A stretch of DNA of 46,294 bases from an uncultured Clostridia bacterium (lineage in GTDB: Bacteria; Bacillota; Clostridia; Oscillospirales; QAMX01): NCBI GenBank assembly GCA_944380935.1, contig CALWJF010000065.1:1-46294 (forward strand), given 5' to 3'. Positions 1 to 46,294 of the stretch are shown piece by piece. A program made the position numbers and the translations under genes. The notes beneath the pieces were generated by a model. The model had not been told where the DNA came from, ran no database searches, and was given only the letters and a program-made list of their open reading frames with translations. Positions within the stretch are counted from its first letter, which is position 1. The number at the start of each line of letters is the position of its first letter.

Positions 1-153
1 CCGGCGCTTCCGCTTTCCGGCAATACAACTCTGCGGATTGATACTCTTTAAACGACAGCTCTGCAAACCCCCAGATATCGTCGCTGACACCGGTAAACAA
101 ACCGGCATTTTCTTCGATATACTGAATCGCGCCTTCTTTATTTGCATTCATAC

Positions 154-879
154 TCATAATAACACCTTACTTAAAAAGTCTTTCGTCCGCGGGTTTTGCG
201 GATGGTTAAAAATTTCCTGCGGGGTTCCGGATTCCGCAATCACCCCTTCATCCATAAAAAGAATCCGGTCCGACACTTCACGGGCAAATCCCATTTCATG
301 TGTAACAATCACGGTGGTCATTCCTTCGCGCACCAGATCCTTAATTACCATAAGCACTTCACCAACCATTTCCGGGTCCAGTGCGCTGGTCGGCTCATCA
401 AACAGCATTACATCCGGTTCCATCGCCAATGCACGTACAATGGCAAGCCGCTGCTTTTGTCCGCCGGACAAGCGGCTTGGATGCTCGTCAATTTTTTCCA
501 GCAGCCCAACGCGCGCAAGCAGTGCCTTTGCCATTTCATCGGCTTCTTCCTTCGTCTTTTTCTTTAACAATACCGGCGCAAGGGTGATATTTTCCTTTAC
601 AGACAGATGCGGAAAGACGTTAAAGTGCTGAAATACCATTCCCATTTTCTGCCGGTGCAGATTAATATCCACTTTTTTGGCCGTGATATCGACACCTTCA
701 AAAATTATCTGCCCTTTTTCCGGGATTTCCAGCATATTCAGGCAGCGCAGGAAAGTGCTCTTCCCGCCTCCGGACGGCCCGATAATGGATACGACTTCCC
801 GGGGCTTAATATGTTCGTTAACGCCCTTCAAAACATGAAGCTGTCCAAAACTTTTATGTAAATCCACAACCTTAATCAC
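154..879 (-). CDS. Polar amino acid ABC transporter ATP-binding protein (GlnQ/ArtM family)
   Basis: Walker [17 protein letters not shown] signature, Walker [21 protein letters not shown]-loop. Confidence 0.95.
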
Positions 880-1555
880 TGCTTTTCAATCTCCTTTCAT
901 AAACGCCGATAATCTTCGAAAGCGTAAACGTGAGTACAAAATAGATCACGCCGACAATAAACAGGCATTCAAAGGACAAATATGTGATCCCTCTGACTTT
1001 CAAATAGGAAGTCATCAGGTCGCCGATAAAGAATGTGGATGCAAGAGACGTCTCTTTGATAATCATAACAAATTCATTGCCCAACGCCGGGAGAATATTT
1101 TTAATGGCCTGCGGCAAGACAATTTTCAGCATGGTCTGCCGGGCGTTCAAACCCAGGCTGCGCGCCGCTTCCGACTGGCCGCGATCCACCGCCTGAATTC
1201 CGGAACGGATAACCTCGGATACATAGGCCGACGAGTTAATAACCAACGCCACAGAAATCGACGTAAAGTCGCTCATTTCCAAAAACGGCAGCAGTTCAGG
1301 AAAAACAAAATAACCGAAATATAACTGCAAAAGGATCGGCGTACCGCGGATCACCTCGACAAAAGCCGTAATAATCCACACCAGCGGCTTAAACCGCGAA
1401 CGTTTCCCCAACGCAAGCAGGGAGCCTAAAATTGCGCCGAAAAAGACGGTTATAACCGACAGGATCAGCGTATAGCTGACGCCTTCTATCAGAAAAACCT
1501 GCCAGTATTCAGACATGATTTTTACAATATTATGACAAATTGTACCGATATCCAC
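872..1555 (-). CDS. Polar amino acid ABC transporter permease (HisM/GlnP family)
   Basis: IRGTPILLQ and [10 protein letters not shown] (EAA) motifs; start moved to GTG at 1555 behind a GGAGG RBS. Confidence 0.93.
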
Positions 1556-1651
1556 AATATTCCCTCCGTAGCTGACGTTTCCCTTTAACCGACGGGAAAG
1601 CACGACCAGCGAAAAAACTGCGCTGGCCGTGCTGCGATATTGATTTGTATT

Positions 1652-2611
1652 TTATTCGTTTTCAGCGTCTTCGCCGCCGTCTTCTTGGGTGCCTTCCGTG
1701 TCCGCTTCGCCGCCTTCAGCATCCCCTTCGGTGCCTTCCGCGTCTTCTTCGCCGCCGTCTTCCTTAATATTACCGTCATCGTCGTATTCGATTTCTGCAG
1801 CAGTATCAATACCGGCAAGCGCTTTGGCTTCTGCATACCATTCGCCATACAAGCCGGCTTCATATGCTTTGGCTAAAATAGCGTTGACCTGCTCAAGAAG
1901 CTCGGTATCCTGCTTGTTCATCAAAATGACATTGTTCTGCTGATCCTCGGTTACCTCAAACAGGAAGCCGGACATCGCAACGTCCGGGTTATTGGCAATA
2001 ATTGCTTCCGCATTGCCCACTGCAACGGCAACAGCGTCAACCTTATCGGTTTTCAATGCCATAACCGCATCGTCAACCGTCTTATACGTCTTAATGGTCA
2101 CGGAATCCGGCAGCTGGGCAGTACACAGATCCATCTGCAGGGAAGCGTCCTGTGCAGCAACGGTCAGATTCGCAAAATCTTCGGCAGCAGAGTAGGTCCC
2201 TGCTTCATCCGCCATTACGATAATGGTCTGTTCCGTTTCATTATCCCCGGCATAGTAGAAATCGGAAAGCAGATAGTTTTCTTCCCGGTCATCCGTCTTG
2301 GAAAAGCCGGAAATCGACATATCCACGTTTCCAAGCTGCACCGCCGTCTGGCACGCTTCAAAGCTCATCGCCTTGATTTCCAAATCCATGCCCATTTCCT
2401 GTGCGATATATTTGGCAAGCATAACGTCAAAACCAACATACTGATCCTGTCCGGATTTGGATACGTCTACAAACTCCATCGGCGCAAAGTCCGGAGAAAG
2501 CGCAACCGTCAGGACCTCCTTCTCCTCCCCTTCCTGCGGCGGATTGGAACAGCCTGCAAGCATCGCCGCCATCATCAAAACTGCAAGTACAAGCGCCAAT
2601 AATTTTTTCAT
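1652..2611 (-). CDS. Amino acid ABC substrate-binding lipoprotein (SBP_bac_3) with acidic C-terminal tail
   Basis: MKK start at 2611, lipobox LAGC, SPDFAPMEF and YVGFDV motifs; operon with permease and ATPase. Confidence 0.92.
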   Translation of the reverse strand: MKKLLALVLAVLMMAAMLAGCSNPPQEGEEKEVLTVALSPDFAPMEFVDVSKSGQDQYVGFDVMLAKYIAQEMGMDLEIKAMSFEACQTAVQLGNVDMSISGFSKTDDREENYLLSDFYYAGDNETEQTIIVMADEAGTYSAAEDFANLTVAAQDASLQMDLCTAQLPDSVTIKTYKTVDDAVMALKTDKVDAVAVAVGNAEAIIANNPDVAMSGFLFEVTEDQQNNVILMNKQDTELLEQVNAILAKAYEAGLYGEWYAEAKALAGIDTAAEIEYDDDGNIKEDGGEEDAEGTEGDAEGGEADTEGTQEDGGEDAENE

Positions 2612-2680
2612 TTTTCTATCCTTCTTTCTAATTCTTCCAGCGGCAGCACCTGCCGTCATGGGTTTTTAAACGATGTGGCT

Positions 2681-2709
2681 ATTATACACGTCTATCCTTT
2701 CTTTGTCAA
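2681..2709 (-). promoter_or_regulatory. sigma-A promoter of the amino acid ABC operon
   Basis: TTGACA-N17-TATAAT on minus strand. Confidence 0.8.
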
Positions 2710-2991
2710 CGGATAATTATATCTAAATACGAATAAAAATTTGTGCTCATCTTTTATCAATTCGCAAAACTTGAAAACAACTTCCCATTTATAGATGAAA
2801 AGAGTCGAGATTCTTCGGATTTTATATTAACTTGTAGGTATATTTATTCATTCGTTCTGTACGCACCCGTAAGCGTTCCCCAGACTCCCGATAAAAAGAA
2901 ATCCCGGGGCACATCCGCTCCGGGATAAATCCTTTATTCTTTTACAAAGAGAACCGGTCTACGCCTTCGGTAGAAAAGTACCAGTTACCCC

Positions 2992-3219
2992 TCAGATGTG
3001 TGCTTCGATATAGGACACAATATCGCCGACTGCACGCAATTCCTGCGCTTCTTCGTCGCTGACCGTCACGCCAAATTCATCCTCAATACACAGAAGTAAA
3101 GTCACGACATCCAGCGAATCCGCACCAAGATCATTAATGATATCCGTCGATTCCGTTATATCATTGACATCTGCGCCAAGCTGCTCGGCAAGAATAGACG
3201 CTACTTTTTCAAAAATCAT
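2992..3219 (-). CDS. acpP: Acyl carrier protein
   Basis: 75 aa acidic protein with DLGADSLD phosphopantetheine site. Confidence 0.95.
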   Translation of the reverse strand: MIFEKVASILAEQLGADVNDITESTDIINDLGADSLDVVTLLLCIEDEFGVTVSDEEAQELRAVGDIVSYIEAHI

Positions 3220-3263
3220 TGAAAGGTCCCCCTAGCATTTCTATCTGTTGATTGGATAGCAAT

Positions 3264-3292
3264 ATCATAATACAACAAATATAGAGTGTCAA
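3264..3292 (-). promoter_or_regulatory. sigma-A promoter of acpP
   Basis: TTGACA-N17-TATGAT on minus strand. Confidence 0.7.
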
Positions 3293-3345
3293 CTATTATT
3301 CATTATAAAATTTCGGAAAATGCAGTTTTTTTGTTTTAAAAGCTT

Positions 3346-3384
3346 GAACATTTGTTTGCTTTTTTGGAGTGCTTATGCTATACT
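3346..3384 (+). promoter_or_regulatory. lexA promoter with overlapping SOS (Cheo) box
   Basis: GAAC-ATTT-GTTT at 3346-3357 (Firmicute GAAC-N4-GTTC, 1 mismatch) overlapping TTGCTT-N17-TATACT with extended -10 TG. Confidence 0.8.
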
Positions 3385-3409
3385 GTAATTAAAGGAGGGA
3401 CAGCAGGCC

Positions 3410-4036
3410 ATGAAACAAAATAAAATTTCTGAAAAGCAATATGAAATTCTTTCTTTTATACAAAAAACAACCCGGGAAAAGGGCTTTCCGCCATCTGTGC
3501 GAGAAATTGCGGAGGCTGTCGGTCTTCGCTCCCCTTCTACCGTACATGCCCATTTAAAAGTCCTCGACCGCGAAGGGTATATCAAACGTGACGGACATAA
3601 AATGCGCGCCATCCGTACCGCCGATCCCGTTGACGCTGATCCGTCTTTTGACGAGGACAATCTCATGCGCGTCCCGCTCATCGGCCGCGTTACGGCGGGC
3701 CTCCCCATTCTGGCCGTTGAAGATATCGAAGGCTATGTTTCCTTTGACGCCTCGCACAGTTCCGGCGAGCATTTCGCGCTGCATGTACAGGGTGATTCCA
3801 TGATTAACGCCGGGATTTTTGACGGTGACATCATCATCGTGCGCCGGCAGCCAACCGCGCAGCAGCGCGACATTGTCGTCGCACTTTTGGGCGAGGAGGC
3901 CACCGTCAAACGCTTCATGATGCGCGGCGGGCATCCCTGGCTGATGCCGGAAAACCCCGACTATGACCCAATCGATGCCGAAGGTGCGGAGATTTTAGGG
4001 AAAGTGGTCTTTTTGATGCGCAGTTACAGCGAATAA
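3410..4036 (+). CDS. lexA: SOS repressor LexA
   Basis: GFPPSVREI wHTH, VTAG Ala-Gly cleavage site, GDSM Ser, ATVKR Lys. Confidence 0.97.
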   Translation: MKQNKISEKQYEILSFIQKTTREKGFPPSVREIAEAVGLRSPSTVHAHLKVLDREGYIKRDGHKMRAIRTADPVDADPSFDEDNLMRVPLIGRVTAGLPILAVEDIEGYVSFDASHSSGEHFALHVQGDSMINAGIFDGDIIIVRRQPTAQQRDIVVALLGEEATVKRFMMRGGHPWLMPENPDYDPIDAEGAEILGKVVFLMRSYSE

Positions 4037-4055
4037 ACAAAAACCATTCATATAT

Positions 4056-4100
4056 ACCAGGCGCCCTGTGGACAGCTTCACAGAGCGCCTGGTTCTTATT
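4056..4100 (+). terminator. Intrinsic terminator after lexA
   Basis: ACCAGGCGC...GCGCCTGGT stem followed by T-rich tract. Confidence 0.7.
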
Positions 4101-4118
4101 CTTTTGCAATCTTCTGCT

Positions 4119-4460
4119 TTACAGCACGCCAGTTTGATTCAAAATCCACAGCGCGGCAACCGAAAGCGCGATGGGAATCCACACCGCAGACAGACACATA
4201 AGCCAACCCGGAACCTGCTTCGGATAAAGACGCCTTTTATGGATCCATACCCCAAGCGCGCACTCGCTGCAGACAAAGATAATCAGCCCCATATAGCTTA
4301 AAAAGGGCAGCGCCCGATGATAAGGAGGCAGAGGGAAGCGGTCCAGTAAAGCCATTGAAGTACGGACCGCAACAAGGCTCAGGCAGCTTGCCGGCAGCAA
4401 CGCCGCGGCGGCAAGAATATCGATACGTCTTTTTCCGCATTTCTTATCCTTCTTGCACAT
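4119..4460 (-). CDS. Small hypothetical membrane protein (about 3 TM), start uncertain or frameshifted
   Basis: Three hydrophobic segments. The best RBS+ATG (4440) is out of frame by one base at an A5 run; an in-frame ATG at 4460 has no good RBS. Confidence 0.5.
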   Translation of the reverse strand: MCKKDKKCGKRRIDILAAAALLPASCLSLVAVRTSMALLDRFPLPPYHRALPFLSYMGLIIFVCSECALGVWIHKRRLYPKQVPGWLMCLSAVWIPIALSVAALWILNQTGVL

Positions 4461-4477
4461 TTTTATCAAAGATCGTA

Positions 4478-4825
4478 TCAATACCCGTACATATCCAAAT
4501 ACCAATCACCATACTTTCCGGGATATGGATTGGAAAACCTATCATTGTGGGGAGAATATCTTGTGTAAGTCTTATGTAGCACGCCATCTACAAAACTATA
4601 ATCAATCCTCATGAAATGATCATCACGCATCGTTTCAAAACAGTCGTACATTGCGCCTCGATCTATCCTGGATAATATTCCCCAATCAATTTCAATAGCG
4701 GCGACTACCGCAGCTACCGAAATCGCAAAAGGCGCACGCCCTAAGTCTAAAATGCGATCAATCGCCGCTGCAATGGCAGTTGCTGTTGCGGATGCGGCAA
4801 GATTCTCCAGCTCTGCAAAAGCATC
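4478..4825 (-). pseudogene. Start-less 115-codon open frame (DAFAELENLAASATATAIAAAI...GKYGDWYLDMYGY*), probable truncated gene
   Basis: Manually translated stop-free frame missing from the ORF track; upstream TTGACA and AAGGA-TTG start lie in a different frame. Confidence 0.5.
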
Positions 4826-4955
4826 CTATCCAATTTATTCCTTCTGTATTGAAATGTTTTTGTTTAAAATAACCTTTCAATATGAAATTTGTCAAGAGAA
4901 ACATATGATTATTATTTAATCAGATGATTTTGCTTTTTATTCAAAAATCCTGCAT

Positions 4956-5015
4956 AAAAAATCCCCCTGCCTATGTCCGCCGGGATTTTCGGGAACACAG
5001 GCAGGGGGGGATTTT
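4956..5015 (-). terminator. Terminator after ileS
   Basis: AAAATCCCCCTGCCT...AGGCAGGGGG(GG)ATTTT inverted repeat with A/T tails. Confidence 0.7.
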
Positions 5016-8000
5016 ACTTCGCGATCTTCAGCGTTACGGTATCTTCGCCGATTTCAACGGCCTTCTCCATCACGTACGCATCCGCTTCGCCCAGCGTAGC
5101 CAGCGCTTCGCGCTCGATATCCGCGCGATAGGCATCGACAACTTTGGCGATCTCCGCGGAATCCGTCACGACGGCGAGGCGCACGCGGTCGTCCACGCGG
5201 AAACCGGCCTCGCGGCGCAGCACCTGGCAGTTGCGCAGCAGGTCGCGGTAAAACCCTTCGGCGCGCAGCGCATCGGTAATCGTCACATCCATGGCGACAA
5301 GTTCTTCGATCTTATCGGTTGTATGCGCGGCGATGTGCGGCTTGGTTTTGGACAGAAGGTTGAACTGATCCGCTGCAATCGGCGCATCGTAGCCGGGCAG
5401 CGTCACCGCCTCGCCCGCCTTGCATTGTGCAGTAGCAGCAGCCATCTCTTCTTCTGTAAGGCCGTCGAGCAGGCCCTTGACCTTCTGCAGATCGCCTTTG
5501 AGCGTCCGGCCCGCAACTTTGAAGTTCAGCTGCAAGTAATGATCCTCCAGCAGGGAAGTATCTTCGACAAAGACAATGTCCTTGACATTCAGTTCCTCGC
5601 GGATTACTGCCAGATAGGGGGCAAGCTCCGCTTCACGGGACTGATGCAGATACAGCGTCGACAGCGGCTGACGCACCTTGATCTGCCGTTCGTTTCGCAG
5701 CTTCAGCGCAGTTGCGATCACCTCGCGCGCTTCGGCGGTCGCATCGAGCAGCGCCTGATCGATTTCCCCGGCTTTCGGGAAACCGGCCAGATGTACGCTT
5801 TCCGCAGCATCCGGCTGATACTTGCGCACCATATTCTGCCAGATATATTCCGTCATAAACGGGATAATCGGCGCCATCACGCCGCAAATACGGCGGATCG
5901 CATAAAACAGCGCCGTATAGGCTTCCTGTTTGTCGGCATCCTCGCCTTCTTTCCAGAAGCGGCGGCGGCCGGTACGGACATACCAGTTCGAGACATCATC
6001 TACGCATTGTTCAAATGCACGTACGACATCCGAGGTGTTGAAGTTCTCATAGGTGCGTGTTGCGGATTCCACAAACGCCGCGATCCGTGAAGCGAGCCAA
6101 CGGTCGGAGAGATTTTTATATACAGGCTCTGCGCCGATGGTCGGTTTATCAATCTCCGCGTAAGTTTCAAAGAAAGTATAAATATTCCAAAGGCCCAGCA
6201 TCTTGCGGCGGGCCTCGTCGCCCAGATTATAACCGAAGCGCACGTCAGAAGCGACGTTGGCGCCCGCGTAGAGGTAACGGATCGCGTCGGCGCCGATGCG
6301 TTCGGCCGCTTCGTCAAAGCGGATCATGAAACCGGTCTTGGAGAATCGGGAACCGTCTTCCGATACGACGGAATTATACGCCAGCACACGCTTATACGGC
6401 GCGCGGCCGGTCAGCGTGACGGACATAAACAGAATCGAATAGAACCACAGGCGCACCTGCTCGCGCATTTCGGTGACCCAGTCTGCCGGGAACTGCGTTT
6501 CCCAATACGCACGATCCGTAAAATAACCGAGCGTGGAAAACGGCGTAATACCTGCGTCGAGCCATACGTCTCCCACGGACGGGATTCGGTGCACCTGCGC
6601 GCCGCAGTAGGGGCAGCGGATCGTAACTTCGTCGATCCAGGGGCGGTGCAATTCCGGTAATGCGTCCACCTTTGCCGGGTCCTCCGCAAGCTCGCGCAGC
6701 TGCGCACGCGACCCCACAACGGTCACCTTTCCGCAGTCCGGGCAGACATAGAACGGCAGCGGCAGACCGTAATAGCGTTTCCGTGAAATATTCCAGTCGC
6801 CCATGTTATTGAGCCAGTCCATCATGCGCTTGCCAATATAGGGCGGGTCCCAGATCACGCCCTCGGCGGCTTGAATCAGCTGCGGGCGGATTTCTTCTGT
6901 TTTAATATACCACTCCTCAACCAGTCGGAAGAGCACCTGGCTCTTGCAGCGCCAGCAGACGGGATACATATGGGTAAACTCCATCGTCTTATACAGCTTG
7001 CCCAGTTCTTTAAGTTTCGCAAAAATCGGCTGCGCCGCTTCTGCTGCGGTCAGGCCGGAAAGGAAATCATAATTGTCGTAAATTTTTCCGGATTCGTCAA
7101 TCGGGCAGATCTCAGCAAGGCCCAACGAACGGCCCAGTTCAAAGTCCTCTGCACCGCAGCCCGGCGCAATGTGTACAACACCGGAGCCTTCGTCTGCCGC
7201 AACGTCTTCCCACGGTACAACTTTATGCTCCACGCCCTGCTGCACAGGCAGCATCGGGAAAATCGATTCATAGGTCAGCCCAACCAACGCCTCGCCCTTG
7301 AACGTTTCCAGCACGGTTTTGGCGCCGTCTATATATCCGAGCGAGCTTTTCGCCAGAACCAGCGGGCGCGGCGAATCATCCGTCAGGATTTTGACATAGG
7401 TCAGCTCCGGATTCACCGCCAGCGCTACATTTGCCGAAAGCGTCCACGGCGTTGTCGTCCATACCAGCAAGTCGAAGTCGCGCTGTGCCATCGGGACACG
7501 CACAAAAACAGAAGTATGCGTCACTTCTTTATGCGAACCGGTCATTTCATGCTCGGACAGCGACGTCCCGCAGCGCGGGCACCACGGCATCGGACGGTTT
7601 TCCGTCGTAATCCAGCCGCGGTCATTGCACACTTTCAAAAAGTGCCAGATTCCTTCAATATTCTCGTCGGTATTGGTATAATAGGAATTGTCCCAGTCCA
7701 TCCATTGCCCCAGCCGTTTGGACTGTTCCGTAATAATCCCGGAAAATTTCTTTACGCGATCTACACACTTGCGCGTAAATTTATCCATACCATAGGCTTC
7801 AATGTCGCGTTTACCGGAAAAGCCCAGTTCCTTTTCCACCTCGACTTCCACCCAAAGCCCCTGGCCGTCAAATCCATTGCGGTAATGGCAAGCGTGCCCC
7901 GTCATACCCTGATAGCGCAGGATAATATCTTTGATACTGCGGCCCCAGGCATGGTGTACGCCCATTGGGTTATTGGCCGTAATCGGCCCGTCAAGGAACC

Positions 8001-8109
8001 GGAACACCGGCCCGTTTTCGTTTTTCTTCATGAGCTTTTTCTGAAACCCTTCCCGCTCCCACAGGTCCAGAATCTCATGTTCCATTTGAATAAAATCAGG
8101 CTTTACCAT
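5014..8109 (-). CDS. ileS: Isoleucine--tRNA ligase, type 2 (eukaryote/archaea-like IleRS2)
   Basis: FLDGPITAN, WTTTPWTL, GSGVVHIAP, DWNISRKR motifs; IleRS2-type C-terminus; start ATG 8109 behind GGAGG; Ile T-box upstream. Confidence 0.96.
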   Translation of the reverse strand: MVKPDFIQMEHEILDLWEREGFQKKLMKKNENGPVFRFLDGPITANNPMGVHHAWGRSIKDIILRYQGMTGHACHYRNGFDGQGLWVEVEVEKELGFSGKRDIEAYGMDKFTRKCVDRVKKFSGIITEQSKRLGQWMDWDNSYYTNTDENIEGIWHFLKVCNDRGWITTENRPMPWCPRCGTSLSEHEMTGSHKEVTHTSVFVRVPMAQRDFDLLVWTTTPWTLSANVALAVNPELTYVKILTDDSPRPLVLAKSSLGYIDGAKTVLETFKGEALVGLTYESIFPMLPVQQGVEHKVVPWEDVAADEGSGVVHIAPGCGAEDFELGRSLGLAEICPIDESGKIYDNYDFLSGLTAAEAAQPIFAKLKELGKLYKTMEFTHMYPVCWRCKSQVLFRLVEEWYIKTEEIRPQLIQAAEGVIWDPPYIGKRMMDWLNNMGDWNISRKRYYGLPLPFYVCPDCGKVTVVGSRAQLRELAEDPAKVDALPELHRPWIDEVTIRCPYCGAQVHRIPSVGDVWLDAGITPFSTLGYFTDRAYWETQFPADWVTEMREQVRLWFYSILFMSVTLTGRAPYKRVLAYNSVVSEDGSRFSKTGFMIRFDEAAERIGADAIRYLYAGANVASDVRFGYNLGDEARRKMLGLWNIYTFFETYAEIDKPTIGAEPVYKNLSDRWLASRIAAFVESATRTYENFNTSDVVRAFEQCVDDVSNWYVRTGRRRFWKEGEDADKQEAYTALFYAIRRICGVMAPIIPFMTEYIWQNMVRKYQPDAAESVHLAGFPKAGEIDQALLDATAEAREVIATALKLRNERQIKVRQPLSTLYLHQSREAELAPYLAVIREELNVKDIVFVEDTSLLEDHYLQLNFKVAGRTLKGDLQKVKGLLDGLTEEEMAAATAQCKAGEAVTLPGYDAPIAADQFNLLSKTKPHIAAHTTDKIEELVAMDVTITDALRAEGFYRDLLRNCQVLRREAGFRVDDRVRLAVVTDSAEIAKVVDAYRADIEREALATLGEADAYVMEKAVEIGEDTVTLKIAK

Positions 8110-8129
8110 GGTAAACCTCCCGAAAAAGT

Positions 8130-8365
8130 TAAATAAAAAACCTCGTCCCGGCAACCGGAGACGAGGCGTACTGCACTCGTTTATACCACCTTTTGCGCGC
8201 ACTGCATGCGTTCGCCCGATAACGGCGGCGGCGCCGGCGCAGCCTACTCAAACCCGTTCGGTGCGCAGCTCGGGAGCGATTTCCATACTGCCGCGCCGCC
8301 GGGCTTCCACCCGCCCCGGCTCGCTTCCGGCGTTTTTGCCGCATGGAGTTCTCCGTCATTGCCTT
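8130..8365 (-). promoter_or_regulatory. T-box riboswitch (Ile, AUC specifier) leader of ileS
   Basis: Minus strand: GGUGGAAG stem I apex, GAA-AUC specifier, AGUA and GCCGUUA elements, AAGGUGGUA T-box, terminator CCUCGUCUCCGGUUGCCGGGACGAGG-U6. Confidence 0.9.
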
Positions 8366-8375
8366 TAACAGAACA

Positions 8376-8404
8376 TTTATACACCAAAACCAGATTTTTG
8401 TCAA
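8376..8404 (-). promoter_or_regulatory. sigma-A promoter of the ileS T-box leader
   Basis: TTGACA-N17-TATAAA on minus strand. Confidence 0.8.
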
Positions 8405-8756
8405 GTACCGCCCGCAATTTTAGCGCCTTTTTGAAAGCAAATCTGAAAAACTGTCATTTGCACCTGTCCCGTATTTTTATCATAAGGATAAAGCGCCGGA
8501 GGATTACGGAAATGGTCTGTTTTCTACTTCGCATCCCCATACATAAGCCCCGCTTTATGCGGAAGAATAAGCGTATCCTGTATATACAATTTTCTATAAA
8601 AAAGCTTTTGCACTGCACGACAGGCTACCAGAATAGAATATTTTTATGAAATCAAAGTTTATTTAGTGAAATTTAGTTGACTTTTTTCCGTTTTTGGGTC
8701 ATGATATAAAGTGTATGAATTTTCGTTTTTGAAACAAAGGCAGAGGTGATCAAAGC

Positions 8757-9686
8757 ATGAACATACTTCACTTAAAATATGCGGTGGAAATTGCCAATAC
8801 AAAATCCATCAGTAAAGCTGCGGAAAACCTGTACATGGGACAGCCCAACCTCAGCCGCGCGATGAAAGAGCTGGAGGAAAGCCTTGGCATTTCCATCTTC
8901 AAACGCACTTCCAAAGGGATCACCATTACCCCAGAAGGCGAAGAATTTTTGCAATACGCGCGCCGGATTGTAAGGCAAGTCGATGAAGTGGAGTCTTTAT
9001 ATCGCAATGGAAAAAGCGACAAGAAAACCTTTTCCGTATGCGTACCGCGGGCAAGCTACGTTGCAAACGCCTTTTCGGCCTTCTCCGGCCGTCTGTCCAC
9101 CGATACGCCGATAGAAATTATTTACCGTGAAACCAATTCCATGCGTACCATCCGCAATATTGTCGATGAGGACAACGACCTGGGCATCATCCGGTACCAG
9201 GCCTCCTTCGACCGGTATTTCCGTTCCCTGTTCAACGAAAAAAAGCTGACTGCCGAAACCATCACGGAATTTTCCTATGTGCTGCTGATGTCGCGCCAGC
9301 ATCCGCTGGCCGGCCGCGAGGACATCAAACTGCGCGAACTTTCCGATTATATTGAAATTACCCACGCGGATTCCTATGTGCCTTCGCTGCCGCTGATCGA
9401 CGTCAAAAAAGCGGAGCTTTCGGAATATGTAAACAAGCGGATTTTCGTCTTTGAACGCGCCAGCCAATATGAGCTGCTGGAACGGGTTCCGAATACCTTT
9501 ATGTGGGTTTCGCCGGTTTCGCAGTCGCTTCTGGACAAGTACAGCCTGATTCAGAAAAAATGCACCTCCAATAAAAAGATTTACAAGGATGTGCTCATTT
9601 ACCGCAAAGGCTACTCTTTTACCGATTTAGACCGGCAGTTTATCGAAGAGCTCAACCAGGCAAAGCTTGGGCTGGACATGGGGTAA
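8757..9686 (+). CDS. LysR-family transcriptional regulator
   Basis: SISKAAENLYMGQPNLSRAMKELEESLG HTH_1, 309 aa. Confidence 0.93.
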   Translation: MNILHLKYAVEIANTKSISKAAENLYMGQPNLSRAMKELEESLGISIFKRTSKGITITPEGEEFLQYARRIVRQVDEVESLYRNGKSDKKTFSVCVPRASYVANAFSAFSGRLSTDTPIEIIYRETNSMRTIRNIVDEDNDLGIIRYQASFDRYFRSLFNEKKLTAETITEFSYVLLMSRQHPLAGREDIKLRELSDYIEITHADSYVPSLPLIDVKKAELSEYVNKRIFVFERASQYELLERVPNTFMWVSPVSQSLLDKYSLIQKKCTSNKKIYKDVLIYRKGYSFTDLDRQFIEELNQAKLGLDMG

Positions 9687-9696
9687 TGCAAATAAC

Positions 9697-9728
9697 AGAA
9701 GGCCGCCGATTGATGGCGGCCTTTTTTG
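9697..9728. terminator. Bidirectional terminator
   Basis: AAGGCCGCC-GATTGAT-GGCGGCCTT stem between convergent genes. Confidence 0.75.
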
Positions 9729-9740
9729 GTACTGTCTGCC

Positions 9741-10319
9741 TTACCCTTCCAGATAATCCTTTATCAGGCCGGCGTAATCGCCGACGGAAATCGTGCCGGT
9801 ATCGGCAGACGCTGCGGACAGATAGCCGGCAGGGTACTTATGGGTTTGTATCTTCTCATTTTCATCGATTAATCTTAGATAGATCGGCGTCAGTACATGG
9901 TTATTCGCATCCAGGAAAACCAGCACATGGTCACCCTTTTTTAAAAGTTCAACGCCGTCCACCCTATAGATTCGGTCGTCCAATTCCCCGCCCTGCTGTA
10001 TACAAACAACACTGTCTTTCTCTTCGCCCTTCAGGGTGTGCTCCACCGAAATGACAGCGTCCGTATACACATCATAGGCTACCATATCGGTATCCGGAGG
10101 GCCGAAGGCTACGGTCCGGGCATCCGCCACGGAAGAAACCGTGCCGATGACAATCGTAGACGCAATGTCGCAGGCTTCCTCAAAGCTGAAATCCGCCCAG
10201 AGATTATGTACTTCGATGATCGGTTTGTCGGAACGCTGCGAAGCCTCCATACCGCACCCGGGAAACAGCGCCAGCAACAGGAACATTACAAAAATCAAGG
10301 AAATCCGTCTGTATTTCAT
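9741..10319 (-). CDS. Hypothetical lipoprotein
   Basis: GGAGGTG RBS, MKYRR basic N-terminus, hydrophobic core, FPGC lipobox. Confidence 0.8.
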   Translation of the reverse strand: MKYRRISLIFVMFLLLALFPGCGMEASQRSDKPIIEVHNLWADFSFEEACDIASTIVIGTVSSVADARTVAFGPPDTDMVAYDVYTDAVISVEHTLKGEEKDSVVCIQQGGELDDRIYRVDGVELLKKGDHVLVFLDANNHVLTPIYLRLIDENEKIQTHKYPAGYLSAASADTGTISVGDYAGLIKDYLEG

Positions 10320-10335
10320 AGCAAACACCTCCCTG

Positions 10336-10935
10336 TCAAGCATAGATGGAACGATAACTGTCTTTATCATAATTCTTCAAAACACGCTGCTGTGAGTTGC
10401 TCGAAAGAACGGGGCTCATCACGTTGTAAGGACAGCTTCCGACACCGCATGCCACAATGTTTACATCATTATGGCAATGTGCCACACCATATGCATGACC
10501 AAGTTCATGTAATATTACACTCTGTAAATCATAAGCGCCAACTTGCGCGGAGTCTGAAAAAGTATGAGAATTTGATAATCGAATCCAGACATACTGCAAA
10601 TCACCCAAGTCCGGATTAGGGGTTATACGTGCAATGGTACCTGTAGGCAGATAATCGAAATATATTCTGCATTGACTGGTTGAATCATTTGTCAAAACAG
10701 AATTTAACAGTTCCGATCCATCGTCAGCTTGAACATAGCTCCATTTTGTCATCGCAGCTTCTGCCTGAGTTTCCTGCTATGATTCCAAGCCATCACAATA
10801 CCATTCGATTATATGCGGCACGCTCGGCCATTCAAACCCCAACGCATACCGCGGGCCCGCTGCATAAACCGCCGTCGAGGAACAGGCGAAAAGGGCGGTT
10901 ATGCAAATGAGCAGAATTTTCATTCCTTTGTTCAT
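10336..10935 (-). pseudogene. Secreted matrixin-like (metzincin, M10-like) zinc metalloprotease with one in-frame TAG at 10777-10779
   Basis: Signal peptide MNKGMKILLICITALFACSSTAVYA; HELGHAYGVAH zinc motif and VMSP Met-turn; the two ORF-track pieces are in the same frame, joined by TAG-QETQAEAA. Confidence 0.8.
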
Positions 10936-11017
10936 TTTACACATGCCTTTTCCAATTTTGCTTCTGCGGACGGGGGATAATCGATAAACCTTCTTCTCAT
11001 ACCGGCAATGTTGTAAC

Positions 11018-11055
11018 TTACATGTAAATTTTACAAAAAATTCAGATTCTGTCAA
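11018..11055 (-). promoter_or_regulatory. Promoter of the metalloprotease operon with a palindrome at the start site
   Basis: TTGACA-N16-TAAAAT followed by perfect palindrome TTACATGTAA (11018-11027). Confidence 0.55.
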
Positions 11056-11164
11056 TATTTTTTGTAGTTTATTTCACTGGCGTTGATGATTTTTACTGTT
11101 TTTTTCCGTTTTCCTTCAAACTGTGTTATATCTGCGCTTATATAAAGTTATATCATTTCTCTAT

Positions 11165-11193
11165 TTGCATTTTCTGTACGCTTCCTTTATAAT
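11165..11193 (+). promoter_or_regulatory. sigma-A promoter of rex
   Basis: TTGCAT-N17-TATAAT. Confidence 0.7.
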
Positions 11194-11225
11194 AAGAAAC
11201 GGAATTTAACCAAAGGAGCAAAAAA

Positions 11226-11846
11226 ATGAGCGTTTCGCCAAAACTGTTTACACGGCTTCCGATGTACCTGCATTACCTCAAGCAGATGCCGGAAGAAGTG
11301 GAAAATATATCCGCCACCGCCATCGCTGCCGCGCTTGGATACGGCGACGTGCAGGTGCGCAAGGACCTGTCCGCCGTCAGCGGCGAAGGCAAGCCGAAAA
11401 CCGGCTATGAGGTTTCCGGCTTAATCCGCGCACTGGAAAATTTTCTGGGCTATAATCAGATCAATACCGCTGTGATCGTCGGCGCCGGGAAGCTGGGCAT
11501 GGCGCTTTATGAATATTCCGGTTTTGCTGAATACGGCCTGCGCATCGCTGCGGCGTTTGATAAGGACCCGGCAAAAACCGGCGTCACTTCCAGCGGTAAA
11601 ATGGTTTATCCGCTGTCGGATTTTGAAGATTTCTGTTCCGATGGGGCAGTCAAAATCGGGATCATCACAACCCCCGCCTCCGCCGCGCAGGAAGCCTGCA
11701 ATCTGATGTGTGCAAACGGCATCGCGGCGATCTGGTGCTTCGCACCGGCGCACATCAACGCCCGCGAAGGCGTTATGGTGCAGTATGAAAATATGGCGAG
11801 TTCCCTCGCCATGCTTTCCAGCCATCTGGCGCGGGAAACGGAATAA
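11226..11846 (+). CDS. rex: Redox-sensing transcriptional repressor Rex
   Basis: RLPMYLHYL, QVRKDLS, GYEV N-terminal motifs; IVGAGKLG Rossmann fold. Confidence 0.93.
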   Translation: MSVSPKLFTRLPMYLHYLKQMPEEVENISATAIAAALGYGDVQVRKDLSAVSGEGKPKTGYEVSGLIRALENFLGYNQINTAVIVGAGKLGMALYEYSGFAEYGLRIAAAFDKDPAKTGVTSSGKMVYPLSDFEDFCSDGAVKIGIITTPASAAQEACNLMCANGIAAIWCFAPAHINAREGVMVQYENMASSLAMLSSHLARETE

Positions 11847-11915
11847 GCGTGCCCTCCGTCCCTGCGGAGTGCTGTGTTTGCATTTTTATACAAAATCCCG
11901 GAAAGGAGCTTTCGG

Positions 11916-12806
11916 ATGTTATTTACCAATCAGGCGCATCACTGTTTTGCAAAAGACCCGGCTGTTGTCCGCTTTGGCCGGCAGTATTTCCTCTACTACT
12001 CCATGCTGCACGATGATCAATCTTTCGGCGTCGGGATCGCAGTTTCCCCGGATATGGAAAATTGGGCCTGTGCCGGAGAAATCGAACAGACACAGCCCTG
12101 CGAAAGCCAGGGGATTGCCGCCCCGGCCGCGATCATGTTAGATGGGCGCATCCATTTGTTTTACCAGACTTATGGGAACGGACGGCTGGATGCAATTTGC
12201 CACGCGGTGAGTACAGACGGCTTCCATTTTGAAAAAAATCCTGAAAACCCCGTCTTCCGTCCCAGTTCGGACTGGTGCTGCGGCCGCGCCATCGACGCCG
12301 ATGTCTGTGTTTGGAACCATATGCTTTATCTCTATTTTGCTACGCGCGATCATGCGTTTGCCATCCAGAAGGTCGGAGGCGCCTGCGCGGCGCTGGATTC
12401 CGGTTTCGGGCGGGATGCGTGGCGGCAGCTTGCACGGCAGACGCTGGTGCATCCGGAATTTTTATGGGAAGGCGCATGCATCGAAGCGCCGGCAACCCTT
12501 GTCCACAACGGACGGCTTTATCTGTTCTACGGCGGCTCGTATAACTGTACGCCCCAGCAGATTGGCTGTGCGGTTTCCGACGACGGAATCTTCTTCCAGA
12601 AGCTCTTTACCGAACCGCTGCTTCCCTGCGGCGGCCCTCAGGACTGGAACAGCAGTGAATCCGGACATCCCTATGCGTTTGCGGATGACGACGGACGTTG
12701 TTATCTATTTTATCAGGGCAGCGCAGATATGGGAAAAACCTGGTATCTAAGTCGCAAAGAAATCCTGTTTGACCACGCGGGTATCCCGCGCCTGGTCGAA
12801 TGCTAA
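11916..12806 (+). CDS. Five-bladed beta-propeller glycoside hydrolase (GH43-like), cytoplasmic
   Basis: KDPAVV, AIDAD, CIEAP acidic motifs; repeated blade motifs (S-D-G-x-F); AAGGAG RBS before ATG 11916. Confidence 0.8.
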   Translation: MLFTNQAHHCFAKDPAVVRFGRQYFLYYSMLHDDQSFGVGIAVSPDMENWACAGEIEQTQPCESQGIAAPAAIMLDGRIHLFYQTYGNGRLDAICHAVSTDGFHFEKNPENPVFRPSSDWCCGRAIDADVCVWNHMLYLYFATRDHAFAIQKVGGACAALDSGFGRDAWRQLARQTLVHPEFLWEGACIEAPATLVHNGRLYLFYGGSYNCTPQQIGCAVSDDGIFFQKLFTEPLLPCGGPQDWNSSESGHPYAFADDDGRCYLFYQGSADMGKTWYLSRKEILFDHAGIPRLVEC

Positions 12807-12839
12807 TCTATACCTATTGATCTACATTCTTTATATTAT

Positions 12840-12878
12840 ACCGCCGTTACGGGAAACTTCACCTGCAACGGCGGTTAT
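12840..12878 (+). terminator. Terminator after the GH43-like gene
   Basis: ACCGCCGTT...AACGGCGGT stem. Confidence 0.65.
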
Positions 12879-12994
12879 TGTGCTTTTTATATCTCATTGT
12901 TTATTTCTTTTACTTTAAAAAGCGTCTTTATTTTAATAAGTGCAAAAATGTGGGGTGAATTTTATAATTCTGTAAATAATTGACAAACTTTTTA

Positions 12995-13023
12995 TTGACT
13001 TTATGGAAATAAACAACTAAAAT
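12995..13023 (+). promoter_or_regulatory. Promoter of CE15-SLH gene 1
   Basis: TTGACT-N17-TAAAAT. Confidence 0.6.
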
Positions 13024-13068
13024 TATAGGCAGCAAAGAATCCCCCAAAAAAATCATAGGAGGAAAAAA

Positions 13069-16000
13069 ATGAAAAAACTAATTGCACTGCTCACTGCGGT
13101 TGCCTTGGTGCTAACGCTGAGTGCACCCGCGCTGGCTACAGACATGTGGCCCGGTTATCCCGGTCCTGATGAGCTGGAAGTCCAGACTACGATCCCGAAT
13201 CCGTTCAAATTCGTTAACGCAGAGAACGATCCGACGGGTGACGGTTATGTTTCCAGCCCTGAAGAATGGGAAGCCCGCCGTGAAGAGATTAAGGATCTCT
13301 TCCAGCACTATTGGTACGGCTATAAGTGGCCCACCGCAGCTAAGGACGTCGTCGGTTATACCGAAGTGCGCGACGATCCGAACACCGCAAGCTTCCGCTC
13401 CGGTTGGAGCACTGCTACGGTAAATCTGGGTGAAGCCTTTGCAGAACTGACCGCCGCCATTCAGGCCGGCGCTGTTCAAGTCGGCGATGCGACGTATGGC
13501 CCGGAAACAGATGAAGCAGCCGCAAAAGCTTTAGCTATTGAAGCTTGGAATGCCGGCTATACCATTACAAAAGAAGTGACTTCCTGGGGATCCACTGTAG
13601 CAATTGAATGCTGCTTTGTGGATCAGACCGGTAAAATCGATGCGGATTCCATCCCGACTGTAACCATTCCGGTTGCACATCAGGTCGTCAAGATTCAAAA
13701 TCCGGAACTGGGGACCGAAGCAAGCTTCGATATTACGGTTACCGTTCCATCTGACGAACAGCGGATCGCCGCCTGGGGCAATGCGACCGATCCGGTCCCG
13801 GTTATGATCGGTATCGGCGGCACCTTCAGCGCAGACGCTTTGCTGAATGCCGGTTACGGTATCGCCACCTTCAAAACCACAACCATCTATCCGGATAAAG
13901 AAGGCGGAAACGGAAACGAAGACCGCAGCGGCGTTTATACGGATCTGTACCCGTATGACCCGACTGTATATGAATATTCCTCCGGCTCCCATATGGCCTG
14001 GGCCTGGGCGGTAAGCCAGATTATCACCGCTTTGGAAAATGCTTCCGGCACAGAGGGTTCGACCGTAACCTTCGGTGAGGAGCTCGGCCTTGACCCGACC
14101 CGTGTCGGCGTTACCGGACATTCCCGTAACGGCCAGACTTCCATCGTTGCCGCTGCATTTGATGAACGCATCGACGTTTGTCTGCCGTCTGAACCGGCAA
14201 CCGGAAGCTATACTTATAAAGTTGAAGGCAAGATCTTCAACTGGAACACTTCCTATTATCCCGCTGCCGACCGCGTTTACGGAAAAACCGGTCCTACTTC
14301 CAACGGCCTTGGCGGCACCTGGTTCTCCGGCGCAGCGGATATCTTTGAAGAAGGCTACCGCGAACTGCTGCTTCCGTTCGACCCGAGCGAACTGATCGCG
14401 CTCGTCGCGCCGCGGCCCTATTTCGTCGTAACCGGTATCCATCAGCACTGGCAGGGCAACGAAGGCATCGTGGCCATCGTCAAAGCTGCTGCTGAAGTTT
14501 ATGATTATATCGGCGAAACGGAAACCGAAAAGAATAACGTCGGCGTACGCGCCCGTGAAAGCTCGCATTCCTTCTACTACAATTTCGACATCCCGTTTGC
14601 GATTGCGATCCTCGACCGCGAATTCAAGCAGGATGAAAGCGATACCGTCCTGCATGTCCAGGATCTCTATCCGGACGGCGACAGCGCGCAGAACATGTCC
14701 TATCCGGCAAAGGATTATGCCAACATCAGCGACATGACCTCGCATCCGTTCGAAATTGCCAGCGCTTATATGCCCTGGTCCAGCCCCAACAAGTACATGC
14801 TGTGGACGGCGCAGGACAACTTCCTGGTCAATCAGAACGTTACCATTACTGCGCATTCTGACGCACCGGATGTAGATCTGTATACCCCGTCCGGAACCAA
14901 AATCGACGCCGTCTCCCATGAGGGTGAAATCCTTACCTTCACGCTGACGCCGGATCAGGCGGTTTACGGCCGTTATGAACTGCGTACAGTTGGTTCCGAT
15001 AAGGAAAACCGCAGCGTGTACTTCTCCGCCATCAGCCTGTCCGACGCACTGCGCCACGGCACCACCAAGGGCGACGAAGGCGAGCAGAACCGTGTGCTCG
15101 GTTTCTCCAGCCGTCTTGCCAATACCGAGCAGGACCCGCCGGTTGTCTACATCAACGGCGTCGCTACGGATATGAACTTTACCAGCAATCGGAATCCGGA
15201 CGAAGAAACCACCCTTTTCGGTTACGGAATCCAGTTCCATGATAAACTGTTCGCCCGCATCGCCAACGAAGGCTGGGACGAGACCGGTACGTTCAGCGTT
15301 AAGAATCTGAAATTCGTTACGCTGCCCGGCTATGTCTTTGAATTCTCCATGGCTGATATTTATGCTTCCGCAGAGGATAACGGCGAAGAAGGCGCGGACA
15401 AGTTTGTAAAAGATATTTCCTGGCCGGTGGAACGCTACAACAACGGTGAAGCCGAAGTCTGGCCGCCGATTCCTTATGGTCCGGAAGAACGGGCCGCTTA
15501 TGAAGCCGGAAAGACCATTTCCAGACCGGAAGGCCCGGACACCTGGACCACGGACTTCGACGCAGAAATCGTTGAAACCCGTGTGGCAGCCGAAGGTTCC
15601 AATGTCGTGATTACTCTGAAGTTCAGCGAAGCGCTGAATAAGGGCGAATATGCTTTCGGCTTTGATTCCGCATCGAACTGGACAACCGCCTGGAATGAAG
15701 CCGGAGACGAACTGTCTATTACCATCAGCGGCAGCAACATTCAGTCGGATGATGGTAAGATGGATCTGATTATCTTCCGTTTGATGGATCTGGAAGACAA
15801 CCTCATCGCCGGTCCGATTCAGATTGAAATAACGCTGCCGGAGGATTATTCCACCGGTACCGATGACACGGAAACCGATACGGATAAGAGCGCTCTGCTG
15901 AACAAGCAGGATCACAACGCTTATGTCAGCGGCTATCCGGACGGCACCATTCGTCCGGACGCCAGCATCACCCGTGCTGAGGTTGCTACGATGTTCTTCA

Positions 16001-16569
16001 GCATTCTGACGGATGAAGCCAAGGCAGAATATGCGACCCGCACCAACAGCTTTACCGACGTTAAGGCGGGCAGCTGGTATGAAGAAGCCGTTTCCACGCT
16101 CAGCGCCATGGGCGTATTCAATGGGTATAAGGACGGCAGCTTTAAGCCGAGCCAGAACATTACCCGCGCTGAATTTGCAACGATCGCCGCCGCGTTCGCG
16201 CAGCAGCAGGCGCAAACCATTACCTTTACAGACGTTGCGGAAAAGCACTGGGCAAGCAAAAACATTTCTCTTGTCGCCGCCAATGGCTGGGTCACCGGTT
16301 ATAAGGACGGCACCTTCCTGCCGAATCAAAATATCACCCGTGCCGAAGCCATGTCGATCATTAACCGGATGCTGGATCGTAATCCGCAGAGCATTGACGA
16401 TCTCTCCGATACGATGAAGACCTGGAGCGATAACGCAAATACGAAGAAGTGGTATTATCTGACGATTCAGGAAGCAACCAACAGTCACGAATATACCCGT
16501 ACTGAAGATGGGTTTGAGGTCTGGGGCAGCGCTTCTGCAACGGAAAACACCCCGGTTTCGGCAGAATAG
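13069..16569 (+). CDS. Secreted CE15 (glucuronoyl esterase-like) alpha/beta hydrolase with C-terminal SLH domains, paralog 1
   Basis: Signal peptide; AWAWAVS, GVTGHSRNGQ, AAAFDERI, LIALVAPRP CE15 motifs; three GYxDG...ITRAE SLH repeats. Confidence 0.8.
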   Translation: MKKLIALLTAVALVLTLSAPALATDMWPGYPGPDELEVQTTIPNPFKFVNAENDPTGDGYVSSPEEWEARREEIKDLFQHYWYGYKWPTAAKDVVGYTEVRDDPNTASFRSGWSTATVNLGEAFAELTAAIQAGAVQVGDATYGPETDEAAAKALAIEAWNAGYTITKEVTSWGSTVAIECCFVDQTGKIDADSIPTVTIPVAHQVVKIQNPELGTEASFDITVTVPSDEQRIAAWGNATDPVPVMIGIGGTFSADALLNAGYGIATFKTTTIYPDKEGGNGNEDRSGVYTDLYPYDPTVYEYSSGSHMAWAWAVSQIITALENASGTEGSTVTFGEELGLDPTRVGVTGHSRNGQTSIVAAAFDERIDVCLPSEPATGSYTYKVEGKIFNWNTSYYPAADRVYGKTGPTSNGLGGTWFSGAADIFEEGYRELLLPFDPSELIALVAPRPYFVVTGIHQHWQGNEGIVAIVKAAAEVYDYIGETETEKNNVGVRARESSHSFYYNFDIPFAIAILDREFKQDESDTVLHVQDLYPDGDSAQNMSYPAKDYANISDMTSHPFEIASAYMPWSSPNKYMLWTAQDNFLVNQNVTITAHSDAPDVDLYTPSGTKIDAVSHEGEILTFTLTPDQAVYGRYELRTVGSDKENRSVYFSAISLSDALRHGTTKGDEGEQNRVLGFSSRLANTEQDPPVVYINGVATDMNFTSNRNPDEETTLFGYGIQFHDKLFARIANEGWDETGTFSVKNLKFVTLPGYVFEFSMADIYASAEDNGEEGADKFVKDISWPVERYNNGEAEVWPPIPYGPEERAAYEAGKTISRPEGPDTWTTDFDAEIVETRVAAEGSNVVITLKFSEALNKGEYAFGFDSASNWTTAWNEAGDELSITISGSNIQSDDGKMDLIIFRLMDLEDNLIAGPIQIEITLPEDYSTGTDDTETDTDKSALLNKQDHNAYVSGYPDGTIRPDASITRAEVATMFFSILTDEAKAEYATRTNSFTDVKAGSWYEEAVSTLSAMGVFNGYKDGSFKPSQNITRAEFATIAAAFAQQQAQTITFTDVAEKHWASKNISLVAANGWVTGYKDGTFLPNQNITRAEAMSIINRMLDRNPQSIDDLSDTMKTWSDNANTKKWYYLTIQEATNSHEYTRTEDGFEVWGSASATENTPVSAE

Positions 16570-16600
16570 TCCTAAACTGCATATTTTTACAACAAATTGT

Positions 16601-16637
16601 ATCGCGTGCAGACAAAATCTGCACGCGATATTTTTTT
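16601..16637 (+). terminator. Terminator between the two CE15-SLH genes
   Basis: ATCGCGTGCAGA-CAAAA-TCTGCACGCGAT followed by T7. Confidence 0.8.
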
Positions 16638-16719
16638 ACAATAACTTTGCAAAAAAATGTTTTTTAACAAAATTTATCCATTGTAACGGTTTATTTTATG
16701 AAATAAAAACAAATTTTTA

Positions 16720-16747
16720 TTGACTTTTTTTAAAATTCGTTTAAAAT
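16720..16747 (+). promoter_or_regulatory. Promoter of CE15-SLH gene 2
   Basis: TTGACT-N16-TAAAAT, same context as paralog 1. Confidence 0.55.
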
Positions 16748-16791
16748 AGGTGGTAGTCTTCTTTTTTAAAAAACACATAGGAGGGAAAGAC

Positions 16792-19700
16792 ATGAAAAAA
16801 CTTGTTGCGCTGTTAATTACAGCCGCAATGATCGTCACGCTCGGTGCGCCTGCTTTCGCAGCGGCTCCGCTCGACGGATATCCGGGCATTGACGAACTGG
16901 AAGCGATCGATACGATTCCAAACCCGTTTAAGTTCTTCGATGCATCGAACGACCCGACGGGCGACGGCTATGTTTCCACCCCGGAGGAGTGGGAAGCACG
17001 CCGTGAGGAAATCAAAGACCTTGTACAGCATTACTGGCTTGGTTATCAGTGGGAAACCGATCCGGCGGATGTTTCCGGCGGTTCTGTGCCTGAAGAAATT
17101 GCGAATACGGTATCGTTCGGCGGTTTCTGGGGCATGGGCGGTGCTACCATTAACATCGGTGAGGAGTTCACCAAACTCGTTGCCGCCATCCAGACCGAAG
17201 GCGTAACGGTCGGTGAAGATACTTACGGACCGGAAGCTGACGAAGAAGCTGCAACAGCTTTGGCAATCGAAGCCTGGAATGCAGGCTACAGCGTCCATTA
17301 GGTTGCATCCGGATGGATGGGCTGGGGCGCCGGTGAAGGCGACGCCGTCATGAAAGAGCAGACCGGCGAAATCGATGCCGACAGTATTCCTGGCACAACC
17401 AAAATTGTTTATTACTACAATGTAATCGTAAAGAATCCCGATACGGGCGTCGAAGCGCAGTTCCGTATTAATATTTCTGCGCCGACTGCGCAGCAAAAGC
17501 TCGATGTCTGGGGCGATGAAAATGCACAGGTTCCGTTTGTCATCGACGTCGGCGGCGCTGCAGCATTCTCCGCTGCAAACCTGAACCCGCAGGGCTATGC
17601 GCTGGTTTCTTTCACTCCGACGGATATTTATCCGGATGATTCTTCTGAATCCGATGGCATCAACCGTGACGGTGTTTATACCGAACTGTATCCCTATGAT
17701 GCCGATGAATATGAATATGCATCCGGCGCATTACTCGCCTGGGCCTGGGGCGTCAGCCAGATCATCTCTGCCATGGAGCAGCCCTCCGCTACGGAAGGCT
17801 CCGATATGACCTTCGGTGAGGAAGTCGGCCTTGACCCGACACGTACGGTTGTAACCGGACACTCCCGTTATGGTAAAGCTGCCATGTTTGCTGCTGCCTT
17901 TGACGAGCGTATTTCCATCTGCTGCCCGTCTGAACCGGGCGGATCGGGTATCCAGTCCAACCGTTATAAGGTAGAAGGCAAGATCTTCAACTGGAATACC
18001 TCTTATTATCCGAAGGCAGACCGTGTTTACGGAAAGACCGAGACCCCGACCGTTTCTTATGGTTCCGGTAACTCCTGGTTCCCGGAGACTGCTGCTATGT
18101 TTGTAAATAAGGACAACCAGATCCCCTTCGATTCTGATGAAATCATTGCTCTGGTTGCTCCGCGTCCCTTCTTCGTTGTCAGCGGTATTGATACCCACTG
18201 GCTCGGAAACGAAGGCGGCGTTGCAAGCGTTATGGCTGCTGCGGAAGTCTACGACTACATAGGCGAAACTGAAATTGAGAAGACGAATATCGCCATCCGC
18301 TGCCGTCAGAGCGATCACGTATTCTATCCGCAGGATTTCTGCTTCGCGCTGGCCATTATGGACCGTGAATTCAAGCAGGATGAAAGCGATACCACGCTGC
18401 ATGTTCAGGATCTGTTCCCGACGGGCACGGACTATCGCTCCATGTCCTATCCGGCAGCAGATTATGATTACCTCAGCGACATCACCTCGCATCCGTTTGA
18501 AATTTCCAGCTATTATATGCCCTGGTCCAATGCAAACAAATATGTTCTGTGGACGGCACAGGATAACTTCCTGACCAACCACGACGTTACCATTACCGCT
18601 TATTCCGACGCACCGGAAGTTGTGCTTTATACTCCGGATGGCGTGATGATTGAGGCTGCCAGCTCCAGCGGCGAAGAGTTCATCTTTGAACTGAGCGCAG
18701 ACCAGGCGGTTTACGGCCGTTATGAACTGTGCACAGTCGGTTCCGATAAGGAAAACCGCAGCGTATATTTCTCCGCCATCAGCCTGTCCGATGCACTGCG
18801 TCACGGCACCACCAAAGGCGATGAAGGCGAAGAAAACCGTGTGCTCGGCTTCTCCAGCCGTCTTGCCAACAACGAGCAGGACCCGCCGGTTGTTTATATC
18901 GACGGCGTTGCTACAGATATGAGCTTTACCGCCGGCCGTATGCCGGAAGAAGAAACTACGCTGATGTCCTATGGTATCCAGTTCCATGATAAGCTTTTCG
19001 TCCGTATTGCGAACGAAGGCTGGGATGAGACCAAGACTTTCAGTGTAAAGAACCTGAAGTTCGTCACGCTGCCGGATTATGTCTTTGAATTCTCCATGGC
19101 AGACATTTACGCTTCCGCTGAGAATAACGGTAAGGAAGGCGCTTCCAAATTCACCAAGGCAATTTCCTGGCCGGTTGAACGCTACAACAATGGCGATGCA
19201 GAAGTCTGGCCGCCGATTCCGAACACGCTGGAAGAACGTCAGATTCTTGAAGCCGGCGGAACCGTTGAACGTCCGGAAGCTCCGGCTCCCTGGACCACGG
19301 ACTTCGATGCAGAAATTGTCAATTCCTATGCAGAACTCGATCTTGCTAAATTGAATATCGTAATCGAATTCAGCGAACCGCTGAATGTCGGTGAATATGC
19401 TTTCGGCCTGGACGTCGCCTCCGATTGGCAGACTTCCTGGAATGAAGCAGGCGATACTTTGACGATTTCCATCATCCGCGATGATCTGGCAGACGCTGAC
19501 GTCGCCAACATCATCATCTTCCGCCTGATGGATCTGGAAGGCAACCTCATTGCCGGCCCGATCGAATTGAGCGTTGATATTCCTGAGACTCCGACCATTG
19601 ATTTCGATGAGATCAAGCCGGTTGAAGGCTCCATCACCGTTTCTGTTGTTGATTCTGCAGATAATGCTGCAATCAGCGGCGCAAAAGTCAAGCTTTATGA

Positions 19701-20535
19701 AGATAAGGCTCTGCTTGGTACGTATATAACCAATTCCGATGGTAAGGCGTACATTGACGAGCTCGTACCGGGCGATTACAGCATCGTTCTTGGCGAAGTC
19801 CCGGATGGCTATGAGCTCAACAATACGGCCTATCCGGTTACGATTTCTGCCGGCAGCGAAAAAGCTTTGACGATTTCCGTCAATCGTAAGGTCGTTGTGG
19901 AAGAGCCGGATGAAGAAGTACCTGAGCTGGATAAGTCTGCACTCCTGGATAAGACCAGTGGTGACGCTTATCTCTCCGGTTATGAAGACGGCACCATCCG
20001 TCCGAACGCAGACATCACCCGTGCAGAAGTTGCCGTGATGTTCTACCGCGTCCTGTCCGACGAGGCGTTGGCACAGTATTCCACCAACTACAACACCTTC
20101 ACCGACGTTGATCGTGATGCCTGGTATAATACAGCGGTGTCCACCCTCTCTTCCATGGGTGCAATCAACGGTTATCCGAACAATACCTTTGCTCCGGATG
20201 CCAAGATCACCCGTGCTGAATTCGCTACTATTGCAGCAGCATTTGCCGAGGCCACTTCCGGCACCGCTTCCTTCAGCGATGTCTCCGGGCACTGGGCAAG
20301 CGAATATATCCGCATTGCTGCTGCCAACAACTGGATCAGCGGTTACGAAGATGGTTCCTTCCGTCCGGATCAGAATATCACCCGTGCAGAGGCGATTTCC
20401 ATCATCAACCGTATGCTGGGCCGCAGCGTATCTTCTGCGGACGAGCTCCCCGAAGGAATGACCACCTATTCGGATAACCTGGATACAACGAAATGGTATT
20501 ATCTGGATGTCCAGATCGCTGCCAACAAGATCTAA
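16792..20535 (+). pseudogene. Secreted CE15-like esterase + CnaB/SpaA-like domain + SLH domains, paralog 2, with one in-frame TAG at 17299-17301 (codon 170)
   Basis: ORFs 16750..17301 and 17317..20535 are in frame, joined by TAG-VASGW, and colinear with paralog 1; canonical GHSRYGK and SEPGGSG motifs. Confidence 0.85.
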
Positions 20536-20560
20536 GGATTCTTTCGGTCATCAACTGAAT

Positions 20561-20599
20561 AAAAATCCCCGCAGCCAAAGGGCTGCGGGGATTTTCTTT
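20561..20599. terminator. Bidirectional terminator
   Basis: AAAATCCCCGCAGCC-AAAG-GGCTGCGGGGATTTT. Confidence 0.85.
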
Positions 20600-20628
20600 T
20601 CTGATTTACGCCAATTTTCTTCTCTAAT

Positions 20629-21657
20629 TTACGCCAGAAGTTTTGCAAGTTCGTCGATCTGTTCCGGTGTCGTCGCCCAGCTGGTCACAAAACGCACAGC
20701 GACTTCGCCGTTTTCAAGTCTGGCCCACAATTCAAAACCCACTTTTTCTGCCAAAGTCTTTGCATCTGATTCCGGCAGAACAAAAAACTGCTGGTTGGTC
20801 GGGGAATCCGCATACAGGCGATAGCCTCGCGTCAGGAATACCGACCGCAGCTTCCGCGCCTGGAGTAAGGCATTGCGTGCAATCCGCACATACAGGCCAT
20901 CAGTAAACAGGGTATCAAACTGTACGCCCAGCAGCCAGCCTTTGGCCAACAGCGCCCCATGCCGCTTCACGGTTGTAAAAAAATGCGGGCAAATCCCGGT
21001 TTTGGGAAATACAACCGCTTCCCCAAATAACGCGCCGACTTTTGTACCGCCGATATAAAACGCATCACACAGCCGGGCAATATCCGGTAAGGATAAATCC
21101 GATGCCTCCGACGCAAGACCGTAGCCAAGCCGGGCGCCATCCAGATACAGGTACAGCCCATATTCCCGGCATACCTGCGCCAGCGCCTCCAGCCCGGCGC
21201 GCGTGTACAACGTACCAAATTCACTTGGATGCGAAATATAAAGCATGCCGGGTATCGGCATATGCGTGTAAGTAGGGTCCGCATAAAACGCTTCCAGGTA
21301 CGCGCGCAGGGTATCTGCATCTACCAGTCCTGCCCTGTGCGGTAAACCTACAACCTTATGGCCCGACGCTTCAACAGCGCCTGCTTCATGGACATGGATA
21401 TGGCCGCTGTCTGCGCACAGCACGCACTGATATGGCCGAAGCAGCGCATCAATTACCGTTGCATTGGTCTGGGTCCCCCCAACAAGAAAATATACCTCTC
21501 CATCCGGGCAACCACAGGCCTGCAAAATTTTTTCCCTGGCCTGGCCGCACAATGCATCTGCGCCATAGCCCGTCATCTTTTCCAAATTCATCGCGCTCAA
21601 CCGTGCAAGAATTTCCGGATGCGCGCCTTCCATATAATCGCTGTCAAAGCGAAGCAT
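20629..21657 (-). CDS. ltaE: Low-specificity L-threonine aldolase (PLP)
   Basis: F-x-SDY, GGTQTNA, HEAGA, YLDGARL, IGGTK (PLP Lys); start MLRFDSD behind AGGAGG. Confidence 0.9.
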   Translation of the reverse strand: MLRFDSDYMEGAHPEILARLSAMNLEKMTGYGADALCGQAREKILQACGCPDGEVYFLVGGTQTNATVIDALLRPYQCVLCADSGHIHVHEAGAVEASGHKVVGLPHRAGLVDADTLRAYLEAFYADPTYTHMPIPGMLYISHPSEFGTLYTRAGLEALAQVCREYGLYLYLDGARLGYGLASEASDLSLPDIARLCDAFYIGGTKVGALFGEAVVFPKTGICPHFFTTVKRHGALLAKGWLLGVQFDTLFTDGLYVRIARNALLQARKLRSVFLTRGYRLYADSPTNQQFFVLPESDAKTLAEKVGFELWARLENGEVAVRFVTSWATTPEQIDELAKLLA

Positions 21658-21812
21658 AGATCCAATCCTCCTGCGAAATTTGTTTCCCGCGTATTCCTTC
21701 TCTCCCTGCAAGGAAAAACCTGCGGATTTTTCCCGGAGCACAAGGGTACGATTCCTTTTTACCGTCCCATTATACCGGTCCCGGAGCATGTTGTCCAGCA
21801 TAAACACCAGCA

Positions 21813-21848
21813 AAAAACGCGCGCAGGAAAATTTCCCCTGCGCGCGTC
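21813..21848 (-). terminator. Terminator after the fprA operon
   Basis: ACGCGCGCAGG...CCTGCGCGCGT stem with A tract. Confidence 0.7.
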
Positions 21849-21854
21849 ATGCTT

Positions 21855-22052
21855 TTATTTTTCTTTATAATACAGCAAACAATGACAATACCCCTCAAAA
21901 TTCGGATCTGCTATCTGTTCACGGAATTCCCGGCACATACACTTTGTATCTTCGCTTTTTTCCATCCGGCAGGGGCAATAGCCGCCCTTTCGTTTCAAGC
22001 CTTCCTGAATGGTTTGCACAATCTGTGGATCTTCATTCAATCGGATTTTCAC
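21855..22052 (-). CDS. Ferredoxin:thioredoxin reductase catalytic-subunit-like small Fe-S protein
   Basis: YCPCR, CMC, YCHC six-cysteine pattern in 65 aa. Confidence 0.85.
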   Translation of the reverse strand: MKIRLNEDPQIVQTIQEGLKRKGGYCPCRMEKSEDTKCMCREFREQIADPNFEGYCHCLLYYKEK

Positions 22053-22088
22053 CGTTTCCCGCTTCCTTTCTCCCTTTATTTTATCATT

Positions 22089-23321
22089 TCATACTCCAGT
22101 GGCAGATGCACTGTCTTCAGAACCCGGAAATGACGCTGCAATCGCATCGACCAGCGCCGTCAACTCTGCCTCCTGCCCTTCGTCCAACGAAGAGCGCAGC
22201 GTCAAGCCCGTATCCAATATCGTCATATCCGAAAGCGGCGCAAAAATTTCCCGCATCAGCTTCCCGCTCTGCGGCGCCCAGGAACCGTTTTCTATAAACG
22301 CCACCGTCCGATTTTTCAGGTTATGCGCGGCAATATCCCGCAGAAGTTCATCCATCGTTACAAAAACACCCATATTATAGGTCGTAGAAGCAAAAACAAG
22401 ATGGCTCAACCGGAAGCATTCCGCGATAATCTCACTGGCTGCGGTAACGGAAACATCATACATTACCGTCGGGATCCCCCGGTCACGCAAACGCGCCGAT
22501 ACAATTTCCGCAGCATTTTCCGTATTCCCGTAAACCGAAGCATAGGCAATCATGACCCCCTGCGTTTCCGGTTCATAGCGGCTCCATTTGTCATATTTTT
22601 CCAAGAAAACATGCAAGTCCCGGCGCCACACAAACCCATGCAGCGGACAGATCATCTGAATATCCAACCCTGCCGCCTTTTTCAGCAGCGCCTGCACCTG
22701 CGGCCCGTATTTCCCGACAATATTGGTGTAATAACGGCGCGCTTCCTTCATATAATCCTGAACAAAGTCTACTTCATCGGCAAACATCGCACCGTTGGTC
22801 GCGCCGAAGGTTCCAAACGCATCGGCAGAAAACAGCGCATGTTCGGATTCATCAAATGTGACCATCACTTCCGGCCAATGGACCATCGGCGCCATCACAA
22901 AACGCAGCGTATGGCGGCCGGTACACAGGGTTGCGCCTTCCTTCACAATACAGCCGTCTTTCGCCAGATCCTGTCCGGTAAACTGCCGGATCATTTTCGC
23001 CGTCTGTGCATTACAGACAATCGTCACTTCCGGATGGCGCAGCACAAGATCCGCAAGCGTTGCGCTGTGATCCGGTTCCATATGCTGGACCACAACATAA
23101 TCCAGCTTCCGGCCGGCAAGCGTATGCTCCAGGTTCTCGAAAAAAACCCGGGCTACCGCACGGTCCACTGTATCCATCAATACCGTCTTTTCATCCAATA
23201 TCAGATAGGAATTATACGATACCCCATTCGGTACCGAATATACGCCTTCAAACATCGCAAGCCGGCGGTCATTCCCGCCAACCCATACAATATCTTCTGT
23301 AACCTTTTTCGTACAGTACAT
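22089..23321 (-). CDS. fprA: Flavodiiron protein (FprA, A-type flavoprotein; O2/NO reductase)
   Basis: HMEPDH, HWPE, DAFG, PLHG metallo-beta-lactamase ligands; SVYGNT flavodoxin domain. Confidence 0.94.
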   Translation of the reverse strand: MYCTKKVTEDIVWVGGNDRRLAMFEGVYSVPNGVSYNSYLILDEKTVLMDTVDRAVARVFFENLEHTLAGRKLDYVVVQHMEPDHSATLADLVLRHPEVTIVCNAQTAKMIRQFTGQDLAKDGCIVKEGATLCTGRHTLRFVMAPMVHWPEVMVTFDESEHALFSADAFGTFGATNGAMFADEVDFVQDYMKEARRYYTNIVGKYGPQVQALLKKAAGLDIQMICPLHGFVWRRDLHVFLEKYDKWSRYEPETQGVMIAYASVYGNTENAAEIVSARLRDRGIPTVMYDVSVTAASEIIAECFRLSHLVFASTTYNMGVFVTMDELLRDIAAHNLKNRTVAFIENGSWAPQSGKLMREIFAPLSDMTILDTGLTLRSSLDEGQEAELTALVDAIAASFPGSEDSASATGV

Positions 23322-23396
23322 CCTTCTTCTATCCCCTTTCGTTCCCTTGCCAGAACCTTTTGAATTTTGGGAAATTGTCTTTGAAACTATACCAAA

Positions 23397-23425
23397 ATCA
23401 TACAAGAATTATCCGCTCTTGTCAA
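23397..23425 (-). promoter_or_regulatory. sigma-A promoter of fprA
   Basis: TTGACA-N17-TATGAT. Confidence 0.7.
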
Positions 23426-23515
23426 TCCCATCTCTTCTATCCGAAAAAAAAGCGCCGAAAAGGTATGTGCTTTTGCGCCCCTCAAGCTCAAATTCCAAAC
23501 GCTTTTTTAACAATT

Positions 23516-23553
23516 CTCCCGGTTTTCTTGCTGATATGCAAAAAACCGGGAGT
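23516..23553 (-). terminator. Terminator after the MacB-like ABC gene
   Basis: CTCCCGGTTTT...AAAACCGGGAG stem. Confidence 0.65.
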
Positions 23554-23564
23554 TAATATAGCGA

Positions 23565-26525
23565 CTATTCGCTGCGCAGCGCAACGACCGGATCTTTTCT
23601 GGATGCAATCTTCGCCGGAATCAATCCCGCTATCAGGGTCAGGAACATGCTGATCAATACCAAAATTCCTGCCGCTCCCAGCGGAAGAACCGCTGCGATA
23701 TTGGAAATCCCGGAAACCGACTGTACTATATGACTGATCGGCAGATTCAAAAGCATGGTCAACCCGATTCCGATACCGCCTGCGGCCAGCCCTACAATCA
23801 AGGTTTCCGCGTTGAATACCCGGGAAACATCACGCTTTGACGCACCGATTGCACGTAAAATACCGATTTCCTTGGTACGTTCCAAAACCGAAATATAGGT
23901 GATAATACCGATCATTATCGAGGAAACCACCAGGGAAATGGCAACAAATGCGATCAAGACATACGAAATTACATTGATAATCGTCGTGATCGAAGACATC
24001 AGCAGGGCAATATAATCCGTATAGGAAATCTGGTCCGTTTCATCCACTCCCGCATTATACGCAGCAATCTGTTGCGCAATGGCATCCTTGTTTTCAAACG
24101 TGTCCGTATAAATGCTGATCCGGCTCGGGTTTTCCACATCCGTATAACCCAGCTGCGTCAGCCTTTGCTCATAACTTGCATCACTGTACTGGGGCGGCAT
24201 ACATTCCTCATAAACAAAAGCATACTGTTCATCGTCCAGCTCTGCCGCATCCAAAGCTGCTGCAAGCTGTTGCGAGGTCTTATCCGCAAGCACCGCCTGC
24301 GTCTGGACACGGTACTGCTCGCGTACCTGCTGCTCAATCGATTCCCGTATATAGCCGAACAGCGTTTCATCGTCCATGGAAGCAATATACTCTGCTACAG
24401 TCGATTCTTCGACCCCCATCTGCTCGGCATATTGCGCCGCAAGCTGCGTCTCAACATAGGAACGATCCAGACCGGTCATACTTTGTTCCACCGCCGCCTG
24501 TACATATTCCTCCGACGGGTGTTCCAAAAGCTGACGGTACAATTCTGCTTTCTCTTCTGTATCCAAACCGGCCAGATAGGCATCCACCGCCGCCTGTTTC
24601 TCCTCCGGCTGGATTTGCGCATCCGTATCCGAACGGAAAGGCAGGCCCGTTACCACATCCGTATCCGCATCGGCAAGCTGCCCGGCCACAATTGCCTGAT
24701 CCGCCGTTTTTTCCATCATAAAATCCGTCAGCGCTTTGGTATATCCGATCGCACCGCTGAGCATATTGGAAACTGCATCTTCGTTTTCGCGCACAATACC
24801 GACAATTTTCAATTCCGTCCCAATCGAAGCGCTGTCATAAAGGAATTCGATCCCGGCTTCACGCTCTGCCAAATTCGTATACGTCCCGGTTGCGGCGTCA
24901 TAACTGTAGTACTCCGACGGCAGCATCAATTTATAGCGCCTGCCCAGCACCTGATCATAACTCCACGACTGCATCGTATGATCATCCGTCAGATTCTCTT
25001 CCTTCACAAACGCAGCCGCAAGATCTTCCAATTCCTGCATCGGTTTTAAACCGAGCGTATACAGCACCAGATCAGAAACTTCGTTATGACTGTTGACTAT
25101 GAGCACAACCTCATCATACGCCTGGGGCCAGGTTCCCGCCAGCAGCTCATACTGATCATCGAGCATCGGGCTTATCCCTTCCCCGTCTGTATCAGGCAGC
25201 ATCTCTTCCCATACCTTCATACCTTCCATCATCATATTCGACTGCATGGTTTCATTTGTAACGCTGTTGCCCATTGCGGCCATCATATCCTGCATAACTG
25301 CCGTTATATCGCAATGCACAAGCGTCCCGTCCGCATCCCGTGTATAGACGTCAAAGGGAATATCATAGCTGTATTGAATTACACTGGCATATTCGCGTAT
25401 TGGGCTATCCCGCGCTTCAAGATAATCGCGAAAAGCAGAAAGATTGTTGGTATTAACTTCCACGTTCAGCATGGAATCCATAAGATCATACAGAATCGGG
25501 CTGGCGTATACAGCATCGTTGGCATGTTCCCCGCCCTGTCCGGAAGACATAAAGGTCGATATCATACTGGAAAGGTCCACTGTCTCCGATTCAATGGTAA
25601 TGGGATAGCTGGAAAGCGTATCTTTTTGCACCTGATCGATATAATTCTGAATTCCAGTAGACAAAGAAAGAATCAACGCTATACCAATAATACCGATACT
25701 TCCGGCAAATGCCGTCAAAATGGTGCGCGTTTTTTTGGTCATCAGATTATTACAGGACAGGGAAAGCGCCGTCAAAAAGGACATGGAGGGCCGCTTTTTC
25801 TCCTGCTTATCCAAATCCGGCTCCTCCGTCTGCGCCGGGCAGGGATCCGAATCGGACTGCACCTGGCCGTCAAAGAGGCGGATAATTCGGCTCGAATACC
25901 GCTCCGCCAAATCCGGATTGTGCGTGACCAGAATGACCAGGCGGTCGCGGCTGATCTGCTTGAGGATTTCCATTATCTGTACACTGGTTTCGCTGTCAAG
26001 GGCTCCCGTCGGCTCGTCCGCCAGCAAAATTTCCGGATCATTGACCAGCGCGCGCGCTATGGCAATACGCTGCATCTGTCCGCCGGACATCTGGTTGGGC
26101 TTTTTATGAAGCTGCGTTTCCAGTCCCACTTTTTTCAGCGCTTCCAGCGCACGCGCACGCCGCTGCGCGCGGGATACGCCGGAAATAGTCAGCGCAAGCT
26201 CGACATTCGCAAGTGCAGACTGATGCGGGATCAGATTATAGCTTTGGAATACGAATCCGATGGAATGGTTACGATAAGCGTCCCAGTCTGCATCCCGAAA
26301 TTTCTTCGTCGAACGTCCGCGGATCAACAGATCCCCTTGCGTATATCCATCCAGGCCGCCGATGATATTAAGCATCGTGGTTTTCCCGCAGCCGGACGGA
26401 CCCAGGATGGAAACAAATTCCGAGCGGCGAAAACACAGGCTGACATCTTTCAGCGCCTGGATTTCCTGCCCGCCGACCGTATATATCTTTGTAATGTTTT
26501 TCAGCTGAAGCATGGGGGGTAGCAT
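23565..26525 (-). CDS. MacB/FtsX-type fused ABC ATPase-permease (start may be 26513)
   Basis: GPSGCGKT, MSGGQMQR, LADEPTG; C-terminal FtsX ISVLERTKEIGILRAIGA...DPVVALRSE. Confidence 0.93.
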   Translation of the reverse strand: MLPPMLQLKNITKIYTVGGQEIQALKDVSLCFRRSEFVSILGPSGCGKTTMLNIIGGLDGYTQGDLLIRGRSTKKFRDADWDAYRNHSIGFVFQSYNLIPHQSALANVELALTISGVSRAQRRARALEALKKVGLETQLHKKPNQMSGGQMQRIAIARALVNDPEILLADEPTGALDSETSVQIMEILKQISRDRLVILVTHNPDLAERYSSRIIRLFDGQVQSDSDPCPAQTEEPDLDKQEKKRPSMSFLTALSLSCNNLMTKKTRTILTAFAGSIGIIGIALILSLSTGIQNYIDQVQKDTLSSYPITIESETVDLSSMISTFMSSGQGGEHANDAVYASPILYDLMDSMLNVEVNTNNLSAFRDYLEARDSPIREYASVIQYSYDIPFDVYTRDADGTLVHCDITAVMQDMMAAMGNSVTNETMQSNMMMEGMKVWEEMLPDTDGEGISPMLDDQYELLAGTWPQAYDEVVLIVNSHNEVSDLVLYTLGLKPMQELEDLAAAFVKEENLTDDHTMQSWSYDQVLGRRYKLMLPSEYYSYDAATGTYTNLAEREAGIEFLYDSASIGTELKIVGIVRENEDAVSNMLSGAIGYTKALTDFMMEKTADQAIVAGQLADADTDVVTGLPFRSDTDAQIQPEEKQAAVDAYLAGLDTEEKAELYRQLLEHPSEEYVQAAVEQSMTGLDRSYVETQLAAQYAEQMGVEESTVAEYIASMDDETLFGYIRESIEQQVREQYRVQTQAVLADKTSQQLAAALDAAELDDEQYAFVYEECMPPQYSDASYEQRLTQLGYTDVENPSRISIYTDTFENKDAIAQQIAAYNAGVDETDQISYTDYIALLMSSITTIINVISYVLIAFVAISLVVSSIMIGIITYISVLERTKEIGILRAIGASKRDVSRVFNAETLIVGLAAGGIGIGLTMLLNLPISHIVQSVSGISNIAAVLPLGAAGILVLISMFLTLIAGLIPAKIASRKDPVVALRSE

Positions 26526-26739
26526 TCTCCTTTAAATACACAATTGACGTTTATTATACGCAACACACGCAGAAAATCAAGCAGATTTTATAAATTTTTG
26601 CCGTATAGGAACCGCGCACGCCTTTTTATGCAGCAGCAAAGAGAGGGAATCTGCAACACAAAAAGGAAAAAAGGGGGAATACACGCAGTCCTATACGGCT
26701 GTTTCAGGGGGAGACTATCGGCATACGAATGCCTGGAAA

Positions 26740-27810
26740 CTATCCTTTATCCATATGTATATGGGCGCCTTTGCCTTGCGTGTTTGGCAACGGCAAAAGC
26801 ACCGTGAATGTTGCGCCAAATCCGGGCTCACTGTGAACTTCCACCCGGCCGTCCAGCGCATCGAGAATGTTTTTAACCAGTGCAAGCCCCAGACCATTTC
26901 CTTCGCTTTTATGCGAGGTGTCCGCCTGATAAAACTTTTCGAAAATATGGCTCTGCGCCTGCGGGCTGATGCCGGGTCCTGCATCAGCAACGGTAAAAAT
27001 CAATACGCGATCCTGTATATATAACCGGATTTTTACACAGCTCTCCGGATAACTAAACTTGACCGCATTCTCAATCAGATTCGACCACACGTGGTACAGC
27101 GGTCTTTCCGCACCATAATATTCCACACGCTGCAAATCCACATCCAAATCCAACTGTTTTTCACTCCATTTCGGTTCCAACGTTACAATTGCTTCGCGAA
27201 TCTGCTCATCCAGCCGATAGGTATGTTTTTCAAAAGGCAGGTTCTGGTTTTCAATCCGGGAAAGCAATAAAATATTCCCCACAAGTTCCGAGAGCCGGCG
27301 GGCATTGAACAAAATCTTTTCCGCGCATTCTTTCTGTTCCTGCTCATCCAAATTCGGATCCTGCAAAAGCATGGCATATCCTTCAATTGCGTTAATCGGC
27401 GTTTTGAATTCATGGGAAACATTGGATACAAAATCACTGCGCAGCGTCTCCGTTGCGCTCAGCTCCTGCGTCATAAGATTGAAATCGTTATAAATATTGC
27501 GAATCACATCAATTCGGCTGTCTGCATCCAAACGCACGGTGAAATCACCCGAAGCAACTTTTTGCAGCGCTTCATCCAGCCGTGTAATCGGCGACAGGAT
27601 CTTCCGGCTGAACAGAAACGCAAAAACCGTACCAAAAGCGACACTGACAAAAATTACAAATAAAAGGATTGGGAAACTGGTTATCCGAAATTCCGTGAAC
27701 CGGTCTACCGCTATAACCAACGTCCCGAACAACAACGCGGATACCGTGATGATTCCAAGCGCAATAAGCGTATAATAAAACCGCAGCTTATGCGGAAGAT
27801 TTCTAAACAT
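26740..27810 (-). CDS. Sensor histidine kinase (2 TM, HAMP; HssS-like)
   Basis: SHEFKTP H-box, NAVKF N-box, DAGPGI, GNGLGL. Confidence 0.93.
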   Translation of the reverse strand: MFRNLPHKLRFYYTLIALGIITVSALLFGTLVIAVDRFTEFRITSFPILLFVIFVSVAFGTVFAFLFSRKILSPITRLDEALQKVASGDFTVRLDADSRIDVIRNIYNDFNLMTQELSATETLRSDFVSNVSHEFKTPINAIEGYAMLLQDPNLDEQEQKECAEKILFNARRLSELVGNILLLSRIENQNLPFEKHTYRLDEQIREAIVTLEPKWSEKQLDLDVDLQRVEYYGAERPLYHVWSNLIENAVKFSYPESCVKIRLYIQDRVLIFTVADAGPGISPQAQSHIFEKFYQADTSHKSEGNGLGLALVKNILDALDGRVEVHSEPGFGATFTVLLPLPNTQGKGAHIHMDKG

Positions 27811-28480
27811 GACGTTTCACCGCTTTATACCCCACGCCGCGCATCGTTACGATTTCAAAATCGGGATTGTTCCGAAACCGCTCCCGCAGCCGCCCAATAT
27901 GCACGTCCACTGTATGCGGGTCCGTTTCCGTATCTACCCCCCAGATATCGTCCATTAACTGCTGGCGGGTAAAAATTCGGCCCGGATAGCTGGTCAGTTT
28001 GTACAGCACCATAAATTCCTTCTGCGGAAGGGACATACTGACGCCGCCGGATACAACGCTCATCGAGTCGTATTCCAGCACCGTATCCCCGATTACCTGC
28101 CGCCGTTCGCTGACCATGCGCGCCCGGCGCAGCAGCGCTTCCACGCGCAGCACCATTTCGTTTACATTGACCGGCTTCACCATATAATCATCGGTCCCGG
28201 ATTGAAATCCGTGCCGCATATCGTCAAAGGCATCTTTCGCTGTGATCATCAGAACCGGAATGCTGATCCCCGCATCCCGCAGCGAAGATACCAGTTCATA
28301 GCCGTCCATAACCGGCATCATGATATCGGATATAATCAGGTCAATATATTCCCGGTCCAGCACATCCAGCGCTTCCTGGCCGTTGGAAACACAAACCGCC
28401 GTATATCCGTTTTTGGTCAGGACACGGTAAAACAATTGCCGGAGTTCAACGTCATCCTCCGCAATAAGGATCCGCATCAT
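27803..28480 (-). CDS. OmpR-family response regulator (HssR-like)
   Basis: AEDD, DIMMP, DDYMVKP, TVDVHIGRLR, RGVGY; AAGGAG RBS. Confidence 0.94.
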   Translation of the reverse strand: MMRILIAEDDVELRQLFYRVLTKNGYTAVCVSNGQEALDVLDREYIDLIISDIMMPVMDGYELVSSLRDAGISIPVLMITAKDAFDDMRHGFQSGTDDYMVKPVNVNEMVLRVEALLRRARMVSERRQVIGDTVLEYDSMSVVSGGVSMSLPQKEFMVLYKLTSYPGRIFTRQQLMDDIWGVDTETDPHTVDVHIGRLRERFRNNPDFEIVTMRGVGYKAVKRHV

Positions 28481-28745
28481 GGCAATGCACTCCTTTCGCA
28501 TCAATTTCCTCCCGACACGGAAAACTCCCGTGGCAAAACCCCGGCGTTTTCCGCTCCAACACGCCCCGGTCAGAAGCAGTCCGCCGCTCCCCGCGCGGCT
28601 TCCATCGGGCGGTAAGGAGCAGCATTTGGGTATCCCCGCTGTTTTGCTCCTTTGCTTTTCATAAGGGCTTTCCGGTACAAAAACAGATTCCCCAGGCTGC
28701 CCTTTTTCCTATGTATAAAATTTTATTTGCAATAAATCAAGTATA

Positions 28746-28809
28746 GTTCAACATAAGTTCAACGGAAGTTGAGATACGGTTGATTTTTGGTTGACCTGTA
28801 GCTTATAAT
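28746..28809 (+). promoter_or_regulatory. Array of five 11-bp-phased GTT(C/G)A direct repeats overlapping a TTGATT-N18-TATAAT promoter
   Basis: GTTCA at 28746 and 28757; GTTGA at 28768, 28779 and 28790. Confidence 0.65.
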
Positions 28810-28871
28810 ATAAAAAAGGCTTTCGACTGGTTTCGCCTGATAAGGTCCAGAAGCATAATTTGAGGTGTTTT

Positions 28872-29708
28872 ATGTTGACTTTGGTTTTCGCGCTGCTGGC
28901 AGGAATCTCCTCTGCGTATATCTGTATCGCTTCCGAATATCCCGGTTGGACATGGGTGGGAATGTTTGTGCTGCTGGGTATCGCAGCTTTTGCCGCAATC
29001 CTGATTCTTTATGTAGGGTTCCTTGCGGTCTGCACCCTTTGGGTCAACCCAAAAAAGCCGCAGGATGAAATCAGTCCATTTTATCATTTCCTTCTGACGC
29101 AATCGACCGGTTTACTGGTTCACCTGTGCGGCGTACGGGTCAAAACAGAAGGATTTGAAAACATTCCAAAAGACCGCCCGTTTTTGCTGGTCGGAAATCA
29201 TCGTTCGAACTTTGATCCGATTATCGCCCTGTGGACGCTGCGCCAGTATAAACTTACCTTTGTTTCCAAACCCGAGAATCTGCAAATGCCGCTTGTCGGA
29301 AAAATTTTGTATAAATGCGGCTTTCTTGCCATCGATCGTGAAGACGACCGCCGGGCTGTGACAGCGATTCTGGCTGCTGCCGCGCAGATTCAAAACGGCA
29401 TTTGCAGCGTCGGTATCTACCCGGAAGGCACACGCAACCGGGAAGGGACCGGTTTGCTGCCTTTCAAAAACGGGTCCTTTAAAATCGCGCAGCGCACCGG
29501 TGCGCCCGTCGTTGTCGCTGCAATAGAGGGTACGCAAAACATCCATCGTCACGCACCGCTTCCCACACATGTGCGCTTTTCCATCGCCGGCGTGATCGAG
29601 CAGCCGGAAGGACGGCGCTGTGGTACACAAGAACTATCCCAGCAGGCACAGCAGATGCTCTGCCATACCCTCCATACCCTGGGCATTGAAAATCCCGGTA
29701 AAGCCTAA
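28872..29708 (+). CDS. plsC: 1-acyl-sn-glycerol-3-phosphate acyltransferase with N-terminal TM helices
   Basis: NHRSNFD (HX4D), FLAIDR, YPEGTR, PFKNGSF. Confidence 0.9.
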   Translation: MLTLVFALLAGISSAYICIASEYPGWTWVGMFVLLGIAAFAAILILYVGFLAVCTLWVNPKKPQDEISPFYHFLLTQSTGLLVHLCGVRVKTEGFENIPKDRPFLLVGNHRSNFDPIIALWTLRQYKLTFVSKPENLQMPLVGKILYKCGFLAIDREDDRRAVTAILAAAAQIQNGICSVGIYPEGTRNREGTGLLPFKNGSFKIAQRTGAPVVVAAIEGTQNIHRHAPLPTHVRFSIAGVIEQPEGRRCGTQELSQQAQQMLCHTLHTLGIENPGKA

Positions 29709-29749
29709 ATTCTTTGTGCTGAGCCAGGAAAAATGAGGTCGTATATTCT

Positions 29750-30313
29750 ATGAAAAAGAAGATTTTTACCATTCCGAATCTTTTATCCCTGTTTCGGCTG
29801 CTGCTGATCCCACTGATCGTCTGGCTGTTCAGCGTAAAAGAAAATACGCTTTTGGCTATCGCCGTTATTTTGCTTTCGGGCCTGACTGATATCGTCGACG
29901 GATATGTCGCCCGCCATTTTAACATGGTTTCGGATATTGGCAAAATCCTCGATCCGATTGCGGATAAACTGACGCAGGCCGCCGTCTTGATTTGCATCGC
30001 TCTGCGTTTTATACCGGTGCGTTTCCTGTTTGCCCTGATGGCGGTGAAAGAGATCCTGATGGGGGTCTTCGGCCTTATTGTTATCCGGCGTACAAGCATC
30101 GTCAGCGGTGCGCACTGGCACGGTAAATTCTGTACGGTAACGCTTTATTGTGTGATTTTAGTGCATATGTTCTTTTTCTCGTCGCTGCCGCAAACCGTCT
30201 CCGCTGTGCTTTGCGCTGTTTGCGCATTGGTCATGCTTGCATCCTTGCTGCTTTATCTGCGCGAAGATCTGCACCTGTTACAACAAAACTTTGATGAATC
30301 GTCCAAAGCCTGA
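29750..30313 (+). CDS. CDP-alcohol phosphatidyltransferase (PgsA-like)
   Basis: IPNLLSLFR; TDIVDGYVAR...GKILDPIADK motif. Confidence 0.92.
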   Translation: MKKKIFTIPNLLSLFRLLLIPLIVWLFSVKENTLLAIAVILLSGLTDIVDGYVARHFNMVSDIGKILDPIADKLTQAAVLICIALRFIPVRFLFALMAVKEILMGVFGLIVIRRTSIVSGAHWHGKFCTVTLYCVILVHMFFFSSLPQTVSAVLCAVCALVMLASLLLYLREDLHLLQQNFDESSKA

Positions 30314-30319
30314 TCTGTA

Positions 30320-30369
30320 TAAAAGAAGACGGCCCGGAACTTTTGTGTTTTCCGGGCCGTCTTTTTATT
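30320..30369. terminator. Bidirectional terminator
   Basis: AAGACGGCCCGGAA...TTCCGGGCCGTCTT with A/T tails. Confidence 0.8.
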
Positions 30370-32809
30370 GCACATGAATCTTCGCTTCTGCTTCCCCAAG
30401 CCCCTCGACCCAAATTTTCAAAACAGCTTCGCCGGCTTCATACCCGGCGCGGATAATCGCCGTAGCACGGCCTTTATAAGTTGTAAACGCACCCGTAGTG
30501 TAATTTTCCTCCGTACATGGATTTCCCGAGCCAAAGCCCTGCAATGTCGCGGCTCCACTTACCTGCGCTTTCGCCGCCAGTGCAGCATTCGGTACGCGGC
30601 GGCCCTGTTGATCTACAATCTCAATCATAGCATAGCACAGCGACTGGCCGTTACCCAGTATATTCGGGCGCTCCAACCGAATCTGAATCCCGGCTGCCGC
30701 CCCGCAGCTCTCAATGCGGTCCCGCGAAACTTCTTCGCCGTTTGTATAACTAATCGCCTCTACAACACCGGGTGTATATACGGCGTCAAATTTCGCCGTA
30801 TACCGGCATGCCTTACCCGCAGGTTTGCGGCCAAGGCTGACCCCATTGACAATCAGTTCCACCTCGTCAGCGCGGGAATATACGTCGATGCCAACCGGTT
30901 TCCCTTCCTGGCCCGGCCAGTACCAGGCGTGTTCTACTTCCGGCCAGCCCCATTTGCTGACAATCTCCTTCACCCCATAATGTTCCGGATGACGGCTGAC
31001 TATATACGTATCGGTGCTGCCCCAAACCACCTTACGGTAGGCCAACTGCGGCATGGGATTTCCGCAGATATCAAAATCCCCGCAATTTGCAAGCCGCCAC
31101 GGATACAGGCACGGGATCGACCAGAACGAGATGTGCTCATCCATCGCATCATCATAAATAACATCCCCGATATGCGCTTCCCCGATATAATCCCAGCTCG
31201 TCCAGGTGAAATCGCCAATCACATACGGCAACTGTTCGACCTTTTCCCAATAGATGTCGATCCGGTTCGGAAAACTTTCCGTACCGCAGAAAACATGGTT
31301 TGGAAAAATCTTCGCATCCGCTTCATAGCGGTTTTCGGCATAATTATACCCGATTACGTCCAGCGGCGCCACAAAAGCGCCCAGGTATTTTTCCGTTAAT
31401 TCATCAAAATACGGCGACTCCAGGCCTTCGGTATTGGGGTTTATCAGCTTCGCTTCATCCGCCGCAATGCGCAGCCGGGCAATTTCGTCTTTCGTTACGG
31501 CATTCATAAAGCCGTTGATGCCGTTTGTAATCAGACGGGTACGGTCAAGCCGGCGCACGCATTCAGCCAGATCGCGGGCATAGCGGTACCCGTCATGCAG
31601 GCCGCTGCGCTCCATGATCTCGTTGCCCGTACTCCACAGGATAATGCTGGGATGGTTACGGTCGCGGGTAACGAACGCTTCCATCTCCTTTTGCCAGTCG
31701 GTGCGGAAATACAGGCCGAAATCGTAGGTGTTTTTTCCAACATTCCAGCAGTCAAACGCTTCATCCAGTACCAGCAGGCCAAGCCGGTCGCAGGCTTCCA
31801 GCATATCACGCGAAGGCGGGTTATGCGCGCAGCGGATCGCATTATACCCATTGTCTTTGTGCAGCTTCAGGCGCCGGTACTCCGCATCATAAAAACTTGC
31901 AGCACCAAGGATGCCGTTTTCATGGTGGACACAACCGCCTTTGAGCTTGACCGTTCGGCCGTTGAGCATAAACCCATGGATACGGTCAACCGAAATCGTA
32001 CGAATTCCAAATAAAGTGTGATCGTCGTCCAGCACTTCACCGTTGCGTTCGATCCGCGCACGCAGAACATACAGCTGCGGATGTTCGATGTCCCAGATCC
32101 GCGCATCCGGAACAACAAGCTTGCAGTGCGCAACCGTCGTTTCCCCTGCCGGGACATGCACAGTCAGCTTTCCTCTTGCGGCAGCAGCTTTACTGCCCTC
32201 ATCCTCCAAATCGATAAAAGCGCGCAGCTGCGCATCTTCATCGGAATCGTTGACTACCCGAAGCTCCACAGCAACCACGGCAGTACCGTCCCTGTCAACG
32301 CGCTCCGTATAGGCATAAATCCCCCACGGCGCAATGTGCAGCTTCGGTGCGCACAGCAAATCTACATGCCGGTAAAGCCCGGAACCGGAATACCAGCGCG
32401 TATTGGGTTCGGCGGAATTGTTAATCTGCACTTCCAGAACATTTTCACCGCCGAAATTCAGATACTTGGTTAAATCCGCATGGAAGGGCGAATATCCATA
32501 ATGATGGGTCATAATCTGATTGCGGTTGATCGTTATGCAGGCATTCATAAACGCGCCATCAAACTCGACCAGTACCCGTTTCCCGCGCACATCCGCCGGT
32601 ACAGTAAAAGTTTTTTGATAATGCCCGCATCCATTGCGGTAATATCCGGTTGTGCGCACGCCGGGCGCATCCGGCGAAGGGTCCGTATGGATTGTAAAAT
32701 CATGGGGAAGATTGACTTCCTGTTCTTCGGAATCAAATTTATTCGCCACACCCATGATCGAATTCGTGTACTTGAATAACCAGCCCCGATCTAAACTGCT
32801 CCGTTTCAT
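30365..32809 (-). CDS. Glycoside hydrolase family 2 (beta-galactosidase-like), cytoplasmic
   Basis: LPHD, WYSGSGLYR, FGIRTI, NAIRCAHNP, RDRNHPSIILWSTGNE, WDYIGE. Confidence 0.93.
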   Translation of the reverse strand: MKRSSLDRGWLFKYTNSIMGVANKFDSEEQEVNLPHDFTIHTDPSPDAPGVRTTGYYRNGCGHYQKTFTVPADVRGKRVLVEFDGAFMNACITINRNQIMTHHYGYSPFHADLTKYLNFGGENVLEVQINNSAEPNTRWYSGSGLYRHVDLLCAPKLHIAPWGIYAYTERVDRDGTAVVAVELRVVNDSDEDAQLRAFIDLEDEGSKAAAARGKLTVHVPAGETTVAHCKLVVPDARIWDIEHPQLYVLRARIERNGEVLDDDHTLFGIRTISVDRIHGFMLNGRTVKLKGGCVHHENGILGAASFYDAEYRRLKLHKDNGYNAIRCAHNPPSRDMLEACDRLGLLVLDEAFDCWNVGKNTYDFGLYFRTDWQKEMEAFVTRDRNHPSIILWSTGNEIMERSGLHDGYRYARDLAECVRRLDRTRLITNGINGFMNAVTKDEIARLRIAADEAKLINPNTEGLESPYFDELTEKYLGAFVAPLDVIGYNYAENRYEADAKIFPNHVFCGTESFPNRIDIYWEKVEQLPYVIGDFTWTSWDYIGEAHIGDVIYDDAMDEHISFWSIPCLYPWRLANCGDFDICGNPMPQLAYRKVVWGSTDTYIVSRHPEHYGVKEIVSKWGWPEVEHAWYWPGQEGKPVGIDVYSRADEVELIVNGVSLGRKPAGKACRYTAKFDAVYTPGVVEAISYTNGEEVSRDRIESCGAAAGIQIRLERPNILGNGQSLCYAMIEIVDQQGRRVPNAALAAKAQVSGAATLQGFGSGNPCTEENYTTGAFTTYKGRATAIIRAGYEAGEAVLKIWVEGLGEAEAKIHVQ

Positions 32810-32965
32810 AGCAAAACCTCTCTCTTTTCTATTTTTGCCTACATATGGTTATTGTACAAAAAGTTTCCAAAAAAAGCAATGCGTTTCTCCAATTTTGCCC
32901 GCTGATTTTGCTAAAAATAGAAATCCGTCCGCCAATTTTTAGCCTGCATTCTGTTTTGCTTCCAG

Positions 32966-33006
32966 AAAAAGCCGTCCCGCAGGAGTACTCCTGCGGGACG
33001 GCTTTC
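32966..33006 (-). terminator. Terminator after hsp20
   Basis: AAAGCCGTCCCGCAGGAG-TA-CTCCTGCGGGACGGCTTT. Confidence 0.85.
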
Positions 33007-33034
33007 CTTGTAATTGTTTTTTTATGCTGCGTTT

Positions 33035-33478
33035 TTACTCGATCTGAATGCGGTTCGGCGCCTGAATCTGCGGCGTACCCTTCTTCGGAATCTCCAGCTG
33101 CAAAACACCGGATTCAAATTTACCCTTGATATCCTCCGGCTTTACATCGCCGACATAGAAGCTTCTCATCAACGAGCCTGCATAACGCTCCCGGCGGATA
33201 TAGCGGCCGTTTTTATCTTCTTCATCTTTATCCAGACCCTTTGCGGCTTTTACCGTCAGATAATCATCTTTCAGCTCGACCTCAATCTCATCCTTCTTAA
33301 AGCCCGGAAGATCAATTGCCAGCTTATAGCTGTCCTTGTCTTCCCGGATATCCGTCTTCATCAGGTTCTTCGCGTGTTTTCCGTACAGCGGATTGTTCTT
33401 CGTCGGGAAGAAATTGCGTTCAAACGCGTCATCGAAAAATTCATCCATTAGATTTTCACCAAAAATGCTGGGCAACAT
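33035..33478 (-). CDS. Small heat shock protein Hsp20/alpha-crystallin
   Basis: MKTDIRE, DLPGFKKDEI, RRERYAGS, GVLQLEIPK. Confidence 0.95.
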   Translation of the reverse strand: MLPSIFGENLMDEFFDDAFERNFFPTKNNPLYGKHAKNLMKTDIREDKDSYKLAIDLPGFKKDEIEVELKDDYLTVKAAKGLDKDEEDKNGRYIRRERYAGSLMRSFYVGDVKPEDIKGKFESGVLQLEIPKKGTPQIQAPNRIQIE

Positions 33479-33575
33479 AGTTCATTCCTCCATTTCTTTA
33501 TCAGACAGATGCCCGACCAGGAGGAGGTCTTTAGGAGGCCTTCTTTCTTGGTACACTTATAGTATACACGCAAAA

Positions 33576-33602
33576 TTAGCACTGTCAATAGGTGAGTGCT
33601 AA
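33576..33602. promoter_or_regulatory. CIRCE element (HrcA operator) covering the hsp20 -35 box
   Basis: TTAGCACTG-N9-GAGTGCTAA (1 mismatch to consensus); minus-strand TTGACA inside it and TATACT 16 bp downstream. Confidence 0.92.
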
Positions 33603-33831
33603 TGTTTACAAAAAAATCATATTTTATATAATAAAAGTACATAAATTCTTTTGTGTTTGCATTCAGAATTTTAAAAATTTTGGATTCCTTAATGCTAAAA
33701 ACCAGCTATGCAATGATAAAGCATCATATGCAGGCGAAACACTGCCAAAATTTGAAAAACCGGCACTTCCCCGTTGTTTTGACATATAAAATCCAAAAAA
33801 CCGCCTGCTTTGCAAAATTTGCAATTTTCCC

Positions 33832-33860
33832 TTGACAAGGAAGAAAAAAAGGGGTATAGT
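33832..33860 (+). promoter_or_regulatory. sigma-A promoter of the acyl-CoA ligase/SSS/ior/paaK operon
   Basis: TTGACA-N17-TATAGT. Confidence 0.75.
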
Positions 33861-33948
33861 TTCTTTAATGGTTTAAAGCGATAAAATCCGTTTTCCATTC
33901 CTGTTAATTTTTATAAAATGCGGCCTGTTCGCAGCAGAAGGAGTTTTT

Positions 33949-35583
33949 ATGGTTATCACGCAGATCCTGGAACAAAACGCGCAGAAATTCGGGGAGGACA
34001 TTGCGCTTGTGGAGATCAATCCCGAGCAGCCGGAAACGCGGCGGCACACCTGGCGGGAATTCGAGCTGGTGGAGTCGGCGCCCTGCCCGTATTACCGGCG
34101 GGAAATTTCCTGGAATATTTTTAATGAAAAAGCCAACCGGTTTGCCAACGCGCTATTAATGCGCGGCATCAAAAAAGGGGACAAGGTTGCCATCCTGATG
34201 ATGAACTGTCTGGAATGGCTGCCGATTTATTTTGGAATCTTAAAAACCGGCGCATTGGCTGTGCCGTTGAATTTCCGTTATTCTTCCGATGAAATTGAAT
34301 ATTGTTTAAATCTTGCCGAGGTGGACGCGCTGGTTTTCGGCCCGGAATTTATCGGACGCGTCGAGGCAATTGCCGACCGGATTATGGAGAACCGGCTGCT
34401 GATCTATGCCGGACCGGGATGTCCGCGCTTTGCCGAGGACTACCATTCTCTGACTGCGGACTGCGCCTCCCGTTCACCGGAAATCCCGCTTACGCCGGAC
34501 GACTATGCGGCCATTTATTTTTCTTCCGGGACAACCGGGTTCCCAAAAGCCATTCTGCACAAGCACCGTGCCCTGATGCACGCCGCAATTGTCGAACAGA
34601 AGCACCATGGTCAGACTAAAGACGATATATTCCTTTGTATCCCACCACTGTACCATACAGGTGCAAAAATGCACTGGTTCGGGTCCCTGCTGTCCGGGGG
34701 CAAAGCCGTGCTGCTGAAAGGGACGAAGCCGGAATTCATTTTCGACGCCATAAGCAAGGAAAAATGCACGATTGTCTGGCTTTTGGTCCCATGGGCGCAG
34801 GATATCCTCGCCGCACTTGACCGCGGGGATTTGAAAATTTCCGATTATACGCTATCGCAGTGGCGGCTGATGCACATCGGCGCGCAGCCGGTCCCGAGAA
34901 GCCTGATCCGCCGCTGGCTCGAATATTTCCCCAACCATCAATATGATACCAACTACGGCCTTTCGGAATCCATCGGCCCCGGTGCAGTCCATCTGGGCGT
35001 GGAAAATGTCGCCCATGTCGGCGCCATCGGCGTACCCGGCTACGGATGGCAGACCAAAATCGTGGATGAATCCGGCGCCGCGGTCGCACAGGGCAGCGTC
35101 GGCGAACTGTGCCTCAAAGGCGACGGCGTTATGGTCTGCTACTACAACGACCCTGAAGCGACGGCGAACACCCTGAAGGACGGCTGGCTTTATACCGGAG
35201 ACATGGCCATGCAGGACGAAGAAGGGTTTATCCATCTGGTTGACCGCAAAAAGGACGTCATCATCACCGGCGGCGAAAACCTCTATCCTGTCCAGATCGA
35301 GGACTTTATTTCCGCATACCCGGCTGTACAGGATGTAGCCGTGATCGGCCTGCCCGACCGGCGTCTTGGGGAAATTGCCGCTGCTATCATTCAGCTCAAA
35401 CCCGGCGCCGTATGCACCGAAGAACAGATCAACGAATTCTGCAAGGGTATGCCGCGCTATAAGCGCCCGCGCAGAATAATTTTCGCAGATGTTCCCCGCA
35501 ATCCGACCGGAAAAATAGAAAAACCAAAGCTGCGCAAACTGTACGGCGGCGATCTTCTGGTCGAGTCACAGAATCTGTCGTAA
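33949..35583 (+). CDS. AMP-binding acyl-CoA synthetase
   Basis: YFSSGTTGFPK, YGLSE, WLYTGD, PRNPTGKI. Confidence 0.93.
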   Translation: MVITQILEQNAQKFGEDIALVEINPEQPETRRHTWREFELVESAPCPYYRREISWNIFNEKANRFANALLMRGIKKGDKVAILMMNCLEWLPIYFGILKTGALAVPLNFRYSSDEIEYCLNLAEVDALVFGPEFIGRVEAIADRIMENRLLIYAGPGCPRFAEDYHSLTADCASRSPEIPLTPDDYAAIYFSSGTTGFPKAILHKHRALMHAAIVEQKHHGQTKDDIFLCIPPLYHTGAKMHWFGSLLSGGKAVLLKGTKPEFIFDAISKEKCTIVWLLVPWAQDILAALDRGDLKISDYTLSQWRLMHIGAQPVPRSLIRRWLEYFPNHQYDTNYGLSESIGPGAVHLGVENVAHVGAIGVPGYGWQTKIVDESGAAVAQGSVGELCLKGDGVMVCYYNDPEATANTLKDGWLYTGDMAMQDEEGFIHLVDRKKDVIITGGENLYPVQIEDFISAYPAVQDVAVIGLPDRRLGEIAAAIIQLKPGAVCTEEQINEFCKGMPRYKRPRRIIFADVPRNPTGKIEKPKLRKLYGGDLLVESQNLS

Positions 35584-35595
35584 GGAGATCCACAT

Positions 35596-37149
35596 ATGAG
35601 CATCGTACTGATTACCGCTTTTCTTGTCGTCTTTTTTGCCATTATGATCGCCATCGGCATTTACTGCCGCCGGCACAGTTCCAGCGTAGACGGGTTCGTA
35701 TTGGGCGGACGCAGCGTCGGGCCATGGCTGAGCGCGTTTGCATTCGGCACTTCCTATTTTTCCGCTGTAATCTTTGTCGGCTATGCCGGGCAATTCGGCT
35801 GGAATTTCGGCCTGGCTTCGACCTGGATCGGCCTGGGCAACGCATTCATCGGTTCGCTTCTGGCCTGGGCGGTTCTGGGCCGCCGCACGCGCGTCATGAC
35901 GCAGCATCTGGGGTCCAAAACCATGCCGGAATTTTTCGGTGCGCGTTATGACTCCAAAACCTTGAAAATTGCGGCAAGCGTCATCACCTTTGTCTTTATG
36001 ATCCCCTATACCGCCTCTCTGTACAACGGGCTTTCCCGCCTGTTTTCGATGGCGTATAACGGTATCGATTATTCCCTATGCGTCATCATCATGGCCGTAC
36101 TCACCGGCATCTACGTTTTATTCGGCGGCTATATGGCCACCGCAATCAACGATTTTATTCAGGGTTTGATTATGCTCGGCGGTATTGTCGCCGTCATCGG
36201 CGCCGTACTCAGCTCCAACGGCGGCTTCAGCGCTGCAATAGAAACGCTGGCCACCAGCGAAAACGGCGGCTGGCAATATACTTCCTTTTTTGGCGCGGAC
36301 CCCGGATTCCTATTCTTTGTCGTCATGCTGACTTCGCTGGGCACCTGGGGCCTTCCGCAAATGGTGGGGAAATTTTATGCGATCAAGAACGAAGACTCCA
36401 TCAAAAAGGGCACCGTTATTTCCACGCTGTTTGCCATCATCGTCGCAGGGGGCTGTTACTTCCTCGGCGGATTCGGACGGCTGTATGAAGTGGATGTGGC
36501 AAACGAGGGTTTTGACGCAATTATTCCCACCATGCTTTCCAACCTGCCGGCAATCCTGATCGGCGTAGTAATCGTGCTGGTGCTGTCCGCATCCATGTCC
36601 ACACTGTCTTCTCTTGTACTGACTTCCGGCTCGACCATTACACTCGACTTTATCGCGCCGCTGCGGAAAACCAGCATGACGGAAAAAGGCAAAATGCTAT
36701 GCATCCGTTTGTTTATCGTCTTTTTTATCGCCGTTTCTACCGTTATCGCAATCTTCCAATATCATTCTAAAAGTTTCCTCATTGCACAGATGATGGGCGT
36801 GTCCTGGGGTGCGCTTGCCGGTGCGTTCCTGGCGCCCTTCCTCTACGGTCTATATTGGAAAGGCGTGACCCGGATTTCTGTCGTTGTATGCTTTATATAC
36901 GGCGTTGGGCTGGAAATTATGCAGCTTCTCATTTCCCTTGGAATTTTCAGCGTCGAATCCGTCCCAGTCCTCGGCTTTATCTTTAAAAATTCCCTGTATT
37001 CCGGCGTCTTTGCTATGGTCGGCGGCTTAATCCTCGTCCCGGTTGTAAGCGTCCTGACCCGTGCTTCCAGGCCTGCGGATACAGAGGGTATATTTGCCTG
37101 CTATGGGGAAAAGAAAACGGTTGAAATCACAGATTCTCTGGGAAAATAG
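35596..37149 (+). CDS. Sodium:solute symporter (SSS family)
   Basis: About 13 TM; FVLGGRS, FGGYMA, SASMST. Confidence 0.92.
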   Translation: MSIVLITAFLVVFFAIMIAIGIYCRRHSSSVDGFVLGGRSVGPWLSAFAFGTSYFSAVIFVGYAGQFGWNFGLASTWIGLGNAFIGSLLAWAVLGRRTRVMTQHLGSKTMPEFFGARYDSKTLKIAASVITFVFMIPYTASLYNGLSRLFSMAYNGIDYSLCVIIMAVLTGIYVLFGGYMATAINDFIQGLIMLGGIVAVIGAVLSSNGGFSAAIETLATSENGGWQYTSFFGADPGFLFFVVMLTSLGTWGLPQMVGKFYAIKNEDSIKKGTVISTLFAIIVAGGCYFLGGFGRLYEVDVANEGFDAIIPTMLSNLPAILIGVVIVLVLSASMSTLSSLVLTSGSTITLDFIAPLRKTSMTEKGKMLCIRLFIVFFIAVSTVIAIFQYHSKSFLIAQMMGVSWGALAGAFLAPFLYGLYWKGVTRISVVVCFIYGVGLEIMQLLISLGIFSVESVPVLGFIFKNSLYSGVFAMVGGLILVPVVSVLTRASRPADTEGIFACYGEKKTVEITDSLGK

Positions 37150-37213
37150 CTTGTATCTGCATATAATCTGCATTATAATATTTGTATGTGCATATGAAAG
37201 AAAGGAAATCCGC

Positions 37214-38959
37214 ATGAAAAAACTGATGCTCGGCAATGAAGCCGTCGCCCGCGGTTTCTACGAGGCAGGCGTAACGGTTGTTTCCAGTTATCCGGGAACG
37301 CCTTCCACGGAAATCACGGAATATTCCGCTAACTATGATGAAATTTACTGTGAGTGGGCGCCGAATGAAAAGGTAGCCTGTGAAGTCGCCTTCGGTGCTT
37401 CTTTGCGCGGCGCACGCGCGGCCTGCGCCATGAAACACGTCGGCTTAAATGTCGCCGCCGATCCGTTGTTTACCCTTTCCTATACCGGGGTAAACGGGGG
37501 GCTTGTCGTCTGCGTGGCCGACGACCCTGCAATGCATTCCTCGCAAAATGAACAGGACAGCCGCCATTACGCCATCGCCGCAAAAATCCCGATGCTGGAG
37601 CCTGCCAATTCGGCAGAAGCGCGCGACTTCGCCAAGGCTGCGTTCACGCTTTCGGAAACTTATGATACACCGGTGCTTCTGCGCATGTGTACGCGTATTG
37701 CGCATTCGCAAAGCATCGTCACGCTGGAAGACCGGCAGGCCCGTCCGCTTCCGGACTATCACCGTGCCCCGGCAAAGTATATTATGACCCCGGCAAACGC
37801 CATTCAAAAACACCCGCTGGTCGAAGAACGCACACGCAAACTGACCGAATATGCAGAAACCTGCCCGTTTAACCGTGTGGAAATGGGCGGAACCAAACTT
37901 GGCATTCTGTGTTCCGGTACCTGCTACCAATACATAAAAGAAGTATTTGGCGACAGTGTCAGCGTATTGAAGCTGGGTCTGGTCAATCCGCTTCCCGTGC
38001 AGAAAATCCGCGACTTTGCCGCACAGGTCGACCGGCTTGTCGTCGTTGAAGAGCTCGATGGGATCATCGAGCAGCATTGCGCTTCCATCGGCGTTGCTGT
38101 AGAAGGCAAAAGCCTGTTTTCCCCTATCGGCGAATTCAGCCAGGCTACAATCCGCCGTGCGTTCGGGTTGGAGCAGCCGAAAGAAGCCTGCGCTGAAAGC
38201 CTGCCTATACCTGTGCGCCCGCCGGTTATGTGCGCCGGATGTCCGCACCGCGGTTTATATTATTCGCTGGTTAAGAACAAAGTTACCGTTTTGGGCGATA
38301 TCGGATGCTATACCCTCGGTGCAGCCGCGCCGCTGAACGCGCTGGATTCAACGTTGTGCATGGGTGCATCCGTCAGCGGCCTGCATGGATTCAATAAGGC
38401 TTCCGATGGCGCCGATGCAGCAAAAACGGTCTGTGTTATCGGCGATTCCACGTTTATTCATTCCGGTATTACGGGCTTAGTCAACATTGCCTATAACAAT
38501 TCTCATTCTACGGTTATCATCCTGGATAATTCCATCACCGGGATGACCGGCCATCAGCAAAACCCCACTACCGGTTATAACATCAAAGGCGACCCGGCTA
38601 CGAAGGTCAGTCTTGAAGCGTTGTGCCACGCAGTCGGCATCCATCGGGTGCGTGTCGTCGATCCTTATGATCTGGCTGCCTGCGATACGGCTATCCGCGA
38701 AGAGCTCGCCGCGGACGAGCCGAGCGTCATCATCAGCCGCCGGCCCTGCGCGCTTTTGAAGTATGTCCGCCATCCCGGCCCGATTTCCATCGATGCGGAC
38801 AAGTGCCGCGGCTGCCGCGCCTGTATGCGCATCGGCTGTCCGGCTATCTCCGTACGCAATAAAAAGGCGGTAATCGACGCGACACTCTGCGTCGGCTGCG
38901 GCGTATGCAGCCAGCTGTGCGCGTTTGACGCCATTGAAAAGAAGGAGGTCAAAGCATGA
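37214..38959 (+). CDS. iorA: Indolepyruvate:ferredoxin oxidoreductase alpha subunit
   Basis: YPGTPSTE, NEKVA, MKHVGLN, SSQNEQD, CAGCPHR, GDST...MTGHQ, 2x[4Fe-4S] C-terminus. Confidence 0.96.
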   Translation: MKKLMLGNEAVARGFYEAGVTVVSSYPGTPSTEITEYSANYDEIYCEWAPNEKVACEVAFGASLRGARAACAMKHVGLNVAADPLFTLSYTGVNGGLVVCVADDPAMHSSQNEQDSRHYAIAAKIPMLEPANSAEARDFAKAAFTLSETYDTPVLLRMCTRIAHSQSIVTLEDRQARPLPDYHRAPAKYIMTPANAIQKHPLVEERTRKLTEYAETCPFNRVEMGGTKLGILCSGTCYQYIKEVFGDSVSVLKLGLVNPLPVQKIRDFAAQVDRLVVVEELDGIIEQHCASIGVAVEGKSLFSPIGEFSQATIRRAFGLEQPKEACAESLPIPVRPPVMCAGCPHRGLYYSLVKNKVTVLGDIGCYTLGAAAPLNALDSTLCMGASVSGLHGFNKASDGADAAKTVCVIGDSTFIHSGITGLVNIAYNNSHSTVIILDNSITGMTGHQQNPTTGYNIKGDPATKVSLEALCHAVGIHRVRVVDPYDLAACDTAIREELAADEPSVIISRRPCALLKYVRHPGPISIDADKCRGCRACMRIGCPAISVRNKKAVIDATLCVGCGVCSQLCAFDAIEKKEVKA

Positions 38960-39528
38960 GAACCATCAACCTGATGATCGTCGGCGTCGGCGGACAAGGT
39001 TCGCTTCTGGCTTCCAAGCTGCTCGGCTCGCTGCTTGTTGCAGAAGGCTACGACGTCAAAGTCAGCGAAGTCCACGGCATGAGCCAGCGCGGGGGAAGCG
39101 TCGTTACCTACGTCCGCTACGGCGATAAGGTCTATTCCCCGCTTGTAGATCTGGGCGAGGCTGATTATATCATTTCCTTTGAAAAACTCGAGGCTGCCCG
39201 CTATGTCGACCGGCTGCGTCCGGACGGCAAAATTATCGCCAATACCCAGCAAATCGACCCCATGCCGGTCATTACCGGTGCGGCGGAGTACCCGGAAGAT
39301 ATCCTCGACCGGTATGCCGAAAAAGGCGTACAAATTGACGCCATAGACGCGCTTTCCCTGGCAGAAAAGGCCGGCTCTGTCAAAACCGTGAACATTGTAC
39401 TGATGGGCCGCCTTGCCCGCTATCTCGATATTCCCTATGAAAAATGGATTGCCGCCATCAAACAGAATGTAAAAGAACGCTTTGTAGCCATGAATCAAGA
39501 GGCCTTTGCCCTGGGCTATAACAGCTAA
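38956..39528 (+). CDS. iorB: Indolepyruvate:ferredoxin oxidoreductase beta subunit
   Basis: GVGGQG, SEVHGMSQRGGSV; ATGA overlap with iorA. Confidence 0.96.
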   Translation: MRTINLMIVGVGGQGSLLASKLLGSLLVAEGYDVKVSEVHGMSQRGGSVVTYVRYGDKVYSPLVDLGEADYIISFEKLEAARYVDRLRPDGKIIANTQQIDPMPVITGAAEYPEDILDRYAEKGVQIDAIDALSLAEKAGSVKTVNIVLMGRLARYLDIPYEKWIAAIKQNVKERFVAMNQEAFALGYNS

Positions 39529-39543
39529 GGAGAGAAAACAACT

Positions 39544-40863
39544 ATGGAAAATACCGAAAAACGTTATTATCAACCGGAAGCGGAAACCATGCCGGTTGAG
39601 CAGATTCAAAAATTGCAGTCGGAAAAGCTGGTTAAAATTGTCCGCCACGTTTATGACAACGTCGCATACTACCGCAACCTGATGGATCAAAAAGGCGTCA
39701 AGCCGGAAGATATCCACGGAATCGAAGACCTGCATAAGCTCCCCTTCCTGACCAAGGCGGATTTACGCGACGCCTATCCTTACGGCCTGCTCGCCAAACC
39801 GCTTGCTGACTGCGTGCGGATTCAGTCCACTTCCGGCACCACGGGGAAACGGGTTGTTGCATTCTATACGCAGAAAGACCTGGATATGTGGGAAGAGTGC
39901 TGCGCACGCGCCATTGTTGCTGCCGGCGGTTCCCGGGAAGATGTCTGCCAGGTCTGCTACGGTTATGGTTTGTTCACCGGCGGGCCCGGTTTAAACGGCG
40001 GTTCCCACAAAGTTGGCTGCCTCACGCTTCCGATGTCTTCCGGCAATACGGAACGTCAGATTCAGTTTATGATGGACTTAAATGCCACGATTTTGTGCTG
40101 CACGCCTTCCTATGCAGCCTACATCGGCGAATCTTTGGCGGAACGCGGTTATAAACCGGAGGACAACCACCTCAAAGCCGGCATTTTTGGTGCAGAACCG
40201 TGGACCGAAGAAATGCGCAGAAGCATTGAAAAATCGCTCGGCATCAAGGCCTATGACATCTATGGCCTGACGGAAGTCTGCGGACCCGGCGTGTCGTTTG
40301 AATGTGAAGAGCAGCACGGCATGCATATCAACGAAGACCATTTCCTGGCGGAAATCATCGATCCCGATACCGGCGAAGTCCTTCCCGAAGGGGAAAAAGG
40401 CGAATTGGTATTCACGGCGCTGGATAAGGAAGCATTCCCGCTGCTGCGCTACCGTACCCGCGATATCTGCGTGCTTTCCCGCAAAAAATGTTCCTGCGGC
40501 CGTACCTTTATCCGGATGGCAAAGCCGATGGGCCGTTCCGATGATATGCTCATCATCCGCGGCGTAAACGTTTTCCCCTCGCAGATCGAAACGGTTTTGA
40601 TTCAGGAAGGCTATGGTACCAACTATTTAATCGAGGTTGACCGTGTCAACAACTCGGATACGCTGGACGTCAGCGTGGAAATTCAGCCGGAGCACTTCTC
40701 GGATACTGTCCGTGAACTGGCGCAGCGCGAACATGCGCTTGCAGATGCAATAAAAACCATGCTTGGTATTAATCCGCGCGTTCACCTGGTCGCGCCAAAA
40801 TCCATCACCCGAAGCGAAGGAAAAGCCGTCCGTGTAATTGACAAACGTAAGCTTCACGACTAA
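39544..40863 (+). CDS. paaK: Phenylacetate--CoA ligase
   Basis: STSGTTG, YGLFTGG, GAEPW, YGLTE, GRSDDMLIIRGVNVFP, GKAVRVID. Confidence 0.95.
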   Translation: MENTEKRYYQPEAETMPVEQIQKLQSEKLVKIVRHVYDNVAYYRNLMDQKGVKPEDIHGIEDLHKLPFLTKADLRDAYPYGLLAKPLADCVRIQSTSGTTGKRVVAFYTQKDLDMWEECCARAIVAAGGSREDVCQVCYGYGLFTGGPGLNGGSHKVGCLTLPMSSGNTERQIQFMMDLNATILCCTPSYAAYIGESLAERGYKPEDNHLKAGIFGAEPWTEEMRRSIEKSLGIKAYDIYGLTEVCGPGVSFECEEQHGMHINEDHFLAEIIDPDTGEVLPEGEKGELVFTALDKEAFPLLRYRTRDICVLSRKKCSCGRTFIRMAKPMGRSDDMLIIRGVNVFPSQIETVLIQEGYGTNYLIEVDRVNNSDTLDVSVEIQPEHFSDTVRELAQREHALADAIKTMLGINPRVHLVAPKSITRSEGKAVRVIDKRKLHD

Positions 40864-40879
40864 AAAAGGAGGGTTTCTC

Positions 40880-41308
40880 ATGGCAGTTTCGCAATTATCT
40901 ATTTTTGCAGAAAACAAACCAGGCGGACTGGTGCAAATGACCTCCCTGCTGGCCGAGGCAGGTGTGGATATCCGCGCGATGAGCCTGGCTGACACCCAGG
41001 ATTACGGGATCCTGCGCCTGATTGTCTCCAATGTTGATCTTGCACGCGAAGTGCTGTCTACCAATGGCCTGGTTTCCTCTGTAACGCCGGTATTGGCTGT
41101 TGCGCTTGACGACAAACCCGGCGCACTTGCCCGGGCTGTCAAAGTCCTCTATGACGGCGGCATCAATGTCGAGTATATGTACGCTTTCATTTCCCCCCAG
41201 CCCTATGCCTGTATGATTTTACGCGTAACCGACAATACCCGTGCCGAGCAGATCCTTTTGGACAATGCGTTCCGGCTCATTTCCATGGATGATATAAACC
41301 AGATGTAA
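40880..41308 (+). CDS. Tandem ACT-domain protein
   Basis: QLSIFAENKPG and DDKPGAL...GINVEYMY repeats; typical neighbour of paaK. Confidence 0.9.
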   Translation: MAVSQLSIFAENKPGGLVQMTSLLAEAGVDIRAMSLADTQDYGILRLIVSNVDLAREVLSTNGLVSSVTPVLAVALDDKPGALARAVKVLYDGGINVEYMYAFISPQPYACMILRVTDNTRAEQILLDNAFRLISMDDINQM

Positions 41309-41352
41309 GAAAACCCGCCGCTGCCCGGAAGCCTCCGGGCAGCGGCGGATTC
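41308..41352. terminator. Bidirectional terminator
   Basis: CCGCCGCTGCCCGGA-AGCC-TCCGGGCAGCGGCGG. Confidence 0.8.
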
Positions 41353-41355
41353 ATC

Positions 41356-41562
41356 TCAATGCAGGAACTTTGCCCGATATTCCGCATGGATCTGCGCAAG
41401 TTCCTTTTCCCCATCGATATACGGCTGATACATCGCCATCGGATCACCGCCGCCCAGCCGGCAGGACGAACAGTTTTCACAACCTTCGCCGCATTCCAGA
41501 CTCCTACGGACGATTTCCTCCCGCTGCTGCCGTGTCGTATCCCGAATCAGCACACTTTTCAT
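41356..41562 (-). CDS. Small Cys-rich hypothetical protein (68 aa)
   Basis: GGAGG RBS; IRDTTRQQREEIV...CGEGCENCSSC...MYQPYIDG. Confidence 0.8.
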   Translation of the reverse strand: MKSVLIRDTTRQQREEIVRRSLECGEGCENCSSCRLGGGDPMAMYQPYIDGEKELAQIHAEYRAKFLH

Positions 41563-41695
41563 GACGGTTTTTTCCTCCCATTTTTGTTTCTGTATCTGCA
41601 CACAGGAGCAGTCTCTCCGCAACCGCAGTTTTTATGCATACAAAGCGCTGCTGTGTGGCATAGATCCGCGATTCTTTTGGAAAGCAGGAATATTT

Positions 41696-42130
41696 ATGCA
41701 AATTAAGCGAACTGAATTCCTTCGATTTTTCAAATTTGCTTTTTTCTCCGCGAGTGCGGGGCTCATCGAGCTGGGCAGTTTTTCCCTATTACATGAGCTG
41801 GCTGGATTTCCCTATTGGCCGTGTTATCTGCTGGCTTTGGTGTTGTCTATTGTATGGAATTTTACGCTCAACCGCCGTTTTACCTTCCATTCCGCAGCCA
41901 ACATTCCGCTGGCCATGTTAAAAGTAGCAGGATATTATGCAGTTTTTACCCCGCTTTCGACGCTGTTGGGCAATTATCTGGTTGAAACTATTGGCTGGAA
42001 TGCCTATTTGACAACGGGTCTGAATATGCTGCTGAATTTTTCTACAGAGTTCCTCTTTCAGCGTTTCCTGGTCTTTCGCAAAAGCCTGGATTCTGCTAAA
42101 AAGCAGGGAAAACCGACGCGATTGCGGTAA
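41696..42130 (+). CDS. GtrA-family membrane protein
   Basis: 4 TM; FFKFAFFS, WNFTLNRRFTF, QRFLVFR. Confidence 0.88.
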   Translation: MQIKRTEFLRFFKFAFFSASAGLIELGSFSLLHELAGFPYWPCYLLALVLSIVWNFTLNRRFTFHSAANIPLAMLKVAGYYAVFTPLSTLLGNYLVETIGWNAYLTTGLNMLLNFSTEFLFQRFLVFRKSLDSAKKQGKPTRLR

Positions 42131-42289
42131 GGCAAAGCATGCTTTTGATAGAAATCTTTTTTGCTCTGATTTCAGGAAAATCAGAGCTATCGCCTATATC
42201 ATTGCAAATTTTGAAATTGCTTTTGCGCAATATCCTGTTTTCTCCAAAAATGATACGAAAATCCAGGAAGATACCGTCTATTTTCAACC

Positions 42290-42372
42290 TTGACAAACGT
42301 TTTTTCCAAGCGGTATAATGCGCACAGAAAGGCAAAGACGCCGATTTTGGTGTCTTTGCCTTTTTCTTTTTT
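42290..42372 (+). promoter_or_regulatory. amt promoter plus leader terminator containing an ANTAR-type hairpin
   Basis: TTGACA-N18-TATAAT, then AAAGGCAAAGACGCC-GATTTT-GGTGTCTTTGCCTTT and a U tract before the RBS; GGC-AAAGAC-GCC mini-hairpin in the 5' arm. Confidence 0.7.
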
Positions 42373-42392
42373 ATTTTCAGGAGGTGGACTTC

Positions 42393-44108
42393 ATGTCAAT
42401 CGTCGATACGTTATGGGTGTTTCTAGCTGGTATTCTGGTGTTTTTTATGAACCTGGGATTCGCAGCGGTGGAAGCCGGTTTTGCGCGTTCAAAAAATACG
42501 GTAAATATTCTATCTAAGAACTTTATCGTATTCGCAGTTTCCTCGCTGGGGTTTCTACTGTTGGGCTGGGGCCTGATGTTCGGCGGCGATCATCCGTTTA
42601 TGGGAACGCAGCATCTGTTTATTCTGGGCGGTGCAGATCTTTCTTTTTATGACAGCACGCTGACCTCCAGCGTACCATTTTGGGGAAAAGTTTTCTTCCA
42701 GCTGGTTTTTTGCGGAACCGCAGCCACCATTGTTTCCGGTGCGGTTGCAGAACGTATTAAATACGTAACTTTTATCATTTTTTCTTTTATTCTGACCTTA
42801 GTCATATATCCTATTGTTGGACACTGGGTCTGGGGCGGCGGCTGGCTGGCCAAACTGGGATTCATGGATTTCGCTGGCGATACGGTCGTCCACTCTGTCG
42901 GCGGCTGGGCCGCGCTGGCCGGCGCCATGATTCTTGGTCCGCGTATTGGAAAATACGGAAAAGATGGAAAAGTCAATGCCCTTCCCGGCCACAGCATGTC
43001 TTTGGCAGTTATCGGACTGTTTGTCCTGTGGCTCGGCTGGTTTGGGTTTAACCCGGGCTCGACCATGAGCTTCCAGAACCCCGCTGACGTTATGCATATC
43101 CTCTTTACTACCAACTCCGGCGCAATTGCAGCCGTTTTAACCTCTACCATCACCTCCTGGATCTTCCTCGGCAAGCCGGATCTGGGCATGACAATCAACG
43201 GATGTCTGGCCGGACTCGTCGCGGTTACCGGCGGCTGCGCCTATATTACAATTGAAGCATCGTTAATCATCGGCGCAATTGCAGGCATTCTGGTTGTCTT
43301 CCTGGTAGGCTTCTTCGATCGGCTCAAAATCGATGATCCGGTTGGCGCAACTTCGGTCCATTTGGGCTGCGGCGTGTTGGGTACGCTTTGTGTGGGCCTG
43401 TTTGCAAAGGAGGGCGTCACTTCCCTTTCCACCGTCAACGGTCTGTTCTACGGCGGCGGCATTAAATTGCTTGGTATCCAGCTGCTCGGTATTGTCTGCG
43501 TTGGCGCATTCGTATTCCTGTCCTCGGGCCTTATCTGGCTGGTCCTCAAAAAGACCTGCGGTATGCGGGTTTCTGCCGAAGAGGAAATTGCCGGCCTGGA
43601 CATCGGCGAGCATGGCAATGCTGCTTATCCTGAATTCACCGCAACGGCCATTCTTCCCGAAACCGGCGCTCTGGTTCCGGCGCATACAGACGAAAAACCG
43701 GTTCCCGTCACGCCTGCTGCTGTAGCCGGCTCCGACACGGGCGATGGCGCAAAGCTGACCCGTATTACCATTATCGCCAATCAGGCTAAATTTACCGAAT
43801 TGGAAGACGCGCTTTGTAAGCTGGGCATCACCGGCCTGACGGTGACCAATGTCTTTGGATATGGTGCACAGAAAGGGCATACCACCTATTTCCGCGGCGC
43901 CGCTGTACAGACAAAACTCCTTCCCAAGATTAAAATTGATATTGTCGTTTCCAAAATACCAGTTGATCTTTTAATTCACACCGTACAGGAAGTCCTGTAT
44001 TCGGGTCATGTCGGAGACGGGAAAATCTTCGTCTATGATGTTGAAGACGTCGTTAAAATCCGTACCGGCGAGCACGGATACGATGCATTACAGGATGATC
44101 CGTCATAA
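42393..44108 (+). CDS. amt: Ammonium transporter fused to a C-terminal P-II (GlnK/GlnB) domain
   Basis: DFAG-x-VVH, GWFGFN, IDDPVGA...VH twin-His; C-terminal GYGAQKG...LLPK...GDGKIFV...IRTGE. Confidence 0.95.
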   Translation: MSIVDTLWVFLAGILVFFMNLGFAAVEAGFARSKNTVNILSKNFIVFAVSSLGFLLLGWGLMFGGDHPFMGTQHLFILGGADLSFYDSTLTSSVPFWGKVFFQLVFCGTAATIVSGAVAERIKYVTFIIFSFILTLVIYPIVGHWVWGGGWLAKLGFMDFAGDTVVHSVGGWAALAGAMILGPRIGKYGKDGKVNALPGHSMSLAVIGLFVLWLGWFGFNPGSTMSFQNPADVMHILFTTNSGAIAAVLTSTITSWIFLGKPDLGMTINGCLAGLVAVTGGCAYITIEASLIIGAIAGILVVFLVGFFDRLKIDDPVGATSVHLGCGVLGTLCVGLFAKEGVTSLSTVNGLFYGGGIKLLGIQLLGIVCVGAFVFLSSGLIWLVLKKTCGMRVSAEEEIAGLDIGEHGNAAYPEFTATAILPETGALVPAHTDEKPVPVTPAAVAGSDTGDGAKLTRITIIANQAKFTELEDALCKLGITGLTVTNVFGYGAQKGHTTYFRGAAVQTKLLPKIKIDIVVSKIPVDLLIHTVQEVLYSGHVGDGKIFVYDVEDVVKIRTGEHGYDALQDDPS

Positions 44109-44140
44109 ACAAGTCAACCCTGTTTCCACAGCCGGAAACG

Positions 44141-44181
44141 AAAAAAACGGCAGGCGACTTTTCGTACGCCTGCCGTTTTTC
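44141..44181. terminator. Bidirectional terminator
   Basis: AAAAACGGCAGGCG...CGCCTGCCGTTTTT. Confidence 0.8.
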
Positions 44182-44236
44182 TATTTCTTTTTACGGTTCC
44201 CGCTTTTTAACCGGGCAGCCGCACGATCCCGCACCC

Positions 44237-44566
44237 TTACTGCACAGCATCCGGCAATTCCCCATCCCACAGGAAACGTGAAAGGTCAACGTTCCCATCC
44301 GGCAGGAATTCCACGCCTTCCGCCTCCAAACAGATCCGTTGTGTCTCACTGCCCATGGGACCGAATCCTTCATAAAGCCTGCCCTCACGGTTAACAATGC
44401 GATGGCAGGGAACCGAGCTGTCCCGGCAGACATGCAGCGCATATCCCACGACCCGTGACCAATGGGGATTGCCTGCAAGCCGGGCAATCTGCCCATACGT
44501 CGCCACGCACCCATAAGGAATCCGGCGTGCTATCGCATAAATCTGTTCAAATACGGATGCCTGCAT
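44237..44566 (-). CDS. Single-domain O6-methylguanine-DNA methyltransferase (MGMT family)
   Basis: IPYG-x-VATYGQIA, RVVGYAL, VPCHRIV active site. Confidence 0.9.
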   Translation of the reverse strand: MQASVFEQIYAIARRIPYGCVATYGQIARLAGNPHWSRVVGYALHVCRDSSVPCHRIVNREGRLYEGFGPMGSETQRICLEAEGVEFLPDGNVDLSRFLWDGELPDAVQ

Positions 44567-44670
44567 CAAAAAACCTCCCGCTTTACGCATTCTTTGTCTG
44601 TACAGCAAGCATAAGCGCCGTTCTTTTTTGGCGTTTTGTCAGGACCCTTTTCGTCACCCGTACAGCGCGC

Positions 44671-45182
44671 TTAACGGCCTGATTCCCTATAATATTGTGC
44701 CTGCATATCAAAAAGTTCTTTATATAATCCTTTCCGGCTCATCAGCGTCTCATGCGTTCCGTATTCTGCTAACTCTCCTTTCTCAAATACAGCCACCTTG
44801 TCACAGAATTTTGTACTGGACATTCTGTGCGATATGTACACAGCGGTTTTACCTTTTACTATTTCATTAAAATTGCGATACATTTCGTATTCCGCCCTAG
44901 GGTCCCAGGCAGCAGTCGGTTCATCCAAAATAACAAAAGAGGCATCCCTATAAAGGGCACGCGCCAATGCGATTTTTTGCCCCTCTCCACCTGAAGGCTC
45001 AAATCCATCTTCCGCAAAATTTTTATACAGTATGGTATCTATTCCCTTTGGCAGCGTTTGCACTTTCTCGGAAAGCCCTACACGGGCAAGTACAAACTTC
45101 ATCTTTTTTTCTTCATAGGGGAGTGTTAGCACAATATTATCTTTTAAAGAAAAAGAAAACAACCGATAATCCTGATAAACCC
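44671..45182 (-). pseudogene. C-terminal fragment of an ABC exporter ATPase
   Basis: Starts at the Q-loop (VYQDY); has SGGEGQK, ILDEPT, ISHR; lacks Walker A and TM domain. Confidence 0.85.
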
Positions 45183-45199
45183 TTATTCCCTTTTCCGGG

Positions 45200-45381
45200 C
45201 ATAAAAAAGCCGTAAAGACAACACAAAAACAAAAGGCAGTCGGTTCAACTGTCTGAAAAAAATTTCACGTTCTGTTTTGTGTTCCTTTACGGCTTATTTA
45301 CTGATATACGGCTTATACATTGCACAAACTCTCCATTTATTCTGTTCAATTCCAGTATACCATAGTTTGATACATTTACAA
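45200..45381 (-). promoter_or_regulatory. Orphaned promoter, leader peptide (MYKPYISK) and terminator attenuator
   Basis: TTGTAA-N16-TATACT; GGAGAG RBS; uORF 45294-45320; long hairpin AAGCCGTAAAG..ACACAAAA / TTTTGTGT..CTTTACGGCTT with U tract. Confidence 0.6.
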
Positions 45382-45559
45382 GAGGGAACATGCGCCGTTA
45401 TCAAAAAAAGCGGACAGATTCGGTGTGCGCCGCCAGGAATCCCCGAGCAGATAAAAAAATCCGGGGGGCATCCGCATCCGGATCTTTATCGATCTTTACA
45501 AATTGAACTTGCCGGCCGTATCCACACAGAGAATACCTGCAGCAAAAAACCGGACGGGC

Positions 45560-45789
45560 ATCTGGGCGGGCCGCTGTCTCAGATGCTGTATCATGGGGGC
45601 CGCCTGTCATAAAAACCGCCTGCCCAGTCCATCAAAACAAAAAAAGACGATATTCTGATATCCTTTACTGCGTTTTTCTTTTAAGATCGGGAGCGCTGCG
45701 TTTTGATTCGGCGCACCAAGAAATTCTGCAAGCGCGGCAGAAACAGCAGCGATGCTGTTGCGAAAATCCGGCGCAAGGAATGGTTTCAT
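45560..45789 (-). pseudogene. N-terminal fragment of an alkaline phosphatase-superfamily (type I phosphodiesterase-like) gene
   Basis: PDFRNSI...NIVFFCFDGLG N-terminal motif, then TGA at 45607; no catalytic PSxT motif follows. Confidence 0.55.
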
Positions 45790-46184
45790 GCTTGTCACGA
45801 TTTTACGGCTGCGTTCATTCAAAACATTCCTCTGTTTCTTCATCCTCAACTCCCCTTTTCCCCCAGAACGGTGGGATTCAAATCAAAGAAAGTCGTTGAA
45901 ACACGGTTCCTCTTATCGTTTTGGCCAGTTTGCGCAATTGTTTCCATATTGCGGGAAACAAGGGACCAGAATATAAGAAAACCTGCGGAAAGCAAATCAC
46001 TTACCGCAGGTCTGTCGGTGACCAAAATTATTGGCAGTTTCAGCACGGGTACCCACACAAAATGAAAGAAAAGACCCGTGCTTGGCGATCCCCATTATTA
46101 GAAACGACAAACTAAATATAGTATGGCTTTAACTTTGAGCGAATAACTCATCTATATAATCAAATTTAATAAAGATTAACTAAC

Positions 46185-46276
46185 GCTTTCCCTATCTCTC
46201 CATAGTTCTCCCTAAGTGCTACCCGTATTACATTTTTGAAACTTTTGCTTTCCCTAACTCGCCTATGTTTCCCTAA
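46185..46276. repeat. Two imperfect ~30-bp direct repeats, each with two TCCCTA cores
   Basis: GCTTTCCCTATCTCTCCATAGTTCTCCCTAA (46185-46215) vs GCTTTCCCTAACTCGCCTATGTTTCCCTAA (46247-46276). Confidence 0.65.
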
Positions 46277-46294
46277 CACGCCGTAAGTTTAGTA

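Follow-up and report, generated by a model that had tools for sequence, protein, structure and literature searches.

Two genes for secreted proteins, lying within 6.5 kb of each other in a 46,294-nucleotide stretch of DNA from an uncultured Clostridia bacterium (the window), are each interrupted by a single in-frame TAG, raising the question of whether these codons are read through or silence the genes. Some Firmicutes decode TAG as pyrrolysine, and amber suppressor tRNAs are known from E. coli (the supF/supU type) and, in phage-borne form, from TAG-recoded phages. A sequence-only reading of the window had proposed pyrrolysine or suppressor readthrough while giving an ordinary nonsense mutation no less weight. 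Our comparisons support the nonsense mutation, as relatives carry TGG, one of the source codons listed in that reading, at both sites. We conclude that both TAGs are very probably recent single-base nonsense mutations at strain or species level, and not recoding.

Table 1. Features of the window discussed in the text.
Feature	Positions	Strand	Description
Lipoprotein-like ORF	9741..10343	minus	directly downstream of gene A; no Pfam family
Gene A	10336..10935	minus	small secreted zinc metalloprotease-like; 199 codons; broken at codon 53
Gene A in-frame TAG	10777..10779	minus	TGG (Trp) in G001 orthologue; Trp in 3/3 intact alleles
CE15 paralogue 1	13069..16569	plus	intact; GCE_fung domain and 3 SLH domains; own stop is TAG
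Gene B	16792..20535	plus	CE15 glucuronoyl esterase, N-terminal extension, SpaA-like domain, 3 SLH domains; 1247 codons
Gene B in-frame TAG	17299..17301	plus	TGG in G001 orthologue; G at 17300 in run X3
Hairpin CATCC-GGAT-GGATG	17306..17319	plus	5-bp stem, 3' of the gene B TAG

The reading frames confirm one lesion in each gene, at codons 53 and 170. Gene A starts at ATG 10935-10933, meets its TAG at 10779-10777 and is then open until TGA 10338-10336. Its translation has a signal peptide and the motif HELGHAYGVAH, invariant across the six aligned sequences, which matches the HExxHxxGxxH zinc site of metzincin/M10-like proteases; the gene is a candidate member of this group, its Pfam Peptidase_M10 score of 23.5 bits falling slightly below the 24-bit cut-off. 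Read through, gene A is equal in length to three intact 199-residue alleles from other assemblies (P0001, P0124 and P0125; 94-95% identity), each of which has Trp at residue 53. The orthologue in the congener G001 (81% identity) reads CDGLEPWQETQ at the TAG site, and is itself broken independently by a frameshift.

Gene B begins at ATG 16792, is interrupted by TAG at 17299-17301 and continues open until TAA 20533-20535. Its read-through length compares with 1259-1272 codons for the G001 orthologue, which is stop-free, 83% identical and reads GYSVHW with TGG at the site, and the corresponding column of the family alignment is aromatic (Tyr in 48 and Trp in 3 of 60). Gene B, a predicted esterase, matches PF22244 GCE_fung at 132.5 bits (cut-off 27), and its translation contains GHSRYG, fitting G-x-S-R-x-G, the nucleophile motif of CE15 glucuronoyl esterases. 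The adjoining CE15 paralogue 1 is 59% identical to gene B across the first 500 residues. The sequence-only reading had aligned the gene B TAG with a Lys of this paralogue; Lys does occupy the aligned column (P0033), but the comparison is misleading, as the true orthologues have Trp.

That reading had also pointed to the small hairpin after the gene B TAG. The hairpin is present, but its fold is no better than those of shuffled sequences (z = -0.71; 44 of 200 shuffles fold equally well), and it is absent from the G001 orthologue in the alignment. We rejected it as a readthrough signal because its stability lies within the shuffle range.

Searches for the decoding machinery argue against readthrough by either route. 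The metagenome-assembled genome (MAG) that contains the window, G000, is 87% complete. Across it, none of the 36 tRNAs called by ARAGORN has the anticodon CUA, nor does any call at a 90% threshold; two 'Pyl(cta)' predictions among 998 calls at an 80% threshold are noise, lying in or at coding genes and matching no Rfam tRNA model at E <= 10. Profile scores in G000 all fall under their cut-offs: 25.7 bits against 178 for the best PylS match (TIGR02367), 74.3 against 348 for PylB, 40.1 against 248 for PylC and 18.9 against 150 for PylD. Methanosarcina, used as the control for these profiles (M. acetivorans for PylS), passes. Of 25 related genomes, among them the 97%-complete congener, none has PylS (E <= 1e-10) or PylD, and MttB (PF06253) has no match in G000. 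All that speaks for insertion of pyrrolysine at these TAGs by a pylTSBCD system is that the codon interrupting the otherwise open genes is TAG, and that some Firmicutes decode it in this way. The pyrrolysine system goes with methylamine methyltransferases, whereas the host proteins here are an esterase and a protease, the orthologues have Trp at the sites and TAG shows no depletion among stops; with no such machinery found in the 87%-complete MAG either, we consider this extremely improbable. The genome search proposed by the sequence-only reading thus turned up neither pyl genes nor a tRNA-CUA in this 87%-complete MAG, and close relatives and other strains carry sense codons at the two sites, findings that reading had named as evidence against its readthrough proposal.

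Release factor 1 is a separate matter. We did not find its gene, prfA, in the 87%-complete G000, which does have prfB; prfA scores over cut-off in 22 of 25 related genomes and is present in G001. In G001, prfA lies in a 20 kb region of which no ORF of at least 150 aa has an orthologue in G000, the only matches being three weak ones at paralogue level and that of prfA to prfB. Since this whole neighborhood is missing along with prfA, the absence looks like an assembly gap and not gene loss.

This organism uses TAG as a normal stop. It ends 149 of the 1428 called genes with a stop (about 10%), and within the window it ends five well-defined genes, those for a response regulator, a histidine kinase, an ABC-FtsX fusion, an SSF transporter and CE15 paralogue 1, whose Pfam domains reach the normal end. 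Among 340 orthologue pairs, TAG is the stop in 33 cases for G001 and in 31 for G000. Turnover between the two is symmetric, with 22 changes away from TAG and 20 towards it. Judged by the distance to the next in-frame stop, backup stops are not enriched near the ends of TAG-ended genes. A reassigned stop codon would be absent or rare at true gene ends and common in-frame at conserved positions; we find TAG regularly at gene ends and in-frame only three times.

Genome-wide, we found three internal stops, all TAG, with no TAA or TGA: those of genes A and B and one in a GH127 gene (C93:6691-6693), where the G001 codon is TAT. The residues replaced (Trp, Trp and Tyr) are all aromatic. Pfam comparison at 50 of 130 same-frame ORF junctions revealed no TAA or TGA lesion; the 50 are those that remain once 80 junctions with strong ribosome-binding sites (14 TGA, 66 TAA) are set aside. 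Shine-Dalgarno strength served solely for choosing these junctions, as it proved not to discriminate split from adjacent genes (492 of 1441 scored genes had no match by our measure). Likewise, no TAA or TGA lesion came up when 371 orthologous ORFs were set against roughly 770 kb of G001; this set has two internal stops. A coding-potential scan for genes split into short pieces yielded 17 extra candidates and was insensitive, overlooking gene A with its low codon score. One TAG junction (L026) is a true gene end, where the G001 orthologue also ends in TAG, and has no Pfam family. Another TAG junction, L029, has no Pfam family and no counterpart in G001. That all three lesions are TAG is the only point that sets this genome apart from one with ordinary nonsense pseudogenes. 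The sequence-only reading had taken the lack of an excess of TAG-split genes as evidence against readthrough, and on this count the result is mixed: three of three are TAG, but with n = 3 the figure carries little weight, and by our own calculation the chance of this outcome, given source codons for Trp, Trp and Tyr, is about 1/8.

This pattern would also be expected if TAG were leaky, an unassembled or mobile amber suppressor tRNA or a weak or lost RF1 letting suppressor or near-cognate tRNAs decode it often enough for the changes to be tolerated and for some full-length protein to be made. Suppressors would indeed let TAG at former Tyr and Trp codons be tolerated, prfA was not found in a MAG that is just 87% complete, and, because tRNAs are often unassembled in MAGs, a suppressor could lie outside this one. 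We nevertheless judge leakiness very unlikely: no tRNA-CUA was found in the 87%-complete MAG, the missing prfA resembles an assembly gap, TAG use is undiminished and its turnover symmetric against a congener that has RF1, backup stops are not enriched, other strains have TGG at the sites, and three TAGs of three are no great surprise given the source codons. A broader version is that the lineage terminates poorly at UAG, through loss or weakening of RF1 or an unassembled or mobile suppressor, and that TAGs drift in near-neutrally and are read as Trp, Tyr or Gln. If true, this would explain why all internal stops are TAG at aromatic positions and would represent an early stage of amber-codon capture or reassignment in a gut Firmicute, but we regard it as a remote prospect.

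The TAG of gene B could instead reflect an assembly or consensus error, or the sampled population could have two alleles, the organism mostly carrying TGG. The A at 17300 appears in the window's own record alone, and the pieces of split gene B are on record from that contig only. Run X3 belongs to another study and has a contig of 238 bases (17152-17389) that differs solely by a G at 17300, restoring TGG, and run X1, which covers the largest share of the stretch (0.70), has no contig over 17300, as would fit a two-allele bubble. Stretches without cover in runs X2-X4 carry no information, and exact-pattern scans of metagenome contigs with R at the middle base returned 0 matches for each TAG site. 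Against this, the same MAG has second and third independent TAG lesions, and random error is unlikely to turn a Trp codon into a stop three times over. For gene A, two recorded contigs contain the 138-aa piece that follows the TAG, and run X1 covers the bin 10551-10801 with no listed differing letter, exact cover of 10778 not being shown. An artefact or minority allele at 17300 thus seems rather improbable. Another possibility is that loss of surface or secreted proteins was advantageous, for example by avoiding recognition by phage or host, or by saving cost on a diet that lacks the substrate. Two of the three lesions, lying within 6.5 kb of each other, are in secreted or surface proteins and two are in plant cell-wall enzymes (CE15 and GH127), other pseudogenes are few (two internal stops in 371 orthologous ORFs), and the gene A orthologue of G001 is independently broken by a frameshift. 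With n = 3, however, no surface-exposure signal for GH127 in the data, lesions that do not recur in other strains (all three other gene A alleles are intact) and a dN/dS comparison that has no power as a test of selection, we consider selected knock-outs unlikely.

Under the favored reading of nonsense mutation, each TAG would have arisen from TGG by a G-to-A transition on the coding strand, within the species or strain. From gene A, nothing longer than a signal-peptide stub of 52 residues would then be made, while gene B would give a secreted N-terminal fragment of 169 residues that lacks the esterase, SpaA and SLH parts; any downstream restart would give a product without a signal peptide. 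Both genes would in effect be knocked out, with no full-length product expected. Intact paralogues are the probable reason why the loss is tolerated: CE15 paralogue 1 lies next to gene B and an M10-like paralogue of gene A on contig C39, and these may buffer it. The mutations look recent, since the 146 residues past the TAG of gene A are identical to those of allele P0001 and between-species dN/dS is 0.07-0.15, a comparison that, with dS above 1, has no power to detect relaxation after a recent mutation.

On this reading, the event is of an ordinary kind. As in other nonsense-mutation pseudogenes and strain-level loss alleles, a sense codon (TGG or TAY) became a stop by one base change, conspecific strains and the sister species have intact alleles, the remainder of the gene is undecayed and paralogues are present; going by the aligned sequences, the sense codon one step away is found in both orthologues and conspecific alleles. 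A precedent for confusion comes from genetic-code screens: the Codetta paper (PMC8629427) attributes calls of UAG or UGA as Trp in certain yeasts to pseudogenes whose in-frame stops were spanned by Pfam alignments, without a suppressor tRNA. Its Introduction states that all known bacterial code changes reassign UGA. Our case resembles the yeast one in that TAG aligns to Trp without a suppressor tRNA, and differs in concerning three genes of one bacterial MAG. Its value lies chiefly in being a negative result: when a MAG has in-frame TAGs that align to Trp, these are readily mistaken for recoding, and in this case the comparisons point to nonsense alleles at strain level. In annotation, each locus is best recorded as a pseudogene or disrupted gene and not as two ORFs.

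Two further observations concern the neighborhoods of the genes. Comparison of the window with other records gave apparent joints (from 17800 back to 14068, and a skip from 15945 to 16450), which look like products of the similarity between the two CE15 paralogues, of the repeated SLH domains and of the point where the compared stretch ends. The pair formed by gene A and the lipoprotein-like ORF recurs on contig C39 (L057) and twice on contig C18 of G001.

The sequence-only reading had reported two secreted-protein genes, each interrupted by a single in-frame TAG, and this feature is real: gene A (small metalloprotease-like, codon 53) and gene B (CE15 glucuronoyl esterase with SLH domains, codon 170) carry no second lesion beyond the TAG. 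Both TAGs are best explained as ordinary strain-level nonsense alleles. The window is contig C65 of the metagenome-assembled genome (MAG) G000 (1.80 Mb in 113 contigs, 87% complete, 1.65% contamination), and most runs containing its sequence are chicken-gut metagenomes. The Pfam profile Peptidase_M10 scores 23.5 bits on gene A, just below its 24-bit cut-off, and the CE15 domain of gene B is recognized as PF22244 at 132.5 bits. Over the first 500 residues, gene B and its intact neighbor, CE15 paralogue 1, are 59% identical.

Coordinates of the TAG-interrupted genes and the intact CE15 paralogue (window positions unless a contig is named)
Feature	Position	Strand	Description
Gene A	10336-10935	minus	Signal peptide, then small domain with HELGHAYGVAH zinc motif
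Gene A TAG	10779-10777	minus	In-frame, codon 53
CE15 paralogue 1	13069-16569		Intact; just upstream of gene B; own stop is TAG
Gene B	16792-20535	plus	Signal peptide, ~200-residue N-terminal extension, CE15 domain, SpaA-like domain, three SLH domains
Gene B TAG	17299-17301	plus	In-frame, codon 170
GH127 beta-L-arabinofuranosidase (L037)	C93:6283-7233	minus	Third TAG gene; GH127 middle domain spans stop
GH127 stop	C93:6691-6693	minus	TAG

Antisense to the two CE15 genes are open minus-strand frames of 985 aa (13531-16488) and 853 aa (17731-20292), which seem to arise from codon bias rather than to be genes; at both loci the gene caller preferred the sense frames. Gene A and a downstream lipoprotein-like ORF without a Pfam family (together 9741-10935, minus strand) form a repeated two-gene cassette, with one further copy in G000 (contig C39; L023, L057) and two tandem copies in the same-genus genome G001 (contig C18; L022, L024).

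Relatives and other strains carry sense codons at both sites. G001, 97% complete, keeps the window's gene order on its contig C6, where the gene B orthologue (83% identical) has no stop and TGG at the site (GYSVHW vs GYSVH-stop), and the gene A orthologue (81% identical) also has TGG (CDGLEPWQETQ vs CDGLES-stop-QETQ). This second orthologue (L021, C6:33137-33820, minus strand) is broken by a frameshift between signal peptide and mature part. This may be damage to the same gene that arose separately in the sister species, or else an assembly error in G001. Three intact gene A alleles of other assemblies (P0001, P0124 and P0125; ENA, JGI/IMG records), 199 aa long and 94-95% identical, all have Trp at residue 53 in the protein collection, and the 138-aa piece of the split gene is recorded from two contigs, the window being one. 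For gene B, metagenome run X3, from another study, includes a 238-base contig at depth 4.7 (17152-17389) that matches the window except for a G at 17300, giving TGG. No contig in X1, the run with the largest share of the window, covers 17300, and the A there is known from the window's record alone. X1 does cover most of the 250-base bin around this position; if its contigs break precisely at the middle base of the stop, the sample may contain both a TAG and a TGG allele. Plain nonsense mutation from TGG, among the sources listed earlier, is thus upheld by the G001 codons at both sites. The Lys that had been aligned with the gene B TAG is that of paralogue 1; in 60 CE15 homologues the column is aromatic (Y 48, W 3, I 3, V 2, and Q, E, K and F 1 each), with the two closest homologues (82% identity) among those carrying W, and the G001 orthologue has TGG.

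TAG behaves as a stop in this MAG. Among 1496 genes from a simple codon-bias gene caller, 855 end in TAA, 424 in TGA and 149 in TAG, while 68 reach a contig end without a stop. The window itself holds five TAG-ended genes (a response regulator, a histidine kinase, an ABC-FtsX fusion, an SSF transporter and CE15 paralogue 1) whose Pfam domains are complete to their usual ends, bearing out the earlier remark that TAG serves as a canonical terminus here. Backup stops lie no closer behind TAG-ended genes than behind other genes. Across 340 orthologue pairs, TAG stops number 33 in G001 and 31 in G000, with 22 stop changes from TAG and 20 to TAG.

Pyrrolysine decoding, which the sequence-only reading had raised, is not supported by the gene content. 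No tRNA with anticodon CUA is found among the 36 tRNAs and tmRNA called by ARAGORN over the whole 87%-complete MAG, nor at the 90% threshold. At 80%, two of 998 calls are labelled Pyl(cta); one lies within a coding gene, the other overlaps a gene start, and neither matches any Rfam tRNA model at E <= 10. PylS, PylB, PylC and PylD all score far under their curated cut-offs in the MAG (a Methanosarcina control passes), a search of the MAG for MttB finds none, and neither PylS nor PylD turns up in any of 25 genomes from the same family and order. Of the features that define the Pyl system, none of those looked for was found; those of TAG reassignment are missing as well, with the RF1 gene, treated below, set aside. 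A hairpin does follow the gene B TAG (17306-17319), but its 65-base region is no more stable than shuffles (z = -0.71; 44/200 fold as well), and the region 3' of the gene A TAG folds at z = +0.48 against shuffles. According to the Introduction of the Codetta screen, all known bacterial codon changes reassign UGA (PMC8629427). Its passage on some yeasts attributes spurious stop-to-Trp inferences to Pfam alignments over pseudogene in-frame stops, with no suppressor tRNA (PMC8629427); the MAG presents the same trap, an in-frame TAG aligned to Trp with no suppressor tRNA found. The explanation of the two-gene feature is ordinary, a leaky UAG being the only reading with some novelty.

Genome-wide, same-frame ORF pairs across one stop gave 130 junctions (TAA 95, TGA 22, TAG 13). 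Pfam searches with the stop read as X were run on 50: all 13 TAG junctions, plus 8 TGA and 29 TAA junctions chosen for lacking a strong ribosome-binding site. Two proved to be split genes, both by TAG: gene B and the GH127 gene on C93, whose 86% identical G001 orthologue has TAT (Tyr) at the stop site. No domain spans the stop in the other 48, four of which lack any Pfam family. Of these four, L026, a TAG junction, is a true gene end; the others are L029, L055 and L059. A tblastn scan of ORFs from ~770 kb of G001 (~36% of the genome) against the MAG took in 371 orthologous ORFs with 137,519 aligned residues. Six stop positions passed a filter for good identity to either side, two of them internal, again the gene B and GH127 TAGs; C27:56826 TGA, C53:4961 TAA, C53:5015 TGA and C93:3498 TAG lie just 5' of conserved start methionines and by eye are 5' leaders. 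By a crude test the 371 ORFs contain no frameshift, and comparing 234 G000 genes with the first 374 kb of G001 revealed no internal stop in G001. With two internal stops in the scans and no frameshift, pseudogenes are therefore few; both scans miss short, low-scoring genes, gene A being known from the sequence-only reading.

Two gene remnants were also seen. An ABC-transporter ATPase C-terminal remnant (44671-45264, minus strand), matching only positions 80-137 of the Pfam ABC_tran profile with the N-terminal part missing, is a gene decayed by truncation, another kind than nonsense; beside it lies ~1 kb without a long ORF (45265-46294). Directly upstream of recG, a 152-aa ORF with only an N-terminal DUF772 transposase domain (L054, G000:C25:17348-18346) is possibly a transposase remnant.

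A single transition can turn TGG into TAG or TGA, and a single transversion can turn TAT or TAC into TAA or TAG. The three known internal stops of the MAG (gene A, gene B and GH127) are all TAG, as an excess of TAG-split genes would have it, but with n=3 and source codons W, W and Y the chance of this is about 1 in 8 (our calculation, equal rates), so it carries little weight. All three residues are aromatic because Tyr and Trp codons make up 3/8 of the sense neighbors of TAG. A leaky UAG in this lineage finds little support. A search of the MAG for the RF1 gene prfA found none; prfA scores above cut-off in G001 and 22/25 relatives, and prfB is present on contig C32. In G001, prfA lies in a 20 kb stretch (C3:130200-150199, L081) that has no nucleotide match in the MAG except the prfB cross-match, and ORFs of at least 150 aa from this region have no orthologue there, giving three weak paralogue-level matches besides prfA-prfB. 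Most likely, and most simply, the missing prfA lies in an unassembled region, and TAG usage unchanged against the congener's argues against long-standing RF1 loss.

As nonsense alleles, the stops would leave a signal-peptide stub of gene A and a 169-residue secreted fragment of gene B without its catalytic, SpaA and SLH parts; restart at ATG 17317 in gene B would make a product lacking the signal peptide. A recent origin of both mutations is suggested by dN/dS between species (0.07-0.15, dS > 1), by the identity of the 146 residues after the gene A TAG to those of allele P0001, and by the X3 contig, which differs at the stop only. Paralogues may buffer the loss, namely CE15 paralogue 1 and the M10-like gene on C39, 40% identical to gene A. 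The knock-outs may have been selected, as had been suggested, but three events are too few to show this.

Compared with the three intact alleles, the window's gene A allele has 7-8 substituted residues, confined to the first 42, which comprise the signal peptide and N-terminus (10780-10935, minus strand); downstream of the TAG, only 0-3 of 146 residues differ. At several of the N-terminal sites G001 matches the intact alleles, and the changes are therefore derived in the window allele. A burst of mutation confined to this region or a tract acquired by recombination could account for them.

Follow-up and report, generated by a model that had tools for sequence, protein, structure and literature searches.

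Background

The described enzyme closest to the proteins reported here is CkXyn10C-GE15A of Caldicellulosiruptor kristjansonii, in which, according to the part of the report cited, a CE15 domain (structure 7nn3) precedes a cadherin domain and a pair of SLH domains; the CE15 domain, CkGE15A, is described there as weakly active on model substrates (PMC8280721). In CE15-A enzymes the catalytic acid is described as adjoining the 4-O-methyl pocket (PMC7039992, section cited). The original prediction for the present locus had not recognised a characterised precedent for this SLH-anchored architecture. CkXyn10C-GE15A had already been studied, however, and SLH-mediated wall anchoring of CE15 is therefore not new. 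Here we describe two paralogous genes in the window, the whole 46,294-nucleotide stretch of DNA that was analysed. Both are predicted to encode genuine glucuronoyl esterases of the cell surface that belong to a CE15 subfamily not yet characterised. Their novelty is the middle region: three beta-sandwich domains that have no Pfam family and are nearly confined to positions behind CE15.

Two tandem genes for large CE15 proteins with SLH repeats

Genes 1 and 2 are 56% identical over 1146 columns, and L001, a same-genus genome, carries a gene 1 ortholog with 88% identity (Table 1). Two proteins of ~1170-1250 aa had been predicted; this was correct for gene 1, which is intact, and applies to gene 2 only if an in-frame TAG is read through. 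The remaining layout was as predicted, with a signal peptide in each protein (judged by eye), CE15 motifs in both (GHSRNG/GHSRYG, AWAW, FDERI, ALVAPRP), a conserved region without a Pfam family (~410 aa, against ~400 predicted) and SLH anchors, found by Pfam scan in three stretches per protein. Genome scans placed the gene 1 SLH matches at 15925-15987, 16048-16179 and 16222-16350. The promoter, RBS and terminator expected for each gene were present as promoter-like sites, AGGAGG-type RBSs and terminator-like hairpins, and the expected codon bias was evident from the ENC of gene 1 (41.3) and gene 2 (38.0), with lower values in only 2.6% and 0.6%, respectively, of 717 long ORFs of the genome. 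Together, these signals and the codon bias hint at high expression. Metatranscriptome contigs from two runs, at least 99% alike, span parts of gene 2, but are weak evidence of expression because DNA can occur in such libraries.

Table 1. Features of the two CE15 genes and their upstream neighbour (positions in the window; aa, residues of the encoded protein)
Feature	Position	Strand	Basis or remark
GH43-like ORF, 310 aa, upstream neighbour	11874-12806	+	PF04616, E 1.8e-12, 47.6 bits (cut-off 32.2)
Gene 1 promoter-like site, TTGACT-17-TAAAAT	12995-13023	+	consensus scan, 10/12 matches
Gene 1 RBS, AGGAGG	~13058-13063	+	read from sequence
Gene 1 (P0001), intact, predicted SLH-anchored CE15 esterase	13069-16569	+	1166 aa; ORF and translation
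Gene 1 signal peptide, aa 1-23	13069-13137	+	...APALA/TD; judged by eye
Gene 1 catalytic region, aa 24-520	13138-14628	+	N-terminal helix, ~97-aa insertion, CE15 alpha/beta-hydrolase core
Gene 1 insertion, ~97 aa, aa 99-195	13363-13653	+	inside catalytic region
Gene 1 Ser352	14122-14124	+	Ser in 66/66 aligned
Gene 1 Arg353	14125-14127	+	Arg in 66/66 aligned
Gene 1 Gln356	14134-14136	+	column: 58 K, 7 Q, 1 L
Gene 1 Glu375	14191-14193	+	column: 61 Glu, 5 Asp; Ser+23, canonical acid position
Gene 1 His500	14566-14568	+	His in 66/66 aligned
Gene 1 CE15-associated module, aa 521-930	14629-15858	+	linker and three beta-sandwich domains
Gene 1 module D1	~aa 572-655	+	beta-sandwich; VIA-align Z 9.6
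Gene 1 module D2	~aa 663-825	+	beta-sandwich with motif DALRHGTTKGDEGEQNRVLGFSSRLAN
Gene 1 module D3	~aa 828-926	+	beta-sandwich; VIA-align Z 9.2
Gene 1 SLH repeats (three), putative cell-wall anchor	15883-16488	+	Pfam SLH E 7.4e-38, three stretches
Terminator-like hairpin 3' of gene 1	16599-16631	+	scan; 14 pairs, then T-run
Gene 2 promoter-like site, TTGACT-16-TAAAAT	16720-16747	+	scan
Gene 2 RBS, AGGAGGG	~16780-16786	+	read from sequence
Gene 2, paralog	16792-20535	+	1247 codons if read through; TAG at codon 170
Gene 2 in-frame TAG	17299-17301	+	orthologs: Trp (TGG)
Gene 2 CE15 Pfam match	17446-18264	+	PF22244
Gene 2 Ser358	17863-17865	+	putative triad residue
Gene 2 Glu381	17932-17934	+	putative triad residue
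Gene 2 His509	18316-18318	+	putative triad residue
Gene 2 module	18376-19590	+	genome scans
Gene 2 SpaA/prealbumin-like domain	19627-19863	+	PF17802, E 3e-13; before SLH; absent from gene 1
Gene 2 SLH repeats (three stretches)	19972-20397	+	Pfam SLH E 4e-39
Terminator-like hairpin 3' of gene 2	20562-20595	+	scan; 15 pairs, 9 G-C

The catalytic domains belong to an uncharacterised CE15 subfamily

Both proteins matched the Pfam family GCE_fung (PF22244) well above the cut-off (E = 4.7e-32 for gene 1, E = 2e-38 for gene 2), and a phmmer search of PDB chains with gene 1 returned 7nn3 (E = 1e-24), 8tse, 8tru, 3pic and OtCE15A entries. An AF2 model of gene 1 residues 24-935 (912 aa; pLDDT 91.8, pTM 0.90) had CkGE15A 7nn3 as its best Foldseek match in the PDB (E = 3e-22, TMt 0.77), and among the matches listed PDB ranks 1-41 were all CE15 structures. 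Pfam and the PDB sequence and fold searches were thus all in agreement with the CE15 assignment of the original prediction.

Active-site residues were examined in an alignment of 66 family members (gene 1 and 65 of the 83 other CE15-bearing matches), in which Gly350, Ser352, Arg353, Gly355, Trp418, Trp461 and His500 were identical in every row. Judged from these columns, the gene 1 triad is most likely Ser352, His500 and Glu375, with Arg353 as the oxyanion residue. The lysine of the GXSRXGK motif is replaced by Gln356 in gene 1, and the seven rows with this glutamine form a single clade (FastTree support 100). Asp458, found in most of the family, is likewise replaced by His in gene 1, and His occupies the site of the CE15-A catalytic acid in 61 of the 66 rows. 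Lacking the motif lysine and with His for Asp458, gene 1 may have weak or different activity; since it falls in the Gln-for-Lys subclade, its substrate preference is probably not that of gene 2. The original prediction had overlooked this substitution in the nucleophile-elbow motif, as well as the in-frame stop in gene 2.

Structural alignments against characterised CE15s gave ~20% identity. Full stand-alone CE15s were at most 35% identical to the subfamily, and among proteins shorter than 641 aa only eight fragments, of at most 429 aa, reached at least 47%. A literature search found no activity reported for any member of this subfamily.

A rare module is predicted to pack against the catalytic domain

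The ~410-aa middle region had no Pfam match at E ≤ 0.01, and a single sub-threshold match of 15 bits at E ≤ 10. The structural check suggested with the original prediction, AlphaFold followed by Foldseek, resolved it into three beta-sandwich domains: the AF2 model of the gene 1 module (pLDDT 92.7) retrieved tandem-Ig arrays only in Foldseek, and fold searches with the module returned just generic Ig-like, MG-like or S-layer-like beta-sandwiches. VIA-align gave no fold assignment for D2, where conservation within the module is highest. Only 83 module representatives were found at E ≤ 1e-3 among 1,835,955,588 proteins, and PF22244 lay directly upstream of the module in 31 of the 34 representatives scanned. 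GH10 xylanase domains were also present in five of these 34, one of which carried CBM9 and a GDSL esterase as well. The module was retained with varied anchors (SLH, FIVAR, Big_2, dockerin/cohesin, Cu-amine-oxidase-N) and was also present in anchorless proteins of ~900-930 aa. Mean column conservation was 0.58-0.82 for aa 544-803 and 0.75-0.82 for the catalytic-core blocks, with the lowest values in D3 (0.40-0.61).

Docking of aa 521-835 on aa 24-520 was predicted with an ipSAE of 0.88 (runs 0.88, 0.89 and 0.88), a score in which the model rates its own prediction for two halves of a single chain; the best of three controls scored 0.00. The runs agreed in at least 73% of contacts (~250 contacts, partner pLDDT at least 81), and the predicted interface takes in the conserved motif at aa 655-682 and catalytic-domain residues 460-461. 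Among solved complexes 116 of 157 attain the docking mark, and among mismatched pairs 2 of 215, rates that are a rough guide here, as our own alignment was used. On these models the rare module appears to dock onto the CE15 catalytic domain.

Alternatively, the middle region could be a passive Ig-like stalk that lifts the catalytic domain off the wall and has no catalytic or substrate-binding part. Such spacers are common in surface enzymes, and the generic folds retrieved, the poorly conserved D3 and the extra SpaA-like stalk domain of gene 2 would all be consistent with this. However, D1-D2 match the catalytic core in conservation, and the module occurs almost exclusively behind CE15 and is kept whatever the anchor, even when there is none. 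The predicted packing, with its many contacts and blank controls, also argues for more than a spacer, and a pTM of 0.90 for the 912-aa model would be unexpected for beads on a string. We therefore regard a passive stalk as very unlikely and favor a module docked on the esterase. A carbohydrate-binding role is putative, because the fold of D2 has no assignment.

An in-frame TAG interrupts gene 2

The TAG divides gene 2 into 16792-17301 and an ORF at 17317-20535 (1072 aa), and as written in the window the gene cannot yield a full-length secreted protein. Its orthologs P0004, P0005 and L001 11771-15550 are intact, the first two reading ...AGYSVHW... at the TAG site. A PylS profile scan of the genome gave no match over the cut-off. 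Position 17300 is A in the window and G in both runs that cover it (one RNA contig and one DNA contig, each at a depth below 5, where a single-contig difference may be an error); these are two of the four runs compared, and the best DNA match (X1) does not span the site. The TAG is either a recent nonsense allele or an assembly or consensus error. On one reading the sampled population truly carries the nonsense mutation, and gene 2 is a fresh pseudogene. The window sequence itself reads TAG, one G-to-A transition in TGG would produce it, and the loss could be buffered, as the genome has two paralogs and two more CE15 genes. This reading is opposed by the G in both covering contigs, which are at least 99% alike, by the intact orthologs P0004 and P0005 and the intact copy in the same-genus genome, by the lack of any defect in the other 1246 codons, and by an ENC that is third-lowest among the 717 long ORFs. 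Overall, we give a true mutation somewhat less than an even chance; because the ENC is so low, any inactivation must be very recent.

Genomic context and proposed function

The GH43-like hydrolase predicted directly upstream is present and matches PF04616. The ORF sits behind its own hairpin and follows a gene for a Rex-like regulator, its linkage to the CE15 genes is not conserved in the related loci checked, and no sign of functional coupling was seen in the window or those loci. Gene neighbours in general were not conserved in the related loci checked, and no xylan-utilisation cluster was found in the window around both genes. The term 'surface ester-cleaving system' was likewise too broad for a locus with two paralogous enzymes rather than several cooperating parts. 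In the same genome, an 87% complete MAG of a chicken-gut bacterium, GH10 was matched twice and GH67 once (E = 3e-148), and there are two stand-alone CE15 genes besides genes 1 and 2. PS_pyruv_trans (CsaB-type) was also matched twice, and SLH in about ten other frames; GH115 was not found in this 87% of the genome. Relatives were found in xylanolytic Bacillota such as Thermobacillus xylanilyticus.

We consider it likely that the genes are old paralogs encoding wall-held CE15 glucuronoyl esterases with a docked module, acting on lignin-glucuronoxylan esters. Each protein would be exported via its Sec signal peptide and tethered to a wall polymer by three C-terminal SLH repeats, with a compact catalytic body facing outward: a CE15 alpha/beta-hydrolase with a Ser-His-Glu triad and oxyanion Arg353, enlarged by the ~97-aa N-terminal insertion and the family-specific three-sandwich module. 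Sandwich domains 1 and 2 would pack on the catalytic domain beside the loop with the invariant Trp461, and domain 3, joined in gene 2 by the SpaA-like domain, would form a stalk towards the SLH anchor. The enzymes would hydrolyse esters between (4-O-methyl-)glucuronic acid side chains of glucuronoxylan or glucuronoarabinoxylan and lignin alcohols, releasing xylan for the organism's GH10 xylanases and GH67 alpha-glucuronidase.

A different natural substrate would imply that the binding site of a CE15-fold esterase has been reshaped by the insertion and the docked module; candidates are esters of uronic or sugar acids encountered in the bird gut, for instance methyl-esterified galacturonan or further acidic glycans that carry esters. 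The distance of the subfamily from characterised and full stand-alone CE15s, the N-terminal insertion, the predicted contacts of the module with the Trp461 loop, the loss of the motif lysine in the gene 1 clade and the His in 61 of 66 rows beside what is described as the 4-O-methyl pocket (PMC7039992) would favor this reading. The GH10 fusions in distant module proteins, including the one with CBM9 and a GDSL esterase, point instead to xylan, as do the GH10 and GH67 genes of the genome, the xylanolytic relatives and the invariant Arg353, Trp418 and Trp461. Another substrate is thus improbable in our view, and lignin-glucuronoxylan esters remain the preferred one.

Comparison with known CE15 enzymes

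CkGE15A is the best match to the gene 1 catalytic domain in both sequence and fold, and CkXyn10C-GE15A, as described, resembles the window proteins as a Gram-positive, SLH-anchored multidomain CE15 protein with an Ig-like (cadherin) domain between CE15 and SLH. In the same description CkGE15A belongs to a xylanase-esterase of 2159 aa that also contains CBM22 and CBM9, whereas Pfam gave neither GH nor CBM domains for the window proteins. The CkGE15A triad is described as Ser210, His348 and Asp311, the acid following beta8 as in CE15-A (PMC8280721). Ser+23 is Ala in CkGE15A and Glu in the window proteins, which have His at the position aligned to Asp311. CkGE15A is described as lacking the conserved active-site Trp, whereas Trp461, its putative equivalent, is invariant in the window family; the ~97-aa insertion is absent from CkGE15A. 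The 'cadherin plus 180-residue linker' of CkXyn10C-GE15A and the window module are compared by description only.

The second-best match was the C-terminal CE15 domain of CesA from Ruminococcus flavefaciens, RfCE15 (8tse; phmmer E = 6e-21, Foldseek E = 3e-21), described, like the window proteins, from a gut Bacillota in a multimodular surface or cellulosomal setting. In the part of the report cited, RfCE15 carries the GXSRXGK motif, is fused to a CE3 acetyl-xylan esterase, unlike the window proteins, and has a non-canonical acid, Glu677, after beta8; a docked C-terminal module is not mentioned there (PMC11345330). In the phmmer alignment, gene 1 aa 99-195 have no counterpart in 8tse.

The fungal CE15-B enzymes (Cip2 3pic, StGE2 4g4g, CuGE 6rtv) share with the window proteins the canonical triad arrangement with Glu at Ser+23, as in Cip2 and StGE2. 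PF22244, the Pfam model matched by the window proteins, was built on these enzymes, and the 3pic alignment to gene 1 spans aa 197-485, yet identity in structural alignment is 17-19%. They are described as proteins of ~370-460 aa whose only accessory domain, if any, is a CBM1; the site is open and flat, and a disulfide lies close to the Ser (PMC11345330, PMC7039992, parts cited), and unlike the window proteins they have no insertion, module or SLH repeats. OtCE15A, SuCE15C, TtCE15A and MZ0003 (6syr, 6gry, 6hsw, 6ehn) have the CE15 fold in common with the window proteins (Foldseek E = 1e-13 to 2e-15) but are stand-alone enzymes of ~400 aa. Added regions are described as narrowing the active site of bacterial CE15-A enzymes (PMC8280721, part cited); these inserts, Reg1-3, are short loops or helices, whereas the window proteins have a ~97-aa subdomain and a ~300-aa module that is predicted to dock.

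Tandem genes for SLH-bearing CE15 proteins

Gene 1, an uninterrupted ORF of 1166 aa, is followed on the same strand by its paralog, gene 2; their products share 56% identity over 1146 columns (coordinates of these and other features are collected in the table). Two proteins of about 1170-1250 aa had been expected, which held for gene 1; gene 2 reaches full length only when an in-frame stop codon is read through. Analysis with Pfam revealed matches to both families predicted for the pair, in both proteins: the CE15 family PF22244 (GCE_fung) at 112.1 bits in gene 1 and 132.9 bits in gene 2 (cut-off 27), and three tandem C-terminal SLH stretches per protein (E 7e-38 and 4e-39, respectively). A SpaA/prealbumin-like domain N-terminal to the SLH repeats was found in gene 2 only. 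The CE15 motifs quoted in the original prediction are all present in both proteins, and a whole-genome scan with PF22244 also picked out the positions of gene 1 and gene 2. NCBIfam returned nothing but SLH-driven partial matches far under the cut-offs. When PDB chains were searched with phmmer, the catalytic part matched 7nn3, the CE15 domain of CkXyn10C-GE15A (CkGE15A), at the top (E 1e-24), then 8tse (RfCE15), 8tru, 3pic, 8q6s and the OtCE15A entries; the C-terminus matched the Sap SLH domains 3pyw and 6bt4.

An AF2 model of gene 1 aa 24-935, built on the family alignment, had a mean pLDDT of 91.8 and a pTM of 0.90. When the PDB was searched with this model in Foldseek, the first 41 of the listed matches were all CE15 structures, in keeping with an alpha/beta-hydrolase fold, and 7nn3 was the best (E 3e-22, TMt 0.77). 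For residues 99-195 of gene 1, which form a small alpha/beta subdomain in the model, 8tse offers no equivalent.

Judged by eye, both proteins start with a Sec-type signal (MKKL..., a hydrophobic core and A-x-A). A promoter-like TTGACT/TAAAAT pair precedes each gene and a strong terminator-like hairpin follows it, and codon usage is strongly biased: of 717 long genome ORFs, 2.6% have a lower ENC than gene 1 (41.3) and 0.6% a lower one than gene 2 (38.0, third-lowest overall). The prediction that each gene has its own promoter, ribosome-binding site and terminator together with biased codons is thus borne out as far as can be judged at the DNA level. Very probably, gene 1 encodes and gene 2 encodes or encoded a real CE15-fold esterase located on the cell wall.

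Features of the CE15 locus, its genome and one related contig
Feature	Location	Strand	Description
Rex-type regulator	11226-11846	+	Redox-sensing; Put_DNA-bind_N + CoA_binding
Gene 1	13069-16569	+	SLH-bearing CE15 protein, 1166 aa
Gene 2	16792-20535	+	Paralog of gene 1; ATG behind AGGAGGG ribosome-binding site
TAG in gene 2	17299-17301	+	In-frame stop, codon 170
ABC/FtsX ORF	23565-26525	-	986 aa; N-terminal ABC ATPase, C-terminal FtsX-type permease
Kinase/regulator pair	26740-28504	-	Histidine kinase + response regulator
GH2-family glycosidase	30365-32809	-	814 aa; DUF4982 + GH2 C-terminal domain 5
Ammonium transporter/P-II ORF	42318-44108	+	596 aa; PF00909 (aa 32-437) + PF00543 (aa 481-585)
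Further CE15 gene	G000:C111:12556-13263	-	Open frame of ~367 aa
Further CE15 gene	G000:C28:1004-1561	+	Open frame of ~380 aa
Module-like stretch	L007:8001-8420		Thermotogota MAG contig; 140 residues

An in-frame stop codon in gene 2

The TAG lies inside the N-terminal insertion, and an ORF listing therefore shows gene 2 as pieces of 183 aa and 1072 aa in the same frame. Where the window reads AGYSVH*, AGYSVHW stands in the orthologs P0004 (1238 aa) and P0005 (1263 aa), so that the codon is TGG in relatives; among the 66 family rows, 50 have an aromatic residue in the corresponding column (Y in 42, W in 4, F in 4). The same tandem pair is present at L001, a related MAG locus (gene 1 88% identical), where the second gene is intact at 1259 aa, and the only other congeneric species among the genomes examined also has both frames open (1186 and 1272 aa).

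We also examined contigs of four public runs (Logan contigs) over 16700-18200. At position 17300, where the window has A, both covering runs (one RNA library and one DNA) had G, each on a contig with a depth below 5, a level where a difference may be error; X1, the best DNA run, and X2 do not cover this position. Together, the tryptophan of the orthologs and the G of the covering runs indicate a single G-to-A change peculiar to the assembly of the window. The TAG thus reflects either an error of the consensus or a null allele of very recent origin, and a real mutation, while quite possible, is not the reading we would favour. Pyrrolysine or programmed read-through at the TAG was rejected on the basis of the tryptophan in the orthologs, TGG in the covering runs, and a search for PylS, which gave no match over the cut-off in the 87% complete genome (two weak matches at 25.7 and 22.8 bits vs a 178-bit cut-off).

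Catalytic residues and placement among CE15 subgroups

Catalytic residues were examined in a family alignment of 66 rows, comprising gene 1 aa 24-935 and 65 of 83 other CE15-bearing proteins; the 18 rows left out were P0008 (the gene 2 fragment of the window), P0071, and rows sharing a score and length range with retained ones, removed by thinning. Gly350, Ser352, Arg353, Gly355, His500, Trp418 and Trp461 (gene 1 numbering) were invariant in 66/66 rows. Position 375, 23 residues after the serine, was acidic throughout (61 Glu, 5 Asp). By sequence position, the putative triad is Ser352, Glu375 and His500 in gene 1 and Ser358, Glu381 and His509 in gene 2, with Glu at Ser+23 in both.

His500 aligned with the catalytic His348 of CkGE15A. 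In the CE15-A arrangement the acid follows beta8, as does Asp311 of CkGE15A (PMC8280721); this residue aligned with His460, which is His in 61/66 rows. In the phmmer alignments the Ser+23 residue is Ala in CkGE15A and Cys in RfCE15. Glu at Ser+23 and His460 at the Asp311 position together indicate the canonical acid arrangement at the level of sequence, named CE15-B in PMC7039992 and PMC11345330. The acid placement in both genes would accordingly be B-type, as judged from sequence position. Because the nearest solved structures by overall similarity (7nn3, 8tse) are A-type, the subfamily does not fall cleanly in CE15-A or CE15-B.

The nucleophile-elbow motif of CE15, given as G-X-S-R-X-G-K in PMC11345330 and comprising the oxyanion Arg and a conserved Lys, is complete in gene 2 (GHSRYGK). 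Gene 1 has GHSRNGQ, in which Gly, Ser, Arg and Gly are kept and Lys is replaced by Gln. Across the family alignment this position is Lys in 58 rows, Gln in 7 and Leu in 1. The seven Gln rows form one clade with a support of 100 (FastTree), which includes proteins with other anchors or none. This makes the two genes of the window old paralogs, with Gln in place of Lys fixed in the gene 1 lineage. In four of the seven Gln rows, His also replaces the family Asp458.

A conserved middle region that accompanies CE15

The region between the catalytic domain and the anchor (aa 521-930 of gene 1, hereafter the module) had been described as conserved and beyond assignment, and no Pfam family matched it over the cut-off, even at E<=10. 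Searches at this level with the module, with D2 alone and with the N-terminal insertion gave two sub-threshold matches only, GBD_Hemicentin (15.1 bits) and DUF7705 (14.9 bits), which we regard as uninformative. Modelled alone (pLDDT 92.7), the module consists of a linker and three beta-sandwiches, D1, D2 and D3, for which Foldseek returned only tandem-Ig arrays at a TM of ~0.2. For D1 (module residues 52-135), VIA-align found Ig-like glycosidase domains (1ulv, Z 9.6, rmsd 2.5 over 80), and for D3 (module residues 308-406) MG-type/S-layer-type sandwiches (4zjg, Z 9.2; 2ra1, Z 8.7). D2 was barely covered by either program when the 410-aa module model was used, and a search of the ESM Atlas with aa 655-835 gave a best score of 0.76, under the lead level. 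Pfam thus gave no CBM family match for the middle region, and the fold matches of D1 and D3 are to generic Ig-like sandwiches.

When 1.84 billion representatives were searched exhaustively with HMMER, just 83 proteins matched the module at E<=1e-3; 52 of them passed E<=1e-10 and 20 passed E<=1e-30. Thirty-four of the 83, chosen as the longer and more distant ones not yet covered, were scanned with Pfam. CE15 lay directly N-terminal to the module in 31 of the 34; the module proteins without it were P0126 (433 aa), P0146 (730 aa) and P0150 (1251 aa). A GH10 xylanase was also present in five, one of which adds CBM9 and a GDSL esterase. In closer relatives the core of CE15 plus module is constant (77-79% of the query) and the C-terminal anchor is variable: SLH, FIVAR, Big_2, dockerin/cohesin, copper-amine-oxidase-N, or none (proteins of ~900-930 aa). 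Among proteins shorter than 641 aa, the hits with at least 47% identity were eight fragments of at most 429 aa, most of them on contigs below 2 kb, and complete stand-alone CE15s had at most 35% identity. Column conservation over aa 544-803 was 0.58-0.82, on par with the catalytic core; the RHGTTKGDEGE-NR motif block reached 0.82, equal to the nucleophile block, and D3 was lower at 0.40-0.61.

Three giant relatives, P0143 (4470 aa), P0155 (2776 aa) and P0128 (2173 aa), combine one or two CE15 domains and the same module with GH10; P0143 has three GH10 stretches, and P0155 also has CBM9, a GDSL esterase and FIVAR. By domain content these are predicted giant xylan-debranching multi-enzymes.

Predicted docking of the module on the catalytic domain

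When aa 24-520 and aa 521-835 were folded as two chains, the ipSAE was 0.88 (0.88, 0.89 and 0.88 in the individual runs) and that of the best of three controls was 0.00, a score that represents model support on two parts of one chain. The docking mark was reached in calibration by 116/157 solved complexes and 2/215 mismatched pairs, rates that are rough here since our own alignment was used. The runs shared at least 73% of contacts, with a partner pLDDT of at least 81. The confident interface takes in the conserved motif of the module (aa 655-682) and, from the catalytic domain, aa 380-406, aa 460-461 and aa 489-497, the last just before His500. The loop of Trp461 matches, at loop level, the one carrying the carbohydrate-platform Trp in other CE15s (PMC8280721).

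In these models the conserved module seems to sit by the active-site entrance, permanently joined to the CE15 domain. We read D1-D2 as a putative integral extension of the catalytic domain that borders the substrate entrance, with D3 as a likely stalk. The full explanation, in which the proteins act on glucuronoyl esters and the docked module has a functional role, is probable.

Genome context and distribution

The window is one contig of a 1.80-Mb, 113-contig genome that is 87% complete and whose closest match among named records is an uncultured Eubacteriales MAG. Near-identical sequence was found mostly in chicken-gut and other bird-gut metagenomes and metatranscriptomes (four runs aligned). 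The genome contains two GH10 matches and one GH67 alpha-glucuronidase, SLH matches in ~10 further frames, and two matches to PF04230 (CsaB-type pyruvyl transferase; E 3e-37 and 3e-32), a broad family that also matches 9/14 control genomes and so gives weak support for synthesis of the pyruvylated wall polymer to which SLH binds; no GH115 was found in the 87% of the genome covered. This enzyme set fits release of glucuronoxylan at the surface, followed by xylanase action and then intracellular removal of glucuronic acid. Two further CE15 genes lie on other contigs, with open frames whose lengths mark them as stand-alone enzymes; the genome thus holds four CE15 copies.

Several other ORFs of the window were recorded. 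The Rex-type regulator gene lies 28 bp upstream of the GH43-like ORF, on the same strand. The GH2-family glycosidase, encoded away from the CE15 pair, would be another plant-glycan enzyme of the window. The ABC ATPase and FtsX-type permease are joined in one chain, and with the adjoining kinase/regulator pair they look like a peptide-sensing or detoxification module. The ammonium transporter and P-II domains form a single ORF, an Amt-GlnK fusion and not the usual gene pair.

Within the family of the organism the module was present in 2 of 35 species genomes, both from its own genus (1 of 14 genera), and 400 further genomes, sampled evenly across the phylum, gave no match (0/400, E<=1e-10). Oscillospiraceae MAGs contain relatives at ~50% identity, as do Paenibacillaceae and related Bacilli (Cohnella, Paenibacillus, Thermobacillus, Neobacillus). 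The subfamily, which occurs in gut Clostridia as well as in these Bacilli, includes large metagenome clusters (P0021 with 2030 and P0022 with 7618 member sequences). This patchy distribution suggests that the module may have spread horizontally. Outside Bacillota, the stretch on the contig labelled Thermotogota is 68% identical to gene 1 aa 623-762 (D1-D2). No conserved gene neighbourhood was identified among the related loci examined: GH43, AraA and GH5 lie near the gene at L005, an AraC-type regulator lies just upstream at L002 and L006, and seven crude ORFs of L004 gave no Pfam match, in GC-rich DNA where the frames are probably miscalled.

Comparison with known glucuronoyl esterases

Glucuronoyl esterases are, to our knowledge, the sole known enzymes that cleave the ester bonds between xylan and lignin, and there is demand for them in processing biomass and improving feed. 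The characterised members known to us are all small catalytic domains, alone or beside other CAZyme modules. Knowledge of what the module does would reveal how lignin-carbohydrate complexes are handled at the surface of Gram-positive gut bacteria; the module might define a new binding-module family, and the Lys/Gln paralog pair offers a natural experiment on CE15 substrate recognition. A more far-reaching and rather unlikely reading would have the docked D1-D2, together with the N-terminal insertion, reshape the shallow pocket of CE15 as an extended cleft for polymers; D1-D2 represent a new family of carbohydrate- or lignin-binding modules that exists only as an obligate rigid partner of CE15; the tandem Lys-type (gene 2) and Gln-type (gene 1) enzymes form a two-enzyme set with distinct ester specificities; and the organism have acquired the pair horizontally, its genus being the only one to carry the module among the 35 species genomes of the family.

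In open-access papers and bioRxiv, we found no enzyme assay of any member of the CE15 subfamily of gene 1 and gene 2, no description of a CE15 with this C-terminal module, and none of a CE15 that joins a canonical acid to a 97-aa insertion and an obligate docked module of ~300 aa. An SLH-anchored CE15 has already been described, CkXyn10C-GE15A, with the order CE15, cadherin, SLH (PMC8280721). Since SLH anchoring of CE15 is known and the combination was not found described, the two genes of the window represent a coherent, uncharacterised CE15 subfamily and not a new system.
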